This document shows, in pieces, positions 1 through 49,864 of a stretch of 49,864 nucleotides of DNA. The notes beneath the pieces are model-generated. The model saw only the letters and a program-made list of their open reading frames with translations. It was not told the DNA's origin and did no database searches. Source of the DNA: Solirubrobacterales bacterium (GTDB lineage: Bacteria; Actinomycetota; Thermoleophilia; Solirubrobacterales; 70-9). Location: NCBI GenBank assembly GCA_035549645.1, contig DASZQM010000209.1, positions 1 to 49,864 of the forward strand, given 5' to 3'. The translations under genes and the position numbers were made by a program. Each line of letters starts with the position of its first letter. Position 1 is the first letter of the stretch.

Positions 1-4
1 TCTG

Positions 5-1099
5 GTGGCGCTGTCGAGCGTCTTCGCGTTGCTTGCCTTCCTCGCGTCGGGAGCGCTCCCGACGCGAGCCGATGCCGCTGTCTCGACTCACAAGTTGATC
101 TGGGGACCGACCGATGCGGCGGCCTTCAACACCTACGCAGACCTCGGCGCGGGCCTCTATGAGTTCACGATCAACTGGTCGCTGATCGCGCCGACAGAGC
201 CCGCCGATCCGACCAACCCCTCCGATCCCGCCTACCAGTGGACCCCGGCGGTGGACGAAGCCATCGCCAACGCGCAGGCCCGCGGAATGCAGGTGGTCCT
301 GGAGGTCTCCGGGGCACCTGGCTGGGCCAACGGAGGCCACCCGTGGCCGTTCGCTCCAACGAACCCGCAGGACTACGCGAACTTCGTCGCCGCCGCTTCC
401 AAGCGCTGGCCCGCGGTCCACTACTGGCAGATCTGGGGCGAGCCTTCTCGCCGCCCGAACTTCATGCCGTTGCCCAAGCACGTCTTCGGCGAAGCTCTCA
501 CCCGTGCGCAGCGGCGCGGGCCGGAACTGTACGCGCAGATACTCGATGACTCTTACGTCTCGCTCAAGCAGGTGAACCCCGAAAACATCGTGATCGGCGG
601 CAATACCTACAGCGGCGGCGACATCCGCCCGCTCGCCTACATCAAGGCGCTGCGTCTGCCCAACGGCAAGCCGCCGCGAATGGATATGTACGGACAGAAC
701 CCCTTTGGCTTCCGTCGGCCTGACCTGAGTAAAGACCTGCTCCAGCCCGGCAACGGAGTCGCCGACTTCTGCGACCTCGACGTCGTCGCCGAATACGTCG
801 ACCGCTATCTCTCTCGCGCCGGCCGCAACAGGGGCAAGCTGCCGATCTTCATCTCCGAGTACTTCGTCCCCACCGACCATAAAAACTGGGAGTTCAACTA
901 CTGGGTCTCGAAGAAGACCGCAGCGAACTGGGTAGCCGCCGCGCTGAAGATCACCCGGAGCTGGAAGCGCATCTACACCTTCGGTTGGTTTGAGCTCGAA
1001 GACGAAGCACCGAACGCCGCCGGCAACGAGGTCAACCGCGGCCTGCTGACCTATAAAGGCGCGAAGAAGCCGGCTTACTACGCATTCAAGAATGGTTAG
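5..1099 (+). CDS. Secreted clan GH-A (TIM-barrel, GH5/GH39-like) glycoside hydrolase; the 5' end may lie upstream of the window
   Basis: The N-terminus (ALSSVFALLAFLASGALPTRADA) looks like a signal-peptide h-region with an AxA site. WQIWGEPS resembles the NEP acid/base motif and FISEYF resembles the nucleophile-Glu motif. The frame stays open to position 2, so the true start may be off-window. Confidence 0.55.
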   Translation: MALSSVFALLAFLASGALPTRADAAVSTHKLIWGPTDAAAFNTYADLGAGLYEFTINWSLIAPTEPADPTNPSDPAYQWTPAVDEAIANAQARGMQVVLEVSGAPGWANGGHPWPFAPTNPQDYANFVAAASKRWPAVHYWQIWGEPSRRPNFMPLPKHVFGEALTRAQRRGPELYAQILDDSYVSLKQVNPENIVIGGNTYSGGDIRPLAYIKALRLPNGKPPRMDMYGQNPFGFRRPDLSKDLLQPGNGVADFCDLDVVAEYVDRYLSRAGRNRGKLPIFISEYFVPTDHKNWEFNYWVSKKTAANWVAAALKITRSWKRIYTFGWFELEDEAPNAAGNEVNRGLLTYKGAKKPAYYAFKNG

Positions 1100-1119
1100 G
1101 CTGCGGGCGTGAAAGGTCG

Positions 1120-2070
1120 ATGAAGGCTCTCGTCACCGGTGGTGCCGGATTCATCGGCTCCCACATCACTGCGCGCCTGATCGCCGAAGGACACGAGGTT
1201 CGCGTCCTCGACAACTTCTCAACCGGCAACCGCTCGAACCTCGCCGCCTTCGAAGGTGAGCTCGACCTGATCGAGGGCGACATGCAGAGCTACGAGCGCG
1301 CCCACAACGCGGTCCAGGGTTGTGAGGTCGTCTTCCATCAGGCCGCCCTGCCCTCGGTGCCGCGCTCGATCCAGGATCCCCTGACGAGCAACGCGGCGAA
1401 CGTCGTCGGCACCCTCAACATCCTGCTCGCCTCACGCGACAGCGGCGTGCGCCGGGTCGTCTTCGCTTCCTCCTCCTCGATCTACGGTGCCGACTTGACC
1501 CTCCCCAAGCAGGAGGACCGTGCGCCGATGCCGATCTCGCCCTACGCGGTGGCAAAGCTGGCGAGCGAGGGCTACTGCAGGAGCTTCTCCGAGGTTTACG
1601 GCCTCGAGACGGTAGCGCTGCGCTACTTCAACGTCTTCGGCCCGCGTCAGGACCCGCTCTCGCAATACGCCGCAGTGATTCCCCGCTTCATCACAGCCCT
1701 CTTCGAGGGAACGCCGCCGGTGGTCTTCGGCGACGGCGAGCAGTCGCGCGACTTCACCTACATCGACAACGTGGTCGACGCGAATCTGCGGGCGGCCGCG
1801 GCGGAGGGCGTCGCGGGGCAGACCTTCAACATCGCCTGTGGCGAGCGGATCAGCCTCAACCGCCTGCTCGACGAGGTCCGCAGCATCGTCGGCAGCGAGG
1901 TCGAGGCCTCATACCAGGAGGCCCGCCAAGGCGACGTCAAGCACTCGCTCGCCGACATCTCGCGGGCCCGTGACCAACTCGGCTACGAGCCGCTGGTCGA
2001 CTTCGACGAAGGGCTTCTGCGTACGGTGGACGCGCTGCGCGCCGAGGCGGTCCGTCCGGTCGCCTCCTGA
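1120..2070 (+). CDS. NAD-dependent epimerase/dehydratase (UDP-sugar 4-epimerase-like, extended SDR)
   Basis: Has the N-terminal Rossmann motif VTGGAGFIGSH and a YAVAK (YxxxK) catalytic motif. Typical extended-SDR length of 316 aa. Confidence 0.85.
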   Translation: MKALVTGGAGFIGSHITARLIAEGHEVRVLDNFSTGNRSNLAAFEGELDLIEGDMQSYERAHNAVQGCEVVFHQAALPSVPRSIQDPLTSNAANVVGTLNILLASRDSGVRRVVFASSSSIYGADLTLPKQEDRAPMPISPYAVAKLASEGYCRSFSEVYGLETVALRYFNVFGPRQDPLSQYAAVIPRFITALFEGTPPVVFGDGEQSRDFTYIDNVVDANLRAAAAEGVAGQTFNIACGERISLNRLLDEVRSIVGSEVEASYQEARQGDVKHSLADISRARDQLGYEPLVDFDEGLLRTVDALRAEAVRPVAS

Positions 2071-2075
2071 GTCGG

Positions 2076-2918
2076 ATGTCTCTCGCCCTCGCCGTCTGTG
2101 GGGAGGGGGCCGACCCGAGCCCCGAGATCGAACGGCGCTTCTTCGGCAAGGTACGCCTTCCCAACGGGACTTGGAAGACGACCTATCCCAACCGGCTCGA
2201 CGATCTCAACGCGCGGCTGCTCGAATTCCTGCCCCGAGATCGCGGGCTCGAGCTGATGGACGTCGCTGTCTCCTCCGGCATCTCGACGCTCGAGTGGAGC
2301 GATCAGCTGCAGGCCAACAACATCCGGCACGCGCTGGTGGCGGGCGATCTCGCGCCTCGGGGTCGCTTGACCAGCTGGGGCCATCGGCTCGCCATCCTCT
2401 TCGATGACGAGGGCCGGGAACCGCTGCTGCTCGAGCTCGGCTCGCTCTCGGTGCCCATCGACCCCGGCGGGCGCCTGGTCGGGCGCTCGATGCCGGTTCT
2501 CGTGCCGCTCCTGCGCGGCCTCGCAGCCAGGGCCCGCCCGCTTGGTCCCGGCGCCGCGGCGCCGCACCGAGGACTGGTTACGAGGCCTGTCTCCCTGGTC
2601 AGCCCGGCGCTCGAGCAGCGAGCGGAGATCGAGCTGGTCGGCGACGACGTCACCGTGCCAGGTCGCTTCGTCAATCGCTTCGATGCCATCCGGGCCGCGA
2701 ACCTGGTCCAGCCAGCCTACTTCGACCGACGGGGGCTGTTAGCGATCCTGGCTAACTTGCGTGACCGGTTGCGAGAGAGGGGTCTTTTGGCGATCTGCCG
2801 CACGACCGCAGAGGGTGTAAACAGGGCGACGATCTTTCGCCGCCAGGGTGATCACTTCGCCTCGGAGGCTTCCCTCAACGGCGGTTCGGAGGTGGCGGAG
2901 CTGGTCCTCTCACTCTGA
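2076..2918 (+). CDS. Hypothetical protein, possibly a class I methyltransferase-like fold
   Basis: Protein-like composition. LMDVAVSSGISTLEW weakly resembles a SAM-binding motif I. The 3' end overlaps the convergent gene 2852..4615 by 67 nt. Confidence 0.4.
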   Translation: MSLALAVCGEGADPSPEIERRFFGKVRLPNGTWKTTYPNRLDDLNARLLEFLPRDRGLELMDVAVSSGISTLEWSDQLQANNIRHALVAGDLAPRGRLTSWGHRLAILFDDEGREPLLLELGSLSVPIDPGGRLVGRSMPVLVPLLRGLAARARPLGPGAAAPHRGLVTRPVSLVSPALEQRAEIELVGDDVTVPGRFVNRFDAIRAANLVQPAYFDRRGLLAILANLRDRLRERGLLAICRTTAEGVNRATIFRRQGDHFASEASLNGGSEVAELVLSL

Positions 2919-4615
2919 GGCTGGCCCGGGCGAAGGTTGGCGCAGAGCACGGCGGCAGCCAGGGCGATCGGGATCGAGACCTGGGGGCTGGAGAGAGGTT
3001 CGACGAAGAACATGCCTGCAGCGGCGGTCGCGAGAACCCCGATCGCCGCTGCGGTCGCGCGGTCGCGCCGGGCGCCGCGGACGGCGAGGACCGGCGCCAG
3101 GACCAGCAGCGCCAGGAACGCCAGGCCGATCAGACCGAGCTCGGCGGCGATCAGGAGGTACTGATCATGAGCAGCGAGCCGGCCGTAGTCGCCGTGCGCG
3201 GCCGAGTATTCGGGGAAGGTGCTCCAGCCGATTCCCAACACGGGCGCCGAGCCAAAGGCGCGAAGGGCCAAGCGTGCTGCGTCAAGCCGCGATTCGACGT
3301 AGTGTCGTTCGAGTTGCGGTCCATCCGAGCCCAGGTGACGGTAGACCGAGCCGCGTAGTCGCGCCGGTGCGACGACGGCACCGAGCACCGCTTCGCCATC
3401 GCTTTCGGTCACGCGCGCGGAGGCCAGGGTGACGCTCCCGGGCCTGCCCGGCAGCCAGAGGAAGAGGGAGGCGTGGGGCGCGTCCGCAGCCGGTCGCCAG
3501 AGCAGGGTCAACGTTTGCCAACCGCGATCCAGGCGCGCACTGGCGCGAGCCCCCCCGCCCGCGACCCGATCTCCGAGTGCGTAGTCGAGCCGCGTTCCCC
3601 GCCGTCCCGCCCGGGCCGAAAGGCTGAGCCGGTATGTGCGGCCGGCCTTCGCTTCTCCGAGGCCGAAGCTCATGCCCTCGCCTCCGCCGCTGCTCACCAC
3701 GATCCCGCCGGTGCCGTTGGCGAGGTGTGAGGGACCGGCTGGGATCGGGCCGAGCTGGCGCGCGTCCCAGCCGCTGACGTCGCGCTGGCTGAGGGGCACG
3801 AGCCCGGTGGGCACGGCCGCGAAGCTGGCGTCTTCGCGCTGCGTCTTGAAGACGGAGTAGAGAGCGCCGCCGAGCGCGGCGGCGAGCACCGCAGCGGTGA
3901 GGACGAGCGCCACGCGGCGGCGCGAGCCCCGCGCGCTCCATAGGGCCAGGGCGAGGACGCCGACCCCGGCGGCGATGATCCCACCGCGGGAATAGGTGAG
4001 GACGAGCGCGGCGAGCAGGAGCGCGACCGAGGTCGCGAGCAGCAGGCGCATCCGATGCGCGGCGACGGAGAGGTAGGCGAGTGCCACGGGGACCCCGAGC
4101 GCCACCGCGAGGGCGAGTTCGTTCGCGTTGCCGTAGGTGCCCGAGAGCCGTCCGCCGGTGTCGGTCAGATCGACCGTGGCCGAGTTGATCGAGCCGACCC
4201 CGACCAGCGCCAGCCCGCCGGCGAGGGTGAGACCGGTGAGCGAGGCGAGCAGTGCTCCGTCACGCAAACGCGGTTCGAACCCGATCGCGACGACGGCCAT
4301 CAGGCCGATCGCGCTGAGCTCGAAGAGGCCTCCGGCTTTTCCTTCGCAATTGCAGCCCGTGGTCCTGGTGCTGAGCAGTGCCCAGCCGCAAAGTCCCAGG
4401 TAGCCGATGACCAGCATCGAGGTCGGCAGGTCCGGCCGGAAATCGCGTGGCCTCGCGCTAAACAGGTCGGCTCCGAGCAGCGCCGCGAAGAGCAGCACCG
4501 CCGCCCTGCCAACCGTCAGCGGCCCGGCCAGGTGGGTCGCCGAAAGGGGGGCGAGGAGGGCGGCGGCGAGCAGGCCGAGCTGCGTGCGCCGGAACTCGGC
4601 GCTCACGGCGTTCAT
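2852..4615 (-). CDS. O-antigen ligase / Wzy-like polytopic membrane protein with a large inserted extracytoplasmic domain
   Basis: Multiple predicted TM helices. Has the LTYSRGGIIA motif typical of the Wzy_C/O-antigen ligase family. A ~200-aa soluble insert precedes the last TM helices. Confidence 0.7.
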   Translation of the reverse strand: MNAVSAEFRRTQLGLLAAALLAPLSATHLAGPLTVGRAAVLLFAALLGADLFSARPRDFRPDLPTSMLVIGYLGLCGWALLSTRTTGCNCEGKAGGLFELSAIGLMAVVAIGFEPRLRDGALLASLTGLTLAGGLALVGVGSINSATVDLTDTGGRLSGTYGNANELALAVALGVPVALAYLSVAAHRMRLLLATSVALLLAALVLTYSRGGIIAAGVGVLALALWSARGSRRRVALVLTAAVLAAALGGALYSVFKTQREDASFAAVPTGLVPLSQRDVSGWDARQLGPIPAGPSHLANGTGGIVVSSGGGEGMSFGLGEAKAGRTYRLSLSARAGRRGTRLDYALGDRVAGGGARASARLDRGWQTLTLLWRPAADAPHASLFLWLPGRPGSVTLASARVTESDGEAVLGAVVAPARLRGSVYRHLGSDGPQLERHYVESRLDAARLALRAFGSAPVLGIGWSTFPEYSAAHGDYGRLAAHDQYLLIAAELGLIGLAFLALLVLAPVLAVRGARRDRATAAAIGVLATAAAGMFFVEPLSSPQVSIPIALAAAVLCANLRPGQPQSERTSSATSEPPLREASEAK

Positions 4616-4631
4616 CGGCAGGACGCCCGGC

Positions 4632-6071
4632 TCAAGCGGCCTCGCTCTGGGGCCGTGGCCGCGGCAGCTGACGCAGCGCCGTGGCGAGCAGGCTGACGAG
4701 CTGGCCGACGGCGGCCGTCGAGAGCAGCCAAATGAAGGGAAGCAGGGAGATCACGTAGCGCTCCTCCCAACGAGCAGTCAGGGCTACGCCGAGGATGCCG
4801 ATGCCGCCGACGATCAGCAGCACGGTGGCGGCCTGGCGGCTTCGCTGGGGGCCGACGAAGGGCAGGATCAGGATCAGCAGGCCGCCGATCGTGAGGATGA
4901 AGAGGAGCCGGTTCAGGGACTGGGCGACCTGCCAGGGGATCCGCGTCAGCTTCGAATCGCCGGGGAGCGTTGTGGCGCCGGGGTTCAGCGCCCTGATGTA
5001 GCCCCGCGTCTTGAAGATCTGATCGTTGTTGCCGTCGGCGGTGAAGGTGCGCGGATCGAGGACTTCCCGCGAGAGGCCGAGCGATTCGATCGTGCTTTCG
5101 GCGTACGCGCCGGGATTGTCGCGGATCGCTTCGCGGGCGAGCGCTCCCATCGTGCCATAGGCCTCACGCGGCGTCTTGCCCTCGGCGACGAGGGCGTTGA
5201 AGACGCCGCTGGTGGTGCCGGCGCTGGCGTGGGGGACGGCTGGATCGGCGGTGTCGTAGACGCGCAGGGCGAGTCGCCCGTCGGCGGTGTCCGGCGAGGG
5301 TGGCACTTCGCCCCAGCTGACCGCCCGCGCGTAGAGGGCCAGACCGCTCTCGCTGGAGACGTTCGGGTCGCCGAAGCGGATCAGGTTGTGGACGCACCAC
5401 GGCGCGAGGACGATTGCCATCGCCCCGATCGCGATCGCCGAGGAGCGCAGGGCCGGCTTCCAGCGCGGGGCGCTCGCCAGCAGCGCGAGAGGGATCGCGG
5501 CGAGGGCGATCAGTCCGTTGGCGCGCACCAGGGTGGCGATGCCGAAGGCGACGCCTGTCGCGGCGAGCAGTTCCCAGCCCGCGTCGCCGGCGCGCAGCCG
5601 GATCGCCGACTCCGCCAGCAGCACCGCGGCGATGAAGAAGGCGACCCCGAACAGGTAATCCGAAAGCGCCAGCTGCTCGACCGCGATCACCAGCGGCGAG
5701 GCGGCCATCAGGAAGCCGGCGAGCACGGCCGGCACAGGGCTGAAGTAGCGCCAGCCGACCAGGACGACAAAGGCGGGCAGGGCGATGCCGACGAGGTTCT
5801 GCAGGAAGACGACACCGTGGATCGGATCGATTCCAACCAGTTCGAAGAGGGCCAGCAGGGTTGCGTAGCCAGGAGCCCTGACGTTGTCGGCGAAGCCGCC
5901 GTGGAACACGTTGCGGGCGATGGCGAGGTACTGATCGGTGTCGGGCGCGGTGAAGGCGGAGCCCAGCAGCGGGGCGCGGACGACAGCGGCGACGAGCGTC
6001 ACGGCCGCGAGGGAGATCGTCCTCCTCACAGATCCCGAGGCTTCTCCCTGGCGATGCCCATAGAAGGCCAT
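4632..6071 (-). CDS. GT-C fold membrane glycosyltransferase (PMT_2 / ArnT-like)
   Basis: Polytopic membrane protein of about 479 aa. It has an N-terminal loop motif (APDTDQYLAIARN) and a soluble C-proximal domain, as in dolichyl/undecaprenyl-phosphate-sugar dependent transferases. Confidence 0.6.
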   Translation of the reverse strand: MAFYGHRQGEASGSVRRTISLAAVTLVAAVVRAPLLGSAFTAPDTDQYLAIARNVFHGGFADNVRAPGYATLLALFELVGIDPIHGVVFLQNLVGIALPAFVVLVGWRYFSPVPAVLAGFLMAASPLVIAVEQLALSDYLFGVAFFIAAVLLAESAIRLRAGDAGWELLAATGVAFGIATLVRANGLIALAAIPLALLASAPRWKPALRSSAIAIGAMAIVLAPWCVHNLIRFGDPNVSSESGLALYARAVSWGEVPPSPDTADGRLALRVYDTADPAVPHASAGTTSGVFNALVAEGKTPREAYGTMGALAREAIRDNPGAYAESTIESLGLSREVLDPRTFTADGNNDQIFKTRGYIRALNPGATTLPGDSKLTRIPWQVAQSLNRLLFILTIGGLLILILPFVGPQRSRQAATVLLIVGGIGILGVALTARWEERYVISLLPFIWLLSTAAVGQLVSLLATALRQLPRPRPQSEAA

Positions 6072-6088
6072 GAGCCTATACTGCCGAC

Positions 6089-6742
6089 GTGCGAATCGGC
6101 AGGGGTTTCCGCAGCGCTTCGCGCTCGACCTTGCTCAAGGTGGCACTCCCTTTTTTCGCTGCCTGGGTCGTGGTCCTCGGTATCTCGGCTTGCGGCAGCT
6201 CCTCGTCGGCGACCGAACGCACCCCCGACAACCTGGTCAGCCGGGCCGAGGTCAGGGCGCAGCCGCGCGGCAGCGTCGAGGGCACCTTCCTCGAATACTG
6301 GTCGGACCTCCAGTACCAGTCCTGGGCCGAAGTGGCGGCCTACTACGAGCCGGATTTCCGCGCCTCCGTCGGCGTTGCGGCGATCATCGGCGGCAAGAAG
6401 ATCAACGGCTCGAGCTATCCGCAGCTGAAACCGGAGATCGTCCGCGTCCACGACGACGGTGACCTCGCGACGATCAACTACTCGCTCCAGTTCATCGATG
6501 GGAGCAGGGAACTCGCCTCGACCACCTGGCGCAAGGGCGACGGCGGCTGGCAGATCGTCTACGACTCGCGGCTCGACGCCGAGCTCAAGCAGTACGCCGA
6601 AAACCGGGTCGAAATCGAAGAGAACGGGGTGCTGCCTACCAGTGCCGGCGAAGCCTCCCCGGCGGCAACGCGCGCGGGTGCGGCAGCCGCTCAAGCGCAG
6701 GCCCGCTTCCTCCAGGAAACGCTCGGCGTCAAGAGCCTCTAG
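6089..6742 (+). CDS. Putative lipoprotein (NTF2-like small domain)
   Basis: Signal peptide ending in a lipobox-like LGISAC followed by a Ser-rich linker. Protein-like composition. Confidence 0.55.
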   Translation: MRIGRGFRSASRSTLLKVALPFFAAWVVVLGISACGSSSSATERTPDNLVSRAEVRAQPRGSVEGTFLEYWSDLQYQSWAEVAAYYEPDFRASVGVAAIIGGKKINGSSYPQLKPEIVRVHDDGDLATINYSLQFIDGSRELASTTWRKGDGGWQIVYDSRLDAELKQYAENRVEIEENGVLPTSAGEASPAATRAGAAAAQAQARFLQETLGVKSL

Positions 6743-7856
6743 GTAACCAGCCGAGGGCCTCGTTGACGGCCGCCAGGTGCGCGGCCACCGACTGCTCGAG
6801 CCCGTGCTCGGCGAGAGCGTGGCGGCGGGCGCCCTTGCCGAGGCGCAGGCGCAGCTCGCGATCGTCGATCAGCCGCTCCAGCGCGGCGGCGATCTCGCCC
6901 GGCTCGCGGGAGACGAGGAGGCCTCCGTCCGGCGAGACGATCTCGCGGGTACCGCCGCCGTCGGTGCCGATCAGCGGCCTGCCGGCGAGTGCGGCCTCGA
7001 TCAGAGCGTTGGGGCTGCCCTCGTTGTCGGAGAGCAGCAGGGCGATGTCGTGCTCCGCCCAGAACCGGCGCGCGTCGTCGATCGGCCCGCCGGCGTCTAC
7101 CCGTTCGCTGAGGTCGCGAGCGACGACCTCGGCCGCGACCTGCTCGCGCAACGGCCCGGAGCCCGCCAGGTCGACGCGCCAAGGGGAGGCTGCTCGCACC
7201 TGCTCGAGCGCGGCCAGCAATCGCGCGTGACCCTTTTCGGGCCTGTAGTTGGCGAGGTAGCCGATCTTCACGATCTCGCCGCCGGGGGGGTCGAGTGGCT
7301 CGACCGGCGGGTGGCCGTTGCGGGCGAGGCGCAAGCGCTCACGCGGCACCCCGCGCCGGACCGCCTCCTCGAGCACGGCTTCGGAGTTGCCGGTGACCAG
7401 GCGGGCATGTCGCTCGGCCCAGCGGATCGGCCCGCGGAAGAAGGCCCAACGTTCCGATGGGGAGCCACAGACACTGCGGCGGCCGATCACGACCGGCAAG
7501 CCGAGTGCCCGCGCCGGTGGAGTGACGGTCGCGGATGCCTCCTCCAGCCACGGATATACGACGTCGGGACTCAGCCGTCGCAGGGCGCGGAAGGTGCGCG
7601 GGACCGCCACCGCCGGCCGCAGCGCGCGCGGGCCTTTCTTGGGGGAGAGCTGAATCAGCTCCACGCCGAGGTCGTCGAGGCGACGCCGGTGGGCAGGGTC
7701 GCAGGTTGTCGAGAAGGCGATGATCGAAGCTTCGATCCGCTCCGGATGAGCGGTGGAGATCAGCTGCATCAGTTGTCGCTCAGAACCGCCGAGCCCCAGC
7801 CCACCGATGGCGAAGGTCACCCGTGGCTTGAGCGGCGCCATTGCGTTTCCGCTCAT
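6729..7856 (-). CDS. Glycosyltransferase family 4 (GT-B)
   Basis: N-terminal GGLGLGGSERQ motif. C-terminal EGSPNALIEAALAGRPLIGTDGGGTREIV matches the E-x7-E GT4 signature. Confidence 0.8.
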   Translation of the reverse strand: MSGNAMAPLKPRVTFAIGGLGLGGSERQLMQLISTAHPERIEASIIAFSTTCDPAHRRRLDDLGVELIQLSPKKGPRALRPAVAVPRTFRALRRLSPDVVYPWLEEASATVTPPARALGLPVVIGRRSVCGSPSERWAFFRGPIRWAERHARLVTGNSEAVLEEAVRRGVPRERLRLARNGHPPVEPLDPPGGEIVKIGYLANYRPEKGHARLLAALEQVRAASPWRVDLAGSGPLREQVAAEVVARDLSERVDAGGPIDDARRFWAEHDIALLLSDNEGSPNALIEAALAGRPLIGTDGGGTREIVSPDGGLLVSREPGEIAAALERLIDDRELRLRLGKGARRHALAEHGLEQSVAAHLAAVNEALGWLPRGS

Positions 7857-9191
7857 CTAGCCCACCGCCCTGCGCAGCAGGCGGGGCAACGCGTCGTCAC
7901 GGCGGGGCAGTCTCATTGCGTCTCGCATCGGAACCCGTCCATAGCGAGAGAGGAGATACAGCATCAGGATCCCGGCCAGCCAGTAGGAAGCGACCGAGGC
8001 AAGCGAGGCGCCGCTGATGCCGACGGCCGGGATCAGGACAAAGTTGAGGCCGACGTTGAGCGCCAGACCGGCCGCCGCAGCCGCTGAGATGACCAGCGGT
8101 GGCGCGATCCTGATCAAGAGCCCCCGCGCCGGTTCCTCGATCGCGAGCGCGATCACGGCGGGCATCAGGAGGACAAAGGGCAGCACGCTGCCCTGCCACT
8201 CGCTGCCGTATACGACGACGATGAAGGGATAGGAGATGAGCGCGGCAGCCAGGCCGAGCAGCACCGCGACGCTGATGTTTTGACTGATGAAGTCGAGTGT
8301 GTAGGAGGCTGCTGTCTCCTCCTCGGCGTGAGTCTGCGCCTCGAGCGCGGCCAGCGCCACGGTCGAGACGGCGGTGAAGACGATGTCGGCGAGGCTGGCC
8401 GAGAGCGAGTAGAGGCCGGCCTGATCGGTGCTGGCAAGCAGACCGACGAGGAAGAGATCGACTTTGAGGTTGAGCCATAGCGCGATCGAGGACGGCTGCA
8501 GGCGGACGCCGATGTGAAGGGCCGAGCGAACCAAGCGCGGTTCGACGAAGGGCGAGAGCGCGGCGACGCCGACGCGCCTCGCAAGTGCGAGGGCAAGGGC
8601 AAGGGCGACCGCGGCGATCGACACCAGGGCGGCGAGCATCGTCAGCTGGGGCGAGAGGCCGACTCCCAGCTCGAGACCCACCACCAAAAGGAACTGGAAG
8701 ACGGCGCCGACCGCGATCGTCCAGCCATAGGGGCGCAGCATCCCGAGGCGCAGCAACAGCGCCGTCGCCATCTGCCCGATCAAGGTGAAGGGAATCGTCA
8801 CCGCGGCGAGCACCACGGTCGCCGTGTTGGCGCCGCCGAGCAGGGCATCGCGTGCAGGCAGCCCGATCGCCAGGGTGGCGGCGATGCCGAGGAGCCCGAG
8901 CGACAGGGCCGAGAACGAGGCGAGGCGGCAGAGCTGCTCGAGCGAGGCTTCCTTGCGGCCCATCATCCGCGCCACCGACTGCTCGATCGAGAGGTGGGAG
9001 ATGACCCAAACCATGGTCGCCAAATTGAGCGCGAGCGCGTACTGCCCCCGGCCTTCCGGCCCCAGTGCCCGGGTCGCGATCAGGCTGAGCAGGAAGAGGA
9101 AGACGAACTGGACCAGGCGGAAGCCGAGCAACCTGCCGCCGCTGCCCATCGCCGCGGAGGCGTGGGGCTCTGCCCGCGCGCCCTCGCTCAC
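7857..9191 (-). CDS. wzx: Polysaccharide flippase (Wzx, MOP superfamily)
   Basis: About 12-14 hydrophobic helices over 444 aa. It abuts the downstream GT4 gene (7856/7857) and overlaps the upstream GT4 gene by 4 nt. Confidence 0.7.
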   Translation of the reverse strand: MSEGARAEPHASAAMGSGGRLLGFRLVQFVFLFLLSLIATRALGPEGRGQYALALNLATMVWVISHLSIEQSVARMMGRKEASLEQLCRLASFSALSLGLLGIAATLAIGLPARDALLGGANTATVVLAAVTIPFTLIGQMATALLLRLGMLRPYGWTIAVGAVFQFLLVVGLELGVGLSPQLTMLAALVSIAAVALALALALARRVGVAALSPFVEPRLVRSALHIGVRLQPSSIALWLNLKVDLFLVGLLASTDQAGLYSLSASLADIVFTAVSTVALAALEAQTHAEEETAASYTLDFISQNISVAVLLGLAAALISYPFIVVVYGSEWQGSVLPFVLLMPAVIALAIEEPARGLLIRIAPPLVISAAAAAGLALNVGLNFVLIPAVGISGASLASVASYWLAGILMLYLLSRYGRVPMRDAMRLPRRDDALPRLLRRAVG

Positions 9192-10369
9192 TCGGAAGAG
9201 CCCGGCGCTCCGAGCAGGCGCGAGTAGAGGGCGTCGACGTCGTCGAGCAGGCGGTCGACGGTGAACTTCGCCGCCACGTTCTCCCTGGCTCTGGCGCCCA
9301 TCGCTCGGCGCAGGTCCGGCTCGGCGGAAATCCGCGAGATCGCCGCGGCCAGGCCCCCCTCGTCACCGGGGGGCGCCAGCAGGCCAGCGCCCTCGATGAC
9401 GATGTCGGGCACGCCGCCGACCGCCGTCGCCACCAGTGGCCGCCCCGCCGCCGCCGCCTCGATCAGCGCCACCGGCGTCCCCTCGTTGTCGGAGGTGAGC
9501 AGAGCGGCATCGCTCCCGGCCGCGATCCGGGCCAGGTCACGGCGATAGCCGAGGAAGTCGACGGCGCCGGCGCAACCGAGGCTGCGGGCGAGGGCTTCCA
9601 GCTGAGGGCGGAGCAGGCCGTCGCCGACGACCGCGACCCGTGCCGGGGCGCCCTGTCGCCGCGCCCGTGCCAGCGAGCGCAGCATCAGCTCCGGCCGCTT
9701 GATCGGGACCAGGCGCCCGGTGTAGGTAAAGAGCACCTCATCCTCGGCGGTGCCGATCTCCTCGCGGAAGCTGCCGTTTGACGCCGGCCCCAAGGCCAGG
9801 AAAGGACCGAGCTCGAGCCCGAGCGGAACCACGGTGAACTTCGAGCGTGGGGCGACACCGAGCTCGACCAGCTCCTCGACGGTCGCGGCGCTGACCCCGA
9901 CCAAGCGGTCGCTTGCCTTGGCCAGCGCCCGCTCGATCGCCCTGAAGGCCCGCGTCTTCAACGGCCCGAAGTACCCCCTGAGCACGTGGCCGTGGTAGGT
10001 GTGGATCACGATCGGTCGTTCTCGCCGCGCCAGCAGCGCCGCCAGCCGCCCCAGCATCCCGGCCTTGGCGGTGTGTGTTTCGACTATGTCGGGACGGTAG
10101 GCCCGCACCAAGCGGATCAGGGCGATCAGGGCGAGGATGTCCTGCAGCGGTCGGATCTCCGGTCCCAACCGGTCGAGATAGCGGACACGGATACCGTCGA
10201 GGTCGGTGTGCTCCTCCTCGCCTGCTCCGACCCTGCCGGTCACGAGCAAGGTTTCGTAGTCCCTCCCGGCAAGCCCGCGGCTGAGCAGGGCGACGTGGTG
10301 TGCCGGTCCACCCAAATTCATTCTTGCGATTACTCTGAGCACGCGGATCGGCGGTTTGCGCGCTGCCAT
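9188..10369 (-). CDS. Glycosyltransferase family 4 (GT-B)
   Basis: N-terminal RMNLGGPAHHV motif. C-terminal NEGTPVALIEAAAAGRPLVATAVGGVPDIV signature. Confidence 0.8.
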   Translation of the reverse strand: MAARKPPIRVLRVIARMNLGGPAHHVALLSRGLAGRDYETLLVTGRVGAGEEEHTDLDGIRVRYLDRLGPEIRPLQDILALIALIRLVRAYRPDIVETHTAKAGMLGRLAALLARRERPIVIHTYHGHVLRGYFGPLKTRAFRAIERALAKASDRLVGVSAATVEELVELGVAPRSKFTVVPLGLELGPFLALGPASNGSFREEIGTAEDEVLFTYTGRLVPIKRPELMLRSLARARRQGAPARVAVVGDGLLRPQLEALARSLGCAGAVDFLGYRRDLARIAAGSDAALLTSDNEGTPVALIEAAAAGRPLVATAVGGVPDIVIEGAGLLAPPGDEGGLAAAISRISAEPDLRRAMGARARENVAAKFTVDRLLDDVDALYSRLLGAPGSSE

Positions 10370-10401
10370 TGGGGTTATTATCGCCGCGAGTCAGTGCAGG
10401 G

Positions 10402-10441
10402 CGGGTATTGACCGATGGCAACCCGGGTATTGACTGACGGC
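10402..10441. promoter_or_regulatory. Tandem 18-nt direct repeat (CGGGTATTGACYGAYGGC x2, 22-nt period) in a divergent promoter region
   Basis: Read directly: 10402-10419 and 10424-10441 match at 16 of 18 positions. Each copy contains a TTGAC (-35-like) core. The site lies between the divergent GT4 operon and the epimerase operon. Confidence 0.3.
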
Positions 10442-10496
10442 TACCGTCGCGGAACGTTTTGCCGGTGAATCGCGCGATATCACGGAAGGTTGGGGC

Positions 10497-11465
10497 TTGA
10501 AGTACCTGATAACTGGAGGCGCCGGCTTCATCGGCTCACACCTCGCCGACGCCCTGATCGCCCGTGGCGACACGGTTCTCGTGCTCGATGACCTCAGTAC
10601 GGGTCAGCGCCAGAACCTCGAGCCGGCACTCGGCACCGGAGCGGCTGAGCTGGTCGAAGGGTCGATCCTCGACCAGTCTCTGGTCGAGGACTGCGTCGCC
10701 GCCACCGACGCCTGTCTGCACCTCGCCGCCGCCGTCGGGGTCGAACTAATCCTCGAACATCCGTTGGAGTCGTTGCTCTGCAACGTGCGCGGTAGCGACA
10801 TCGTCATCTCCGCGGCGGCGGCCCGCGGCGGCAGGGTGCTCGTCACCTCCTCGTCGGAGGTCTACGGCAAGAACAGCGTCGGCCCGCTGGCGGAGACCTC
10901 CGATCGCATCCTCGGCCCGCCCTCTACAGCCCGCTGGGCCTACTCGACAGCGAAGGCCTTTTCCGAGGTGCTGGCCAACGCGTATGGCTACGAGGGAGAG
11001 GCCAAGTCGACCGTCGTCCGCCTCTTCAACACGGTGGGGCCGCGCCAGAGTGGCTCCTACGGCATGGTCCTGCCCCGCCTCGTCCAGCAGGCCCTCGCCG
11101 GAGAGCCCCTGACGGTCTACGGCGACGGCACCCAGACCAGGTGCTTCGCCCACGTCAGCGACGTCGTCGACGCGGTCCTGCTGCTGCTCGACAGCGAGGA
11201 CGCGGTGGGGCGGACCTTCAACATCGGTTCGCCGAACGAGATCTCGATCAACGAGCTGGCCGCCCGAGTGATCGAGCGCACCGGCTCGAGCTCGGAGGTC
11301 AGCCTGATCCCTTACGAGGAGGCCTATGGCAACGGCTTCGAGGAGATCGGCCGCCGCCACCCGGATCTCGGTTTGATCCATGGCATCACCGGCTGGTCCC
11401 CGGTTCGCTCCATCGACGACATGATCGACGACGTCATCGCCGACCAGCCCACCCACGTTGCTTGA
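10497..11465 (+). CDS. NAD-dependent epimerase/dehydratase (UDP-glucuronate decarboxylase / 4,6-dehydratase-like)
   Basis: ITGGAGFIGSHL Rossmann motif and YSTAK catalytic motif. TTG start. Confidence 0.85.
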   Translation: MKYLITGGAGFIGSHLADALIARGDTVLVLDDLSTGQRQNLEPALGTGAAELVEGSILDQSLVEDCVAATDACLHLAAAVGVELILEHPLESLLCNVRGSDIVISAAAARGGRVLVTSSSEVYGKNSVGPLAETSDRILGPPSTARWAYSTAKAFSEVLANAYGYEGEAKSTVVRLFNTVGPRQSGSYGMVLPRLVQQALAGEPLTVYGDGTQTRCFAHVSDVVDAVLLLLDSEDAVGRTFNIGSPNEISINELAARVIERTGSSSEVSLIPYEEAYGNGFEEIGRRHPDLGLIHGITGWSPVRSIDDMIDDVIADQPTHVA

Positions 11466-12483
11466 GCTGACCGACGGCATCGAAGTCACCCTCGCCTTCC
11501 TGCTGGCGGCTGCGCTGACCGCGGCGACGGTACCGGCCGCAATCGTCCTGGCCGGCCGTACCGGCTTCCTCGATTCCCCGGTCGGCTATAAGGCGCACCG
11601 CAGCCCGACTCCTTACCTCGGCGGCGCTGCCGTCCTCGTCGCCGCCGCGGTGCCGATCCTCCTCTTCACCGATTTGGGCCGCTACTGGCCGCTGCTGCTC
11701 GGCACCGTCGGCCTCTCGGCGGTCGGCACGGTCGACGACCGCTTCAACCTCTCGCCCTATCTGCGCGTGGCAACCGAGATCCTCGCCGCTTGGCTGCTTT
11801 GGGCCCAGGGGCTCGGCTGGTCCTTCCTCGATAGCGACCTGGCGGACTTCCTGCTCACCGCCTTCTGGGTTACCGGCATCGTCAACGCCTTCAACCTGAT
11901 GGACAACCTCGACGGAGCCGCCGCCACCGTCGCCGCGGTCTGCTCGGCGGCCATCGTCGCCCTGGCCCTGATCGGGCACGAGACGGCCCTGGCGATCATC
12001 GCGATCGCCCTCTGCGGGGCGCTGCTCGGTTTTCTGCGCTTCAACCTGGCACGGCCCGCGCGGATCTTCCTCGGCGACGGCGGCAGCATGGCGATCGGCT
12101 TCCTCCTGGCGGGTTGTCTGATGGTGGTGCCGATGGGGGGGCTTTCAGGATGGGCATCGCCCGCCGTCGCCGCGGTCGTGGTGGGCCTGCCGGCGTTCGA
12201 CACCTCGATGGTGGTCCTCTCGCGCCGCCGCCGCGCCGCGCCGGTCTTCTCCGGCGCCACCGACCACACGACCCACCGCCTGCTTGCCTCGCTGAAGACG
12301 CCGCGCGCGGTTGCCTGCGCCCTGGCGGCGATACAGGCGGCGCTCTGCGGCCTCGCGATCGAGGCGACCAGGCTGGGGAACGACGCCGCCCTCGTACTCG
12401 CCTGCTTCGTGATTCTTCTCGGCATGGGAATGATCGTCGCCGTCGACGGCCCGAGATGGTCTCCGGTCTCCGACGATCCTTGA
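11458..12483 (+). CDS. wecA: Polyprenyl-phosphate N-acetylhexosamine-1-phosphate transferase (WecA/MraY family)
   Basis: Polytopic membrane protein with the VNAFNLMDNLDG signature (NxxNxxDGxDG) and an FLGDGGS motif. Overlaps the upstream epimerase stop. Confidence 0.8.
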   Translation: MLELTDGIEVTLAFLLAAALTAATVPAAIVLAGRTGFLDSPVGYKAHRSPTPYLGGAAVLVAAAVPILLFTDLGRYWPLLLGTVGLSAVGTVDDRFNLSPYLRVATEILAAWLLWAQGLGWSFLDSDLADFLLTAFWVTGIVNAFNLMDNLDGAAATVAAVCSAAIVALALIGHETALAIIAIALCGALLGFLRFNLARPARIFLGDGGSMAIGFLLAGCLMVVPMGGLSGWASPAVAAVVVGLPAFDTSMVVLSRRRRAAPVFSGATDHTTHRLLASLKTPRAVACALAAIQAALCGLAIEATRLGNDAALVLACFVILLGMGMIVAVDGPRWSPVSDDP

Positions 12484-12524
12484 GTCGTCCCCGGAAGGGC
12501 GAGCGCGCCATCGGCAGTCTGCCG

Positions 12525-14486
12525 ATGGCTGTGCGCTGGCCGCTGCTGGGGATTCTCGGACTGGGCTGCGGCCTCAGCCCGGCCTTCTTCGGCTACTTCG
12601 ACATGTCCATCTGGGGACCGCTGGCGCTGTTCCTGGTGGCCCCCGCGCTCGGCTTGATCTTCGCCCGCCTGGCCGTTCCCAAGGGTCTCGCCGGGCTGGC
12701 GCTCGCGGCCCTGCTCCTGTTTGCGACGTGGGCGCTGCTCTCGGTTGGCTGGGCGGAGTCCGCCGACCGGGCGCTGAGCGAAGGCGACCGCTGGCTCCTC
12801 TACGGCACCTTCCTGCTCGTGCTGCTGCTCCTGCTCGAGGAAAGGCGCGACGGGGAAGTGTTCCTCGCCGCCGTAACCGCGGGCGTACTCGGGATCGCCG
12901 CCTACGACGTCGTGCGAATGCTGGGCACCGAGGGCCCGTCGCTTTTCGAAGGCTCGCGGCTGCTTGAACCGCTCGGTTACGTAAATGGCCTCGGCGGATT
13001 CTTTTTGCTCGGCCTCTGGCCGCTCGTCGCCCTCGCCGAGCGGACCAGGATGCACGCCCTGGCGGGCGCGGCCGTCGGCGCCGCGAGCCTGCTGACGATG
13101 CTCGTGCTCCTGACCGACTCGCGGGGGACCGTCTTCGCCTTCGCCGCCTCGGCCTTTCTGCTGCTCCTGCTGGTACCCGGTCGCAATCGCCGCGCCTGGA
13201 TCGTGCTCGCGCTGTTGGCGGGCCTGGCCCTGGCTTGGGGGCCGCTGACCGATGTCACCGGAACCCTGCCGCCGCACCACTTCGCCCCTGCCGAGGACGC
13301 GATACGACGGGCCGCAGAGCGGAGCCTGCTCGTCGCGGCTGTGGTGGGAGCCCTCTGGGGCCTGTCCAGTTGGGTGGTGGCCACGCTGCGCGATCGCTCT
13401 CGGGCTCTGGCCACCAACCTCCCGCGCATCTCGGCGGCGGCGCTGGCGGCGGTGGCCGCGATCGCGGTGGTCGCCGCCGTGATCGCAGTCAACGATCCGG
13501 TCGGCAAGGTCTCCGACCAGTACAACAGCTTCACTGAACTGAAACCAGCCGACAGCGGCTCGCGGTTCACCTCGGGGGGAGGCAACCGCTACGACTACTG
13601 GCGGATCGCCTGGAACCAGTTCACCGATCACCCCCTCGACGGGATCGGGGCCGGCAACTTCGACCGCACCTATTACCTCGAACGTCGCACCAATGAGGAC
13701 GTCCACCAGGCGCACAGCATCGAGCTGCAGACCCTCGGCGACACCGGCCTGATCGGCGCGATTCTGCTGGGGACGTTTCTGATCGCCGTTTTCGTCGGCG
13801 CTTGGCGCCGCAGCCGCGAGGCTCGCGACGAGCCGCGAGTGGCGGGACTGACGGTTGCCGCCTTCGGCATCTTCCTCGTCTGGCTCGCCCAGACCAGCGT
13901 CGACTGGCTGCACCTGATCCCCGGATTGACGGGTATCGCGCTCGGGGGTGCGGCCGTGCTTCTGCTGCCGCAGCGGTCCGGGCAGGACAGCGCGACTCGC
14001 CTGTTCCCGATCCCCGCCGCGGCCGCGGCCATTGCCCTGGTGCCGGCGGTGTTGGCGATCGTCTTCATCGGCCGGCCCACCTTGGCGGAGCACCTGCGAA
14101 GCGAGGCCCAGGACGAGGTTCAGGCGCGTCCACTGAAGGCTCTCGATACGGCCGAGGAATCGCTCTCGTTGAATCCGGATGCCGTGCAGACCTATTACAT
14201 CGAGTCCGCCGCCTTGGCCCGGCTGGATGCCTACGCGCCCGCCCGGGCGGCGATGCTCGAGGCAATTCAGCGTGAGCCGCACAACTACGTCAGTTGGGCC
14301 CTGCTCGGCGATCTCGCCACCCGCCGCGGAGACGTCGCCGCGGCACGGCGGGCATACAGCCGAGCGTCGGCCCTCAACCCCCGCAGCGCCGAACTCCGCC
14401 AACTCGGCTCGCGCCCAGGCCTGATTCGACAGCTGCACCGCAATCCAGACTCGGTTACACCGTTGGAAGCAACGCCACCGAGCTGA
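12525..14486 (+). CDS. O-antigen ligase/Wzy-like membrane protein with a C-terminal TPR domain
   Basis: Has the LLTDSRGT motif and NRYDYWRIAWNQFTDHPLDGIGAGNF, which is typical of O-antigen ligase. The C-terminal region is TPR-like (VSWALLGDLATRRGDVAAARRAYSRASALNP). The ATG at 12525 was chosen because the ORF-track start at 12114 lies inside wecA. An alternative ATG exists at 12456. Confidence 0.7.
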   Translation: MAVRWPLLGILGLGCGLSPAFFGYFDMSIWGPLALFLVAPALGLIFARLAVPKGLAGLALAALLLFATWALLSVGWAESADRALSEGDRWLLYGTFLLVLLLLLEERRDGEVFLAAVTAGVLGIAAYDVVRMLGTEGPSLFEGSRLLEPLGYVNGLGGFFLLGLWPLVALAERTRMHALAGAAVGAASLLTMLVLLTDSRGTVFAFAASAFLLLLLVPGRNRRAWIVLALLAGLALAWGPLTDVTGTLPPHHFAPAEDAIRRAAERSLLVAAVVGALWGLSSWVVATLRDRSRALATNLPRISAAALAAVAAIAVVAAVIAVNDPVGKVSDQYNSFTELKPADSGSRFTSGGGNRYDYWRIAWNQFTDHPLDGIGAGNFDRTYYLERRTNEDVHQAHSIELQTLGDTGLIGAILLGTFLIAVFVGAWRRSREARDEPRVAGLTVAAFGIFLVWLAQTSVDWLHLIPGLTGIALGGAAVLLLPQRSGQDSATRLFPIPAAAAAIALVPAVLAIVFIGRPTLAEHLRSEAQDEVQARPLKALDTAEESLSLNPDAVQTYYIESAALARLDAYAPARAAMLEAIQREPHNYVSWALLGDLATRRGDVAAARRAYSRASALNPRSAELRQLGSRPGLIRQLHRNPDSVTPLEATPPS

Positions 14487-14518
14487 GTCACTCCGTCGAC
14501 GCGCGACAGAATGGACCG

Positions 14519-14944
14519 ATGTGGGTTCAACGCCCGATCGGATTGCAGTCGCGACCGCGCGGCTTTCACCTCGTCACCGGGGAGGTGCTCGATGCCCTCC
14601 CCGAGTTGGGAGATATCTCAGTCGGGATCCTGCACCTGCTGATCCAGCACACCTCGGCCTCCCTGGCCTTGAGCGAGAACGCCTCGCCGGAGGTGCGGCG
14701 GGACTTCGAGGCCTGGTTCGACCGGGCGGTGCCCGAAGGAGCTCCCTATTGGACGCACACGCTGGAGGGCGACGACGACATGCCCGCCCACATCAAGGCG
14801 GCGCTGCTCGGTCCCTCGCTGACCCTGCCACTTCGTGACGGCCGTCCAGCTCTGGGGACGTGGCAGGGCATCTACCTCTGCGAGCACCGCGATCACGGCG
14901 GGCCGCGCTCGCTGGTCGCGACCGCCTGGGGCGAGCCGGCCTAG
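14519..14944 (+). CDS. yjbQ: YjbQ/UPF0047 family protein (secondary thiamine-phosphate synthase-like)
   Basis: The sequence GFHLVTGEV...GILHLLIQHTSASLALSENASPEVRRD...DMPAHIKAALLG...GTWQGIYLCEHR matches the conserved UPF0047 pattern. The internal ATG at 14519 was taken as the start. Confidence 0.75.
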   Translation: MWVQRPIGLQSRPRGFHLVTGEVLDALPELGDISVGILHLLIQHTSASLALSENASPEVRRDFEAWFDRAVPEGAPYWTHTLEGDDDMPAHIKAALLGPSLTLPLRDGRPALGTWQGIYLCEHRDHGGPRSLVATAWGEPA

Positions 14945-15582
14945 GCGCGGTTTCGCCGGCTCCAGGCGCGCTCGAGCTGTCGCAGCAGCGCCGGGTAGAC
15001 GATCCAGTAGCGGAAGGGCTTGATCAGGGCCATGTAGCCGCGGCCGAAGGCGCCGCGGGGCTTGACGTAGACGGCCATCTGCCCTTGGTAGCTGCCGCCG
15101 CCCCGGTCGACCCAGGCGAGGTGGGCGACGCCGTGGACCGTCTGATTCGAGATCTCGGCCGCTGCCTCGTTGTCCGTGCGGTAGAGCGGGGTGAAGGGGA
15201 GCCGACCGAAGTCGACGTCGTCTCCGGTCCCGCGCAAATCGTCCGGCAGGCGCCCGAGCAGCGAGGACTCCTCGCTGCCGGGCATGGCGAGCGTCTCTGC
15301 CGAGCTCTCCTCGGCTGCCGCAGAGATCCTGCCCAGGCCGAACCACCTGCCGAGCTGGTCGCGCAGGTTCCAGAGGAAGCGGGTGGGTGCCGAGTCGGAG
15401 TCGGCGGGGCTGAGCGAGATCGCGAGCTGGAGGAACTCGTCGAAGTCGCCGGCGCCTCCCTGGACGGGAAGGGCCCAGACGTCCTCGAGCTCGAAGTCGG
15501 GGACGATCTCGTGGATTCGCCAGGCCCCGAGTTCCTGCTCGGCGTTCGGAACGCGCCCGCTCTCCCGCAGTCCATACGTCAC
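14941..15582 (-). CDS. DUF2867-like protein
   Basis: The C-terminal segment VYVKPRGAFGRGYMALIKPFRYWIVYPALLRQLERAW is typical of this family. The start is uncertain (GTG at 15582 chosen). The upstream part of the track ORF is shadow sequence over the TetR gene. Confidence 0.5.
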   Translation of the reverse strand: MTYGLRESGRVPNAEQELGAWRIHEIVPDFELEDVWALPVQGGAGDFDEFLQLAISLSPADSDSAPTRFLWNLRDQLGRWFGLGRISAAAEESSAETLAMPGSEESSLLGRLPDDLRGTGDDVDFGRLPFTPLYRTDNEAAAEISNQTVHGVAHLAWVDRGGGSYQGQMAVYVKPRGAFGRGYMALIKPFRYWIVYPALLRQLERAWSRRNRA

Positions 15583-15617
15583 CGTATGGACGATACGCTC
15601 GCTATCCGCAGCTGTCA

Positions 15618-15631
15618 ATACGGCGCCGTAT
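15618..15631. promoter_or_regulatory. Perfect 14-bp palindrome ATACGGCGCCGTAT, candidate TetR operator
   Basis: Read directly. It lies 12 nt upstream of the TetR start at 15643, in the divergent intergenic region. Confidence 0.35.
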
Positions 15632-15642
15632 AGATTGGACCA

Positions 15643-16200
15643 ATGGCGAAGGTACGAACCCCGCGCAGCGCCTGGATCGAGGCGGCGATGGGCGCTCTCG
15701 CGGCGGGCGGCCCGGAGGCGGTCCGGGTCGAGGCTCTGGCCAAGCAGCTCGGCGTCTCCAAGGGCGGCTTCTACTGGCACTTCAAGGATCGCGAAGCGCT
15801 GCTCGCCGAGACCTTCGACGCCTGGGAACGGGCCGTGATCGACGACGTCATCGTCACCGTCGAAGGAGCCGCCGAGGACCCTCGGGCAAGGTTGCGCCGC
15901 CTCTTCGCGATGGCCTCCGGGGCAAAGGAGCTCTTCGCCGTCGAGCTGGCCCTGCGCGACTGGTCGCGCCGCGACCGGGCGATCGCGAAGCGCCTGCGGC
16001 GGGTAGACGATCGCCGCATGGATTTCCTGCGCTCGCTCTTCGGCCAGTTCTGCGGCGAGGAGGACGCCGAGGCCCGGGCGATGCTCGCCTACACGCTCTT
16101 CATCGGCAGCTACTTCGTCGCCGGCGGTCACGGCAAGCGACGACGTGCCGAGGTCGTCAAGCTCGCGCTCGACCGCCTTCTCGCCGAGCGCTGGGAGTGA
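15643..16200 (+). CDS. TetR family transcriptional regulator
   Basis: N-terminal HTH (VRVEALAKQLGVSKGGFYWHFKDREALL). Confidence 0.85.
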   Translation: MAKVRTPRSAWIEAAMGALAAGGPEAVRVEALAKQLGVSKGGFYWHFKDREALLAETFDAWERAVIDDVIVTVEGAAEDPRARLRRLFAMASGAKELFAVELALRDWSRRDRAIAKRLRRVDDRRMDFLRSLFGQFCGEEDAEARAMLAYTLFIGSYFVAGGHGKRRRAEVVKLALDRLLAERWE

Positions 16201-16201
16201 G

Positions 16202-16570
16202 ATGTCCCGCCCCGCGGTTCTCCTCTATGACGGCGACTGCTCCTTCTGCACGAGCTGCGCGCGGCTGATCGAACGGCGGATCAGGCCGGAGGCGGTAATC
16301 GTCCCCTCTCAGCTCGCCGACCTCGACGAGCTGGGGGTGACGGAGGAGCAGGCAAGCGAAGCCCTGCAGTGGGTCGGGCCCGACGGAACCGTCCGCTCAG
16401 GCCACGAGGCGGTGGCCGAGATGCTTGGCACCGCCGGCCCGGCCTGGCGCCTGTTCGCCCGCCTCCTGCTCCTGCCCGGAGCCTCCAGGCTGGCGGCGGC
16501 GGCCTACGCGCTGGTCGCGGCCAACCGCCGCCATCTACCGGGCGGCACGCCCGCCTGCGGGCGCCAGTAG
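16202..16570 (+). CDS. Thiol-disulfide oxidoreductase DCC family (DUF393)
   Basis: LLYDGDCSFCTSCARLI is the hallmark DCxxC motif. The ATG at 16202 overlaps the TetR stop (TGAGATG). Confidence 0.75.
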   Translation: MSRPAVLLYDGDCSFCTSCARLIERRIRPEAVIVPSQLADLDELGVTEEQASEALQWVGPDGTVRSGHEAVAEMLGTAGPAWRLFARLLLLPGASRLAAAAYALVAANRRHLPGGTPACGRQ

Positions 16571-16581
16571 ATCGGCGAGGG

Positions 16582-16944
16582 CTACTCGAAGTCCTCCGCC
16601 TCGGAGATCTCGCGCAGTTCGATCTCGCCGGGCTCGTCGTGCGGGTTGGGGCAGCGCTTCATCCACTCGACCGCGTCCTGGAGCGAGTCCACCTGCAGGA
16701 TCCAGAAGCCGGCGATCAGCTCCTTGGTCTCGGCGAAGGGCCCGTCGGTGACCGTCCGCTCGCCGTCGCCCCCGTAGCTGACCCGGGCGCCCTTCGAGCT
16801 CGCCCGCAGGCCGTCGCCGGAGAGCATCACGCCCGCCTCGGCCATTTCTTCGTTGAACTTGCCCATCTCGGCCAGCAGCTCCTGGCTTGGCATCGCGCCC
16901 GCCTCGGAGTCCTTGCTTGCCTTGACGATCGCCATCACTCTCAT
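16582..16944 (-). CDS. YciI-like (YCII-related, DGPF) domain protein
   Basis: VTDGPFAETKELIAGFWILQVDSLQDAVEWMKRCP matches the DGPF-type YCII-related domain. Confidence 0.75.
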   Translation of the reverse strand: MRVMAIVKASKDSEAGAMPSQELLAEMGKFNEEMAEAGVMLSGDGLRASSKGARVSYGGDGERTVTDGPFAETKELIAGFWILQVDSLQDAVEWMKRCPNPHDEPGEIELREISEAEDFE

Positions 16945-17070
16945 TTCAGGGGGTCCTTTCGGTGTCGTGTGCGCGAGAGCTCGCTACCCGCTTGCTCCCG
17001 CCTCTACTACCACGACGAACGGGCGCCGCTGAGATCGACACCGTCCCGGAATTTCTTCGAGGAGCCTTCC

Positions 17071-17664
17071 TCAAGGAGCGGAGCCGCTGACGACGCCGGT
17101 CATCAGCGCCGCCGCCGCGGCATCGTCGAGCCCCTCGCGATCCAGCCGTTGCCAGGTCCAGAAGTCGAGCGCGAGGGCGACGAGCGCTCGCGCCTCGGGG
17201 CCGTCGAAGCCGGCGGAGAAGAGCGAGGACAGCTCGGCCAGCATGGGGTCGGTCGAGCGCGCCATCCAGGCCTCGAGCTCGGGCACCGTCGGCCTTTCGC
17301 CGAAGACCCGCCGCTGCATCGGGGCGTTTTCGCGGTACCAGCCGTAGAGCGCTGTCAGTCCGGTCCGCAGGCGCTCCTGTGGATCCTCGATGGCGAGGGT
17401 CGGCTCCAGGTCGGGCAGCGGGTGTTGCTCCATCCAGTGCGCGCTGCAGGCGGGCAGGAGGGCCTCGAGGTCGGGGAAGTGGTTGTAGACGGTCAGCCGC
17501 TGGACGCCGGCGCGGCGGGCGATGTCGGCGACCGTCGTCTTCGCCACGCCCACCTCTTCGTGCAGGGACGAGGCCGCGGCGGCGATTCGTTCGCGGGTCT
17601 CCTGCTGCGCCTCGGCGCGAGCCTTCAACTCGTATTTCCGCTTTTCAGTTGACACGGCGTTCAA
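17071..17664 (-). CDS. TetR family transcriptional regulator
   Basis: HTH TTVADIARRAGVQRLTVYNHFPD. Divergent from the cupin gene. Confidence 0.8.
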   Translation of the reverse strand: MNAVSTEKRKYELKARAEAQQETRERIAAAASSLHEEVGVAKTTVADIARRAGVQRLTVYNHFPDLEALLPACSAHWMEQHPLPDLEPTLAIEDPQERLRTGLTALYGWYRENAPMQRRVFGERPTVPELEAWMARSTDPMLAELSSLFSAGFDGPEARALVALALDFWTWQRLDREGLDDAAAAALMTGVVSGSAP

Positions 17665-17715
17665 TGATGTTACATTGCGCCGATCGCTAAACGCCTAGTT
17701 CATCGAAAGGACAGC

Positions 17716-18219
17716 ATGGAAACGCCCACCGCTCCCAAGATCGTCAAGCCGAGCGAAGGCAAGGCCGGCAGCCTCGGCTCGATCGGGGTCCGCTTCATGA
17801 TCGACACCGAGGAGACCCATGACGGCGGCTTCTCCCTGGTCGAACACCCGATGCCGCCGCGGGCCCTGGCCGCGCCCCTGCACCGCCACAGCCGCGAGGA
17901 CGAGTACTCCTACGTGTTGACCGGCAAGATGGGCGCCCTGCTCGGTGACGACGTCGTCTACGCCGAAACCGGCGACCTCGTCCACAAGCCGCGCGACCAA
18001 TGGCACACCTTCTGGAACGCCGGCGACGAGCCCTGCCGGATCCTCGAGATCCTCTCCCCGGGCGGCTTCGAGAACTACTTCGACGCCCTGGTCGACGCCA
18101 TCGCGGCCGGCACGATGGAGCCCGAGAAGCTGGGGGAGCTCGAAGAGCGCTACGGCATCGAGCACGACCTCGAGTCGATCCCGGGCCTCTGCGAGCGCTT
18201 CGGCCTGACCTTCGGCTAA
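17716..18219 (+). CDS. Cupin domain protein
   Basis: PLHRHSREDEYSYVLTG ... HTFWN matches the cupin motifs G(x)5HxH...E and PxxxxH. Confidence 0.7.
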   Translation: METPTAPKIVKPSEGKAGSLGSIGVRFMIDTEETHDGGFSLVEHPMPPRALAAPLHRHSREDEYSYVLTGKMGALLGDDVVYAETGDLVHKPRDQWHTFWNAGDEPCRILEILSPGGFENYFDALVDAIAAGTMEPEKLGELEERYGIEHDLESIPGLCERFGLTFG

Positions 18220-18264
18220 GCACTGGAGGGCGGCAGGCGCTCATCTCGACGACCCCTAAGCTGA

Positions 18265-20970
18265 GTGGCGATGCGTCGGCTCGGCCTGGGGATCGTTGCG
18301 GTGGGGATTGCGCTGCTGCCGGCTGTCCCGAGCGCTTCGGCAGCGCCGGCGGCCGGCTTCTCTGCGGACCGGGTGATCGTCGAGTGGAGCGCGGGCGCGA
18401 GCACGCGTGAGCGCCGCGAGGCTCGTGAGGCGGCCGGAGTCGAGTACGCCGCCGACCTCGGCAATCGCAGGTTCCAGCTGGTCGAAACCGAACCAGGGCA
18501 GACGCCGCACGAGGCGATCGGCGACCTGGAAGCCGGCACGGCGGTGGTCCACGCCGAACGCGACGGCTACTACGAGCTGAACTCGGTTCCCGACGACCCC
18601 CTCTTCGGTCAGCTCTGGGGGTTTCAGAACACCGGGCTTGGCATCGATGACTTCGAAGGCGCGGTGGCGGGTGACGACATCGACGTGCTCGGCGCCTGGG
18701 AACGGACCGTGGGCACGCCGAGCACCGTCGTCGCCGACATCGACGGCGGTTACCGGTTCGAGCATCCCGACTTGGCCAACGTCGCTTGGACAAACCCTGA
18801 AGAGATCCCAAAAAACGGCCTAGATGACGACGAGGACGGGATCGTCGATGACGTCAACGGCGCCGATTTCGTCGGGCCCGATGCGGACGCCCCCGCCGTC
18901 GACGGCGACCCGACCGACGACGATCCGTACACCAAAGGTCACGGGCTTCACACCGCGGGGATCATCGGTGCCCAGGGGAACAACGGCATCGGCGTCACAG
19001 GTGTGGCGCAGAACGTCAGGATCATGCCGCTACGGGCCTGCTCTGAGGCCGGGCGCTGCCCGTTCTCGGCCATCGTCGCGGCGGTCAACTACGCCGGCGC
19101 CCACGGGGCACGGGTGGCGAACATGTCGCTGGGAGGTGAAGAGCGCCAGGAAGTGCTCGCCGACGCGATCGCCGCCAACCCGCAGACCCTCTTCGTGATC
19201 TCGGCCGGCAACTCAGCCGTGAGCAACGAAGTCACCCCCGAGTACCCCTGCGTCTTCGACCCCCTCGCCGAAGCGAAGGGCCCGGTCGACAACGTGGTCT
19301 GCGTCGCCGCTACCGACCAGGCCGACCGTCTGGCCGAATTCTCCAACTGGGGCGTGAACAGCGTCGACCTGGGCGCGCCGGGCACTGAGATCCTCAGCGC
19401 CGCGCCCTATCGCTACCTGGTCAAGGACGACTTCGAGCTCGACGACTTCACCTCGAAGTGGACCGACAGCGGCGCGGACGGTGGCTTTGCCCGTACGAAC
19501 GAGTCGCCGCTTGCCTCGTTCGGGATCAGCGATTCGCCCGGGGCGACGCCGGTCGCCGGCTCGGAACGGGCCTCGACGTCCGCTCCCGTCACCCTTCCTC
19601 CCGGCTACCAGAGCTGCGGGATCGACATCGTCACCGCCTCCCCTGGGGGCTTCGTCGAAATCCTCATCGACGGGGAAGGCGAAGGCTTCAGCATCGCCAG
19701 GGCCGGCCGCAGTTCCCACAACCTCCTCGACGAATTGAGCAGCGGCGGCGAAGTGTCGGTGCGGATCTCCTACACCGCCGGCCAAAACCCCGGTCCCAAA
19801 AGCGGCGCCTGGATCGAAGAAATCGACCTGCACTGCGTCGCGAAGCTGGGCGAGGCGGACGGGTACCGCTTCGCGGAAGGGACCTCGATGGCGGCTCCGT
19901 TCGTGACCGGCACCGCCGCCCTGCTGTTCTCGCTCAAACCGGCGGCGAGCGTGACCGAAGTGCGAGAAGGGCTGCTTGCGAGCGTCGACGCGGTTTCCTC
20001 GCTGAAAGCGAAGACGACCTCCGGGGGCCGCCTCGACGCCGGCGCCGCGACCGACCTCTTCGACCCGGTCGGGCCGGCTGCTCCCAGCCTCAGTGCCACC
20101 AACCCCGCCTCGCCGTCCAAAGACAACCAGCCGCGGCTGAAGGGCTCGGCGCAAGCTGGGAGCAGCGTCGAGATCTACGCCAATCCCGACTGCTCCGGCT
20201 CGCCGGTCGCCAGCGGCAGCGCTGCTCAACTCGCGGGCGCGGGCATCGCGGTCACGGTGGCCGACGAAAGCGTCACCGAATTCTCCGCGACGGCGACCGA
20301 CCTGGTGCCGTTGACCTCGGTCTGCTCGGCGCCGATCTCCTACGTGGAGGACAGCGACCTGGTGGCGCCGGCGGCGCCGCAGCTGACGGGCACCGATCCC
20401 GCTTCGCCGAACGCGAGCGGCACGCCGCGGATCCTCGGCACCGCCGAGGCGGGGTCGACCGTGACGGTCTACGCCGGCCAGGCTTGCGAAGGCTCGCCGC
20501 TCACCGCTGCAAGCGCAGCCAAACTCGAAGCGCCCGGCATCGCCGTCGAAGTCCCCGAGGGCGTCACCGCCGACTTCTCGGCGACCGCCACCGATGCGAG
20601 CGACAACACCTCCGCCTGCTCGGAACCGATCTCCTACTCACGCCTGAAAGCGACCGAACCCGGCGGTGGCTCGACCGATGGGGGTGGGGGTTCTACCACC
20701 GGGGGTGGGGGTGATAGCGGTGGTGGCGGCGCAACCTCCGCTGCCGAGTGCGTCGTTCCCAAGCTGGTCGGCAAGACGCTGGCGCAGGCGAAGGCCTCAC
20801 TGAAGGTCGCAGCCTGCCAGCTCGGAAAGGTGCGAAAGCCAAGGCCTCGCCGGGGCCACCGCCCGCCGCCGCTCGTCGTCAAGGCGTCGACTCCGGCCCC
20901 CGGCGCGAAGCCCGCCGACGGCAAGGTCGACCTCACGCTCGCGCCGAAGCCGCGCAAAGCGCACCGATAG
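18265..20970 (+). CDS. Secreted subtilisin-like serine protease (peptidase S8) with an inserted domain, two tandem Ig-like repeats, a Gly-rich linker, a PASTA-like module and a basic tail
   Basis: Signal peptide present. Catalytic triad motifs are VADIDGG (Asp), HGLHTAGIIG (His) and GTSMAAPFVTG (Ser). Also has a Ca-binding-like DDDEDGIVDDVNG segment. Confidence 0.9.
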   Translation: MAMRRLGLGIVAVGIALLPAVPSASAAPAAGFSADRVIVEWSAGASTRERREAREAAGVEYAADLGNRRFQLVETEPGQTPHEAIGDLEAGTAVVHAERDGYYELNSVPDDPLFGQLWGFQNTGLGIDDFEGAVAGDDIDVLGAWERTVGTPSTVVADIDGGYRFEHPDLANVAWTNPEEIPKNGLDDDEDGIVDDVNGADFVGPDADAPAVDGDPTDDDPYTKGHGLHTAGIIGAQGNNGIGVTGVAQNVRIMPLRACSEAGRCPFSAIVAAVNYAGAHGARVANMSLGGEERQEVLADAIAANPQTLFVISAGNSAVSNEVTPEYPCVFDPLAEAKGPVDNVVCVAATDQADRLAEFSNWGVNSVDLGAPGTEILSAAPYRYLVKDDFELDDFTSKWTDSGADGGFARTNESPLASFGISDSPGATPVAGSERASTSAPVTLPPGYQSCGIDIVTASPGGFVEILIDGEGEGFSIARAGRSSHNLLDELSSGGEVSVRISYTAGQNPGPKSGAWIEEIDLHCVAKLGEADGYRFAEGTSMAAPFVTGTAALLFSLKPAASVTEVREGLLASVDAVSSLKAKTTSGGRLDAGAATDLFDPVGPAAPSLSATNPASPSKDNQPRLKGSAQAGSSVEIYANPDCSGSPVASGSAAQLAGAGIAVTVADESVTEFSATATDLVPLTSVCSAPISYVEDSDLVAPAAPQLTGTDPASPNASGTPRILGTAEAGSTVTVYAGQACEGSPLTAASAAKLEAPGIAVEVPEGVTADFSATATDASDNTSACSEPISYSRLKATEPGGGSTDGGGGSTTGGGGDSGGGGATSAAECVVPKLVGKTLAQAKASLKVAACQLGKVRKPRPRRGHRPPPLVVKASTPAPGAKPADGKVDLTLAPKPRKAHR
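20071..20640 (+). repeat. Two tandem ~95-aa coding repeats (Ig-like) inside the S8 protease
   Basis: aa ~603-693 (GPAAPSLSATNPASP...CSGSP...FSATATD...CSAPISY) parallels aa ~699-792 (APAAPQLTGTDPASP...CEGSP...FSATATD...CSEPISY). Confidence 0.6.
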
Positions 20971-20979
20971 CGTCCGGCT

Positions 20980-21843
20980 GTGCGCATCGCCACCTGGAAC
21001 GTCAACTCGGTCAAGCAGCGGCTGCCGCGCCTGCTGCCCTGGCTGGACGAACGGAGCCCGGATGTCGTCTGCCTGCAGGAGACGAAGCTGACCGACGACG
21101 CCTTCGAGCAGCTGCTGCGGGAGGAGCTGAGCGGCCGCGGCTACGAGATCGCCGTGCACGGCGAGGCGAGCTGGAACGGCGTGGCGATCCTTTCGCGCGT
21201 GGGCCTGGAGGAGGTCGAGCCGGGACTGGCGGGCGCGCCGGGCTTCCCGCATCCGGAGGCCCGCGCGGTGGCCGCGACCTGCGGCGGCGTCCGGGTCTTC
21301 TCGGTCTACGTGCCGAACGGGCGCGAGCCGGGTTCCGACCACTACGAGTACAAGCTCGCCTGGCTGGCGGCACTGCGCGACGCGGTGGCGGCGGATCCTG
21401 AGGCGACGGTCGTCTGCGGGGACGTCAACATCGCCCCGGCCGACGAGGACGTGTTCGACCCGGAGGCCTACGTCGGCCAGACGCATGTGACGGCGCCCGA
21501 GCGCGCGGCGCTGGCGGAGCTGCAGGCACTCGGCCTGCGCGACGTCGTCCGCGACCGCTGGCCCGGCGAGCGAGTCTTCACCTACTGGGACTACCGGGCC
21601 GGGATGTTCCACCGCGACCTCGGAATGCGGATCGACCTGGTCCTGGCCGGCGCCCCGGTCGCCGAGCGGGTGCGCGCCGCCTGGGTCGACCGTCAGGCGC
21701 GCAAGGGCAAGGGCCCGAGCGACCACGCCCCGGTCATCGTCGACCTCGACGAGGCTCCCGACGGCGACATCGGCCCGGTCGTGCCGCCGCCCTCTGCGCC
21801 GGTCACCACGCGCGGCGCGGTCAAGCTGCCGCAGTCGGATTAG
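20980..21843 (+). CDS. xthA: Exodeoxyribonuclease III
   Basis: Motifs MRIATWNVNS, CLQETK, ...PSDHAPV are typical of the Xth/APE1 EEP family. Confidence 0.9.
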   Translation: MRIATWNVNSVKQRLPRLLPWLDERSPDVVCLQETKLTDDAFEQLLREELSGRGYEIAVHGEASWNGVAILSRVGLEEVEPGLAGAPGFPHPEARAVAATCGGVRVFSVYVPNGREPGSDHYEYKLAWLAALRDAVAADPEATVVCGDVNIAPADEDVFDPEAYVGQTHVTAPERAALAELQALGLRDVVRDRWPGERVFTYWDYRAGMFHRDLGMRIDLVLAGAPVAERVRAAWVDRQARKGKGPSDHAPVIVDLDEAPDGDIGPVVPPPSAPVTTRGAVKLPQSD

Positions 21844-21871
21844 CCAGGGAGGGCGCGCTCGAAGCCGGGGC

Positions 21872-23245
21872 TCAGTAGCCCGGGCTCGCCTTCATCTTGT
21901 GGCGCTCGCTCGGGTGGGCGCCGCCCTTGGCGTCGAGCGTTTCGCAGGCGGTCTCCAGGTCGCCCGCCAGGCGGTCGACGTGCTCGCGGCTGAGCGTCTG
22001 CTTGACCAGCGCCCGCAGCACTTTCACCTCTTCGGCGTTGGGCGGCATCGTGTAGGCGGGGAGCATCCAGCCGCGCTCGGCCGAGAGCTGCCAGGAGACG
22101 TCGAACTCGTCGTAGCTCTTGCCTTCGGCCAGCTTGAAGGCGACCAGCGGCAGCTGCTCTTTGTCGGCGCCGATCAGCTCGAAGTTGCCGCTCTCCTCGA
22201 GTTTCTCCGCCAGCGCCTTGGCGTTCAGCTCCATCGCCTTCATCACGTAGGCATAGCCCTTGCGGCCGAGGCGGACGAAGTTGTAGTACTGCGCCAACAC
22301 CATCGAGGCGCCGGTCGAGAAGTTGAGGGTGAAGGTGGCGTCGGTTTTGCCCAGGTAGTTCTCGTAGAAGACGAGGTCCTCGGCGAGGTCGGCTTTCTCG
22401 CGGAAGACGAGCCAGCCGATACCGGGGTAGACGAGGCCGAACTTGTGGCCGGAGACGTTGATCGAGCGCACCTGCTCGAGCCGAAAGTCCCACTCGGAGT
22501 CGGGGTAGAGGAAGGGCCAGACGAAGCCGCCCGAGGCGCCGTCGATGTGCAGCGGCACGTCGAGGCCCTTCTCGCCCTTCAGGTCGACCAGCAGCTCGTT
22601 GATGCCGACGATGTCGTCGGCGTGACCGGTGAAGGTGGTGCCGAGCACGGCGGCGACCCCGATCGTGTTCTCATCGACGTGAGGCTCGACGTCCTCGGGG
22701 CCGATCGTGTACTTGCCTTCCTGCAGCGGCACGATCCGCGGTTCGACGTCGAAATAGCGGCAGAACTTCTCCCAAACCACGTGCACGTCACCGCCAAAGA
22801 CCAGGTTCGGCTTGTCCGTCGCCTTCGATTCCTTCTCCCGCCGTTCCTTCCACTTCCACTTCAGCGAGAGCGCCCCCAGCATGATCGCCTCCGAGGACCC
22901 CTGAGTCCGGCACCCCGTCGTCTCCCCAGGAGCATTGAAGAGATCGGCCAGCATGCGGATGCACCGCTGCTCGATCTCCGCCGAGATCGGATACTCCGCA
23001 TGGTCGATGAAGTTCCGGTACAGGTTCTCGGCAATCAGCCGCTGCGCCTCCGGCTCCATCCAAGTGGTGACGAAGGTGGCGAGGTTCCGCCAAGGATCCC
23101 CCTCTAGAACCATTTCCTCGTCGACCAGCCGCATCGCGTCGAGAGCCGACATCCCGTCTTCGGGGAAAGGACCATCCGGTGCGTCTTCGATCAGGAAGCG
23201 ACTGCCGTAGAGCGCTGCCTCTTCGCCGGGCGTCGGGTTGCTCAC
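21872..23245 (-). CDS. gadB: Glutamate decarboxylase (PLP-dependent)
   Basis: INVSGHKFGLVYPGIGWLVFR contains the PLP-lysine motif. The overall length and N-terminal pattern are typical of GAD. Confidence 0.85.
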   Translation of the reverse strand: MSNPTPGEEAALYGSRFLIEDAPDGPFPEDGMSALDAMRLVDEEMVLEGDPWRNLATFVTTWMEPEAQRLIAENLYRNFIDHAEYPISAEIEQRCIRMLADLFNAPGETTGCRTQGSSEAIMLGALSLKWKWKERREKESKATDKPNLVFGGDVHVVWEKFCRYFDVEPRIVPLQEGKYTIGPEDVEPHVDENTIGVAAVLGTTFTGHADDIVGINELLVDLKGEKGLDVPLHIDGASGGFVWPFLYPDSEWDFRLEQVRSINVSGHKFGLVYPGIGWLVFREKADLAEDLVFYENYLGKTDATFTLNFSTGASMVLAQYYNFVRLGRKGYAYVMKAMELNAKALAEKLEESGNFELIGADKEQLPLVAFKLAEGKSYDEFDVSWQLSAERGWMLPAYTMPPNAEEVKVLRALVKQTLSREHVDRLAGDLETACETLDAKGGAHPSERHKMKASPGY

Positions 23246-23344
23246 GCCGCCAGCCTAAACGACCGAGGCATAGGGGGCGACGTTTGCGCGACGAGCCCTT
23301 GGTTCAGCCGTCGATCAGGCGAGACGCCGACCTCTTTGCCAGGC

Positions 23345-24493
23345 TCATCCGCCGCGCAGCAGTTCGGTCCGTACCTGCCTGCGCTCGCGGCTGGCCTCGG
23401 CCGCTGTCTTGCTCGCACGGCGCTGGAGGTGAAGGACACCCAGGAGTGCGGCGAAGCTGAGCAGGATGAGCAGCGCGACCATCACCCAGAACCCCCAGTG
23501 CTTGCCCTGGCCGGGAACCCAGGTATTGGCTCCGTAGAAGCCGACCACCAGGGTCGGGACGAGGAAGACGGCAGCCGCGATCTCGATTCTCCGCTGCATT
23601 CGCTCGCTGTGTTCTCGCTGTTCCTCGCTTTGTTCGAGATGCAGCAGCCCGAAGGACTGGCGCAGCCGCTCACTCAGCTTGGCCAGGCCGGCGAGGGCTT
23701 TGTCGACGCGGTCGTCGACTTCGATCACCGCGGCATGGTCGCCTGCCGGTAGCCAGGCCTTCCCGAGGTCAGCCCGTAGGCCGGGGCGATTGAGCGGGTT
23801 GAGCCAGTCACGCATAACCGCCATCAGTCCCCAGAGCTCCGGCAGCTCGTCTCGGTTGTCCAGATCGTCATTGACGTAGAGGCTGAGCTCCCAGTCCTCC
23901 AGCCAGCTGAAGAGCGCTCTGTGTGCGGGCGCGTAGCTCAGCGCGAGCTCGTTCATGACGGCGACGCCGAGGTCACCAGGCCCGCCGCCGCGACGACGCG
24001 ACCAGCGTTCAGCCACCCCGTCGAATACCGCCTCGGCCGAATCGGGCTGATCTTCGTCGATCTTGATCGCGCCCTGGAACGTCCTGCCTGGGTGCCAGCA
24101 GCTGATCAGCCATCGCTCGCCGGCGAGCAGCTCGACCGGCTGAAATCGGAGGGCGCCGACTCCCTGCGCCGTGCCGCGCTCGCGCTGCTGATCGCGGCGG
24201 AGGGCCTCGATGGCGAACGTCGAGGCCAGGCGGATGGTCCCCCCTCCGTAGGAGATTCCGGCCGGCGCGTCGTCCGGCGTCAACAGGTCCTCCAGCATCT
24301 GTTTCGTCAACCCCGGGCAGTTCGTGGCGAGAAGATCAAAGGCCTCCTCGGTGAGGTCGGGGCCGCAGACGAGCTCAAACCAGCGAAACGCACCGTCGCC
24401 GAGCGGATCGTCGGGACTGCAGGCTTCGGGTCGAGCTCCGGCCTGCCAGGCACTCGTTCGCCGCAGCCAGTCGGGTGCGGAAGCCGCGCTCAT
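23345..24493 (-). CDS. CorA-like divalent-cation channel family protein with a variant signature (YGANTW instead of YGMNF)
   Basis: Large soluble N-domain plus two C-terminal TM helices flanking VGFYGANTW. The start overlaps the hxsC stop (ATGA). Confidence 0.65.
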   Translation of the reverse strand: MSAASAPDWLRRTSAWQAGARPEACSPDDPLGDGAFRWFELVCGPDLTEEAFDLLATNCPGLTKQMLEDLLTPDDAPAGISYGGGTIRLASTFAIEALRRDQQRERGTAQGVGALRFQPVELLAGERWLISCWHPGRTFQGAIKIDEDQPDSAEAVFDGVAERWSRRRGGGPGDLGVAVMNELALSYAPAHRALFSWLEDWELSLYVNDDLDNRDELPELWGLMAVMRDWLNPLNRPGLRADLGKAWLPAGDHAAVIEVDDRVDKALAGLAKLSERLRQSFGLLHLEQSEEQREHSERMQRRIEIAAAVFLVPTLVVGFYGANTWVPGQGKHWGFWVMVALLILLSFAALLGVLHLQRRASKTAAEASRERRQVRTELLRGG

Positions 24494-25680
24494 CCGAGGT
24501 TCAGCAGCGCCGGCTCACGTCCGGCGGCTTCGGTGGGGATTGCCTTGATCTTCTCGCTGACCTTGTATTTGGCCGAGAAGAAAAAGCCGCCGCACTCGTC
24601 CTTGACGCTGCATTCGATGCACTCCGGGTGGTACTCGTTCTTCCAGTCCGAGATCGACCTCACGGCGTAGGGCCACATGGCGCGCGGGAGCAGGCAGAGC
24701 TGGTGGTTGTAGATCATCGTGTGGATGCGGCTGCGATCAAGCAGCGTCACTGCCTCGGTGAGCTCGTCTGCGTAGTCGGTCGGGTCGATCCAGAGCTGAG
24801 GGATGTTGGCGCGAGCGAGCCCGATCATCTCCAGGCCCATCAATGCCACCTGATCGACGAAGGGCAGGTTACGAGCGATGAACTCGGCGATTTCAGGCAG
24901 CGCCGGAGCGGTCTGCTTGTGGAGCACGACGCGGATCTCGGTTCGCTGCCCCAACTGAGCGAGGTTGAGAATTCCGGGGATCGTCTGGTTGAAGGCGCCC
25001 TCGGCCTGGACGACATAGTCATGGCGGGCCGGCTCCGCTCCGTAGATCGGGATGCCGACCATCATGTTCGGGTTGTCGATCGAGGCCCAGGCGGCCGCGA
25101 ACTCGGGGTCTGCGAAGCGGGTGCCGTTGGAGAGGACGTGGACCTCTGCCTCCGGGTGCAGGTTGCGGCAGAGTCGCAGGAGGTCGATTACTCCCTGCCC
25201 GTAGAGGGTCGGCTCGCCGCCGGTAAAGCCGATCTCGGCGGTATCGCGCGGCAGCAGCCGCATCAGCTCGAAGGCCTCGGCCAGCAGGCGGTCGTCGTTG
25301 GCGGTCTTCGGCGGCTGCGAGCACATCAGGCAGTAGTGGTTGCAGCGCTCGGTCAAGAGGACGCTGTTCTGGCGGCTCTGGTTGCGCCAGAGCACCCGGA
25401 TTCGTTCACCGTCGTCGCTGACCGAGATGACGTCGTCACCGCTGAGATAGTCGAGCTCGGGTGGTAGGCGCAGGACAAACGCGCTGTCCAGACGGTTGGG
25501 CCCTTCGCTCCTCGTCAGGTAGAGATCAAACCCCTCCGGCGCCTGGTCCTCATCGCCGACGAGGAACGCGCGCGAGCCTCGCTGCGAGTTCAGCGTGTCG
25601 GCGTCGACGAGTCGCCAGACCGAGCGGGGCAGGGGCGCCTCGAAGGGAGCGCTCAACGCTTTGCCGCGCAGGGCGATCAA
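24490..25680 (-). CDS. hxsC: His-Xaa-Ser system radical SAM maturase HxsC
   Basis: CNHYCLMC (Cx3Cx2C) radical SAM cluster motif and a C-terminal Cys cluster (CIECSVKDEC). The position after hxsB is typical of Hxs loci. Confidence 0.8.
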   Translation of the reverse strand: MIALRGKALSAPFEAPLPRSVWRLVDADTLNSQRGSRAFLVGDEDQAPEGFDLYLTRSEGPNRLDSAFVLRLPPELDYLSGDDVISVSDDGERIRVLWRNQSRQNSVLLTERCNHYCLMCSQPPKTANDDRLLAEAFELMRLLPRDTAEIGFTGGEPTLYGQGVIDLLRLCRNLHPEAEVHVLSNGTRFADPEFAAAWASIDNPNMMVGIPIYGAEPARHDYVVQAEGAFNQTIPGILNLAQLGQRTEIRVVLHKQTAPALPEIAEFIARNLPFVDQVALMGLEMIGLARANIPQLWIDPTDYADELTEAVTLLDRSRIHTMIYNHQLCLLPRAMWPYAVRSISDWKNEYHPECIECSVKDECGGFFFSAKYKVSEKIKAIPTEAAGREPALLNLG

Positions 25681-27131
25681 TGTCCCGCCCAGGTCTGGAA
25701 CAAGGCCCGCGTAGTCGCGTCGCCTTCGTATCTCTCCAGCAGCAGCTTGAAGATCGCCATGTTGCGGCGGCAGAAGCCGGAGGTTGGCTTGCGGCCGAGG
25801 AAGTCACCGCTTGTGGCGTGGTGGTAGGTCGGGTCTGAGCCGCAGTAGGTCTCGAAGGCGCAGTCCTGGCACATCGGTGCGCTGGGGGCAAACGACTCCT
25901 CCAGGGGCGCCAATAGTGCCTCCGAGAGCATGATCTCCTCGTAGGAGTCGTCATGGAGGTTGCCGAGGCGGAAAGTCTTGTCGCCCATCTCCGCCAGCAT
26001 TCGCCCCTCGTCGGAGGCGTAGACGTCACCGTCGTAGTTGTAGACGATCGCCCCGATCCCGATGCCGGCCGGCGAGGTCAGGTCGACGTAGCCCGGGTCG
26101 TCGTTCGTGAGCATCTTCTTCAGGATCAGCGCTGCGTACTGCTCCACCATCGGAACGCCCCGCGCATTCAGTTCGATGATGTAGTCGAGCCCCTCCTCGT
26201 AGAAGGGAAGCCAGTGATCGACGTCGTACGCGTTGAAGCTCTTGGTTTTGATCGCGAAGCCGTAGGGAGAGAGCGTTCGCAGAAAGATGCTGGTCAGTCC
26301 CTGCTCGACATAGGCGTCGACGATCTCGCGGACCCGGCCGAGGCTCGAGCGCGTTGTCGTCATCAGAGCCGAGACGCGGTCGACGCCGAGCTCCTCACGC
26401 ACCCGTTGGATCCCCGCCGTCGCTAGCTCCCAGCTATTGCGCCCGGGCCGCGGGCGGTTCTTGTTGTGAAGGTCGGCGGGCCCGTCGAGCGAGGTGGAGA
26501 TGTAGACGTTGTGGGCGCGACAGAAGTCGAGCACCCTGTCGTCAAGGAGCGCCAGGTTGGTGGCGATCACGAAGCCGAGGTTCTTGTGCTCGGTTTCGTT
26601 ACGGGTCTCAGCGGCCTCTACGACTTCTTCGATCAACCCGAAGTTGAGCAGCGGCTCACCGCCCTGGAACTCGATCTTGATGTTCTGGGAGGGGGAGCGA
26701 AACGCCGAGTCCAGGGCTAGGGCCGCTGTCTCCGACCTCATGTCGAAGGCCTCGCGGTCTGAGCTCTGGCGCGATACCTGGCAATAGGGACAGGAATGCT
26801 CGCAGCGCAGCGAAGCGACGAGGATGTGCAGTGAGGTGAATTCCGCCAGCCGGCGATAGCGAGTGCGGGCCTTGATCGCGAGCAGTTCTACCGGTAGCTC
26901 GTCATCTTTCTCGCGGATCACGTGCTTGGCGCGAAGCCGCCGCACCAGCGGGGAATCGGTAGGCAGGTCGCTCGAGCCCAGTTGCTCGAACTCCTCGGCG
27001 CTCAGGAAGAGGTGCTCGCCGACGAGATTTGTCAGCAGGACCCTGCCGCGGATCCGCTCGAAGCGGAAGGGCAGCAGCTGCCAGTCGGCGCTCGCGGCTT
27101 GAAAGGCAGCCGGCTCACGAAACTTAGACAT
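25677..27131 (-). CDS. hxsB: His-Xaa-Ser system radical SAM maturase HxsB (radical SAM/SPASM)
   Basis: CEHSCPYC (Cx3Cx2C) motif and a C-terminal SPASM-like CQDCAFETYCGSD. Overlaps hxsD by 8 nt and hxsC by 4 nt. Confidence 0.85.
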   Translation of the reverse strand: MSKFREPAAFQAASADWQLLPFRFERIRGRVLLTNLVGEHLFLSAEEFEQLGSSDLPTDSPLVRRLRAKHVIREKDDELPVELLAIKARTRYRRLAEFTSLHILVASLRCEHSCPYCQVSRQSSDREAFDMRSETAALALDSAFRSPSQNIKIEFQGGEPLLNFGLIEEVVEAAETRNETEHKNLGFVIATNLALLDDRVLDFCRAHNVYISTSLDGPADLHNKNRPRPGRNSWELATAGIQRVREELGVDRVSALMTTTRSSLGRVREIVDAYVEQGLTSIFLRTLSPYGFAIKTKSFNAYDVDHWLPFYEEGLDYIIELNARGVPMVEQYAALILKKMLTNDDPGYVDLTSPAGIGIGAIVYNYDGDVYASDEGRMLAEMGDKTFRLGNLHDDSYEEIMLSEALLAPLEESFAPSAPMCQDCAFETYCGSDPTYHHATSGDFLGRKPTSGFCRRNMAIFKLLLERYEGDATTRALFQTWAGH

Positions 27132-27423
27132 CTGTCTCGATCAGGCCGGTCTTCGAGAAGGCGAGGGCGAGCACCAGGTTTCGGACGTCACTGGTTTCGG
27201 CTCGGATCCGCTCGCGCAGTACCTGGTCGAGCGCCTCGTTGCGGAAGTCATCGAGGACCGCCTCTGGCCTTTCAGTGCCGTCGGCGACGCGCACGTTCAC
27301 CTCGATCGCTTTCGCCCCCTCGGAGATGTCGCACGAGAGTCGGTCGGAGAACCGATACGCGGCGCGTTGGACCGCATCGAGGGAATACCCGGCGCGATCG
27401 AAGGAGAGTTTGGCCTCACTCAT
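27124..27423 (-). CDS. hxsD: His-Xaa-Ser system protein HxsD
   Basis: Small 99-aa acidic protein between hxsA and hxsB. Its size and position match the HxsD family model as I recall it. Confidence 0.7.
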   Translation of the reverse strand: MSEAKLSFDRAGYSLDAVQRAAYRFSDRLSCDISEGAKAIEVNVRVADGTERPEAVLDDFRNEALDQVLRERIRAETSDVRNLVLALAFSKTGLIETDV

Positions 27424-27456
27424 CTGCTGCGGGCGCCAAGCTGGGAATACCTGGCG

Positions 27457-27786
27457 TCAGGAGCTCGAGTAATGCGAAGAGTGCGAGGCATGAGAGGTGT
27501 GCGAGTAGTGCCCACCTCCACTGGAGGAGTAGTGCGAGTGATGGGAGTGGTGGGAATGGTGACTGTGATGGGAGTGGTGACGGGCACTTGCGGGGACTGC
27601 ATCGTCGTTTGGCAGGGCGAGGAGGGGAGCCTCGGCCGCTCCGGCGATGGGGCCGGCACTTCGAGTGATCGCCGCCTGCGCACGCCCGATGCTGAGGCCT
27701 GTATCAGCGGCTGTGGCGGTTGCGCCCTGGGGGAAGATCGCCGCCAGCGCTACTCCAAGCGGTACCAGTACCGGTCTCCGTTTCAT
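27457..27786 (-). CDS. hxsA: His-Xaa-Ser repeat precursor protein HxsA (signal peptide plus C-terminal HxS repeats)
   Basis: Signal peptide MKRRPVLVPLGVALAAIFPQGATATA. C-terminus HHSHHSHHSHHSHHSHYSSSGGGHYSHTSHASHSSHYSSS. Confidence 0.85.
   Translation of the reverse strand: MKRRPVLVPLGVALAAIFPQGATATAADTGLSIGRAQAAITRSAGPIAGAAEAPLLALPNDDAVPASARHHSHHSHHSHHSHHSHYSSSGGGHYSHTSHASHSSHYSSS
27460..27579 (-). repeat. Coding trinucleotide-period repeat encoding 11 His-Xaa-Ser triplets
   Basis: Read from the translation: HHS x5, HYS, an SSGGG spacer, then HYS HTS HAS HSS HYS. Confidence 0.85.
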
Positions 27787-27910
27787 CCAGCGGCGACCTT
27801 ATCCGTACCAATTGAGATATGTCAAGCACTGAAAGCTTTTCGTTCAGACGAGAGGCCGGAAATGCCGCCACCGCGGCAAGTCGTGGCGCGTTCAGTAAGA
27901 CTCCGCGCGG

Positions 27911-28198
27911 GTGTATCCGCGGTCGGCAAATCTCATCGCGTCCCGCTGGGCCCTCTCGGTCTTCGCGGTCGCCTCCTTCGTCGCTCTCCTCGCGGCGTCG
28001 ACGGCCCGGGCGGAAACGAGCGCCGACAGTGGCGTTCCGCCCGTGTGCGCCTCGCCTGACTACGACTACTGGGTGTCGCACGTCGGCGACTACGACGAAA
28101 GCATCGAAGGCAGCAGCAAAAGCGACATTCGCCTCCACGTCGACTACGAGACCGGGGTCGGCGCCTCGCTCGGCTGCGCCTTCCAGTCGCGGCAGTAA
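27911..28198 (+). CDS. Small secreted Cys-containing protein. It may be the N-terminal part of one larger gene interrupted by an in-frame TAA.
   Basis: Signal peptide (ALSVFAVASFVALLAASTARA). Same reading frame as 28208..28981, separated only by TAA (28196-28198) plus three codons. Confidence 0.5.
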   Translation: MYPRSANLIASRWALSVFAVASFVALLAASTARAETSADSGVPPVCASPDYDYWVSHVGDYDESIEGSSKSDIRLHVDYETGVGASLGCAFQSRQ

Positions 28199-28207
28199 GG
28201 GCATCAG

Positions 28208-28981
28208 GTGTGCACGGGGCCCGGTGGCGGGCCGCCATGCACGACCGCTTACGAGTACGTGCCGCACATCCCGGTGACGGCCTTTCCGGACACGATCGAC
28301 GCCGCCGGCGGCGATCACCAGAACGTCCACGTCAACGCTCCGGGGACGACCCTTGGATACGAAGAAAGCGGCGGCAGGGTGGGCTGGGGCTCGTGCTTCC
28401 CGGGCGTGACCTACGACCCCGGCTTCTGCAACCCGGCGCTGTTCAAGTTCGAAACGGGCGGGTTCCCCGTGGCCGGCGGCCAGATGCTCTATCGCTTTCG
28501 CGACGAGACCGGCCACTTCAGCGGCAGGTGGACGCTCTCCTACGGAACGCTGTCGCCGGGCTTCCGGCTGGAGCACACAGGCATGGCCCCGTGCGATCGC
28601 CTCGTCTCCTCCTGCGACTACGACGTGATCTTCAACCGCGACCCCCTCAACAAGCCGGCGGTCGGTCGCGACGCGCAAGTGCTGCTGCTCCTGCCCTCCG
28701 TCCACGCCGGCGTCTATCCGGAAGACGCCAGCCCTCCCGCAGCGGTCCCGCTGCTCGTCATCCAGTCGGCAGGCGGCGACGCCAGTGGCAACAACGGCAG
28801 CCCCGAAAGCGGCCCGGGCTCACTCACCGGAGCCATCGTCCCGCCGGTCACTGCCAGCCCTAAACCGCGCAAGCCCATCACTTGCAAGAAGGGCTTCAAG
28901 AAGACGAAGGTCAAAGGCAAGAGCAAGTGCGTGAAGGCGAAAAAGCGCCACAACAAAGGCGGGAAGAAAGCGCACCAATGA
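28208..28981 (+). CDS. Cys-rich protein with an extremely Lys-rich C-terminal tail. It has no signal peptide of its own.
   Basis: GTG start with an AGGG 6 nt upstream. Paired Cys residues throughout. Tail: KPRKPITCKKGFKKTKVKGKSKCVKAKKRHNKGGKKAHQ. Confidence 0.5.
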   Translation: MCTGPGGGPPCTTAYEYVPHIPVTAFPDTIDAAGGDHQNVHVNAPGTTLGYEESGGRVGWGSCFPGVTYDPGFCNPALFKFETGGFPVAGGQMLYRFRDETGHFSGRWTLSYGTLSPGFRLEHTGMAPCDRLVSSCDYDVIFNRDPLNKPAVGRDAQVLLLLPSVHAGVYPEDASPPAAVPLLVIQSAGGDASGNNGSPESGPGSLTGAIVPPVTASPKPRKPITCKKGFKKTKVKGKSKCVKAKKRHNKGGKKAHQ

Positions 28982-29025
28982 GCGGCGAGCCGCCCCGGCC
29001 GCCCTCGCGGCAAACTGCCTTCTAG

Positions 29026-29067
29026 TGGAGCTAGGCGGATTCGAACCGCCGACCTCCTGGGTGCGAT
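29026..29067 (-). repeat. attL-type partial tRNA-Ala copy (3' 42 nt, anticodon loop to discriminator)
   Basis: 42/42 nt identical to 43724-43765, checked base by base. Identity stops on both sides. Confidence 0.9.
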
Positions 29068-29289
29068 GACTCGGCTCTGGCCGGGGATTCGGCGTTAGAA
29101 GGTGCTGATTAGCAGGGGATTCGCGTACGCGGCCCAGAGTCGCCGTCGGCGCGGATATGCACGGATTAGCGGGCATTGTCGGCGTTTCGGGCACTCCTGG
29201 CGCCGAGTGCCTCGGGATATTGCTGCCTTGTCGCTCGTGGCAATACGTTGCTGAGAAGCGCCGGGCGGAAGGCACGGTAGCTTTCCGGC

Positions 29290-30186
29290 GTGGCGAGCGT
29301 CTCCGAGCTGCTCTCGATCTTCGAATCGACTGAAGACCTTGAGAAGGCCGAGGACGCGCTCGGCCAGATCGCTGCGCTGGAGCGGCCAGCGGACCTCGAG
29401 CTCGGCGAGTGCTACGACGGACTCGCCGAGGTCGCGGCTGACGCGGGGGATCTCGAGCTTGCTGTCCGGGCGCAGCGACGCGCGCTCGAGTATGGCTGCC
29501 GGGAACCCAATCTGGCTAGGCAAATGCTTGGCTGGTACCTGCTCGAAGCCGGCGATCGCGAGGAGGGCGAGGCAGTTTTCGCCGCCGCCCGGGCCGAACG
29601 CCCCGACGATCCGTGGCTCCTCTCCGCGCTCGGTGCTGCGAGGAGGGGTTCCGGTGACGACCTGGGTGCCCTGAGCGCCCTCGACGAGGCGCTCGAGCTT
29701 GCGAAGGCCGGGAGCGATTCCGCCCTGACCCGACGGCTCAGGGCGGAACGCCTGGAATGCAGGGAGGACCAGAACCTGCCACCGGACGAGGACGACCGAC
29801 TCGCGGTGTCCGCCGAACCCGCCTTTCCGGACGCTGCCACCTACGCGGTGGCCTGGTACCCGCGCAACCAGATCGCAGCCGCCCTGGAGCGCTGGCCCTC
29901 GCTCGCCGGGGATCTGGAGGATCCGGACGCCTACTGCAGGATCATCGAGGCTCGCCTGCGCGAGGTGCGGAGTGCGACCGGCCAGGTGCCGTCGGTGGCG
30001 CCGCTCGAAGTCGATGCCTTGGTTCAGTTCGCCTCTGAGCACGGGTTGGATCCCGATTCCGGTTCCGCCAGGAGCCGTTTCGCGGCCGTTCTGGGCAGCC
30101 GCGGGGAGACCGTGCCCTGGCCACCCGGCAGGAACGAGCCGTGCTGGTGCGGCTCAGGACGCAAGTACAAGCGCTGCTGCGGCTGA
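29290..30186 (+). CDS. SEC-C motif protein with a TPR-like N-terminal region
   Basis: The C-terminus PGRNEPCWCGSGRKYKRCCG is the canonical SEC-C metal-binding motif. Confidence 0.75.
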   Translation: MASVSELLSIFESTEDLEKAEDALGQIAALERPADLELGECYDGLAEVAADAGDLELAVRAQRRALEYGCREPNLARQMLGWYLLEAGDREEGEAVFAAARAERPDDPWLLSALGAARRGSGDDLGALSALDEALELAKAGSDSALTRRLRAERLECREDQNLPPDEDDRLAVSAEPAFPDAATYAVAWYPRNQIAAALERWPSLAGDLEDPDAYCRIIEARLREVRSATGQVPSVAPLEVDALVQFASEHGLDPDSGSARSRFAAVLGSRGETVPWPPGRNEPCWCGSGRKYKRCCG

Positions 30187-30260
30187 ATAAGAGAGGCGGG
30201 GCTTGGCGGTACTAACCGGCCGGCTCGGCGCGCGTCGGGGCGGCTTGAACTTCGACTGAC

Positions 30261-30836
30261 TCAACCTCGCCTTCCGCGACCCCGAGCAATCCCCGACTCG
30301 CGGCGAAGCGCGCTCGCCTGGCGCTTGGTCAAGCGATCGCCCTCCTCGCCTTGGTCGATCGCCTGTCCGACGAGCGCCGTCCCCAGGTGCGTCTTGTGCG
30401 CCTGGCGGATCGCATGCACCGGAGTGACGATCGCGATTCCCTCGTGCTGGGTGATCTGAGCTGCTCCCAAATCCTCGTGGTGCAGCATGTAGGCCAATGG
30501 CACGCTGCGCCGGACGCGGTGGCTGCGGGGGAGGGTGATGTGAATCTTCGCCGGGTGGACATCGCTCAGCTCATAGAGCTCCAGCGCCGTCTCGTGGGAG
30601 AGGACGCCGTGCGCCCCACGCGGCCAGAGCGTCGCCTCCATGTAAGGGTCAAGACGGCTCGCCGGTGTAAGGGGGAGGCGGTACAGACCCGTCCCGCGGC
30701 GCTCGATCTGCCCTCGCTCGGCCATGCGCACGAGGGCCATCGGGCTGATGCCCAACTCCCGCGCGTCGTCTGGCGTCACGAAGCCATACCGCTCATTGGC
30801 GACCTCGGCCAGCTGCGTGTAGGCACGTCCGGGCAT
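30261..30836 (-). CDS. AbiEi-like (type IV TA antitoxin family) transcriptional regulator
   Basis: N-terminal GFVTPDDARELGISPMALVRMAERGQIERRGTGLYRL is the AbiEi_4-type wHTH pattern. Confidence 0.7.
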   Translation of the reverse strand: MPGRAYTQLAEVANERYGFVTPDDARELGISPMALVRMAERGQIERRGTGLYRLPLTPASRLDPYMEATLWPRGAHGVLSHETALELYELSDVHPAKIHITLPRSHRVRRSVPLAYMLHHEDLGAAQITQHEGIAIVTPVHAIRQAHKTHLGTALVGQAIDQGEEGDRLTKRQASALRRESGIARGRGRRG

Positions 30837-30966
30837 GTGGACAAATTAGCACAAAATATGCTAATTCATCCCGAAACGTCTTGGTTGCGCTGTCGCGCGA
30901 AACTAAAGCCATGCTTGATCTACCTCTGACGCGGCTGTCTCAGGTCCGCGAAACCAAAGCTATACT

Positions 30967-31564
30967 TTGGCTATGCATGACCGACCCGACATGCGGGGAC
31001 TTGAGGCGACCGCCTACTCCCAGCACGGCTACTTCACCACGAGCCAGGCCCGTGAGCGTGGACTCAGCAGCCAGCTTCTGAGTCACTACGTGCGCGGGAA
31101 CCGGTTCGAGCGGGTGCGGCGCGGGCTCTATCGCCTACCCGGCTTTCCTCGCCCGGAAGACGACGAGATGCGGGAGAAGTGGATGGCGGTTGGCGCCGAG
31201 AAGGCCGTTCTCTCGCACCAAAGCGCGCTCGCCCTGCTCGATCTCAGCGACAACATTCCCAATGCGGTCCACCTGCTCCTCGGACGTAGATACCGCGGCC
31301 TGCGCCGTCCGGCCGGCGTCGTCATCCACACCCGCCCCGACGAGGAAGAGGTCAACACTGTCTGGCGCGAAGGGCTCCGCCTAACCTCACCGGCGCGAAC
31401 GCTCGTCGACGTAGCCGGGGAAATTCAGCCCGAGCAACTGGAGATGGCCGTGCGGGCAGGCACTCGGTCGCGGGCTGCTCACGGCGCGGGAACTCGAAGC
31501 CGAGGCACGACGGCGCGGTCGCCACGACGCACTGAGCGGTGTCCTCGCGGCGGTGACATCGTGA
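30967..31564 (+). pseudogene. AbiEi-like paralogue with a probable +1 frameshift near 31453-31457
   Basis: The N-terminal GYFTTSQARERGLSSQLLSHYVRGNRFERVRRGLYRLPGFP is AbiEi-like. After ~31455 the track frame turns into Arg/Ser/Thr-rich junk. The +1 frame instead reads QALGRGLLTARELEAEARRRGRHDALSGVLAAVTS and stops at 31562-31564. Confidence 0.6.
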
Positions 31565-31635
31565 GATACGAGAGCGCTGCCGCGTTTCGCAGGAGCATGA
31601 GCTCAGCGCCTTAGGTAGGGGTAGGATTCCGCCTA

Positions 31636-32217
31636 ATGGGACTGTTTGGTACACGGGATTCACGGCAAGCCGCCGAAACTTCGGCAGAACCAAAGCCGAT
31701 CAGTCCAGACGAGGTTCAGCTTGACGTGCTGCGCGATGTCGTTATGAGTCTTTGCTCGGCCATCGGAACGAGCAACCCACAGATCGACGCAGCCATCGCT
31801 CATCTGCGTACAGCATGTGGAATGGTCGACCCCGACAAGGCCATGGCGACGATGGGCGCCTACGACGCAGACCCAGGATACTTCGACCGCCCGGGACGCT
31901 GGCTGGCTGTTGGTGCGGCAAAGGCCAACGCGAGTGACCAGCCGGATCTCGCAGTTCTGGCATATGCGTGGATCTTTATGTGGACAACAAGCATGGAGCC
32001 CAAGTTGTCGGGCAGTAACCTGATTGTTCTAGGTCTGAATCGGACACCTAGAGATGCCGTGGAGGCATTGATCGCACAAGCAGAGATTGCCCTGCCACGG
32101 ATAGATCCCGATCAGGTGCTCGTGACAACTGGTACGCCTGAAGAGCTAACGGGTCGAATGATCGGAGCGGCACTGGAGCAGCACAAGGTTTCCCTTCAGG
32201 GCACGCCGAGCGCCTAG
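31636..32217 (+). CDS. Hypothetical protein
   Basis: Protein-like composition with lower G+C codon usage than the core genome. No family recognised. Confidence 0.5.
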   Translation: MGLFGTRDSRQAAETSAEPKPISPDEVQLDVLRDVVMSLCSAIGTSNPQIDAAIAHLRTACGMVDPDKAMATMGAYDADPGYFDRPGRWLAVGAAKANASDQPDLAVLAYAWIFMWTTSMEPKLSGSNLIVLGLNRTPRDAVEALIAQAEIALPRIDPDQVLVTTGTPEELTGRMIGAALEQHKVSLQGTPSA

Positions 32218-32302
32218 GACCCCCGAGCACAAGCCAGCCGCGATTTGAGCGTGATCAATCGCGACTCACCGCATCCCCCGGCGAACGGGGTACGGTTCGG
32301 GC

Positions 32303-33241
32303 GTGCGTTACCGTCTCTCACTGCCGGAAAGCAATGGCGCCGAGGCAGTGCGTGGCTTCATCGACGATTGGATCGAGCAGCCAGCCCTGCGGCGGATCGT
32401 AGAGGCCGAGGGTGGGCAATGGCCATTAGGCTCACTTGAGCAGAGGGTCGATGCGCTACATGACTTCAGCGCTCGCTGGGACTTCCGTGGCGGCGTCGAG
32501 CGATTGGAGATCAACCCTTCCTCTAGTCAGGACCGCGACGAGAACCTGCTCACGGACGCGGCCGAGTTGGGAATGACGGCTGCCGATCGTCCGACTGACG
32601 ACCGATATGACCACGCGCTTGTCCTTGGGGGTACCGCCTTGGCCAGCGTCTACCGTCTGCGGCGGCTTTACGAACTGCGAGAGGACGGACTCGACATAGG
32701 CCGGACGGCAGTGCTGACCGCCCTGCGTGAAATCGGCGAGCCAGAGCTGCGGATCGTTCGCGAACGCCCCGAGATCGCAGCGGTCGTTGACCGTTCGCCG
32801 CGCACGGAGTTCGAAGTGATGACGCATTCGGTTGAGTTGTTCAGCGGATCTAGTTCTGAGGTGGAGCGCACGCCGAACGAAAACCCCCACCTGGCGTCGG
32901 CGATGGCGCGGCTCGGCGACGTGCTCGTGCTCGCCGCACCGTCAGCCGATCCTGGTCGCCGCGCGAATAGCCGTGATAACTACGACGCTTACATTGGCCA
33001 GATTGGCCCAGTGGATTCGGTTCTTGTCGTGACCAGCAGCATCTATCTGCCGTATCAGTTTTTCGTGGCCTTGCAAGCCCTTGGTTGGGAGCAGCCTCGC
33101 ACCATCGAGGCTGTCGGTTTCCCGCCCGAATGGATGCAAGGAATCCTTACTGGCCCTCAGAACATCCTTCAGGAGATCCGCAGCGCCCTTTTCGGAGCGC
33201 GCAACACACTGCAAGTACTGGCGGCCTCCGAGCCCAGGTAG
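32303..33241 (+). CDS. Hypothetical protein
   Basis: Protein-like composition over 312 aa. No family recognised with confidence. Confidence 0.5.
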   Translation: MRYRLSLPESNGAEAVRGFIDDWIEQPALRRIVEAEGGQWPLGSLEQRVDALHDFSARWDFRGGVERLEINPSSSQDRDENLLTDAAELGMTAADRPTDDRYDHALVLGGTALASVYRLRRLYELREDGLDIGRTAVLTALREIGEPELRIVRERPEIAAVVDRSPRTEFEVMTHSVELFSGSSSEVERTPNENPHLASAMARLGDVLVLAAPSADPGRRANSRDNYDAYIGQIGPVDSVLVVTSSIYLPYQFFVALQALGWEQPRTIEAVGFPPEWMQGILTGPQNILQEIRSALFGARNTLQVLAASEPR

Positions 33242-33243
33242 GT

Positions 33244-33960
33244 CTACCGACGCAAGCGGCGCTCGGCACCCCGTACCTTTCGCCGCAGCTTCCACTCGCC
33301 GTACCGTGCTCTCAACCCTATCGAGTTCGGCTCGTTCGCGAAACCGCCGTGCGTGCTTACCCCACTTCCGTCGGTGTGCAAGAGCACAAGGCGAGCCTCA
33401 CCATCTCTTCGAGCTGCCGGGCGCTTGAGGGAGAGCTCGCGCCCCCGGTGCTTCGGATGGTGCAGATGGTAGGAGATGCTGGCGTTGTAGAGGTCGACGA
33501 GACGGTAGCCAAAGCGGGCCTGCGGGCGCCCCTTTACCGGAGCATTTTCCCGCTCGAGGTATGGCAACAGAAGCGTTCCTACCCTGACGAAAATAGTGTG
33601 GTACTGCTGTAGCGCGCTGCGCAGTGCCAAGCCGTCAACGACGTATTGCGCTACGTCGTTCATTGCGCCGACCACGACCCTCGCATCGCGCTTTTGCTCG
33701 GCGCTCAGTTCGTCGAGCTCCTTCCACGTATCGAAATCGTCGTGTCCCGCCTGGGGTGCCAGCTGTTCCACCACGGATACGTGAATGGGAAAGCTCATCT
33801 GCAATCGGCTTCGTGCCTCCTGGGAGCGCACAAACGCCGCCTGAAATTGGATCGTCGCCTGCGCACGGGAGGCAGCGGTAGCAGCGCGCAGCTGCAAAAT
33901 GACGAATCCCACCCCGATCGCCGCGATCACGGCACTTGCGATCCCCATCCAGTCAGCCAT
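33244..33960 (-). CDS. Hypothetical membrane-anchored protein (one N-terminal TM helix)
   Basis: WMGIASAVIAAIGVGFVILQL looks like a TM helix, followed by a soluble domain. It lies 9 nt downstream of the SIR2-TPR gene on the same strand. Confidence 0.55.
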   Translation of the reverse strand: MADWMGIASAVIAAIGVGFVILQLRAATAASRAQATIQFQAAFVRSQEARSRLQMSFPIHVSVVEQLAPQAGHDDFDTWKELDELSAEQKRDARVVVGAMNDVAQYVVDGLALRSALQQYHTIFVRVGTLLLPYLERENAPVKGRPQARFGYRLVDLYNASISYHLHHPKHRGRELSLKRPAARRDGEARLVLLHTDGSGVSTHGGFANEPNSIGLRARYGEWKLRRKVRGAERRLRR

Positions 33961-33969
33961 CCTCGGAGC

Positions 33970-36093
33970 TCACGTCGTCATCATCCATAGAACGCGGGGC
34001 TCACCGAGCCCGGCTGGCGGATATTGGCTGTTGTTGCGGAGTTCGGATGGCAGTGCGGTCCAGGCCGGGATTGCATGTGCATCGCCGCTCAGGCCCAGGC
34101 CAATAGCGGCCTGAGCGCCAAGCCAGTGCGCCCCCCTTTCCGCAGCGAGGCGAGCGAGCTCCGCGAAACGATCACTTGCGCCAGCATTGCCGCGGAGACG
34201 ATCAAGCTCTGCGAGGCCGAGGTCGGCCCACGCGCTGGCGACCGGGCACGACGGGTTGTCGGCGACGCGACGCAGAAGCCGCTCGGCGTCATCGTGTTCG
34301 TTGCGCGCGAGGTAGACATCGGCGAGCACGAGCGCACGGTCGTCGAAGTAGCGCCCACCGAGCTCCTCCGCGTCTGAGAGATCTACGCTTGGGGAGGCTT
34401 CCTGACCGATCGCGAGCCTCACGCGGTCAGCAAGTACTCGGCCCGTGACCACGTCGGCGATCGGACCTGGCCGGCCCTCCTGCTCGAACCTGCGCATAGC
34501 GCTGTCCAATGCGTCGCGAGCGGCGTCCGGATTACGTTCGTAGCAGAGAGCGATGCCATCGAGCCAGAACCCCCAGGCCCGCCAGCGCGGTATCGCATAC
34601 CGTCCGGTTCGCTGACGGAGCTCGAACGCGTAACGGCGAGCGTCACCGAACCTCCCCTGGTAGATAGACGAACAGCCCTGATCGAGTACGGCACCTGCGT
34701 GGCGCTCGGGATCGCCGGCTGCCGAGAGTCCGGCCTCGGCAGCGTCTGCGGCCCGACGCGCTTCATCAATGCATAGCTTGTAGCGATGGCCATAGGCGAG
34801 GTAGTAGTAGTCCGTCGGTGCACCTCGGTGCTCTACTGCCCAGCGGGCGAATTCCTCCACACGGTCCCAGTTGCGTTGCTGCAGCCTCAACGCCAGCGCG
34901 CCCGTGATCAGGTAGTCACGCGCGGCTCGTGGCCGGAGGCCGTTGAGAACGCTGCGGTGGTCGGCGAGCCCTTCAACGAGCTCGGCGATGTGTCCATCGC
35001 CATAGAGGCTTCGGTTCATTGCCCAGCGGATGTGTGCTGGTAGAGAACGCACGCGCAGGTGAGCCGCGTCAGCCCGTCGCGCCGTTCTCAGGGCTGACTC
35101 ATCGGCTTGCCACTCGCCGAAGCGCTCGACCAGGCGCGCGTGAACGATCGCGGGTGGCGTTGGAATTGGCAGACGAACGTCCAGCGGAGGTCGATCGCCT
35201 TCCAGCATTTCGTCCGCGAGGCCGGGGTCGGGTGCGACCCCGGCGTCGGCGGCGAGCGTAAGGAATGCCTTCGCCGTCACTTGCCGCGGGTCCTCTGGGT
35301 CCTCAGTTCGCGGGGGAGGTACGAACGTGATCGTCGATTGAGGGAACGCTCTTTCGATTTCGCGCCGCACATCGCAGTACGGCTCGAACCAGAGGATCTG
35401 CTTCGCCGCGGCAAAGGTCTCCTCAAGGAGGCGGTAGAGGTCGGCATCAGCGCCGCGATATCCGAAGACGACCACGATTGCGCCTGCCGTGATGCTCACG
35501 AGATGGCGGATCGCATCGTTCGTGATGGGCGCCAGCAGCTCCGCGTCCGTGAATGCGAGCGTGCGCGGGTCCTCTGCGGTCCCGTGAAACTTCACGAGGC
35601 TCGCCGGTCTCGCGGAACTCAAGGGGGGGAGCACGCTTGGGCCGATGCGCCGAGCACTTCGAGACGGCACAGCTCGACCCGCACGTCGCGGCGGCTCGCC
35701 GCTCGCCGCCTCTACGCCGAGGTCGACGTTCGTCGTCCACACGGTGCCGCCGCACGCGAGAACGCGCGCCGCGACGTCGTGCACAGCGTTCGCCTCCGAG
35801 CGGCCGAGCGCAGCAGCCACCTGATCTGCAAAGGCGACGCCGAAGCGGCGCAGCGTGCCGAAGAGCACCTCAGCAGGAATCTCGGGCTCGGCAAAGCTGG
35901 GGTAACCCGACCGGCACCACCGGCCGTCGACTGGCTGCCAGCCGATGCTCCTGAGGATCCCCGCAAAGAGCTCGCTGAAGTTAGGAAGTCGGCTCGGCGG
36001 AGCCATCGACGCACCAGCGCCGAGAAAAAGCAGCCAGCGCGACGCTGGAGCGGACGCTAGCCGATCGTCGTGCGTGTTCACGATCAGCCCCAT
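33970..36093 (-). CDS. SIR2-like (SIR2_2 type) NAD-utilising domain fused to C-terminal TPR-like repeats
   Basis: Motifs LLFLGAGASMAPPSRLPNFSEL (GAGxS), VWTTNVDLG (TNxD) and LVKFHGT (catalytic His). The C-terminal ~400 aa are helical repeats rich in A/L/R with TPR-like periodicity. Confidence 0.75.
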   Translation of the reverse strand: MGLIVNTHDDRLASAPASRWLLFLGAGASMAPPSRLPNFSELFAGILRSIGWQPVDGRWCRSGYPSFAEPEIPAEVLFGTLRRFGVAFADQVAAALGRSEANAVHDVAARVLACGGTVWTTNVDLGVEAASGEPPRRAGRAVPSRSARRIGPSVLPPLSSARPASLVKFHGTAEDPRTLAFTDAELLAPITNDAIRHLVSITAGAIVVVFGYRGADADLYRLLEETFAAAKQILWFEPYCDVRREIERAFPQSTITFVPPPRTEDPEDPRQVTAKAFLTLAADAGVAPDPGLADEMLEGDRPPLDVRLPIPTPPAIVHARLVERFGEWQADESALRTARRADAAHLRVRSLPAHIRWAMNRSLYGDGHIAELVEGLADHRSVLNGLRPRAARDYLITGALALRLQQRNWDRVEEFARWAVEHRGAPTDYYYLAYGHRYKLCIDEARRAADAAEAGLSAAGDPERHAGAVLDQGCSSIYQGRFGDARRYAFELRQRTGRYAIPRWRAWGFWLDGIALCYERNPDAARDALDSAMRRFEQEGRPGPIADVVTGRVLADRVRLAIGQEASPSVDLSDAEELGGRYFDDRALVLADVYLARNEHDDAERLLRRVADNPSCPVASAWADLGLAELDRLRGNAGASDRFAELARLAAERGAHWLGAQAAIGLGLSGDAHAIPAWTALPSELRNNSQYPPAGLGEPRVLWMMTT

Positions 36094-36171
36094 CGTAAAG
36101 AGACGGCCATACTCGTGAGCGGCCTTGGTGGCCCCCAGAGAGCGCCGAGCCTCGACATCGAGTGGCCGGGC

Positions 36172-36600
36172 TCAGTCGTTCAGCTCAAGTAGCTCGCATG
36201 CGGCCCGTGCGTTGATCGCCGGCGGCTTCAGCTCCTTGTTGTGATCGAGCAGGTCCTTGTCGCCGGTGACGATGGCCTCGGCCTGCGCCTCCCGAGCCAG
36301 GGCGGGAAGGTAGTCGTCCTTGGGGTCACGCAGCTCAGGGGGAACGTCGGGTGGGTCGTCAAAGGAGATGGCGATCTCCTCGATGCGAGCCACGGCCCTG
36401 CGCGCCTCGGTTGCCGTGACGCGTTCGCGGAAGTAGGGCTTGCGCAGAGCCTTGTTCACCTCGCGGAGAATCTCCGGGCAGATCGCTATCTCGAAGCGCA
36501 TTGCCTGCATCGCGCGAATGAGCTGGGCGGGCGGCGAGCCCGACCGGATCCCCGCAATCCCCGACACGAGCGTGTTGGGGTCGAGGACGAGTCGCTTCAA
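36172..36600 (-). CDS. PIN-domain toxin (VapC-like)
   Basis: LVLDPNTLVS (first acidic residue) and IVTGDKDLL (C-terminal acidic motif). 4-nt overlap with the upstream small gene. Confidence 0.8.
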   Translation of the reverse strand: MKRLVLDPNTLVSGIAGIRSGSPPAQLIRAMQAMRFEIAICPEILREVNKALRKPYFRERVTATEARRAVARIEEIAISFDDPPDVPPELRDPKDDYLPALAREAQAEAIVTGDKDLLDHNKELKPPAINARAACELLELND

Positions 36601-36926
36601 ACGTCGCCGCCGGGGGCTCGCTCCGCTCGCACCTCGCGCACGGCCTTGACCGCTTCACGCTCGATCTCGTCGGGGTCGACCCCCGCGAAGCGGGCGCCGA
36701 TCTGCTCGATCGCGTCGTCGCCCTCCTTGATCCGCACGAGCGATTCCATCAGCTCTCGCTCGCTCTTCTGCGGCTCCCGCGTGCGTAGCACCTTCAGCGT
36801 CTGGGCGTAGCGTTCGACCGCCTCCAGCGCCTCCAGCGCGACAGGCACCTGTTCGTCGGGTATGTCCTTTAGGAGCTGCTCGGCCTTCTCACGGGTCGTC
36901 ATGGGCACAGGGTACCTCGGCTGCAT
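36597..36926 (-). CDS. Putative antitoxin of the PIN toxin
   Basis: Small acidic 109-aa protein, translationally coupled upstream of the PIN gene. Confidence 0.55.
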   Translation of the reverse strand: MQPRYPVPMTTREKAEQLLKDIPDEQVPVALEALEAVERYAQTLKVLRTREPQKSERELMESLVRIKEGDDAIEQIGARFAGVDPDEIEREAVKAVREVRAERAPGGDV

Positions 36927-37324
36927 CGCGGAAATCAGACCAGACCGAACCGTCGGTTGCTCGCCAGTCGAATCTAAAAGTTTCGTTACCGGAATACACG
37001 GCGATTAGCGCGGATGCGCGGCGATTACGTAAGGCGCCGTAGGGCGACTTGACTTCTCCTGGTCAGCGGAGCTACTCCAGGGGTATGAAGATCTCGCACG
37101 CTGTTTCCCGAGTCCCCGTGCGGTGGAGACCACGGCCCGCGCACCTCCCGATGCGCCGAGGCGGACGGTCGCCGCTGCGTCCATCCCTTCGACCAAGACT
37201 GCGTTCGTCGCTTCGTCCAACCCTTCAGCTCGAAACGGGGCCGGACCGCCGTGAACGCCGATGGCAGCGCCGTTTCCCGGCTTGGCGTTTTGCCGACATC
37301 TCTACGCTGCATCTAGGTCGGGAC

Positions 37325-38425
37325 ATGAAGTGCAATCTCGCCACCTCGACCCTGCTCTCGATCGTTCCCGCCTCGTCGCTCGCGCCCTTCGCTCTCGGCG
37401 CCGTCGCTATCGCCTCCGCGCTGGCTACGCAGCGGCTCGATCCCGCAACGGCGCGCAGCGACCGGCATGGCCGGCGCTCGCGTGGCCATACCGGTGCGCG
37501 GACCGATCGCCCCGCCGAGAAGGAGGGTCGCCACCCGGCGCCAAGCGCCGCCGTCGGCCTGCCGGAGGCGACCGCCGAGATCATCGCCTCGCTGGGCGAG
37601 CATCGCGTCCTCTCCACCGAGCAGGTGAGGACGATCCATCTGCCGGGCCGCAGCCTGCGGCGCACGCAGCAGATCCTCGCCGGCATCGAGGAGGCCGGGC
37701 TGATCCACCACGTCGACACGCGGATCGCGCCACGACGGCTCTGGTTCGTCAGCGAGCGCGGTGCCGCGCTGGCCTTCGAGCTGGTCGGGTTGGAGACGCA
37801 GCCGAGGGTGCTCCAGGCCACCGATGCGGCCGGACCGCTGAGGGCGCACACCCTCGCCGTCAACGACGCCGCGATCTGCTTCCTGAAGGCGGCGCGCGAG
37901 CGCGGCGACGAATTCGGCCCGTTCTCCTGGCGCCAAGAGATCGCCCACCCCATGGGCCGCGGTCGCGGTCGTCGTCGCCGCACGCTCTTCGCAGACGCCG
38001 TCCTCACCTACCTGCGACCCGAGGACCGCGACACGGTCCTCGAGCTGCGCTTCCTTGAGCTTGACCGCGCCACGCTCTCGGTCGATCGCCTCGTTGCGGA
38101 GCTGAGTCGCTATGCCCAGCTCTACCGGGCCACCGACGCGGAAGGACAGCCGCTCTGGCGCAATCGCTATCCGGTCTTCCCGAGGGTTCTCTGCGTGCTG
38201 ACCGGCGCCTCCCGGGAAGCGCTGACCACGCGGCGCACATTCGCGTCGATGCTCCTGCGCGACCACCCGGCAATGGCGCAGGCGCGCGGCGAGGTGGCGG
38301 TCAGCTTCTGCCGCCTCGAAGACCTGCAGCGAAAGGGGCCGTTCGCGCCGATCTTCCGCGAAGTGCTCGACCCCAAACGCTCGGTTGACTGGCTCGGCAA
38401 CTCGCCCGACGACGAGGAGCGGTAG
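37325..38425 (+). CDS. Replication-relaxation family protein
   Basis: LGEHRVLSTEQVRTIHLPGRSLRRTQQILAGIEEAGLIHHV (wHTH), HTLAVNDAAICF and LELDRATLS are typical of the Replic_Relax family. The ATG at 37325 was chosen because the upstream part of the track ORF is Arg/Pro-rich junk. Confidence 0.65.
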   Translation: MKCNLATSTLLSIVPASSLAPFALGAVAIASALATQRLDPATARSDRHGRRSRGHTGARTDRPAEKEGRHPAPSAAVGLPEATAEIIASLGEHRVLSTEQVRTIHLPGRSLRRTQQILAGIEEAGLIHHVDTRIAPRRLWFVSERGAALAFELVGLETQPRVLQATDAAGPLRAHTLAVNDAAICFLKAARERGDEFGPFSWRQEIAHPMGRGRGRRRRTLFADAVLTYLRPEDRDTVLELRFLELDRATLSVDRLVAELSRYAQLYRATDAEGQPLWRNRYPVFPRVLCVLTGASREALTTRRTFASMLLRDHPAMAQARGEVAVSFCRLEDLQRKGPFAPIFREVLDPKRSVDWLGNSPDDEER

Positions 38426-38644
38426 GCATGCGTCCCGGGCCAGCTGGCTCGCTTCCTGGGCGCAGCGGAGCTATCTTCGTCGGACAGGAAACAGACGGCC
38501 GGGCGGCGCGCAAACGCCCCCGGCCCGGCGTCGAAGGTTCGAGCTTCGGCGCGATGTCCAGCCTAGAGGCGAGCGGATCTCCGCCGCCACTTGGCGACCG
38601 CGCCTGCCACTCCTTCGGTGCTCACGGACCAGGAGGTGACAGAA

Positions 38645-39943
38645 GTGGCTCGTAGATCGGAAGGCCAGGTGGTTGAGCGCCACTGGAAGAGCGGGCGCGG
38701 TTACGCACTGCGCTTCCGCGCCTACGGGGAGCGCCAGTACCTGACGCTGGGTTCGGAGACCGAGGGCTGGAACCGCAACCGCGCCGAGGAGGAGCTGGCG
38801 AACGTCATGGCCGACGTGCGGCGCGGCATTTGGGTCCCCCCGACGCGGCGACCTCGCAGAGCCAGGGCAGCGGAGGAGGCATCCGGCACGATGCCGACCT
38901 TCGGCTCCTTTGCCCGGAGCCTGATGGCGGCCCGCAGGAGCGAGATGAGCGAGGCGAACTACGCCTACAAGGAGAACGCGCTCGCGCACGTCGTGCCCTA
39001 CTTCGGGAGCTGGCCACTTCACGAGATCGACATCCAGGCGGTCGATGCCTTCCGCGGCCACATGGTCGAGGTCTCCGAGGCCCGGCGCCGCGCGAGGGAG
39101 AGCGGCCAGTCGATGCGCAATGGCTGGGGACAGGCGCTGCGGCCTCTCTCGCCGGCGACGATCAACAAGACGATCGACACCTTGCAGTGGGTGCTCTCGG
39201 TGGCGGTGGAGTACCGATACATCACCGAGAACCCCGCGGCTGGCCGCCGACGCCGCCTCAGGGCGATGAGGCCCGCTCCGGTGCATCTGGACTCGGTCGA
39301 GCAGATCGCGACGCTGCTGGAGGCGGCGGGCCAACTCGACCGCGACAAGCGCTGGCTCACGAACGATCGCCGGCCGATCATCGCCACGCTGCTCCTCGCC
39401 GGACCTCGGGCAGGCGAGCTGTGCAACCTGCGCTGGCGCGACGTCGACCTCGCCAACGGCCGCATCTCGATCGGCCGCTCCAAGACCCAGGCCGGACTAC
39501 GGGAGATCGTCCTGCTGCCCCTCTTGCGTGACGAACTCTCCGCTCACAAGGCGTGCGCCTACCGCAGCGGCGCTGACGATCCGGTGTTCCCCACCGGGAC
39601 CGGCGGCTACCGCGACAAGGACAACCTCCGCAACCGCATCCTCGCCTCGGCCGTTAAGCGGGCCGACGAGCTGCTCGAAGAGCGCGGCCATACGCCGCTG
39701 CCACGGGGAGTCACGCCGCACAAGCTGCGCCATACCTTCGCCTCGATCCTGATCGCCACCGGCGAGGACCCGGCCTCGGTGATGGCCCAGCTTGGCCACA
39801 CCGACCCGAAGTTCACCCTGCGCGTCTACACGCACATCATGCGCCGCGACCCGGCCGAGCGGGCGCGACTGAAGGCACTGGTCGGCGGCGATTCGATCGA
39901 GTTGGCGGAGCTGGCGACGCCTGAGCGAGACGTGCGACGATGA
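38645..39943 (+). CDS. int: Tyrosine-type site-specific integrase
   Basis: Motifs LAGPRAGELCNLRW (Arg I), HKLRHTFASIL (HxxR) and LGHTDPKFTLRVYTH (catalytic Tyr). The GTG at 38645 is preceded by AGGAGG (38631-38636). Confidence 0.9.
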   Translation: MARRSEGQVVERHWKSGRGYALRFRAYGERQYLTLGSETEGWNRNRAEEELANVMADVRRGIWVPPTRRPRRARAAEEASGTMPTFGSFARSLMAARRSEMSEANYAYKENALAHVVPYFGSWPLHEIDIQAVDAFRGHMVEVSEARRRARESGQSMRNGWGQALRPLSPATINKTIDTLQWVLSVAVEYRYITENPAAGRRRRLRAMRPAPVHLDSVEQIATLLEAAGQLDRDKRWLTNDRRPIIATLLLAGPRAGELCNLRWRDVDLANGRISIGRSKTQAGLREIVLLPLLRDELSAHKACAYRSGADDPVFPTGTGGYRDKDNLRNRILASAVKRADELLEERGHTPLPRGVTPHKLRHTFASILIATGEDPASVMAQLGHTDPKFTLRVYTHIMRRDPAERARLKALVGGDSIELAELATPERDVRR

Positions 39944-40003
39944 CCATCGCCAAGATTGAGGTACTGCCAGGGCTATCTCCGACACATTCCAATGGGAGGA
40001 ACC

Positions 40004-40258
40004 ATGAAAGTTGAGCGTCAGGAAGATGTGGAAAATGTCCCAGCCGATGAATTGCTGCTCGGAGCATCTACCTGGAACCCGAAAGAGAGTTCGCTGAAGT
40101 ACGCATGGCCAGACAAGAACGGCAAGCGCGCCCGCGGTGGTGAGGTACCCATAACCGCGGTGCCACAGGCAGTCTTGTTTGCGGGGCGTGAGGGATATTT
40201 GACGCGCGAGGCAATGGCGCGAATCATCAAAGGACTGACTGACGTACTAGCAGGCTAG
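40004..40258 (+). CDS. Small hypothetical protein (84 aa)
   Basis: ATG preceded by GGGAGGA. Lower-G+C codon usage. Convergent with the PNP gene. Confidence 0.45.
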   Translation: MKVERQEDVENVPADELLLGASTWNPKESSLKYAWPDKNGKRARGGEVPITAVPQAVLFAGREGYLTREAMARIIKGLTDVLAG

Positions 40259-40302
40259 GCGGCCATCGCCGACCACATCCTGATCGAGTGCGTGCGCGTG
40301 TG

Positions 40303-41457
40303 TCAGTCGTTGAGGTCGTCTGGTTGATAACAGTTGAGCAACTCGAAAGCGAAGGCGGCTGCGTTGGCGGCGGCAATCTTCGGTGCCCCAGCCTTTCGGG
40401 CGTCGTCCTTGTCGTGACAGAGGTCTGAGATTCCGCGAACAACAATGCCTGCGACCTTCTCGCTTTGATCGAGGGCAGCGAGGAAGCCGTGGCCCTCCAT
40501 CTCCACTGCAACGGCCTTGTCGAGGTTCTTGCGTAGGCGCTCATAGACAGTCGAGTCACTATCGCGAATCAGCTTTTCGCCTGCCGCGATGGGCTCGACG
40601 ACAACATCCGGTGGCTGGCCGTTGATCCGCTCCGCGGAGCTTCGTTGGCGCCAGGCATTCCCCAGGGCGACGTGGTGCGCTTGTTGGCGCAGCGAATGGG
40701 CGGCACCAGCGGATTTCTGGCGCTGCTGGAACTCAGCGCGTTCCACCCCCCACTCGTAGTTATAGATCTCGGTTGCCGCAACAACATCCCCCCACTTCAT
40801 GCCCTGCTCAGAAAGGCCGCCGGCGATTCCCACGAAGAGGGCGACGGAAGGCTCGAAGCGAGCGATCGCGCGCTCTGCCGCCGCGGCGGCGTTGCCGCCC
40901 CCCGCTTCGGTGATGGCAGCGGCGATCCGCCAGTCGACGTGATGTCCGCGGAAGCTGCCGGTCTTGTAAATCGTGCCCGACTCCCGCTCGTCGCTTACGT
41001 CCTTGAGATGGGTAATGACTGCCGCGAGCTCCAGGGGCAAGGCCGTGAGGATGACGGCAGAGATGGTGGGAGGGTTTGGATTCGCCTCGGCAAGGCCGCG
41101 GGCGGTCATTCTGAAGCGCCGTGCAGGTTTCCATTGATCGAGACGCTCGAATTCAGCACTGCAACCCTTGCAATCAATCGACTCCTCGGCCTCAAGTTCA
41201 GCCTCGGCGGTTTCGCGGAGGAGCGCCAACCCACATGACGGGCAACAGAGGACTTCCTCCGCGGCGAGAAAATCGAATTGTGGATCGGCGGCCAGGTCGA
41301 GTAGGCGCTGCGCCCGTGAAGCATCAATTTCAGCGATATCAGCGACCTGCTTGGCGTCGAACCGATCGTCGGAGCCGCGCCGATAGAGATACGAGATGAA
41401 AGACGTGACGGTGTCAACGCCCTGAACGGCCGCTTGCTCAGCAAAGGCGTCGAACAT
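40303..41457 (-). CDS. Zn-ribbon plus PNP_UDP_1 (purine nucleoside phosphorylase / nucleosidase superfamily) protein, a candidate immune effector
   Basis: N-terminal CCPSCG...CKGC (CxxC...CxxC). The C-terminal domain has FVGIAGGLS, VAVEMEGHGF and VRGISD motifs, typical of MTA/SAH-nucleosidase-like folds. Confidence 0.75.
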   Translation of the reverse strand: MFDAFAEQAAVQGVDTVTSFISYLYRRGSDDRFDAKQVADIAEIDASRAQRLLDLAADPQFDFLAAEEVLCCPSCGLALLRETAEAELEAEESIDCKGCSAEFERLDQWKPARRFRMTARGLAEANPNPPTISAVILTALPLELAAVITHLKDVSDERESGTIYKTGSFRGHHVDWRIAAAITEAGGGNAAAAAERAIARFEPSVALFVGIAGGLSEQGMKWGDVVAATEIYNYEWGVERAEFQQRQKSAGAAHSLRQQAHHVALGNAWRQRSSAERINGQPPDVVVEPIAAGEKLIRDSDSTVYERLRKNLDKAVAVEMEGHGFLAALDQSEKVAGIVVRGISDLCHDKDDARKAGAPKIAAANAAAFAFELLNCYQPDDLND

Positions 41458-42487
41458 TGCGCAAAACGTATTCGACCGACTGGCGGTCGCTGGGAGCCAT
41501 GAAATGGATGCGTGAGTCGCCAGCGAGGATGACCGTGTGCAGCTCGTCCTCTAGGGGGTTGCCTCCGTCGGAAATTCGGGTCTGATCCAGCCAGAAAACG
41601 TTGCCGAGACGGCCACGGCTGACCTTCGCGAGCGAGTTGACCGCTTCATCAACCGCCTTCTCTCCCGCCGCGGCGGTATGCGCATCTGCGCTCGAAACGT
41701 CAATCTCGCGCCCGCCAGCGCTCTGCATTCCGACCCTGATCGAGCGAGTGAGTGCGCCGTTGCCGTCGCGCTCTTTCTGGGCGAGAGCTTGGATGGCTTT
41801 GCGCAGATCGAGCCGAGTAAAGGAGCCCTTGAAGCCGAGCCAGTCCTGAATCAGCTCACCGAAGCGCCCCTCCGCCAACTCATAGTCGTAACCGCGATGG
41901 GCTTTAGAGATGTGAAGGGTCGCCTGAGAGTTAGTGAGGTCCCAGCGCAAGGTGAAAAGACCACGTCCGGTACGGCGGGTGTAGGCGTGGTACTCAACCG
42001 GCGTGCCATCGATTTCGCCCTCGTGATCGTAATCGGGGACCCGCTCGGTGTACCCACGCGACTCCACTGCACGGATCTCGACTGAATCGTCAGCAACAAC
42101 GATTGTTGCGAGGGTCAGCTCCGGAGGGATGATCAGCTGTGGAGGTTCGTCGAGAATGTCGCCCAAGCCAGCCTGCCTGAGACGTTTACTGACCTTGGCT
42201 TTGTCACGCCACGCTGCAGTGACTTCGTCGGCAATGTCATAGAGATACACGTGTTGGTTGCCCCACGGCTCGACCTCATCGAGATACGCGGCGATATCGG
42301 CAGCGGTTACGTCTTCGTCGCGAGCAGCCTCGTTGAGACGGCGTCGAAGCTCCCGCTTTGGGCCAGAGCGGGGAAGCTCGAGGCGACGGAGCAACTCGCG
42401 AATACGGTCGCTGCGTAGCGAGAGCAGATAGTCAATTAGCTCGCGAAGATCGTCTGGCAATTTTTGAGGCACAGCTCCTACCCCCAC
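41438..42487 (-). CDS. SAP-motif N-terminal domain protein with a C-terminal domain of unknown function
   Basis: IRELLRRLELPRSGPKRELRRRLNEA fits the SAP helix-extended-helix motif. The rest matches nothing I recognise. It overlaps the downstream PNP gene by 20 nt. An AT-rich promoter-like region lies upstream at 42490-42560. Confidence 0.6.
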   Translation of the reverse strand: MGVGAVPQKLPDDLRELIDYLLSLRSDRIRELLRRLELPRSGPKRELRRRLNEAARDEDVTAADIAAYLDEVEPWGNQHVYLYDIADEVTAAWRDKAKVSKRLRQAGLGDILDEPPQLIIPPELTLATIVVADDSVEIRAVESRGYTERVPDYDHEGEIDGTPVEYHAYTRRTGRGLFTLRWDLTNSQATLHISKAHRGYDYELAEGRFGELIQDWLGFKGSFTRLDLRKAIQALAQKERDGNGALTRSIRVGMQSAGGREIDVSSADAHTAAAGEKAVDEAVNSLAKVSRGRLGNVFWLDQTRISDGGNPLEDELHTVILAGDSRIHFMAPSDRQSVEYVLRNVRRLC

Positions 42488-42637
42488 CTGGCTTCCGAGG
42501 AAACAACTAGTTGCTAAACGGAAATAGTTTAGGGCCTAATTAAAAACGTACTTATCTAAATCGATGCCCAGGCCCGGATTGCTCGAACATTGGGGCGCTG
42601 TTGGCATGCGCTGTCTCATCACGTTTGCCTCCGCCAT

Positions 42638-42744
42638 GCATCTGCCGTTTCTCGAGGGCCGAGGCAGGTGTCGAGACGCCCAACCAGCGGACGCTTCGCA
42701 CCTCCCTGTGGCCTGCGCCTCGGCCCTCGAGAAACGGCAGATGC
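42638..42744. repeat. Perfect 27-bp inverted repeat with a 53-nt spacer
   Basis: 42638-42664 GCATCTGCCGTTTCTCGAGGGCCGAGG is the exact reverse complement of 42718-42744 CCTCGGCCCTCGAGAAACGGCAGATGC. Confidence 0.9.
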
Positions 42745-42754
42745 GACTGGCTGG

Positions 42755-42994
42755 TCATTTCGGCTTCCCGTCCTTGAGGACGTAGGCGCGCGGGCGTTTC
42801 TTGGCTTGGCGGATCTTTCTGTCCTTCGCGAGGCGGACGAGACAGTTGGCGATGGCGCCGGCCGAGTGTTCGATGCCCTTGCCGATCGCGCTGGCCGTCA
42901 GCGGGCCGTCGTCTGTGCGCTTGCGCATGTAAGCGAGCACCTGGCCATCCAGCTCTCCGGGGCGAAGGCGCTTTCCCTTCTGGGCCGCGCTCAT
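42755..42994 (-). CDS. Small winged-helix DNA-binding protein
   Basis: LDGQVLAYMRKRTDDGPLTASAIGKGIEHSAGAIANCLVRLAKDRKI has a MarR/wHTH-like pattern. The ATG at 42994 overlaps the upstream gene stop (ATGA). Confidence 0.5.
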   Translation of the reverse strand: MSAAQKGKRLRPGELDGQVLAYMRKRTDDGPLTASAIGKGIEHSAGAIANCLVRLAKDRKIRQAKKRPRAYVLKDGKPK

Positions 42995-43401
42995 GGCGAT
43001 TCGCCCTTCTGGGGGTCGAGATCGACGAGAATTTTCGCGCAAGCGTCGTGCCCGATCTGAAAGCGATCGTCGGTCCTGGCGTCTTCTTCGCTTGCCTCGC
43101 GCTCGGTGCCCGACTCGACCAGGACTTTGTCTGCTTCGGCGTGGAGACGCCGAAGCAGTTCGGTCAGGTCGAGTGGCGGCATGGTCAGCTCGAAGCTCTT
43201 GCGATCATTGTCTGCGGCCCAGCCGATGTCCGCCAGCAGGCGGAAGTCTTCTCCGAACTCCAGGGCGAGGCACTCAGCGGTGGCGTAGTCCCTACTCCGC
43301 CCGAACGCGGTCCACAGGGCGTCGATGCTGTAGAGGTGGTGGCGGACCAGTTCGTAGAGGCCGTCGCGCTGGTCTTTGGTGATCGTTGCCGTGACGGGCA
43401 T
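42991..43401 (-). CDS. Hypothetical protein (136 aa)
   Basis: The ATG at 43401 is preceded by AGGAGG 5 nt upstream on the minus strand. Acidic helical protein with no family recognised. Confidence 0.5.
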   Translation of the reverse strand: MPVTATITKDQRDGLYELVRHHLYSIDALWTAFGRSRDYATAECLALEFGEDFRLLADIGWAADNDRKSFELTMPPLDLTELLRRLHAEADKVLVESGTEREASEEDARTDDRFQIGHDACAKILVDLDPQKGESP

Positions 43402-43723
43402 GCGCCCTCCTTTCGGTAGGGCACCGAAGAGCCGCCGCGATGCCTCGCCGGAGTACTCCGGCGAGTAGCGTTCTCTGCGCATCGAAGGCGTGTACTTCGG
43501 TGCCGGCCCCGGGGCGTTACAGCGCCGCCGGGGCGTTCTTATGTGCTCGCCGACCGTAGCTCCGCTCGCCCACGAAAGCGAGTCCGAATCGGCGTGAATC
43601 GCCGCTAATCCCCGCGCATCGCCCCGTTTTCAGGCACTCGTGCCCGAAACTGAGCACCGCTGGCGCTGACCGTAGCGCCCCGGCACCAACCGGAACCCGC
43701 CCACGTGCAGGGACTTCAAATCA

Positions 43724-43796
43724 TGGAGCTAGGCGGATTCGAACCGCCGACCTCCTGGGTGCGATCCAAGTGCTCTGCCAACTGAGCTATAGCCCC
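43724..43796 (-). tRNA. tRNA-Ala (anticodon CGC)
   Basis: Folded by hand from GGGGCTATAGCTCAGTTGGCAGAGCACTTGGATCGCACCCAGGAGGTCGGCGGTTCGAATCCGCCTAGCTCCA. It has a 7-bp acceptor stem with the G3:U70 Ala identity pair, anticodon loop AT-CGC-AC and a GGTTCGAATCC T-arm. No encoded CCA. Confidence 0.9.
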
Positions 43797-43881
43797 GAAA
43801 GTGGCGATTTGCAGGAAAAGATTGCTCTCCTGCTATCCGCTTTGACCCGTTAATCCTACAGCGAATATGCGCGGATATGCG

Positions 43882-43968
43882 GCGATGTGATCCGTGTCGG
43901 GAACTTCTGGTGAGAAGTTCCCGAAATCGAGGAGGCCGGTTCAAGATGACCGACCTCCTGGATGCAAT
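43882..43968 (+). repeat. Repeat R1: ~87-nt element with a 9-bp hairpin and a degenerate tRNA-3'-half-like segment
   Basis: Aligns with 45844-45931 with about a dozen mismatches and one 1-nt indel. Hairpin GGGAACTTC-TGGTGA-GAAGTTCCC at 43899-43922. The tail CCGACCTCCTGGATGCAAT resembles the tRNA-Ala segment CCGACCTCCTGGGTGCGAT. Confidence 0.75.
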
Positions 43969-44009
43969 AGGCCGGCCACGACAGCAGCGGAGAGAAGGCG
44001 ACCACCGCG

Positions 44010-45264
44010 GTGACGAGGAACAGCGGGCAGCTCAGCGTCAGACTCTCCGAGGGCGACGGCGCCAGTGGAAGAGCGTGCTGCGGTATCCCCGAGGACCGTT
44101 TCCCGGAGGCGTTGGCCGAAACGATCTACGAGATCGAGACGACTCCTTTTCCGCCCGCCGCGTGCGTGAACGGCTTGCTTCTCGCAACTGGGGCCGGCCT
44201 CTCCGACGAGGGGAAGGTGATCGTCGAAGTGTTCGCCGAGTATGGCTCGGCCCACCTTCCCGGTTACTCGGCGGCGCTCGAGTTGATCGAGACCCACGAC
44301 TCGGCGAGGGACACTGCGATCGCACTCGCCGAATCGATCGCTGCGGGCACTGCTGCTCTCTGCGTGGGCCGAGCTTCCCAACAGCTGGCCCGAGCTGGCG
44401 AGGCAGGCGGCAGCCGCCATCGCCACCTCGCTCGAGGACGAGGCCGGACCCGAGGATCATCTGACGCCGAAGGACCGCGGATGTCTGGCGCGCTGGGCGA
44501 GCGCCGGCGACCAGGCAAAGATCGCCAGCGACCTCGTGGACCTCCTCATATCTCCGGGAGAGATCGGGGTACACCGCTACGAAGCCGCGAAGGGCCTGGG
44601 CGCCTTGGCGAAAGGGATCGACGAGGAGCTCGCAGCCGACGTCCTCGACCGGCTCGTCGCCGGACGGGACGGAATCGGCACCGCCTCGACGGTCGTCGAG
44701 CGCGGATCGGACCTCAACCCGGCCTTTGCACGAACGCTCCTGCGGACGCCGGCTGAAGAGGACCATGTCGTGGCGATGGCTCTACGGGCTGAGGTGGAGT
44801 TGGCGGCACGCACGGGGCGGCTTGCCGAGATCCGCCCGGCTGTCGAGGCGGGCATCGCCGAGGAGGCGGTGGAGATCCGCGCGATGGCTCTCGACTGTGC
44901 CATCGCCCATCGCGACCTTCTTGACGTCGATCTCCGGGCTTCGGTGACCGACGCAGACCCGACGATCCGGGCGCTGGCGCTCAAAGGTCTCGCGGATCGC
45001 GGCGAGGTGAAGGCCGAAGATCCGGCGCTGCTTGCGGCGGCGGGGGCCTCGGAACCGCTGGGGATCAGGTCCGCCGCGATGCGCATCGCCAGAGCCGATT
45101 GCGAGGACCATCGGGAGATACTCGAGATACTTGCCCGAGACCCCAATGTGTTCGTCCGGGCGGCCGCGCGCACCGCCCTGCGAGGGGCTCCAGCCGTCGT
45201 AGATGAGGCTGATCCTGGGCGACAAGAGGCCCGGCAGGTGGTAGAGCCGATGGACGCCCGTTGA
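44010..45264 (+). pseudogene. HEAT/PBS-lyase-like repeat protein with an apparent frameshift near 44340-44360
   Basis: Frame 0 is protein-like up to ...AIALAESIAAG, then becomes Arg/Gly junk. Frame 1 is protein-like from ~44341 (LLLSAWAELPNSWPELARQAAAAIATSLEDE...) and has no start codon before 44536. Downstream HEAT-like repeats include DPTIRALALKGLADRG and DPNVFVRAAARTAL. Confidence 0.55.
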
Positions 45265-46022
45265 GGTCCTTCCTCCGACCCGGGACCGCTCGCTGGCGGC
45301 GGCGCGGGGAAGCCGAGCTGATCGCGGTGCGCTCGCGGTTCGGTGAGCTCGACGAACGCTGCTCGCCGGGTCGCGTGCACGAGGTCCATCTGGAGTTGCT
45401 CGGCGCTTTCGGCCGCAGCATCGGCTTTGACTTCTTCGGGAGGACGCCGATCGAGCCGCCGGAGCAGGAGTCGACCTACGTCTTCGGGCGCTTTGACCGG
45501 CGGGCCCGCGATCGCGAGTTCGGGCTCCACCTCACCGCGGAGCGGTCGGCAGGTTCCCCGACGATGCGGATCGCCCGCCTGATCGACCTCTACCTGCCTG
45601 AGCCGAGCCGCCGTCAGGGGGCGGGAACAAGATTGATGGACGTCCTGCTGGAACTGTGGGAGCGGATCGGGATCGAGGAAGTCAGGGCGACGACCGTCGG
45701 CGACGGTCAGTGGGCGTTCCCGTCGTGGGGTTTCGAGCCCGACCCGGTCCGCCCTCCCGACAGCGGACTCTTGCCGCTGCGCCTGCGGCTGCCGAGGAAG
45801 GCGCTGAGGGTCGACGGAAAGCACGGCGAGGCGCAGGCCGGGAGCGATGTGATCCGAGTCGGGAACTTCAGGCGAGAAGTTCCCGAAATCGCGGAGGACG
45901 GTTCAAGATCGCCGACCTCCCTGGGCGCAATCCCGACGATGAGTCCGATTATGCACGTCTGGGCGACTGCCCCAGTGGAGCCGACCCAAGAGGCCGGTTC
46001 CTCGCCCGGTCGACGGCTCTAA
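45261..46022 (+). CDS. GNAT-like acetyltransferase; the 3' end is uncertain because it runs through repeat R2
   Basis: RRQGAGTRLMDVLLELWERIGIEEV...WGFEP resembles GNAT motif A (Q/RxxGxG/A). The TTG start overlaps the upstream stop. Confidence 0.45.
   Translation: MRSFLRPGTARWRRRGEAELIAVRSRFGELDERCSPGRVHEVHLELLGAFGRSIGFDFFGRTPIEPPEQESTYVFGRFDRRARDREFGLHLTAERSAGSPTMRIARLIDLYLPEPSRRQGAGTRLMDVLLELWERIGIEEVRATTVGDGQWAFPSWGFEPDPVRPPDSGLLPLRLRLPRKALRVDGKHGEAQAGSDVIRVGNFRREVPEIAEDGSRSPTSLGAIPTMSPIMHVWATAPVEPTQEAGSSPGRRL
45844..45931 (+). repeat. Repeat R2: second copy of the ~87-nt hairpin element
   Basis: Hairpin GGGAACTTC-AGGCGA-GAAGTTCCC at 45861-45884. The stem is identical to R1 but the loop differs. 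Confidence 0.75.
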
Positions 46023-46180
46023 CGCTCCCCAGTCGGCGCATGGTGCCTCAGAATAGGGCGGTGAATCTCAGGCCAAGCAGTCTGAACCTGTCGTCCACCG
46101 GCCTGATCAGCCGACAGCGGTTCGAGGCCTTCTCCACCGCACGCCGGGACGCGGGTCGGCGGATTCGTCGAAGCCTTGGC

Positions 46181-49100
46181 ATGTCAGGACCCGCCGTCGT
46201 GCCTCCCGCCGAGGATTTGAGGCATAACCTCCTGCGCCTTGGTCCCGACGGAGAACGGGCCGAGCGTTTTCTTTGCGAGGCTGCTCGGCAACTGACGCGC
46301 AGGGGAGAGATGCAGGGCGAGGTCGTCGCCTATCTCTTGCGGGAGGCCTTGGGCGCACTGCTCAAACTCGGCGGCGAGAAGCCCTTCGATCTGAAGCAGA
46401 GCGCGCAGCGCGTCGTCACGGCGTCGAAGCTGCCCGAGGAGGACGGTGGATCGCGGAACGATCTGGAGCGTGTCATCGGCGAACTTGAGCGGGCGCTGGG
46501 GAACCCCAACGAGGCGCGCCTCGAAGACGCCGTCAGGATCATCAGCAGGCGCAGGCCGCTCCGCGGCGACGCCGACCTTCTCGATGCTTATTTGGACCGA
46601 CTGGAAGAGGCCAACAACGGACTCCACGACCGGATTGGCCGCGGGCGCGCTGTCCACCTTTACGAGGGAACGATCGACGTGGTCGCCTCGCTCTTCGGGC
46701 CGCTCGTCTCGCGACTGGCAAGCATTGACGCCCTTCTTGCGATCGACTCCCCTTCCGCCGACGATGCGAGGCGGCTGCTCTCGCAGGTTGGCGACGATCG
46801 CCACCTCCTCTACTTCTTCGAAAAAGTGGAAGGGCCGGGTTGGTTCCAAGCCCTTCGTGAGAGCGCAATCCTTCACGCTCCCGCCGAGGGCGGCTGGCCG
46901 GCCGGCCCCTATCTGCAGCGATTGCTTCCGGATCACCCCGATCTCGTCCGGGAATGGCTGATCGAACGCGCCTCTGAAGACCTAAACACGAATCAGGCCT
47001 TCTTCCTACTGCGGATCGCGACGGGGCTGAAGGGAGATGTCGCCGATCTCATCGCCGACCTGGCCCAAGGACACCTGGATTCGCCGCAGGTCGAGATCTT
47101 GGTGGAGAACTACCTCAGAGACCTCTCGGATCGGGAGATCCGCGCCGGTGGTCTGCAGCGTCTAGTGATCGAGTCCCTTAAGGGGGCCCTCGGCGGGGAT
47201 CGCCAGGCGGGTCACTTCCTGCTTGCCGCGCGCATTCTGGACGTCGCCGAACGAGGCCTCGCGATTGACCCGGAAGGGTGGCTTCCGGTCTTCGTCTACC
47301 GTCTTCGCGAACTCGCTGAGAATGAGTCGACGCTGCGCCTGCAGACGATTCGACCGCTCGCCGAGCTCCGTGTCGACTCTCGCAGCCGCTCGGCATTGGA
47401 GTTGATGTGCGGGGCTGTCCGAGCGGCCGCAGCGGGCGCGTCGGCCGCCGGGATGTCGGACGAGAAAGTGAGCTTCTGGCTCGGCAAGCTGAGGGAGCCG
47501 CTGCGTGACAGGCTTCTAGCCCGCTGGCTTCGCGAGCGCGAGAACCTCGCACTCGCGTCCCGGCTCCTGCCGGAATGGATCGCCGCTGAGGTGCGCCCCA
47601 GTCCCGAGCAGCTTGACCTGTTGCGCTGGGTCTTCGAGCAGGGAGGCTCCTCGTTCGCGGAGGGTGTCCGCGAAGCTCTCGGCCCAGCTCCCGAGACCGA
47701 GGAGATTGATGGACTCTCTGCCGACGAGACGCTCCCCGACCACCTTCGTCGACCTCACAACTGGCTGGTTGCGATCCCGGAAGCCGAGCGCGGCCGGTGG
47801 GGGGGCGCCGATCGTCTTCTGGACGAGCGCTTCGGCGCGGCGTCGGAGGACGGTGTCCTATTCCGCGTGGGGCCAGCGAGATTCGCGGGGGCCCAGAGCC
47901 CCATCTCGGTCGAGGAGCTCGCCGCCGTCTCGCCGCTCGAGGCGGCCCGCCGCATCAACGCTTGGAAGGAGCCTCCGGAACGCTCCTTCCTGGCTCCGTC
48001 GGCGGCGGGACTAGCGGATGCAATCGGCGATGTGGTCGAGAAAAACAAGGCGGCATGGCTGGACGCCGATCCCCGTCAGATCGTCGACGCCTTGGTGGGG
48101 CCTCGCTTCATCGCCTCCTATCTCGGAGCCGTCGAGAAAGCACTCGACGACCTAAGCGAGGAACGGGTGGGTCAGATCGTTGAGACGGTCGCCGGGATCC
48201 AGGCTCATGCGGCGGCGGCCCGAAGTGAGGAAGTCGAGGACACCGACGACTGGACCTACGCCTCCCATCTCGGTATCCGCCTGATCGGCGCCCTGGCCGA
48301 TCGGGGTCGGCTGGCGGACGACGACTTCGAGCTCGCCTGGGAGACGGTTCTCGCGGCGGTGGGGGAGAGAGGGCCGGAATCCGGGGCCGAGGGCGATGTT
48401 CTCTCCAGGGCGATCAACCGACCGTGGAGCTCGGCGCTGGAGGCCGCCTTTAGTCTCGGTGGCATGGGGGACGGTGTCGATCGACGTCTCCTCGACCTGG
48501 TCGACGACCTGCTGCTATTGCCCCGCCCGGCTGGCGAACTTGCCAGGGCGATCATCGCCACCCGAATCCCCTGGCTCCGCCACATCGACGCAGACTGGTT
48601 CTCGGGTGCCGAAGAAGGTTTGCTCGGCGCCTCGGCACCCGAAGGCCTCGGCGATCTGACCTTCGCCACCTACCTTGAGTGGGGCCGCCCAACCACCGAG
48701 CTGCTTCATGACCAGCACGACCGCATCGCCGCCGCACTCGTCGGAGACACCGCCGAGTTCGCACTGCGGCACGTTATTCACGGTCTGTTCTGGGAGTTGC
48801 CCGGCTACGCCGCGGCCGACGTCTGCGATCTACTGGCGGACAAGCCCGAGCTCTTCTCCGAAGCGGCAAGGTCGCTCGCCCTGGCGCTGACCGAAGACGA
48901 TGAGAATTCGTCTGGACCGCCCGCGGGCCCGGCACTCGCGCTCTGGCGCGAGGCGCTCGCGGCCGGGCTTCCCGCCGATGCGTATGCCGGTTGGGGCTCG
49001 TTTGCGTTTGCCGACAGGGTCGACGACCGCGACTGGCTCGAGCTGACGCTCCGTACCGCGGCTGTCCCATCGGTCAATCTCGTCGAGCCCGATCAGATCG

Positions 49101-49312
49101 CTGAGAGAGCCGAGAGGATGGCTACCGACGAGCAGGCCCTCGAACTAGTTGCGTTTCTCCTTGGGGCGGACCCGAAGGCTTGGGAGCTCGAACGCATCGG
49201 TGCGGTGGGACTTCGCCTCCTACGCAGCGGCACCGGATCTCCTGCGGTGCGCGGGGAGCTACGCGAGCGTCTGCTCGAGCGCGGATTCAATGAGGCGACT
49301 GAGATCGACTAA
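46181..49312 (+). CDS. Large (~1040 aa) all-helical repeat protein, function unknown
   Basis: Long protein-like ORF rich in Leu/Ala/Glu/Arg helices. The upstream part of the track ORF (45656-46180) crosses R2 and the GNAT-like gene and is junk. An alternative ATG exists at 46040. Confidence 0.6.
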   Translation: MSGPAVVPPAEDLRHNLLRLGPDGERAERFLCEAARQLTRRGEMQGEVVAYLLREALGALLKLGGEKPFDLKQSAQRVVTASKLPEEDGGSRNDLERVIGELERALGNPNEARLEDAVRIISRRRPLRGDADLLDAYLDRLEEANNGLHDRIGRGRAVHLYEGTIDVVASLFGPLVSRLASIDALLAIDSPSADDARRLLSQVGDDRHLLYFFEKVEGPGWFQALRESAILHAPAEGGWPAGPYLQRLLPDHPDLVREWLIERASEDLNTNQAFFLLRIATGLKGDVADLIADLAQGHLDSPQVEILVENYLRDLSDREIRAGGLQRLVIESLKGALGGDRQAGHFLLAARILDVAERGLAIDPEGWLPVFVYRLRELAENESTLRLQTIRPLAELRVDSRSRSALELMCGAVRAAAAGASAAGMSDEKVSFWLGKLREPLRDRLLARWLRERENLALASRLLPEWIAAEVRPSPEQLDLLRWVFEQGGSSFAEGVREALGPAPETEEIDGLSADETLPDHLRRPHNWLVAIPEAERGRWGGADRLLDERFGAASEDGVLFRVGPARFAGAQSPISVEELAAVSPLEAARRINAWKEPPERSFLAPSAAGLADAIGDVVEKNKAAWLDADPRQIVDALVGPRFIASYLGAVEKALDDLSEERVGQIVETVAGIQAHAAAARSEEVEDTDDWTYASHLGIRLIGALADRGRLADDDFELAWETVLAAVGERGPESGAEGDVLSRAINRPWSSALEAAFSLGGMGDGVDRRLLDLVDDLLLLPRPAGELARAIIATRIPWLRHIDADWFSGAEEGLLGASAPEGLGDLTFATYLEWGRPTTELLHDQHDRIAAALVGDTAEFALRHVIHGLFWELPGYAAADVCDLLADKPELFSEAARSLALALTEDDENSSGPPAGPALALWREALAAGLPADAYAGWGSFAFADRVDDRDWLELTLRTAAVPSVNLVEPDQIAERAERMATDEQALELVAFLLGADPKAWELERIGAVGLRLLRSGTGSPAVRGELRERLLERGFNEATEID

Positions 49313-49472
49313 CCCGCACCCGACGCGACCCGCCGTGGAGACGATTCGTAGGGTTACCCACCCGTTTCCGAAGGGCGGGCTCTCCCCCGTCTGAGCGTGC
49401 CCGCCTGACGGACCGCACCGGCCGTCGCTCACTTCTGCTTCCACGCGAGAGCAGTTGTGTCAGGATCGCCGC

Positions 49473-49864
49473 ATGGCAGATGAATCGGTCGCGGACCGAC
49501 TCCGCGGATACGGCGCGAAGGGCATCCTTGTGCAGATGGCCGAACGTGGGCAGATTCTTGAGCTGAAGTGCGAGATGCCGCAGTGCTATCACCCCAACGG
49601 ACGCGACAAGTTCGAATCGCTCGCGACGGAGCGCAGGTTGTGGGCGCCCTCGCGCGACCACTACCCGATCCTCAATTCGGCCGGTGGAAAGCTACGTGCC
49701 GACAACGTTCGGCTGTCCCATACCGAGTGCAATCAGCGTGACCACACGCGGCGGAAGCAGATCGGGGCATTGCTTCTTGCAGGCGAATCGCTGGAAGACA
49801 TCGCCGACACGCTGAACCGCAAGAAGACCCCCGCGTTTCACGGAACGAAACGATGGACGGCGGC
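49473..49864 (+). CDS. HNH-like nuclease motif protein, 3'-partial (runs off the window)
   Basis: My own translation from the ATG at 49473: MADESVADRLRGYGAKGILVQMAERGQILELKCEMPQCYHPNGR...DHYPILNSAGGKLRADNVRLSHTECNQRDH (HNH-like C...DH...N...H..CN), followed by an HTH-like SLEDIADTLNRKKTPAFHGTKRW. Not in the ORF track because there is no stop in the window. Confidence 0.45.
   Translation, partial: MADESVADRLRGYGAKGILVQMAERGQILELKCEMPQCYHPNGRDKFESLATERRLWAPSRDHYPILNSAGGKLRADNVRLSHTECNQRDHTRRKQIGALLLAGESLEDIADTLNRKKTPAFHGTKRWTA

What the first reader, a model, noticed from the sequence alone, without database searches (positions are those of the whole stretch)
24490..27786. Complete His-Xaa-Ser (HxsABCD) radical-SAM peptide system
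A signal-peptide precursor ends in 11 His-Xaa-Ser triplets. It is followed, with overlapping stops and starts, by a small acidic protein and two radical SAM enzymes. One has Cx3Cx2C plus a SPASM-like Cys cluster and the other has its own Cx3Cx2C. This matches the four-gene Hxs system. To my knowledge that system is defined only by comparative genomics (family models named HxsA-HxsD), with no established chemistry or physiological role. The exported His/Ser-rich substrate suggests a modified metal-binding peptide or protein.
Basis: partly seen in the sequence, partly recalled or inferred. Interest (0 to 1): 0.8.

Follow-up and report, generated by a model that had tools for sequence, protein, structure and literature searches.

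The report
Divergent actinobacterial His-Xaa-Ser (HXS) operon
This is a real His-Xaa-Ser radical-SAM operon, a family shown in 2026 to be an anti-phage defence in E. coli, but here in a soil actinobacterium as an unannotated variant with a doubled His/Ser repeat peptide and an extra CorA-like channel gene.

Summary
On the minus strand lie hxsA (27457-27786; signal peptide plus 11 HxS triplets in two blocks), hxsD, hxsB and hxsC.

HxsB, HxsC and HxsD score above NCBIfam trusted cut-offs (609/370, 390/268, 62/50 bits). The precursor fails all four HxsA models (best 24 bits against a cut-off of 48). Its 55 database relatives are all called "hypothetical protein".

The claim that the system has no known role is out of date. 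Li et al. 2026 (PMC13128918) showed that the E. coli HXS system blocks phage DNA entry through a radical-SAM-matured periplasmic HxsA.

The window's system is a distant relative of that one (HxsB 32%, HxsC 39% identity). It comes from Solirubrobacterales and has the gene order A-D-B-C. Its precursor has no peptidoglycan-binding domain and almost no basic residues. CorA-like and "X186" accessory genes are present in only some relatives.

Most likely reading: cytoplasmic maturation of the HxS array by HxsB/C/D, Sec export, then an envelope-level anti-phage role (about 0.5). A metal-handling role is the main rival (about 0.2).

Verdict: new variant of a known kind, moderate interest.

The parts
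27796..27825 (-). Promoter-like element: TTGACA (27820-27825), 18-nt spacer, TAAGGT (27796-27801). The hxsA ATG follows 9 nt after the -10 hexamer, so the mRNA is probably leaderless or nearly so.
   Evidence: Sequence read. In an alignment of 10 Solirubrobacterales loci (A2), CTTGACA, TAnnnT and the start codon are the only conserved upstream elements. The consensus scan did not flag it because the -10 matches only 3 of 6. Promoter function is inferred.
27457..27786 (-). hxsA: 109-aa precursor made of a signal peptide, a linker and a bipartite HxS array.
   Evidence: It lies below the cut-offs of all four NCBIfam HxsA models. All 55 homologues are named 'hypothetical protein'.
27715..27786 (-). 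Sec-type signal peptide, residues 1-24 (MKRR, hydrophobic core, A-T-A).
   Evidence: Read from the sequence and from the alignment with orthologues, which have AQA|K at the same place. The cleavage site is assigned by the -3/-1 rule only; no predictor was run.
27607..27627 (-). Conserved PLLALPN box (residues 54-60), a candidate recognition element for the maturases.
   Evidence: Invariant in the 15 closest orthologues. The recognition role is inferred.
27526..27579 (-). HxS block 1 (residues 70-87): HHS x5 and HYS, followed by SSGGG.
   Evidence: The 'SSSGGG' after the array is also present in Klebsiella HxsA.
27466..27510 (-). HxS block 2 (residues 93-107): HYS HTS HAS HSS HYS, followed by SS and the stop codon.
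27124..27423 (-). hxsD: small acidic partner protein.
   Evidence: TIGR03976 61.8 bits (cut-off 50). In a multiple alignment Y23, D66 and R70 fall in the same columns as Klebsiella Y24, D59 and R63; I equate these with the E. coli residues Y23, D61 and R65 that were shown to matter, although the E. coli sequence itself was not aligned. The AF2 model has pLDDT 90.3.
25677..27131 (-). hxsB: radical SAM enzyme with one four-Cys auxiliary-cluster motif (abbreviated SPASM).
   Evidence: TIGR03978 608.8 bits (cut-off 370). Pfam Radical_SAM matches; SPASM scores 19.1 bits, just below its cut-off. Cysteines 110/114/117 and 421/424/430/454 are invariant, including in Klebsiella.
24490..25680 (-). hxsC: radical SAM enzyme with an N-terminal extension and a C-terminal four-Cys motif.
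   Evidence: TIGR03977 389.5 bits (cut-off 267.9). Cysteines 113/117/120 and 329/354/357/363 are invariant.
23345..24493 (-). CorA-superfamily membrane protein with G-A-N in place of G-M-N. Its start overlaps the hxsC stop by 4 nt. It is a facultative accessory gene.
   Evidence: Pfam CorA 49.5 bits (cut-off 27). The CorA and ZntB equivalog models are far below cut-off. 'FYGAN' is invariant in 7 orthologues. The gene is linked to hxs in 8 of 14 informative related genome loci, but is not next to hxs in about 14 of 27 metagenome loci that hold close relatives of it.

Best explanation
This is a genuine His-Xaa-Ser (Hxs/HXS) radical-SAM maturation operon of the A-D-B-C architecture. The gene order is that of the NCBIfam 'HxsA2' type, and the host is a Solirubrobacterales (Thermoleophilia) bacterium.

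Proposed mechanism:
1. A conserved sigma-70-type promoter drives a nearly leaderless hxsA. hxsD, hxsB, hxsC and the CorA-like gene are translationally coupled. (Gene layout shown; promoter function inferred.)
2. In the cytoplasm the two radical SAM enzymes HxsB and HxsC, each with a radical-SAM cluster motif and one four-Cys auxiliary motif, act with HxsD to modify His/Ser residues of the HxS array. The conserved PLLALPN box is probably the recognition element. (Inferred by homology to E. coli, where HxsC binds HxsD and a +8 Da change maps to the last repeat, SHRSS. The window has two equivalent terminal repeats, SHYSSS.)
3. The product is exported by its Sec signal peptide and released, or held in the wall, as an approximately 85-residue His/Ser-rich peptide. 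(Inferred.)
4. Function: most likely an envelope-level block to phage genome entry, as shown for E. coli HXS.

My probabilities: identity as an Hxs system about 0.95; cytoplasmic maturation followed by export about 0.8; anti-phage role about 0.5.
For: - HxsB, HxsC and HxsD score above trusted cut-offs.
- All radical-SAM and auxiliary cysteines are invariant between the window, seven to eight related loci and the Klebsiella proteins. By position they match the pairs mutated in E. coli (C98/C101 and C399/C402 in HxsB; C105/C108 and C342/C345 in HxsC).
- HxsD Y23, D66 and R70 align with Klebsiella Y24, D59 and R63, taken here as the equivalents of the E. coli residues Y23, D61 and R65.
- The precursor has a signal peptide and an HxS array followed by SSSGGG, as in Klebsiella HxsA.
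- The A-D-B-C module is conserved in the 76 of 80 GTDB loci that are complete enough to judge.
- The module moves as a unit. Flanks are not syntenic even among close relatives, and transposase, integrase and Replic_Relax genes recur nearby.
- Bona fide defence genes occur in the flanks of related loci: DarT/DarG, type IIG RM, PDC-S01, PDC-S14, Mokosh-like and CapH/CapP.
- A temperate Leptospira phage carries a complete A-D-B-C hxs operon.
- Experimental anti-phage function has been shown for the family (PMC13128918).
Against: - No A-D-B-C or HxsA2-type system has been tested experimentally.
- The characterised system is distant: HxsB 32% and HxsC 39% identity, and HxsD gives no BLASTP hit.
- HxsA here lacks the PG_binding_1 domain that is required in E. 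coli.
- From general knowledge, not tested here, the host is a Gram-positive-type actinobacterium without a periplasm.
- The array has one Arg and no Lys, and the mature peptide is about neutral at pH 7. The electrostatic DNA-binding model proposed for the Arg-rich E. coli repeats therefore fits poorly.
- The flank survey had no background control, and the flanks are heterogeneous.
- The AbiEi and SIR2 genes nearby belong to a separate integrative element.
- In fluorescent Pseudomonas the operon sits in a conserved context among genes that look like core metabolic ones, an aldehyde-dehydrogenase-like and a hydroxyacid-dehydrogenase-like ORF judged by eye from their sequences and not searched against family models.
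Confidence: 0.55

Rival explanations
1. Metal-handling system. The exported, modified poly-His/Ser peptide binds Zn, Ni, Cu or Co outside the membrane as a buffer, chaperone or metallophore-like peptide. It works with the co-translated CorA-family channel.
For: - Block 1 is (HHS)5, effectively a natural His-tag, with 16 His in 41 residues.
- A CorA-superfamily gene overlaps the hxsC stop. It recurs next to hxs in 8 of 14 informative related genome loci and in 5 metagenome loci.
- The nearest solved relative of that gene is the zinc transporter ZntB.
- Two of 22 related loci have CDF (Cation_efflux/ZT_dimer) neighbours.
Against: - The CorA-like gene is facultative. It is absent from L003, L007, L010, L012, L014, L021, the sister clade L015-L022 and all proteobacterial loci.
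- About 14 of 27 metagenome loci holding its close relatives have no hxs gene beside it, and in five it follows a PADLOC PDC-S06 ATPase.
- The GMN selectivity motif is replaced by GAN, so metal transport itself is unproven.
- No conserved operator or metal-regulator box lies upstream of hxsA.
- There is no recurring metal-related neighbour.
- Two radical SAM enzymes are not needed for His to bind metal.
- The only experiment on the family points to phage defence.
Confidence: 0.2
2. Secreted RiPP natural product, such as a bacteriocin or signalling peptide. The HxS array is cross-linked, for example by three-residue His-to-Ser cyclophane or ether links, and the product acts on other cells.
For: - The architecture of a short precursor plus radical SAM/SPASM-like maturases is typical of RiPPs.
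- After the Hxs model, HxsB's next best models are peptide maturases (PapB 103 bits, nif11 99 bits, YhhB 77 bits).
- H-x-S fits the aromatic-X-X three-residue pattern used by cyclophane-forming enzymes. That pattern is from my own knowledge and was not tested here.
Against: - Scores for all characterised maturase families are far below their cut-offs.
- No leader peptidase, peptidase-domain ABC exporter or immunity gene recurs in the neighbourhood.
- Export is by a Sec signal peptide.
- In the sister clade the precursor has a lipobox (A-A-C-G), so it is tethered to the producing cell rather than released.
- The E. coli homologue is a cell-bound effector.
Confidence: 0.1
3. The HxS ORF is a chance low-complexity reading frame and the radical SAM genes act on something else.
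For: None found. HxsA does fall below all of the HxsA HMM cut-offs.
Against: - It is the only outlier among 677 six-frame segments (11 triplets against a maximum of 2), and synonymous codon changes outnumber non-synonymous ones 41 to 19.
- An HxS-array ORF with an N-terminal signal peptide sits directly upstream of hxsD in the 76 of 80 loci complete enough to judge.
- The promoter and start codon are conserved.
Confidence: 0.01

Closest known systems
E. coli / Klebsiella HXS anti-phage system (HxsD-B-C-A; Li et al., Nat Commun 2026, PMC13128918; Klebsiella plasmid copy read here as L081)
   Same: - The same four protein families are present.
- The radical-SAM and auxiliary Cys motifs in HxsB and HxsC are the same.
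- The HxsD residues Y, D and R are conserved.
- HxsA has a signal peptide and an HxS array ending in H-x-S-S-S-G-G-G.
- All genes lie in one operon.
   Different: - Identity is low: HxsB 32%, HxsC 39%, and HxsD gives no BLASTP hit.
- The gene order is A-D-B-C rather than D-B-C-A (99.6% of the systems surveyed in the paper).
- HxsA is 109 aa rather than 211 aa. It has no Ser-rich linker and no PG_binding_1 domain.
- It has 11 repeats in two blocks rather than 5.
- The X positions are His, Tyr, Thr, Ala or Ser rather than Arg or Ser.
- The host is an actinobacterium.
- There is an extra CorA-like gene.
HxsA2-type Hxs systems (NCBIfam NF038296) of Pseudomonas, Limnohabitans, Polynucleobacter, Methylotenera and others; uncharacterised
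   Same: - The gene order is A-D-B-C.
- The precursor is about 85-110 aa with a signal peptide and a C-terminal HxS array.
- These are the closest enzymes outside the window's own clade: HxsB mostly 54-63% and HxsC 46-57% identical.
   Different: - The window's HxsA scores 24.2 bits against a cut-off of 48, whereas three of the five small HxsAs tested from outside Solirubrobacterales score 75-113.
- The leader box is PLLALPN rather than FxFVLKR...MAYH.
- The array is bipartite with 10-13 repeats and a GGG hinge, rather than a single run of 5-9.
- CorA-like and X186 accessory genes occur only in the Solirubrobacterales clade.
- A class-I SAM methyltransferase neighbour occurs in 13 non-Solirubrobacterales loci and is absent here.
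hxs operon of the temperate Leptospira phage vB_LnoZ_CZ214-LE1 (KF114877)
   Same: It has the A-D-B-C order and a 99-aa HxsA. HxsB is 45.5% identical over 99% of its length.
   Different: It is carried by a phage. It has a single Arg-rich array (HRSHSSHRSHSSHRSSHRTS) and no CorA-like gene.
Radical SAM/SPASM peptide maturases (PapB ranthipeptide, three-residue cyclophane enzymes XyeB/GrrM/FxsB/YhhB, anaerobic sulfatase maturase)
   Same: They share a radical SAM core and a C-terminal Cys-rich auxiliary-cluster domain, and they act on a ribosomal peptide. H-x-S resembles the three-residue aromatic-X-X motif.
   Different: - All these models score far below their cut-offs: 35.8-103 bits against cut-offs of 310-450.
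- There are only 4 auxiliary cysteines, so one cluster rather than a full SPASM domain.
- The core peptide has no Cys.
- The modification reported in E. coli is +8 Da, not the -2 Da expected of a single cross-link.
CorA / ZntB divalent-cation channels, and the CorA-like effectors listed among defence proteins in PADLOC
   Same: It has the Pfam CorA domain, two C-terminal TM helices and the loop motif position.
   Different: - GAN replaces GMN (GVN in the aligned E. coli ZntB).
- The N-terminal domain is not detectably related to solved CorA or ZntB structures.
- Equivalog models score 18.8/200.75 and 26.8/292 bits.
- The PADLOC CorA model scores only 18 bits.

Membership tests
His-Xaa-Ser (Hxs/HXS) system | HxsB radical SAM maturase (TIGR03978, trusted cut-off 370 bits) | tested here: met
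   608.8 bits, with full-length coverage of profile positions 1-466.
His-Xaa-Ser (Hxs/HXS) system | HxsC radical SAM maturase (TIGR03977, cut-off 267.9 bits) | tested here: met
   389.5 bits.
His-Xaa-Ser (Hxs/HXS) system | HxsD small partner protein (TIGR03976, cut-off 50 bits) with the functional Y and D/R residues | tested here: met
   61.8 bits. Y23, D66 and R70 align with Klebsiella Y24, D59 and R63, taken as the equivalents of E. coli Y23, D61 and R65. The 120 listed homologues (of 415) that carry a source name are named HxsD.
His-Xaa-Ser (Hxs/HXS) system | Precursor recognised by an HxsA model (TIGR03979, NF038296, NF038309 or NF038313) | tested here: not met
   Best score is HxsA2 at 24.2 bits against a cut-off of 48. 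The others score 16.7-18.4 bits against cut-offs of 55-121.65. The L001 and L019 orthologues also fail.
His-Xaa-Ser (Hxs/HXS) system | Precursor with a signal peptide and tandem His-Xaa-Ser repeats, encoded in the same operon | tested here: met
   11 HxS triplets, an N-terminal signal peptide, and a 33-nt gap to hxsD.
His-Xaa-Ser (Hxs/HXS) system | Both enzymes carry CxxxCxxC plus a second Fe-S Cys motif | tested here: met
   Invariant cysteines listed. By position they correspond to the residues mutated in E. coli.
E. coli-type HXS defence system (Li et al. 2026) | HxsA carries a peptidoglycan-binding domain required for activity | tested here: not met
   There is no Pfam hit on the window's HxsA, whereas Klebsiella HxsA hits PG_binding_1 at 25.5 bits. 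The window protein ends directly after the repeats.
E. coli-type HXS defence system (Li et al. 2026) | Gene order hxsD-B-C-A | tested here: not met
   The order is A-D-B-C.
E. coli-type HXS defence system (Li et al. 2026) | Protection against phage by blocking DNA entry; +8 Da modification of the last HxS repeat | not testable with these tools
   This needs phage challenge and LC-HRMS. Only the motif equivalents (SHYSSS, twice) can be pointed to.
HxsA2-type subfamily (NF038296) | Small signal-peptide precursor upstream of hxsD that scores at least 48 bits | tested here: not met
   The architecture and gene order match, but the score is 24.2 bits. Three of the five small HxsAs tested from outside Solirubrobacterales score 75-113; the other two score 35.9 and 42.5.
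   78.8 bits. HxsB is not an anSME.
Three-residue cyclophane (triceptide) maturases XyeB/GrrM/FxsB/YhhB | Family HMM above cut-off (310-450 bits) | tested here: not met
   Scores of 35.8-77 bits. The resemblance is limited to the aromatic-X-X periodicity of the substrate.
CorA/ZntB metal-ion transporters (for the fifth gene) | CorA fold with a G-M-N (or ZntB G-V/I-N) selectivity loop; equivalog HMM above cut-off | tested here: inconclusive
   The Pfam CorA domain is met at 49.5 bits (cut-off 27). The motif is G-A-N and invariant. TIGR00383 scores 18.8/200.75 and the ZntB model 26.8/292. The PDB profile match covers only the TM region, E = 0.0017.

The most novel reading that the evidence does not exclude
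In this actinobacterial lineage the Hxs module may have been re-tooled into something mechanistically different from the peptidoglycan-anchored periplasmic 'gatekeeper' of E. coli. The product would be a free peptide, or in the sister clade a lipid-anchored one, that is almost free of basic residues and carries a doubled poly-His/Ser array. Its positive charge or activity would depend on bound metal ions or low pH. It would work with a GAN-motif CorA-family channel and an unknown membrane protein (X186). The role would be either a metal-charged envelope barrier to phage DNA in a cell without a periplasm, or a true metal-handling system.
Probability: 0.2. Interest if true: 0.7.

Novelty: new variant of a known kind. 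Interest (0 to 1): 0.4.

Why it matters
The only functional study of HXS surveyed the system through E. coli-like HxsA. It concluded that HXS is 99.7% proteobacterial, 99.6% D-B-C-A in gene order, and acts through a peptidoglycan-anchored periplasmic effector.

This locus and the 80 related loci fetched here point to a second, large A-D-B-C branch with short precursors that lack an anchoring domain. By the record titles of the genome contigs, that branch is found in Actinomycetota, Acidobacteriota, Nitrospirota, Cyanobacteriota, a Gemmataceae MAG and a Flavobacteriales MAG, and in a Leptospira phage.

In the Solirubrobacterales clade the precursor is invisible to current annotation models; every relative is labelled "hypothetical protein".

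If this branch is also anti-phage, the mechanism cannot depend on a periplasm, a PG-binding domain or Arg-rich repeats. That would narrow what the radical-SAM modification and the HxS array actually do. If it is not anti-phage, the family has more than one function.

The doubled array, with two "terminal" SHYSSS motifs, is also a convenient substrate for working out the unresolved +8 Da chemistry.

Tried and rejected
- **Exact-sequence look-up of HxsB.** Not on record, so the source genome was inferred from relatives only. The closest is L001, a Solirubrobacterales MAG, at 89-92% identity.
- **Defence island argument from the window's own neighbours.** Two AbiEi genes, a SIR2_2 protein and a PNP_UDP_1 protein looked supportive. 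However, a perfect 42-bp direct repeat (29026-29067 and 43724-43765, the latter being the 3' end of tRNA-Ala) shows they belong to a separate 14.7-kb integrative element. I rejected them as evidence about hxs.
- **HxsD as an RRE/PqqD-like leader-binding domain.** The AF2 model is confident (pLDDT 90.3). Foldseek against the PDB gives nothing at E < 0.01, and the best matches are Pcc1-like small alpha/beta adaptors with TM 0.45-0.56. There is no support for an RRE fold.
- **Metal-regulator box or other operator upstream of hxsA.** Only the -35, the -10 and the start codon are conserved. The AAAGCTTT palindrome in the window is not conserved.
- **Attenuator hairpin between hxsA and hxsD.** An 8-bp stem exists, but the z-score is only -1.43. 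No intrinsic terminator was found after the operon.
- **CorA-like gene as an obligate hxs partner.** Rejected, because about 14 of 27 metagenome loci that hold close relatives of it have no hxs gene beside it.
- **Glutamate decarboxylase (21872-23245) as part of the operon.** It lies 99 nt downstream on the same strand but is not found next to hxs in any of 22 related loci.
- **Recurrent functional neighbours in the flanks.** A Pfam scan of 138 flank ORFs found no family in more than 3 ORFs. The PADLOC scan found about ten defence-type proteins, but without a background control.
- **Finding the E. coli operon by megablast with an enterobacterial MAG locus.** No match. I used a Klebsiella plasmid copy instead.
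- **PADLOC-DB v2 (2023) on the Hxs proteins.** It holds no Hxs models. HxsB and HxsC give only weak viperin hits of 22-33 bits.

Full report
**1. What is there**

The minus strand of the window carries five tightly packed genes:
- hxsA, 27457-27786, 109 aa
- hxsD, 27124-27423, 99 aa
- hxsB, 25677-27131, 484 aa
- hxsC, 24490-25680, 396 aa, TTG start
- a CorA-like gene, 23345-24493, 382 aa

The junctions D/B (8 nt), B/C (4 nt) and C/CorA-like (4 nt) overlap. A 33-nt spacer separates hxsA from hxsD.

HxsA begins with a Sec-type signal peptide (MKRR, a hydrophobic core, then A-T-A). It continues with a linker that contains an invariant PLLALPN box. It ends in two blocks of His-Xaa-Ser triplets: residues 70-87 (HHS x5, HYS) and 93-107 (HYS HTS HAS HSS HYS), joined by SSGGG.

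The 11 triplets are not a chance product:
- The next best of 677 six-frame segments in the window has 2 triplets.
- Shuffling the His/Ser-rich tail reaches 11 in only 0.16% of trials.
- Against the closest orthologue, synonymous codon changes outnumber non-synonymous ones 41 to 19.
- At the DNA level the 9-nt repeat is degenerate, with 68-70% matches.

**2. Family membership**

| Protein | NCBIfam model | Score (bits) | Cut-off (bits) |
|---|---|---|---|
| HxsB | TIGR03978 | 608.8 | 370 |
| HxsC | TIGR03977 | 389.5 | 267.9 |
| HxsD | TIGR03976 | 61.8 | 50 |
| HxsB | anaerobic sulfatase maturase | 78.8 | 349 |
| HxsB | PapB and cyclophane-forming families | 36-103 | 310-450 |

The enzymes therefore belong to the Hxs families and to no other characterised family.

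Both enzymes have CxxxCxxC plus a separate invariant four-Cys motif. In HxsB these are C110/114/117 and C421/424/430/454. In HxsC they are C113/117/120 and C329/354/357/363.

The precursor scores below the cut-off of all four HxsA models; the best is HxsA2 at 24.2 bits against 48. Three of the five small HxsAs tested from outside Solirubrobacterales pass that model with 75-113 bits, while the L001 and L019 orthologues of the window also fail. A search of 5.8 billion proteins found 55 relatives of this precursor. None has a Pfam domain, and every one that carries a name is called "hypothetical protein". The HxsD relatives that carry a source name, by contrast, are named HxsD.

**3. What is known**

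Their findings for the E. coli HXS operon (order D-B-C-A) are:
- It restricts 110 of 113 coliphages by blocking genome entry.
- All four genes are needed.
- HxsA is 214 aa, with a signal peptide, five HxS repeats and a peptidoglycan-binding domain. It is processed, carries a +8 Da (+C -4H type) modification mapped to the last repeat (SHRSS), and acts in the periplasm.
- HxsC binds HxsD.
- Cys mutations in both clusters of both enzymes, and Y23 or D61/R65 mutations in HxsD, impair the system.
- The chemistry itself remains unresolved.

A full-text search found no other functional study.

**4. How this locus relates to the characterised system**

I read a Klebsiella plasmid copy of the enterobacterial system (L081). 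Compared with it:
- HxsB is 32% identical and HxsC 39% identical. HxsD is not detectable by BLASTP.
- In a multiple alignment, HxsD Y23, D66 and R70 fall in the same columns as Klebsiella Y24, D59 and R63. I take these to be the equivalents of the residues mutated in E. coli; the E. coli sequence itself was not aligned.
- Klebsiella HxsA reads HRSHSSHRSHSSHRSSSGGG, then a Ser-rich linker, then PG_binding_1.
- The window's HxsA shares the "H-x-S-S-S-G-G-G" ending of the array. It then repeats a second array and stops, with no anchoring domain.
- It has one Arg and no Lys in the core. The predicted mature peptide has a net charge of about 0 at pH 7 and about +11 at pH 5.5. The electrostatic DNA-binding idea proposed for the Arg-rich E. 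coli repeats therefore does not transfer directly.

**5. Relatives elsewhere**

A scan of one genome per GTDB species with HxsC returned 80 loci.
- L001-L022 carry HxsC at 65-89% identity; by their record titles they are Solirubrobacterales or related actinobacterial MAGs, except L006, which is labelled Dormiibacterota. This places the window in that order.
- The remainder are 46-57% identical. They are mostly Pseudomonadota, with some Acidobacteriota, Nitrospirota, Cyanobacteriota, Planctomycetota and Bacteroidota.
- In all but four truncated or degraded loci (L037, L041, L053, L076), an ORF of roughly 80-175 aa with a signal peptide and a C-terminal HxS run lies directly upstream of hxsD-B-C. 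The order is therefore A-D-B-C, not the D-B-C-A order reported for 99.6% of E. coli-type systems.
- The Solirubrobacterales clade has the bipartite array.
- In the sister clade (L015-L018, L020) the signal peptide ends in a lipobox (A-A-C-G). There the array is probably lipid-anchored to the cell surface.
- A temperate Leptospira phage (KF114877) carries a complete A-D-B-C operon.

**6. Accessory genes**

The CorA-like gene has a Pfam CorA domain, but its loop motif is an invariant G-A-N in place of G-M-N. It matches solved ZntB and CorA structures only over the TM region.
- It follows hxsC in 8 of 14 informative close genome loci and in 5 metagenome loci. A sixth metagenome locus keeps a remnant of hxsC.
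- About 14 of 27 metagenome loci that hold close relatives of it have no hxs gene beside it. In five of them it sits just downstream of an 862-aa AAA_13 ATPase that matches the PADLOC candidate system PDC-S06 at 487 bits.
- It is therefore a facultative companion, and its presence is not a safe indicator of a metal function.

A second accessory gene, "X186", encodes about 186 aa with what looks by eye like an N-terminal membrane-spanning segment (not run through a predictor) and no Pfam match. It accompanies hxs in 11 of 14 close loci but is absent from the window.

**7. Context**

Only the A-D-B-C module, with or without CorA-like and X186, is shared among related genomes. The flanks are not syntenic.

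Upstream of hxsA, the only conserved non-coding features are CTTGACA, an 18-nt spacer, TAnnnT, and a start codon 8-9 nt after the -10 hexamer. This suggests a sigma-70-type promoter with a leaderless-like transcript and no conserved operator.

The AbiEi pair, SIR2_2 protein, Replic_Relax protein, tyrosine integrase and PNP_UDP_1 protein to the right of the operon lie between perfect 42-bp direct repeats: 29026-29067 and the 3' end of tRNA-Ala at 43724-43765. They form a separate integrative element and say nothing directly about hxs.

I also scanned 138 flank ORFs from the 22 related loci:
- PADLOC found DarT/DarG, type IIG RM (twice), PDC-S01, PDC-S14, Mokosh-like and CapH/CapP proteins.
- Pfam showed no family recurring more than three times. 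CDF cation-efflux genes occur in two loci, and mobile-element genes in several.
- Without a background control this is only suggestive.

**8. HxsD fold**

An AlphaFold2 model built from 46 homologues is confident (pLDDT 90.3). It has a beta-alpha-beta-beta topology followed by one long helix. Foldseek against the PDB gave no match at E < 0.01. The weak hits are Pcc1-like adaptors, not PqqD/RRE domains. HxsD looks like a small adaptor of its own kind, which is consistent with the reported HxsC-HxsD complex.

**9. Most likely mechanism**

Shown here:
- the gene set
- the family membership of the three processing proteins
- conservation of all experimentally important residues
- a conserved, exported HxS-array precursor
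- modular mobility of the operon

Inferred by homology: HxsB, HxsC and HxsD modify the array in the cytoplasm. The peptide is then exported and acts at the envelope.

Function is the weakest step. I put about 0.5 on an anti-phage entry block. The reasons are that the family's only tested member does this, that a phage carries a copy, that some flanks hold defence genes, and that the module is mobile. I put about 0.2 on a metal-related role. The reasons are the (HHS)5 block, the CorA-like gene and occasional CDF neighbours. About 0.1 goes to a diffusible RiPP, and the remainder to something not yet described.

**10. Verdict**

This is a new variant of a known kind. Its distinguishing features are an unmodelled bipartite precursor class, an actinobacterial host, no anchoring domain, and facultative CorA-like and X186 partners.

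Interest is moderate at 0.4. The system is no longer an orphan. This branch nevertheless challenges how general the published "peptidoglycan-anchored periplasmic gatekeeper" model is, and it offers a clean substrate for resolving the modification chemistry.

Noticed in passing
window 29026-43796: A 14.7-kb integrative element is bounded by a perfect 42-bp direct repeat (29026-29067 and 43724-43765, the latter being the 3' end of tRNA-Ala(cgc) at 43724-43796, minus strand). It carries a SEC-C/TPR protein, two AbiEi-like genes, a SIR2_2 protein of 707 aa, a Replic_Relax protein, a tyrosine integrase and a PNP_UDP_1-domain protein. Its GC content is lower than the surroundings (0.61-0.65). It looks like a mobile defence island inserted 1.2 kb from hxsA.
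   Followed up: partly
window 30261-30836 (-) and 30967-31614 (+), with 31636-33241 (+): Two divergently oriented AbiEi antitoxin-like genes are present (PADLOC AbiEi 190 bits for the first). The downstream ORFs (193 aa and 312 aa) have no Pfam or PADLOC match, so no recognisable AbiEii toxin was found.
   Followed up: partly
L091, L096, L098, L101, L108 (for example L108:4220-8143): Close relatives of the GAN-motif CorA-like protein (57-64% identity) sit directly downstream of an 862-aa AAA_13 ATPase that matches the PADLOC candidate defence system PDC-S06 (487 bits). This raises the possibility that this CorA subfamily is a membrane effector that travels with different defence modules.
   Followed up: partly
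L001:10378-10884, L021:9216-9776 and 9 other Solirubrobacterales loci: 'X186' is a protein of about 170-190 aa with what looks like an N-terminal membrane-spanning segment and no Pfam or PADLOC match. It is encoded directly after hxsC or after the CorA-like gene in 11 of 14 close relatives. It is absent from the window.
   Followed up: partly
L015-L018, L020 (hxsA upstream of hxsD): The sister-clade HxsA precursors have a lipobox (…A-A-C-G…) in place of a type-I cleavage site, and in L016, L017 and L020 (and L022, whose signal peptide was not recovered) a long Glu/Lys/Arg-rich spacer before the HxS array. This implies a lipid-anchored version of the effector.
   Followed up: no
L032, L041, L042, L053-L056, L062, L065, L069, L070, L074, L079 (for example L053:2552-3091): A class-I SAM methyltransferase of about 180 aa (Pfam Methyltransf_25) lies next to hxs in 13 loci outside Solirubrobacterales (mostly proteobacterial and acidobacterial by their record titles). 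It is a possible extra tailoring enzyme, given the reported '+C' component of the E. coli modification.
   Followed up: no
L035, L039, L071, L078, L079: Some loci encode two tandem hxsA precursor genes upstream of hxsD.
   Followed up: no
window 21872-23245 (-): A glutamate decarboxylase-like PLP enzyme (Pyridoxal_deC, 214 bits) lies 99 nt downstream of the CorA-like gene on the same strand, with no predicted terminator between them. It is not linked to hxs in any related locus.
   Followed up: partly
window 27911-28981 (+): Two adjacent ORFs (95 aa with a signal-peptide-like N-terminus; 257 aa ending in a Lys-rich tail) lie between hxsA and the attL repeat. They have no Pfam or PADLOC match and no counterpart in related loci.
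   Followed up: no
L088:3041-3172: A 44-codon remnant of hxsC (62% identical to residues 272-316) lies just upstream of a CorA-like gene. This suggests decay of an hxs operon with retention of the CorA-like gene.
   Followed up: no

Follow-up and report, generated by a model that had tools for sequence, protein, structure and literature searches.

A SIR2-TPR gene beside a swapped-in pair of membrane protein and Rv3785_N-family genes: a candidate variant of SIR2-based defence on an integrative island

We have analyzed a stretch of 49,864 nucleotides from a Solirubrobacterales bacterium (the window), and specifically three neighbouring genes at 32303..36093. They code for a protein with a SIR2 domain and TPR-like repeats (SIR2-TPR), a membrane protein (TM238) and a member of the Rv3785_N family (RvN). 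The trio is located inside an integrative island of ~14.7 kb at a tRNA-Ala gene (Table 1). The island has a G+C content below that of its flanks and includes, besides an integrase and a Replic_Relax gene (the latter also carried by the related locus L034), PIN_3 toxin-antitoxin and AbiEi genes. An earlier note on this DNA had described SIR2-TPR and TM238 as two genes of the same strand, nine nucleotides apart, and as a candidate defence module. The coordinates were confirmed, and the island is a mobile one of defence type. The convergent RvN gene had been missed. Its stop and that of TM238 are only two nucleotides apart, leaving no room for a terminator.

Table 1. Features of the island and of the three genes in the window
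Feature	Position	Strand	Basis or remark
attL-like copy of the 42-nt direct repeat bounding the island	29026..29067	.	100% identical to 43724-43765
RvN, 312-aa Rv3785_N-family protein, convergent with TM238	32303..33241	+	ORF; homologues; AlphaFold2
Two-nucleotide junction between the RvN and TM238 stops, TAG-GT-CTA	33242..33243	.
TM238, 238 aa, N-terminally anchored single-pass membrane protein	33244..33960	-	ORF; hydropathy; homologues
TM238 transmembrane anchor, residues about 4-24	33889..33951	-	Kyte-Doolittle; conserved across family
Nine-nucleotide spacer GCTCCGAGG, SIR2-TPR stop to TM238 start (TGA-GCTCCGAGG-ATG)	33961..33969	-	Swap breakpoint
SIR2-TPR protein, 707 aa	33970..36093	-	ORF; Pfam SIR2_2; AlphaFold2; Foldseek
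Extreme C-terminal tail PRVLWMMTT, SIR2-TPR residues 699-707	33973..33999	-	32-member alignment
TPR-like alpha-solenoid, SIR2-TPR residues ~315-690	34024..35151	-	AlphaFold2 all-helical; Foldseek; PDB profile
KFHG motif, SIR2-TPR residues 168-171, putative catalytic His170	35581..35592	-
TTNVD motif, SIR2-TPR residues 120-124, catalytic-site Asn and Asp	35722..35736	-
GAGAS motif, SIR2-TPR residues 25-29, NAD-binding glycine-rich loop of SIR2	36007..36021	-
Replic_Relax (replication-relaxation) protein of the island	37049..38425	+	Pfam match 9.9e-23
Tyrosine integrase of the island	38591..39943	+	Pfam Phage_integrase 1.5e-19
tRNA-Ala(CGC)	43724..43796	-	ARAGORN; 3' 42 nt (43724-43765) are the attR-like repeat copy

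SIR2-TPR has an N-terminal NADase-type SIR2_2 domain (residues ~15-300) followed by a C-terminal TPR superhelix. The Pfam model SIR2_2 (PF13289) matched residues 117-236 with 29.1 bits, above its gathering score of 24.5. In an alignment of 32 family members T120, N122, D124, K168, H170 and G171 are invariant, and G25, A26, G27 and S29 are conserved in 90% or more. Profile searches aligned the TTNYD and TTNFD of the solved SIR2 chains 9v0g_E and 8jkz_A with TTNVD, and in the same way solved chains showed KFHG and KIHG lined up with KFHG, and LGAG with GAGAS. In the AlphaFold2 model (pLDDT 90.8, pTM 0.87) the repeat region was matched by Foldseek, with probability 1.0, to consensus TPR (CTPR), OGT-TPR, APC/C TPR subunits, LGN and Rap/NprR, and the TPR domain of LpoA was a PDB profile match (E 1e-3). 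Thus the SIR2_2-type domain with three intact motifs and the TPR-like repeats read by the earlier note both stand. The tail at the extreme C-terminus, modelled with pLDDT >90 and no secondary structure, is kept in all 32 aligned members, with L702 and W703 invariant.

As had been claimed, NTPase (STAND included), HerA, TIR and Argonaute domains were absent from SIR2-TPR and from the neighbour genes scanned (about 29.3-42.5 kb), and the protein falls outside the named systems. PADLOC gave no match for it, relaxed thresholds included. Among its 32 aligned relatives, 30 matched the pAgo-associated SIR2 models (best E 3e-10, SIR2 core only) and 8 matched the ThsA model weakly. The PDB profile matches were SIR2-APAZ (3e-6), KomC (1e-3) and ThsA (3e-3), so that the nearest known SIR2s are defence NADases. 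We infer from this that SIR2-TPR is a predicted NAD-destroying immunity gene. We found no literature on the SIR2-TPR, TM238 or RvN families.

TM238 is, as noted before, a single-pass membrane protein; its N-terminal segment is the sole one above 1.6 in Kyte-Doolittle hydropathy (2.28 for the 19-residue window at residues 4-22). Across the family there are no K/R before this segment and 2-3 after it, which indicates an N-out/C-in anchor. The conserved domain that follows, of ~210 aa, is predicted to be cytoplasmic and is distantly DUF4760-like, with the invariant polar motifs NDVAQYVxDG, SALQQYH and KH.GR. Pfam DUF4760 shares this layout, a TM helix at the N-terminus and then a helical domain, and gave sub-threshold matches to 13 of the 33 family members (best E 5e-4). 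However, the window protein scores 17.2 bits (cut-off 25), and TM238 is ~100 aa longer than the 141 positions of the model. In L048, which has the most divergent member, a Cu-oxidase_4/YfiH-family gene takes the convergent position of RvN. Homologues of TM238 form 97 clusters (dN/dS 0.15-0.35) and those of SIR2-TPR 53 (dN/dS 0.17-0.27), indicating that both are real genes and not chance high-GC ORFs.

RvN homologues form at least 131 clusters, and Rv3785_N (PF27209) is the precomputed Pfam family on close homologues. The AlphaFold2 model (pLDDT 95.2) has a predicted YdcF/DUF218-like Rossmann fold, although the similarity is weak. E. coli YdcF (3ca8) is the best meaningful match in the PDB (probability 1.0, TM 0.39/0.46) and its family is the top BFVD match (TMt 0.55), with Foldseek E values of 5e-3 and 1.4e-3 over TM 0.39-0.55. 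To our reading, its LVLGG and VTSSxYxPYQ-type motifs resemble those of DUF218. However, Pfam DUF218 stays below threshold (3 of 43 members match, E >= 0.05) and RvN has an extra ~90-residue N-terminal helical subdomain besides a Pfam family of its own. The polar core is invariant across all the contexts of RvN described below, and includes a predicted pocket formed by R62, E66, R67, R142 and E148.

A search with RvN matched 1971 representative proteins at E <= 1e-3. The best 150 of them include about a dozen fusions of ~1200 aa, in the order N-terminal peptidase-like region, STAND NTPase, TPR and C-terminal RvN; in the one sequence read, the N-terminal region looks like a transglutaminase-like peptidase. 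One protein (P0312) has RvN N-terminal to the STAND NTPase. The placement is therefore ambiguous, at the C-terminal or sensor side in most STAND fusions and at the N-terminal or effector side in P0312. An RvN gene adjoins an AAA_16-WD40 protein in Actinoplanes, and on a Rhodococcus plasmid the gene order is CHAT protease, RvN and a convergent TPR protein.

We compared the neighbourhoods of the three families and found two kinds of gene pair. In module A, an RvN gene (~305 aa) comes immediately downstream of SIR2-TPR in the same direction and often overlaps it. This was seen in 22 loci, namely 20 of the 33 fetched with SIR2-TPR relatives plus L042 and L043, where the overlap is of 19 nt. The RvN partners of this type are one clade in the RvN tree, and they diverge in step with SIR2-TPR (r = 0.88, from 28 pairs that are not independent), which could be due to plain co-inheritance. 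Some SIR2-TPR homologues, as in L009 and L016, lack a neighbouring RvN, so SIR2-TPR may work alone. In module B, TM238 is found tail-to-tail with RvN in places with no SIR2, surrounded by AbiE, TIR, ApeA-HEPN, Mrr and recombinase genes (L036-L039). The 3' ends of this pair lie -4 to +6 nt apart in L034-L039, L044 and L045. The family sizes agree as well, as the TM238 clusters number 97 and the RvN clusters with more than about 45% identity roughly 95, and in about 30 TM238/RvN cluster pairs, counted from the two cluster lists, the longest contigs are of equal size. All three families have a patchy, mostly metagenomic distribution.

These neighbourhoods identify RvN, not TM238, as the family-wide partner of SIR2-TPR. 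The earlier note had taken the membrane protein as the partner of this architecture; none of the 33 loci fetched for SIR2-TPR relatives contains a TM238 homologue, nor do L042 and L043. It follows SIR2-TPR only in the clade of the window (~80% identity or more), that is, also in L034, L035, L044 and L045, so that conservation of the pair holds within this clade and fails for the family at large. The nine-nucleotide spacing did not hold up either; the gaps in the trio loci are 9, 9, 128, 128 and 93 nt, and co-translation is thus not conserved.

The origin of the trio is apparent at the DNA level. When the window, L034 and the sister loci L001 and L007 were aligned, homology ended at the SIR2-TPR stop codon, and directly 3' of the TGA the window and L034 parted from the other two. 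The sisters, with SIR2-TPR proteins 78-84% identical, have RvN right after the stop. Besides, the RvN of the window nests inside the TM238-paired clade, a branch of the same family as the usual SIR2-TPR partners, and is only 28-32% identical to the latter. In the lineage of the window the original RvN was replaced, recently, by a TM238/RvN pair exactly after the SIR2-TPR stop. The trio has been kept in four contexts with differing flanks (window/L034, L035, L044 and L045), and its genes have similar dS and dN/dS of 0.12-0.35, that is, all three are under purifying selection.

The explanation that we favour, to which we give an even chance, is that the trio is a hybrid of the two modules, RvN being the common upstream component and the effectors being swappable. 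Two widespread two-gene modules that have RvN as the one component type in common would have merged when module A exchanged its RvN gene for the whole of module B. RvN might be an infection sensor, or else the maker or binder of a small phosphate-bearing ligand held in the invariant Arg/Glu-rich pocket, and would govern interchangeable effectors. The TPR domain of SIR2-TPR would take the input and the SIR2 domain would be the NADase, so that the switched-on protein would deplete NAD+ and abort the infection. TM238 would be a second effector, acting at the membrane. A diffusible ligand, or the logic of a conserved pocket, would explain how a 30%-identical paralogue could replace RvN with SIR2-TPR still under purifying selection.

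The trio could also be two independent systems, a self-contained DSR2-like SIR2-TPR whose repeats bind a phage protein and a separate TM238/RvN pair, with the RvN of the window unused by SIR2-TPR. The membership of this RvN in the TM-paired clade and its distance from the SIR2-type partners are in favour, as are the homologues devoid of RvN in L009 and L016, the variable gap before TM238, and the domain logic (SIR2 plus alpha-solenoid) and full-length Foldseek alignments shared with DSR2. We consider it unlikely all the same. Module A is highly consistent (seen in 22 loci, with genes that overlap and partners that co-diverge), which speaks for a normal need of SIR2-TPR for an RvN; SIR2-TPR without its own RvN is intact and under purifying selection only with another RvN ~0.7 kb away, and the trio travels jointly through four different contexts. 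Somewhat less likely still is a toxin/antitoxin-like arrangement, in which RvN would keep the SIR2-TPR NADase, TM238 and the peptidase-STANDs off until infection inactivates or depletes it, and the abutting genes would provide antisense control of TM238. In each pair RvN is the better conserved of the two, and it invariably accompanies the effector-type genes; the closeness of the tail-to-tail stops forces overlapping transcripts, and the island also holds the PIN_3 toxin-antitoxin and AbiEi genes. However, it is improbable that a single fold could bind directly to three effector types that are unrelated and neutralise them all, the swap to such a distant paralogue would probably have set a lethal NADase free, and in the STAND fusions RvN is in cis to the sensor end, an arrangement atypical of antitoxins.

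The reading of the earlier note, a dedicated NAD-depleting module of two genes with TM238 as the specific partner, was right about SIR2-TPR and about the lack of a named system that it fits. As to the partnership, the strand and the 9-nt gap in the window and L034 speak for it, together with the co-divergence of the pair in the five close-clade loci; yet the loci that lack TM238, its own conserved neighbour being RvN where no SIR2 exists, and the RvN after the stop in the sisters largely refute it, and we find it very improbable. We give even less credit to a role outside defence, with RvN (DUF218/ElyC-like) and TM238 in cell-envelope precursor metabolism and SIR2-TPR as a regulatory deacylase or ADP-ribosyltransferase. 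In its favour, DUF218 proteins, ElyC and SanA among them, have been connected with envelope biogenesis, the namesake Rv3785 is a chromosomal gene of Mycobacterium tuberculosis for which the literature found gives no function, and the divergent TM238 of L048 has a YfiH/PgeF-family gene as its partner. Against it are the mobile, defence-rich contexts (integrase, AbiE, TIR, ApeA, PIN, and STAND NTPase and peptidase fusions), the patchy distribution, and a SIR2 domain nearest to NADase-type defence sirtuins.

The SIR2-TPR/TM238/RvN cassette appears to be a hitherto undescribed variant of SIR2-based defence. DSR2 also has an N-terminal NADase-type SIR2 domain and a long alpha-solenoid in one polypeptide, its chains 8ykf, 8wkt and 8z18 align with SIR2-TPR over the whole length (Foldseek E about 1e-3), and by analogy the same logic may be shared, with the repeats sensing and the SIR2 domain depleting NAD+. 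However, DSR2 has about 1000 aa, the alignments have low TM-scores (0.25/0.19), one of the 32 SIR2-TPR members matches the Dsr2 model of PADLOC (E 0.07), and the repeats are TPR-like, not the MID/CTD of DSR2. DSR2 is described as a single-gene system, whereas in the SIR2-TPR family a second gene, RvN, is conserved. In both sequence and structure the closest SIR2 domain is that of SPARSA SIR2-APAZ, the short pAgo-associated SIR2, by the Aga_SIR2 models of PADLOC mentioned above, the PDB profile (8in8/8jkz) and Foldseek (8y80_E, E 2.6e-4). The match is limited to residues ~80-240 of SIR2-TPR, which has no APAZ, ends in TPR and has no neighbouring Argonaute gene.

Thoeris (ThsB TIR plus ThsA SIR2-SLOG) resembles the cassette in coupling a SIR2 NADase to a Rossmann-like ligand-binding module. 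Its types combine a constant upstream gene with alternative effectors, either SIR2 or membrane proteins, and the TPR domain of ThsI has been proposed as a small-molecule receiver (10.64898/2025.12.03.692087). The same arrangement may hold here, with RvN as the one upstream gene type; however, there is no TIR gene with SIR2-TPR, and the Rossmann-like RvN is a separate YdcF-like protein and not a SLOG domain. Avs5 (AVAST type 5, SIR2-STAND-TPR) differs in the NTPase domain that SIR2-TPR lacks, and is alike in joining a SIR2 effector to a TPR sensor and in that RvN itself is found fused to STAND-TPR proteins.

The cassette consists of three genes: a 707-aa SIR2 protein with helical repeats (SIR2-TPR), a 238-aa membrane-anchored protein (TM238) and a 312-aa putative member of the Rv3785_N family (RvN). 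The first two ORFs lie where the earlier note had placed them. We fetched 33 loci encoding relatives of SIR2-TPR from genome and metagenome collections and compared their neighbourhoods. The membrane protein had been taken as the partner of SIR2-TPR, but this did not survive the comparison, as a TM238 homologue was found in 0 of the 33 loci. The usual partner is RvN, a homologue of which lies directly after SIR2-TPR and on the same strand in 20/33; it is also present in L042 and L043 (61-62% identity), where it overlaps SIR2-TPR by 19 nt. The exceptions lacking this partner were L009, L016 and two very distant matches.

Positions of the features described in the window
Feature	Position	Strand	Description
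Tandem repeat	27475-27579		Upstream of the island
Left 42-nt repeat	29026-29067		Island end
TPR/SEC-C protein	29290-30186	+	Just inside the left end of the island
AbiEi_4-type gene	30261-30836	-	Antitoxin/regulator type
AbiEi_4-type gene	30967-31614	+	Antitoxin/regulator type
193-aa ORF	31636-32217		Upstream of RvN
RvN	32303-33241	+	312-aa ORF, third gene of the cassette
TM238	33244-33960	-	238-aa ORF
SIR2-TPR	33970-36093	-	707-aa ORF
PRVLWMxT tail	33973-33999	-	SIR2-TPR residues 699-707
PIN_3 toxin	36172-36600	-	TIGR00305
Putative antitoxin	36597-36926	-	109 aa, overlaps the PIN_3 gene
PNP_UDP_1 protein	40303-41457	-	Phosphorylase superfamily
349-aa gene	41438-42487	-	Overlaps the PNP_UDP_1 gene, upstream of it
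Right 42-nt repeat	43724-43765		Island end
tRNA-Ala(CGC)	43724-43796		3' end is the 42-nt repeat of the island

The order SIR2-TPR, TM238 and convergent RvN was restricted to the clade of the window, at ~80% identity or more (L034, L035, L044 and L045). The SIR2-TPR of L001 and L007 is 78-84% identical to that of the window and is followed by an ordinary co-directional RvN. When the DNA of the window, L034, L001 and L007 was aligned, homology extended up to the stop codon of SIR2-TPR and two types of sequence appeared straight after it. Besides, in the RvN protein tree the co-directional partners of SIR2 formed one clade, and the RvN of the window, only 28-32% identical to them, sat inside the clade paired with TM238, beside that of L036, a locus without SIR2. 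Because the alignment splits at the stop codon and the tree places the RvN of the window in this way, we infer that the original RvN gene was swapped for a complete TM238/RvN pair in this lineage. TM238 is thus a recent co-passenger of the RvN gene and no hallmark of the SIR2-TPR family. Since the swap, the trio has been kept together in four different flanking contexts. Synonymous divergence was similar across the three genes, and the dN/dS values (0.17-0.27 for SIR2-TPR, 0.15-0.35 for TM238 and 0.12-0.22 for RvN) indicate that all of them are maintained by selection.

Some neighbourhoods were different. After the SIR2-TPR homologue of L009 (47% identity) comes a convergent gene for a 245-aa multi-pass membrane protein (4134-4871, -), unrelated to TM238 and without Pfam match, and this locus contains no RvN. 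The homologue of L016, also without RvN, is followed by proteins of 431 and 865 aa (8312-12201, +) that, by eye, resemble a metallo-beta-lactamase fold and a fusion of the E2/E1/JAB type, respectively. L045 codes for a second, different SIR2_2 protein of 572 aa (748-2466, +), 2.5 kb upstream of the trio.

The description of SIR2-TPR itself in the earlier note held up well. Pfam SIR2_2 (PF13289) matched residues 117-236 with 29.1 bits (gathering cut-off 24.5), and the same family is the precomputed annotation of most homologues, so that by sequence the protein is classed as a SIR2_2 member. All three expected motifs are present, GAGAS (25-29), TTNVD (120-124) and KFHG (168-171). Across 32 aligned full-length homologues (35-84% identity), T120, N122, D124, K168, H170 and G171 were invariant, and the NADase-type active site set (GAGAS, N122/D124, H170) was invariant or at least 90% conserved over the 32 sequences; in the family profile, the motifs line up with the equivalent ones of solved SIR2 chains. 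The AlphaFold2 model (pLDDT 90.8, pTM 0.87) shows a SIR2 domain of alpha/beta type and, coming directly after it, some 20 helices that span residues 315 to ~690. The ~400 aa of TPR-like repeats had been proposed from the sequence, and the structural prediction agrees. Pfam TPR models were below threshold on the window protein. Foldseek matched the C-terminal part to TPR superhelices with probability 1.0 (CTPR, OGT TPR, APC/C subunits, LGN, Rap/NprR) and the N-terminal part to the SIR2-APAZ of SPARSA. As modelled, the C-terminal region conforms to the TPR superfamily, in which paired antiparallel helices build up a right-handed superhelix. The protein ends in a PRVLWMxT tail, conserved in 32/32 aligned homologues with L702 and W703 invariant and modelled confidently without secondary structure, that might pack into the TPR groove or against the partner. 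The reading frame was broken into two or three frames in L001 (8001-10089) and also in L006, L015, L018 and L026; these may be real pseudogenes or assembly indel errors.

SIR2-TPR was set apart from the named defence systems by family model or by the SLOG, STAND, APAZ/pAgo or HerA component that defines them. For DSR1, DSR2, ThsA, Avs5, SPARSA and SIR2-HerA alike, a defining feature was looked for and not found, which places SIR2-TPR outside all six. No DSR1 model was among the PADLOC matches of the window protein or its 32 relatives at E <= 10. For DSR2, PADLOC gave no match on the window protein and the Dsr2 model matched 1/32 relatives (E 0.07); DSR2 is a stand-alone single gene of ~1000 aa, whereas SIR2-TPR has 707 aa and a conserved RvN gene after it in 22 loci. 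In Foldseek, DSR2 aligned over the full length of SIR2-TPR with a low TM-score. ThsA is a SIR2 fused to SLOG, whereas the C-terminal region here is a TPR solenoid, and its model matched the SIR2 core only, in 8/32 relatives (E >= 7.6e-4). As for ThsB of Thoeris, neither the window genes scanned (~29.3-42.5 kb) nor the gene tables of the four SIR2-TPR loci with precomputed Pfam annotation showed a TIR domain. Avs5 (AVAST type 5) has a STAND NTPase between SIR2 and TPR, a domain that SIR2-TPR lacks, and Pfam, NCBIfam and PADLOC detected no P-loop/NTPase family in it. SPARSA combines SIR2-APAZ with an adjacent short pAgo; in SIR2-TPR the similarity is limited to the SIR2 core, the PADLOC Aga_SIR2 models aligning with the relatives only at profile positions ~70-245 of 524-558, and no Argonaute gene was found in the window neighbourhood. 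There was no HerA-type match among the neighbour genes either. The absence of NTPase/STAND, HerA, TIR and Argonaute partners, already noticed from the sequence, was therefore confirmed in the scans of the protein and its neighbours. The usable PADLOC matches to the SIR2 core came only from relaxed scans of the relatives, 30/32 of which match pAgo-associated SIR2 models; the window protein had no match at E <= 10, probably because of the HMMER speed filters. The closest characterised relatives were SIR2-APAZ, ThsA, KomC and DSR2, the last being the nearest in domain logic (SIR2 plus solenoid). From the earlier interpretation, a candidate SIR2-based defence variant outside the named systems stands and the membrane protein as its hallmark partner does not.

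In the window, TM238 does follow SIR2-TPR on the same strand after 9 nt (TGA-GCTCCGAGG-ATG) and has one N-terminal hydrophobic segment, as had been described, with flanking charges that indicate an N-out/C-in anchor. The cytoplasmic domain (~210 aa) is highly conserved. Pfam DUF4760 scored 17.2 bits (cut-off 25), with weak matches in 13/33 relatives, suggesting a distant similarity at most. Scans with PADLOC, NCBIfam and PHROGs yielded no usable match for TM238, nor for the other two proteins of the cassette. Elsewhere, TM238 homologues (51-72% identity) have no adjoining SIR2-TPR and are always found tail-to-tail with an RvN gene, in the vicinity of AbiE, SMC/AAA_15, Mrr, TIR, ApeA-HEPN and recombinase genes. 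The stop codons of the convergent pair always abut, from -4 to +6 nt (33239-33246 in the window; also L034-L039, L044 and L045), and therefore the transcripts must overlap. This convergent arrangement is unusual and strictly conserved. The cluster numbers are alike, 97 for the TM238 family and roughly 95 for the RvN sub-family above ~45% identity, and by our own count from the two tables ~30 TM238/RvN cluster pairs have the length of the longest contig in common. The most divergent TM238 branch (P0138, 42% identity; one locus, two samples) is that of L048, where a gene of the Cu-oxidase_4/YfiH-PgeF family takes the place of RvN and overlaps TM238 convergently (5001-5771, +, and 5740-6531, -).

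RvN gave no match in the Pfam, NCBIfam, PADLOC and PHROGs libraries used. The PF27209 (Rv3785_N) model, whose namesake is a Mycobacterium tuberculosis gene, was not in the Pfam copy scanned, and membership is probable from close homologues: it is precomputed on those 82-91% identical and on ~110 others. AlphaFold2 (pLDDT 95.2, pTM 0.92) predicted a Rossmann-like domain in three layers (alpha/beta/alpha) and a helical N-terminal part. The best meaningful PDB match was E. coli YdcF (DUF218; probability 1.0, TM 0.39/0.46, E 5e-3), the top match in the viral library (BFVD) was a YdcF-family protein, and YdcF matches overall ranged from E 1.4e-3 to 5e-3. Pfam DUF218 matched 3/43 members (E >= 0.054), sub-threshold yet the most frequent family. 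The likeness of the model to YdcF would be real at the fold level, and weak. Two other candidates were discarded: SRP54, the rank-1 PDB match in Foldseek (TM 0.26, rmsd 16 Å), and SARM1-TIR, matched by the RvN profile in the PDB sequence search at E 0.3-0.6, which we consider chance, the fold search pointing to YdcF.

An exhaustive profile search recovered 1971 representative proteins (E <= 1e-3). About 12 of the 150 best matches were fusions of ~1200 aa that run from an N-terminal region through a STAND NTPase and TPR repeats to a C-terminal RvN (among them P0293, P0295, P0306, P0309, P0319, P0329, P0336, P0362, P0379, P0381 and P0395); P0310 has the look of a fragment of this type, and probably so have P0291 and P0313. 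The N-terminal region, read by eye in one sequence, is a possible transglutaminase-like Cys/His peptidase, and these regions had no HMM match with SIR2-TPR or TM238 even at E <= 10. In P0312 the RvN domain is N-terminal, ahead of an NPHP3-type STAND NTPase, and in Actinoplanes an RvN gene is followed by that of an AAA_16-WD40 protein. The plasmid searches gave distant relatives only; the conjugative plasmid pYYL1.1 of Rhodococcus ruber (L046, 4523-8673) carries, in this order, a CHAT protease gene, an RvN-like gene and a convergent gene for a 570-aa TPR protein. The latter lies 18 nt from the RvN-like gene, with an NYN-domain gene nearby, in a cultured organism. RvN is the constant element beside several unrelated effector-type proteins (SIR2 NADase-type domain, membrane protein, peptidases), and it repeatedly adjoins, or is fused after, TPR repeats. 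Across the SIR2, TM238, STAND-fusion, Actinoplanes and plasmid contexts the polar residues R62, E66, R67, Y102, G109, G110, R118, R142, E148, E169, R220, D225, T244, Y248, Q290 and E291 were invariant, and their retention throughout suggests a single conserved pocket or active site. We found no literature on the function of Rv3785, DUF4760, PF27209/YdcF-like proteins, YdcF with SIR2 or PDB 9V0G, and no paper describing Rv3785_N, DUF4760 or the SIR2-TPR/RvN pairing. An apparent mention of DUF218 in a TIR preprint (10.64898/2025.12.03.692087) turned out to be DUF2188, and the eLife 2020 paper on conflict systems mentions neither SIR2 nor YdcF.

The whole cassette is located in a ~14.7-kb island whose ends are a perfect 42-nt direct repeat. 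It has an integrase, a tRNA gene at one end and the repeat of its 3' end at the other, and is an integrative island at a tRNA gene. The G+C content, 0.60-0.67 (~0.70 around the integrase), is below that of the flanks, mostly 0.68-0.73. The island also contains Replic_Relax, a PIN_3 toxin-antitoxin pair, two AbiEi-type genes, a TPR/SEC-C protein and a PNP-superfamily effector pair. Most of the relatives belong to uncultured Solirubrobacterales and other Actinomycetota. The PNP_UDP_1 protein matched the PADLOC models 'Effector PN-superfamily' (8e-21) and PDC-M60C (1e-16), and with the 349-aa gene, which has a weak SAP-domain match, it probably forms a candidate conflict system of its own. The PIN_3 pair, 78 nt upstream of SIR2-TPR, was ruled out as part of the module, being common only to the window and L034. 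The 193-aa ORF was likewise dropped from the cassette (tblastn, 0 matches in L001-L041). The two AbiEi_4-type genes are divergent. The TPR/SEC-C protein, on the + strand, carries a terminal SEC-C zinc motif, to which its weak PADLOC matches (PDC-S12, E1-E2) are confined. Outside the island there is a short imperfect tandem repeat with a 9-nt period, five overlapping copies similar to GGAGTGGTG. A scan for promoters and terminators over 31.4-36.4 kb did no better than shuffled controls.

The trio is real and looks like an undescribed variant of SIR2-based defence, whose key partner is the RvN gene that the earlier note had overlooked. We propose that RvN would act upstream, as a sensor or by making or binding a small ligand that bears phosphate, with SIR2-TPR and TM238 as alternative effectors, a model to which we give an even chance. 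Activated SIR2-TPR would hydrolyse NAD+, like its nearest characterised relatives, leading to abortive infection. Its coupling to RvN may go through a conserved ligand or pocket; this would account for the successful replacement of the cognate RvN by a paralogue only 30% identical more easily than a co-evolved protein interface would.

Other explanations appear less probable. That two independent systems stand side by side is the most serious of them, if rather unlikely; it has to live with a trio that persists through changing flanks. RvN could also be an antitoxin-like negative regulator, the abutting convergent genes providing antisense control. The overlap of transcripts suits this idea, which we consider unlikely. 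A dedicated pair of SIR2 and membrane protein, as first put forward, has in its favour the close spacing in the window and against it the neighbourhoods of all the fetched relatives, and is quite improbable. Least probable is a non-defence function at the envelope.

Depletion of NAD+ by SIR2 is an established bacterial route to aborting phage infection, and to our knowledge every characterised SIR2 system is defined by its SIR2 switch. The known ones include a TIR-made signal, pAgo, HerA, a STAND NTPase and a tail-tube protein bound directly. In the present case, the conserved partner belongs to a YdcF-like family that is also paired with a membrane protein, peptidase-STAND proteins and a CHAT protease. 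If RvN is a sensor or signal maker, it would be a new input route into SIR2 immunity and offer a first hold on the function of the Rv3785_N family and of DUF218-like folds. The swap, with its precise boundary, clearly illustrates how defence modules are exchanged in nature and predicts cross-compatibility between modules.

More tentatively, RvN (Rv3785_N, YdcF-like) might be the core of an unrecognised modular immune family, a conserved nucleotide-type enzyme or receptor driving interchangeable effectors; its possible extent, on the same doubtful footing, would be the Actinomycetota and beyond, with ~2000 representative proteins. The effectors would be the SIR2-TPR NADase, TM238 and the CHAT or transglutaminase-like peptidase-STAND proteins, and the window would represent a natural effector-stacking hybrid, two effectors served by one RvN. 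Such a role would parallel that of the CD-NTase in CBASS or of TIR in Thoeris, possibly via a new small-molecule signal. The operon logic of Thoeris, one upstream gene with swappable SIR2 or membrane effectors, may resemble that of the cassette, and a TPR domain has been put forward as the small-molecule receiver in a Thoeris effector (10.64898/2025.12.03.692087, preprint).

Follow-up and report, generated by a model that had tools for sequence, protein, structure and literature searches.

Two overlapping genes on an integrated island of a Solirubrobacterales bacterium, here designated A and B, form a closely coupled pair that we judge, on balance, to be an undescribed and self-contained conflict module of two genes, horizontally mobile and acting by abortive infection. 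A is proposed to be the sensor of this pair and B its effector. The assessment builds on the identities of the domains, the intact catalytic residues of B, the strict coupling of the two genes, the interchange of output domains and the location on mobile elements. An earlier proposal that the pair is a candidate anti-phage system, made in an initial annotation of the same DNA, is thereby supported, on the understanding that a pure defence reading must accommodate variants with winged-helix (wHTH) outputs in prophage immunity regions. Of the refuting conditions named in that annotation, the two open to computation, a lack of conservation as neighbours and a match to a housekeeping nucleosidase clade, were examined, and neither applied to the pair.

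The locus and its genomic island

The window analysed is a stretch of 49,864 nucleotides (GCA_035549645.1, DASZQM010000209.1:1-49864). The features that make up the locus and its immediate context are as follows.

41438..42487, minus strand: gene A, an open reading frame of 349 aa from the first GTG
40303..41457, minus strand: gene B, an open reading frame of 384 aa
42473..42565, minus strand: AT-rich leader and putative promoter region of the A-B operon (G+C 0.31-0.37)
40004..40258, plus strand: small convergent open reading frame of 84 aa, with no Pfam, PADLOC or NCBIfam match
38591..39943, plus strand: tyrosine integrase of the island (Pfam Phage_integrase, 1.5e-19), with a syntenic integrase in the related locus L055; context, outside the system
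43724..43796, minus strand: tRNA-Ala(CGC), whose 3' 42 nt (43724-43765) form the right att copy
29026..29067, strand not applicable: left att copy, a perfect 42-nt repeat of the tRNA-Ala 3' end

The initial annotation had described two overlapping minus-strand genes of visibly low G+C, lying within an island beside an integrase. Both genes were recovered as exact open reading frames, which overlap by 20 nt. Their base composition is equally distinctive: the G+C content of 40004-42560 falls to 0.601, compared with 0.671 across the window, and is the minimum among all 2557-nt segments, and the third-codon-position G+C of the pair (0.67-0.70) contrasts with that of the surrounding core genes (0.82-0.95). 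The two att copies, which together constitute a perfect 42-nt direct repeat, delimit an element of about 14.7 kb integrated at tRNA-Ala, and the pair sits within this element, adjoining the integrase. Other genes of the island encode two AbiEi-like proteins, a SIR2_2-TPR protein, a PIN module and a relaxase-like protein.

Because close homologues and conserved upstream DNA point to the GTG at 42472, this codon is probably the true start of A, which would shorten the protein to 344 aa. A purine-rich AGGTGGGGGTAGGAG stretch immediately precedes it. The leader shares approximately 85 nt with loci L054 and L055; the similarity ends near 42565 and the DNA further upstream differs. An AT-rich promoter had been suggested at 42490-42560. 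The AT-richness is genuine, as this segment has a G+C content of 0.37 and contains the most AT-rich 71-nt windows of the entire 49.8 kb, but a sigma-70 consensus scan upstream of A gave no promoter match, and we therefore speak of a putative promoter only. A weak terminator-like site returned by the same scan inside the A-B junction was judged not meaningful. Rfam yielded nothing over the operon region except the tRNA and some spurious miRNA matches produced by a 28-bp inverted repeat.

The small convergent gene, whose membership the initial annotation had left undecided, is a real open reading frame. Its product is 87% identical and syntenic in the near-identical island of L055 and is also present in L054; among close relatives of the island, the gene and the integrase occur together. 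The remoter loci that were fetched showed no homologues, next to the pair, of this reading frame or of three further small ones (42564-42785, 42755-43042 and 42991-43482), and all four were consequently rejected as components.

Protein B carries a nucleosidase behind a conserved N-terminal domain

Protein B divides into the following segments.

41068..41457, minus strand: N-terminal coupling domain (residues 1-130), a helical winged-helix-like part plus a Zn ribbon
41161-41244, minus strand: CxxC...CxxC Zn ribbon (residues 72-99)
40306..41067, minus strand: nucleosidase domain of the PNP/MTAN fold (residues 131-384), from Pfam and Foldseek

The intact PNP_UDP_1 domain proposed earlier was borne out by Pfam (E 1.2e-19, residues 135-370), with the motifs GIAGG at residue 210, VEMEG at 318 and RGISD at 341. 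In the AlphaFold2 (AF2) model of B (pLDDT 90), Foldseek retrieved MTAN structures with TM scores of 0.81-0.86 on the target. Residues E143, E319-M320-E321 and S344-D345 align with E12, E172-M173-E174 and S196-D197 of MtnN and are invariant or at least 90% conserved across the family; the catalytic E143, E321 and D345 are invariant in 45 homologues. The zinc ribbon was likewise confirmed, its four cysteines (C72, C75, C96 and C99) being invariant or nearly so among the same number of homologues. Together with a winged helix it makes up one conserved domain, variants of which give weak Pfam matches to HTH_Crp_2, MarR and Zn-ribbon models.

The closest relatives of the nucleosidase domain are PNP domains fused to other modules (NB-ARC, NACHT, TIR-SEFIR, TPR, EAD1, FGE-sulfatase and GUN4), with which it shares 43-48% identity (166-200 bits), compared with 26% identity (32 bits) to E. 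coli MtnN. B also matches the PADLOC model for the CBASS 'PN-superfamily' effector (8e-21, 72.1 bits) and, over its PNP domain, PDC-M60C (E 1.2e-16), while PHROGs holds no family for it. It falls under the NCBIfam equivalog cut-offs for NF004079 (MtnN; 76.8 vs 169 bits), TIGR03664 (55.1 vs 124.7) and TIGR01704 (39.1 vs 73.8), although the MtnN equivalog and the CBASS PN models score B about equally (76.8 vs 72.1 bits). Judged by pairwise identity and profile matches, the PNP domain appears to belong to the immune (Cap17/DtcC-like) clade. For the Cap17 clade, fusion architectures with NB-ARC, NACHT, TIR/SEFIR, TPR, EAD1 and FGE-sulfatase have been described, its PNP domain cleaves ATP and dATP and is enriched next to defence systems, and expressing such a PNP domain by itself is toxic (Rousset et al. 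2023, bioRxiv 10.1101/2023.01.24.525353). In the reaction that defines such effectors, ATP or dATP yields adenine and (deoxy)ribose triphosphate.

Protein A belongs to a large family with a predicted DNA-binding fold

Two regions can be distinguished in protein A.

42326..42421, minus strand: SAP-like helix-loop-helix motif (residues 23-54), from Pfam SAP
41441..42310, minus strand: body (residues about 60-349), with a predicted RdgC / CENP-N / Iml3-type alpha/beta fold, from Foldseek

The A family comprises about 755 homologue clusters at 50% identity, nearly all of 330-360 aa. A itself falls into no Pfam, PADLOC or PHROG family, a profile of its family returned only noise from the PDB sequences (E ~1), and tblastn against INPHARED (50,697 phage records) and the PLSDB plasmids gave no real match. 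The SAP motif assigned to A in the initial annotation is present, albeit weakly: the window protein scores E 0.0046 and 17 bits against Pfam SAP, under the gathering score of 23.9 bits. Within the family, nine of 27 members match this model (best E 4.8e-4) and three match SAP_new25, one member (P0243) reaching 23.5 bits against the 23.9-bit SAP cut-off. The AF2 model of A (pLDDT 84, pTM 0.82) places helices at 26-35 and 44-56, corresponding to the expected SAP helix-loop-helix.

The remainder of A had been called unrecognisable, which holds for its sequence but not for its predicted structure. Searching the PDB with the AF2 model, Foldseek returned RdgC (2owl, E 1e-5) and CENP-N (6eqt, 7bxt and 6c0w) with probability 1.0, at low TM scores of 0.27-0.44 on the query and an RMSD of 8-12 Å; RdgC and CENP-N account for each of the seven PDB matches with E<1e-3. 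Against BFVD, the named top matches are phage RdgC-like proteins, with TM scores of up to 0.44-0.52. No RexA entry occurs among the 50 PDB matches listed for A. In hhalign, the A family gave a probability of 0.4% against lambda RexA and of <1% against E. coli RdgC; with no profile-profile signal to either protein, it is the predicted structure that carries the link of A to this fold. The body of A is thus predicted, from the model, to adopt a DNA-binding fold of the RdgC / CENP-N / RexA type. Adams et al. 2024 (PMC11077077) report RdgC, Iml3 and Chl4 as the proteins structurally related to lambda RexA, which binds DNA non-specifically and is one of the two halves of Rex exclusion.

The pair is conserved while its output domain is exchanged

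The pair is conserved in every related locus with enough sequence. The loci had been retrieved via narrow peptide patterns and are biased to relatives from soil Actinomycetota. A gene with the N-terminal domain of B follows A in 39 distinct related loci, in one of which (L015) the pair is disrupted, as well as in the window. The two genes are overlapping or adjacent, usually with an overlap of 20-35 nt, and one protein (P0160) reads as an A-B fusion. A scan of genome contigs yielded 4 loci, all from Solirubrobacterales MAGs, a number kept low by the narrowness of the derived peptide pattern.

The N-terminal domain is the only segment of B that is retained when the C-terminal output switches. 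Behind it, 25 loci carry a PNP domain, one (L052) a CHAT protease, and 12 either an Rrf2/MarR wHTH or domains of unknown type. The A protein of L052 has an EEP nuclease/phosphatase domain fused to it. In L050, a remote homologue of A precedes a DEAD/MZB helicase and a putative alpha/beta-hydrolase-like protein with a C-terminal hydrophobic tail, the latter read from the sequence by eye. Outputs of the wHTH or another non-PNP type occur in all 11 distinct loci from the viral contigs of IMG/VR and in L051. Loci with non-PNP outputs adjoin serine integrases, DUF2924, S24 repressors and ECF-sigma-like genes; in three of the IMG/VR loci, an S24 repressor is followed by A and then by the B variant (B'), with an integrase adjacent, an arrangement as in lambda cI-rexA-rexB.

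Elsewhere, the pair has neighbours that vary by locus, among them integrases, TrwC relaxases, IS genes, Abi_C, a DUF2326/MC6 gene set and SMODS. The sole recurrent extra partner is a DUF4231 membrane protein, found in 10 of the 25 PNP-type loci; in the window, neither DUF4231 nor any other membrane gene adjoins the pair. Neither DUF4231 nor the viral B' variants are covered by a PADLOC model.

Comparison with known systems

The pairing corresponds to no named system: A matches no PADLOC model, and the literature searched contained no description of the A-B combination. The nearest counterparts of B are the Cap17/DtcC-type nucleosidases of CBASS, Detocs, Avs and short pAgo systems, which likewise have a PNP_UDP_1/MTAN fold with intact catalytic Glu, Glu and Asp; as with those systems, the pair lies on a mobile island among other defence-type genes. 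Unlike them, it contains no CD-NTase/SAVED, histidine kinase, receiver domain, NTPase or Argonaute. Instead, the activating partner would be the uncharacterised A protein of ~345 aa, and the effector bears a wHTH-Zn-ribbon N-domain. Pfam, PADLOC and NCBIfam revealed no CD-NTase or SAVED domain in A, B or their neighbours. CBASS, which is defined by a CD-NTase cyclase in the operon and a nucleotide-sensing domain such as SAVED on the effector, was therefore rejected; the N-domain of B is a wHTH plus Zn ribbon. Detocs shares a PNP effector with a swappable output, to which the hydrolase-like protein of L050 may be a parallel, but was rejected as well, as the same three resources gave no HisKA, HATPase or Response_reg matches; with no sensor kinase, receiver domain or buffer protein, phosphorelay signalling is impossible for the pair. 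For PDC-M60, mentioned in one paper that surveys the Bacillus cereus group, only the C model was matched, via the PNP domain of B, and neither A nor the other tested genes of the window match any component; the hit reflects a common effector domain only.

For A, the closest parallels are structural. The RexAB system of lambda resembles the pair in being a two-gene exclusion-type cassette, possibly in the RdgC/Iml3/Chl4-type fold of its first protein, which the low-TM matches tentatively predict for A, and in the repressor-A-B' operons that prophage variants carry in the immunity region, comparable to cI-rexA-rexB. The optional DUF4231 partner provides a small membrane protein as well. On the other hand, the partner of A is a soluble nucleosidase whereas RexB is a membrane protein, A has an additional SAP-like N-terminus, and A gave no match to the RexA PHROG. 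The Rex-like exclusion systems of actinophages (Sbash gp30/31 and CarolAnn gp43/44; PMC11077077) are counted with lambda RexAB in this comparison; BLAST with lambda RexA did not retrieve these actinophage proteins. RdgC and phage RdgC-like proteins, the best structural matches of the A model in the PDB and BFVD, are comparable to it in length and in their alpha/beta architecture of two or three domains, but show no profile similarity to A, which moreover differs in its SAP-like extension and in being part of a mobile two-gene cassette with an effector.

Proposed mechanism and alternative explanations

We infer the trigger, the contact between A and B, the substrate and the protective phenotype as follows. 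A would recognise phage DNA, an intermediate of replication or recombination, or a complex of phage protein with DNA, and its activation would free or assemble B. The nucleosidase of B would then cut the N-glycosidic bond of ATP, dATP or a related adenine nucleotide, so that the adenine nucleotide pool would be depleted and the infection aborted. As the N-domain of B always accompanies A, its most likely role is to link B with A, with the DNA that A binds, or with both. The modularity of the output domain is typical of immune systems. Tentatively, we also entertain a broader possibility, in which A would be the founder of a large unannotated sensor family with an RdgC/RexA DNA-clamp fold, acting through the wHTH-Zn-ribbon adaptor on interchangeable outputs; these might comprise an ATP nucleosidase, a CHAT protease, possibly a hydrolase, or a transcription factor.

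The pair might alternatively be a toxin-antitoxin or addiction module, with B as a nucleotide-degrading toxin and A as a large DNA-binding antitoxin and operon autoregulator, which would stabilise the element and protect the host only as a side effect. The putative antitoxin gene does come first, the genes overlap behind a compact conserved leader, the pair is always on or beside mobile elements, A bears a DNA-binding motif in the form of its weak SAP match, and the toxicity of lone Cap17-clade PNP domains (Rousset et al. 2023) would suit a toxin. We nevertheless regard this as unlikely: A is uniform in length at ~345 aa and conserved far above typical antitoxins, it is sometimes fused to an EEP domain, and A with the N-domain is also paired with non-toxic wHTH outputs, which toxin neutralisation does not explain. 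Moreover, A matches no toxin-antitoxin family model, a ParD match (E 0.071) being noise, and as A is not a small protein either, type II membership was rejected. A role in nucleoside salvage, with B as a housekeeping enzyme of the MtnN or futalosine hydrolase type beside a regulator, could account for MTA/SAH nucleosidases being the best solved-structure matches of B and for the sub-threshold NCBIfam matches to both enzymes. The equivalog scores, however, lie far under their cut-offs (76.8 vs 169 and 55 vs 125 bits), the identity to MtnN is well below the 43-48% shared with NLR-, TIR- and EAD-fused PNP domains, the enzyme shares its polypeptide with a wHTH-Zn-ribbon domain and is located in a low-G+C integrated island, and its place can be taken by a CHAT protease. 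Strongly disfavoured on these grounds, a salvage function seems extremely improbable.

The variants with other outputs raise a different alternative, namely that A and the N-domain sense a state of the DNA (damage, replication or excision intermediates) and steer the decisions of prophages and integrative elements, the PNP version being a derived side branch. Such a life-cycle regulator would fit the non-PNP outputs of the 11 IMG/VR loci and L051, three of the former with the repressor-A-B' operon, the ability of RexA to bias the lambda switch independently of RexB, and the position of the window pair beside the island integrase. Yet B of the window is an intact immune-clade nucleosidase with conserved catalytic residues and not a transcription factor, PNP and CHAT outputs are cell-damaging effectors, and some PNP-type loci are distant from integrases; we consider this explanation quite improbable. 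Since wHTH variants occur in prophage immunity regions without an obvious toxin, A and the N-domain may still be a general signal-to-output device rather than one dedicated to defence.

Implications

If the abortive-infection reading is true, the pair would add a new sensor family to bacterial immunity and a further context for an ATP-nucleosidase effector whose conservation extends from bacteria to animals. The exchange of outputs (PNP, CHAT and transcription factor) behind a single adaptor amounts to a natural experiment in the rewiring of immune sensors, and the pair family offers a handle for finding more effectors in uncultured soil Actinomycetota.

The RdgC/RexA-type fold predicted for A, together with the cI-rexA-rexB-like layout of the prophage variants, suggests a connection with Rex. 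What triggers Rex exclusion, and how it works, has been disputed for decades, and the pair could offer a simpler setting for such questions, one in which sensor and enzyme are both soluble. Should A indeed found a sensor family of the kind tentatively outlined above, the result would be a 'Rex-like' superfamily of immune and regulatory systems, in which a single sensor of DNA state would bring about either the death of the infected cell or the switching of a prophage, and the question of what lambda RexA senses would be tied to a tractable, soluble two-protein system.

Gene pair, composition and leader

The two overlapping minus-strand genes of the initial annotation, 41438..42487 (gene A, the proposed sensor) and 40303..41457 (gene B, the proposed effector), were recovered as open reading frames at these positions. 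They encode proteins of 349 amino acids, counted from the first GTG, and 384 amino acids, respectively, and overlap by 20 nt. Because homologues of A are 344 amino acids long and the upstream DNA is conserved, the true start of A is most probably the GTG at 42472. The lower G+C content reported for the region was borne out: 40004-42560 has a G+C content of 0.601 versus 0.671 for the window, the minimum among all 2557-nt windows, and third-position G+C is 0.67-0.70 in A and B versus 0.82-0.95 in the surrounding core genes.

The segment 42490-42560, previously described as an AT-rich promoter region, is AT-rich (G+C of about 0.37; no other 71-nt windows in the 49.8 kb are richer in AT than those found here). 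A sigma-70 consensus scan of the segment gave no match. A leader of about 85 nt, reaching to approximately 42565, is near-identical in the related contigs L054 and L055 and the DNA beyond it, upstream, is unrelated, indicating that the AT-rich stretch moves together with the pair, as its leader or putative promoter. Between this leader and a small gene at 42755-43042 lies a perfect 28-bp inverted repeat (42638-42665 / 42717-42744, spacer 51 nt), which as RNA folds at -90.5 kcal/mol (z = -10.5) and caused spurious Rfam miRNA matches. The repeat is not conserved in L054 and L055 and thus falls outside the cassette formed by the pair and its leader. Possible explanations are a role as terminator or insulator, or a scar left by recombination or insertion.

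Protein B

In agreement with the fold recognized earlier from its motifs, residues 135-370 of B match PNP_UDP_1 (Pfam E 1.2e-19). The AF2 model (pLDDT 90) superposes on MTA/SAH nucleosidases with TM-scores of 0.81-0.86 on target. E143, E319-M320-E321 and S344-D345 are equivalents of the catalytic MtnN residues E12, E172-M173-E174 and S196-D197. Conservation of these positions among 45 homologues is complete or at least 90%.

The initial annotation had named a housekeeping MtnN/DeoD-type origin as evidence against a defensive role. All NCBIfam equivalog models scored far under their cut-offs (MtnN, 76.8 bits vs 169), and B was rejected as a housekeeping enzyme. The PNP domain shares 26% identity (32 bits) with E. 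coli MtnN, and 43-48% identity (166-200 bits) with PNP domains fused to NB-ARC, NACHT, TPR, TIR-SEFIR, EAD1, FGE-sulfatase and GUN4, which are the architectures recorded among immune ATP nucleosidases of the Cap17 clade (Rousset et al. 2023). PADLOC returned the CBASS 'PN-superfamily' effector (8e-21) and PDC-M60C (1.2e-16), matching the PNP domain alone. By the tests run, the effector appears to be a member of the known immune PNP clade. Table S4 of the same study includes, within the Cap17 clade, a Solirubrobacter soli gene to which no defensive context is assigned (Rousset et al. 2023), which fits with B-like genes having been seen earlier without assignment to a system.

In residues 1-130 (N-domain), a helical part resembling a winged helix precedes a Zn ribbon, the cysteines of which (C72, C75, C96 and C99) show little or no variation. 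Variants of this domain give weak Pfam matches to HTH_Crp_2, MarR and Zn-ribbon families.

Protein A

A word-indexed homology search with A yielded 8, then 29 relatives, all annotated as hypothetical and lacking a Pfam domain. An exhaustive profile search of 1.84 billion representatives extended the family to 755 clusters at E<=1e-3, of which 160 reach E<=1e-30, and protein length is 330-360 amino acids in nearly all of them; A is thus one of a large, uniform family that carries no annotation. The SAP motif proposed earlier is weakly present at residues 23-54 but stays below the Pfam threshold. It is the sole Pfam signal in A; nine of 27 family members match it, the best with E 4.8e-4. PADLOC, NCBIfam and PHROG hold no family matching A.

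When the confident AF2 model of A (pLDDT 84, pTM 0.82) was compared with the PDB, all seven matches at E<1e-3 were E. coli RdgC (2owl, 2owy) or CENP-N, with Iml3 lower down. Against viral models, the named top matches were phage RdgC-like proteins, at TM-scores of at most 0.44 on query and 0.52 on target; a hinged, multi-domain architecture might explain such modest values. Profile-profile comparison of A with RdgC and RexA gave no signal. The same group of structural relatives (RdgC, Iml3 and Chl4) has been reported for the crystal structure of lambda RexA, and RexA, like three homologues from actinophages, reportedly forms dimers and binds DNA non-specifically (Adams et al. 2024, PMC11077077). 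Provisionally, and from the predicted model, we assign A to an RdgC/RexA-type fold.

Conservation of the pair and exchange of outputs

Related loci, a sample retrieved with narrow peptide patterns and biased to soil Actinomycetota, came from gene look-ups (L001-L010, L050-L055), species-representative genomes (L011-L014, all four Solirubrobacterales MAGs), metagenomes (L015-L031) and IMG/VR contigs (L032-L046), whose viral label is IMG/VR's own. Using HMMs of A and B, a gene matching the N-domain within its first 110-135 residues was found to come after A in 39 distinct loci, establishing the two genes as conserved neighbours. The overlap with the second gene is usually 20-35 nt. The pair is disrupted in one locus (L015), four further fetched contigs stop short of the second gene, and one protein (P0160) reads as an A-B fusion.

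Neighbours, called in most loci by our own G+C-frame heuristic, vary: integrases, TrwC relaxases, IS genes, XRE regulators, PIN, Abi_C, a DUF2326/MC6 gene set and SMODS. The sole recurrent extra gene encodes a DUF4231 membrane protein (10 of 25 PNP-type loci, mostly directly upstream); none stands beside the pair in the window. Some loci have a known or candidate conflict gene only a few kb from the pair, such as Abi_C in L003 (2834-4042) and SMODS in L005 (1-662). At a similar distance in L001, 5744-8472 shows DUF2326, MC6 and faint HNH_2 matches, a gene set we read as ABC-3C-like.

L051 and every one of the 11 distinct IMG/VR loci keep the N-domain but have an Rrf2/MarR-type winged helix or unknown helical domains where the PNP domain would be. 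L052 combines the N-domain with a CHAT protease in one protein, and its A bears an N-terminal EEP domain. A remote A in L050 (22% identity) is followed by a short protein, a hydrolase-like protein and a DEAD/MZB helicase; judged from its sequence, the hydrolase-like protein is putatively of the alpha/beta type and has a C-terminal hydrophobic tail. Retention of the N-domain while the C-terminus changes identifies the former as the constant partner of A and the latter as an interchangeable output, the pattern of modular immune systems.

The IMG/VR variants adjoin large serine recombinases, DUF2924, ECF-sigma-like genes and a phage-type helicase. In three of them (L033 1728-4097, L034 5459-7879 and L038 1800-4328), A overlaps at its start with a gene for an S24 (LexA/cI-like) repressor, and the resulting operon of repressor, A and B' (the second gene with non-PNP output) adjoins a large serine integrase. 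Its layout is that of lambda cI-rexA-rexB.

Island and cargo

A 42-nt perfect direct repeat (29026-29067 and 43724-43765), the right copy of which is the 3' end of tRNA-Ala(CGC) (43724-43796), bounds a 14.7-kb integrated element with the following cargo:

SEC-C/TPR protein
30261-30836, minus: AbiEi-like antitoxin or regulator, divergent from the next (PADLOC AbiEi 1e-56)
30967-31614, plus: AbiEi-like antitoxin or regulator (PADLOC AbiEi 2e-50)
32303-33241: 312-aa protein without family match
33970-36093, minus: SIR2_2 + TPR protein, 707 aa
36172-36926, minus: PIN_3 toxin and upstream 109-aa partner, toxin-antitoxin-like
37049-38425, plus: Replic_Relax protein
38591-39943: tyrosine integrase
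40004-40258: 84-aa ORF, convergent to the pair
40303..41457, minus: B
41438..42487, minus: A
two small ORFs

No recognizable AbiEii toxin was called beside the two AbiEi-like genes. The PIN_3/partner module and the Replic_Relax protein suggest that the island is, or was, mobilisable. The integrase lies 3.8 kb inward of the right end of the island, not at its edge. A 238-aa protein with a weak DUF4760 match comes after the SIR2_2-TPR protein; PADLOC matched neither, and their region (33244-36093, minus strand) may represent a second uncharacterised NAD-depleting defence gene on the same island.

Membership of the 84-aa ORF, left undecided in the initial annotation, can be narrowed. The ORF comes after the integrase in near-identical islands (87% identity in L055) and is absent from the other pair loci, and so lies outside the core of the system.

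Just right of the tRNA, a 77-nt repeat (91% identity; 43882-43958 and 45844-45920) carries in each copy the hairpin TCGGGAACTTC-loop-GAAGTTCCCGA, then GGAGG, followed by ATG in the first copy and ATC in the second. Rfam has no family for this repeat, which two genes may share as a 5' leader or regulatory element. On the same side, 44536-49312 (plus strand) encodes a HEAT-repeat protein and a 1218-aa protein without family match. Their third-position G+C (0.74-0.76) is under that of core genes, and this flank may also be foreign DNA.

Interpretation of the pair

An abortive-infection-type module is the best-supported reading of the pair, in which identified domains and an intact catalytic site are combined with strict coupling of A to the N-domain, output swapping and a mobile, defence-rich context. 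We infer that A, as a SAP and RdgC/RexA-fold DNA binder, would sense a phage-associated DNA state and, through contact with the wHTH-Zn-ribbon domain, activate B, the nucleosidase of which would deplete ATP or dATP and so confer protection.

Given this mobile setting, the pair might instead be a toxin-antitoxin or addiction module, an account we consider improbable. Somewhat less probable again, even with variants lying in repressor operons beside integrases, is a regulator of the life cycle of mobile elements, of which the PNP form would be a derived branch. A housekeeping nucleosidase is essentially refuted. CBASS, Detocs, PDC-M60 and RexAB were rejected as the identity of the system, since their defining components are missing.

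The sensor family, the adaptor domain and the A-B pairing are absent from PADLOC 2.0, Pfam, NCBIfam and PHROGs, and a literature search found no description of the pairing. We rate the abortive-infection-type module as a system whose effector class is known and whose sensor and adaptor are new. It is a credible possibility that the pair defines a Rex-like sensor superfamily.
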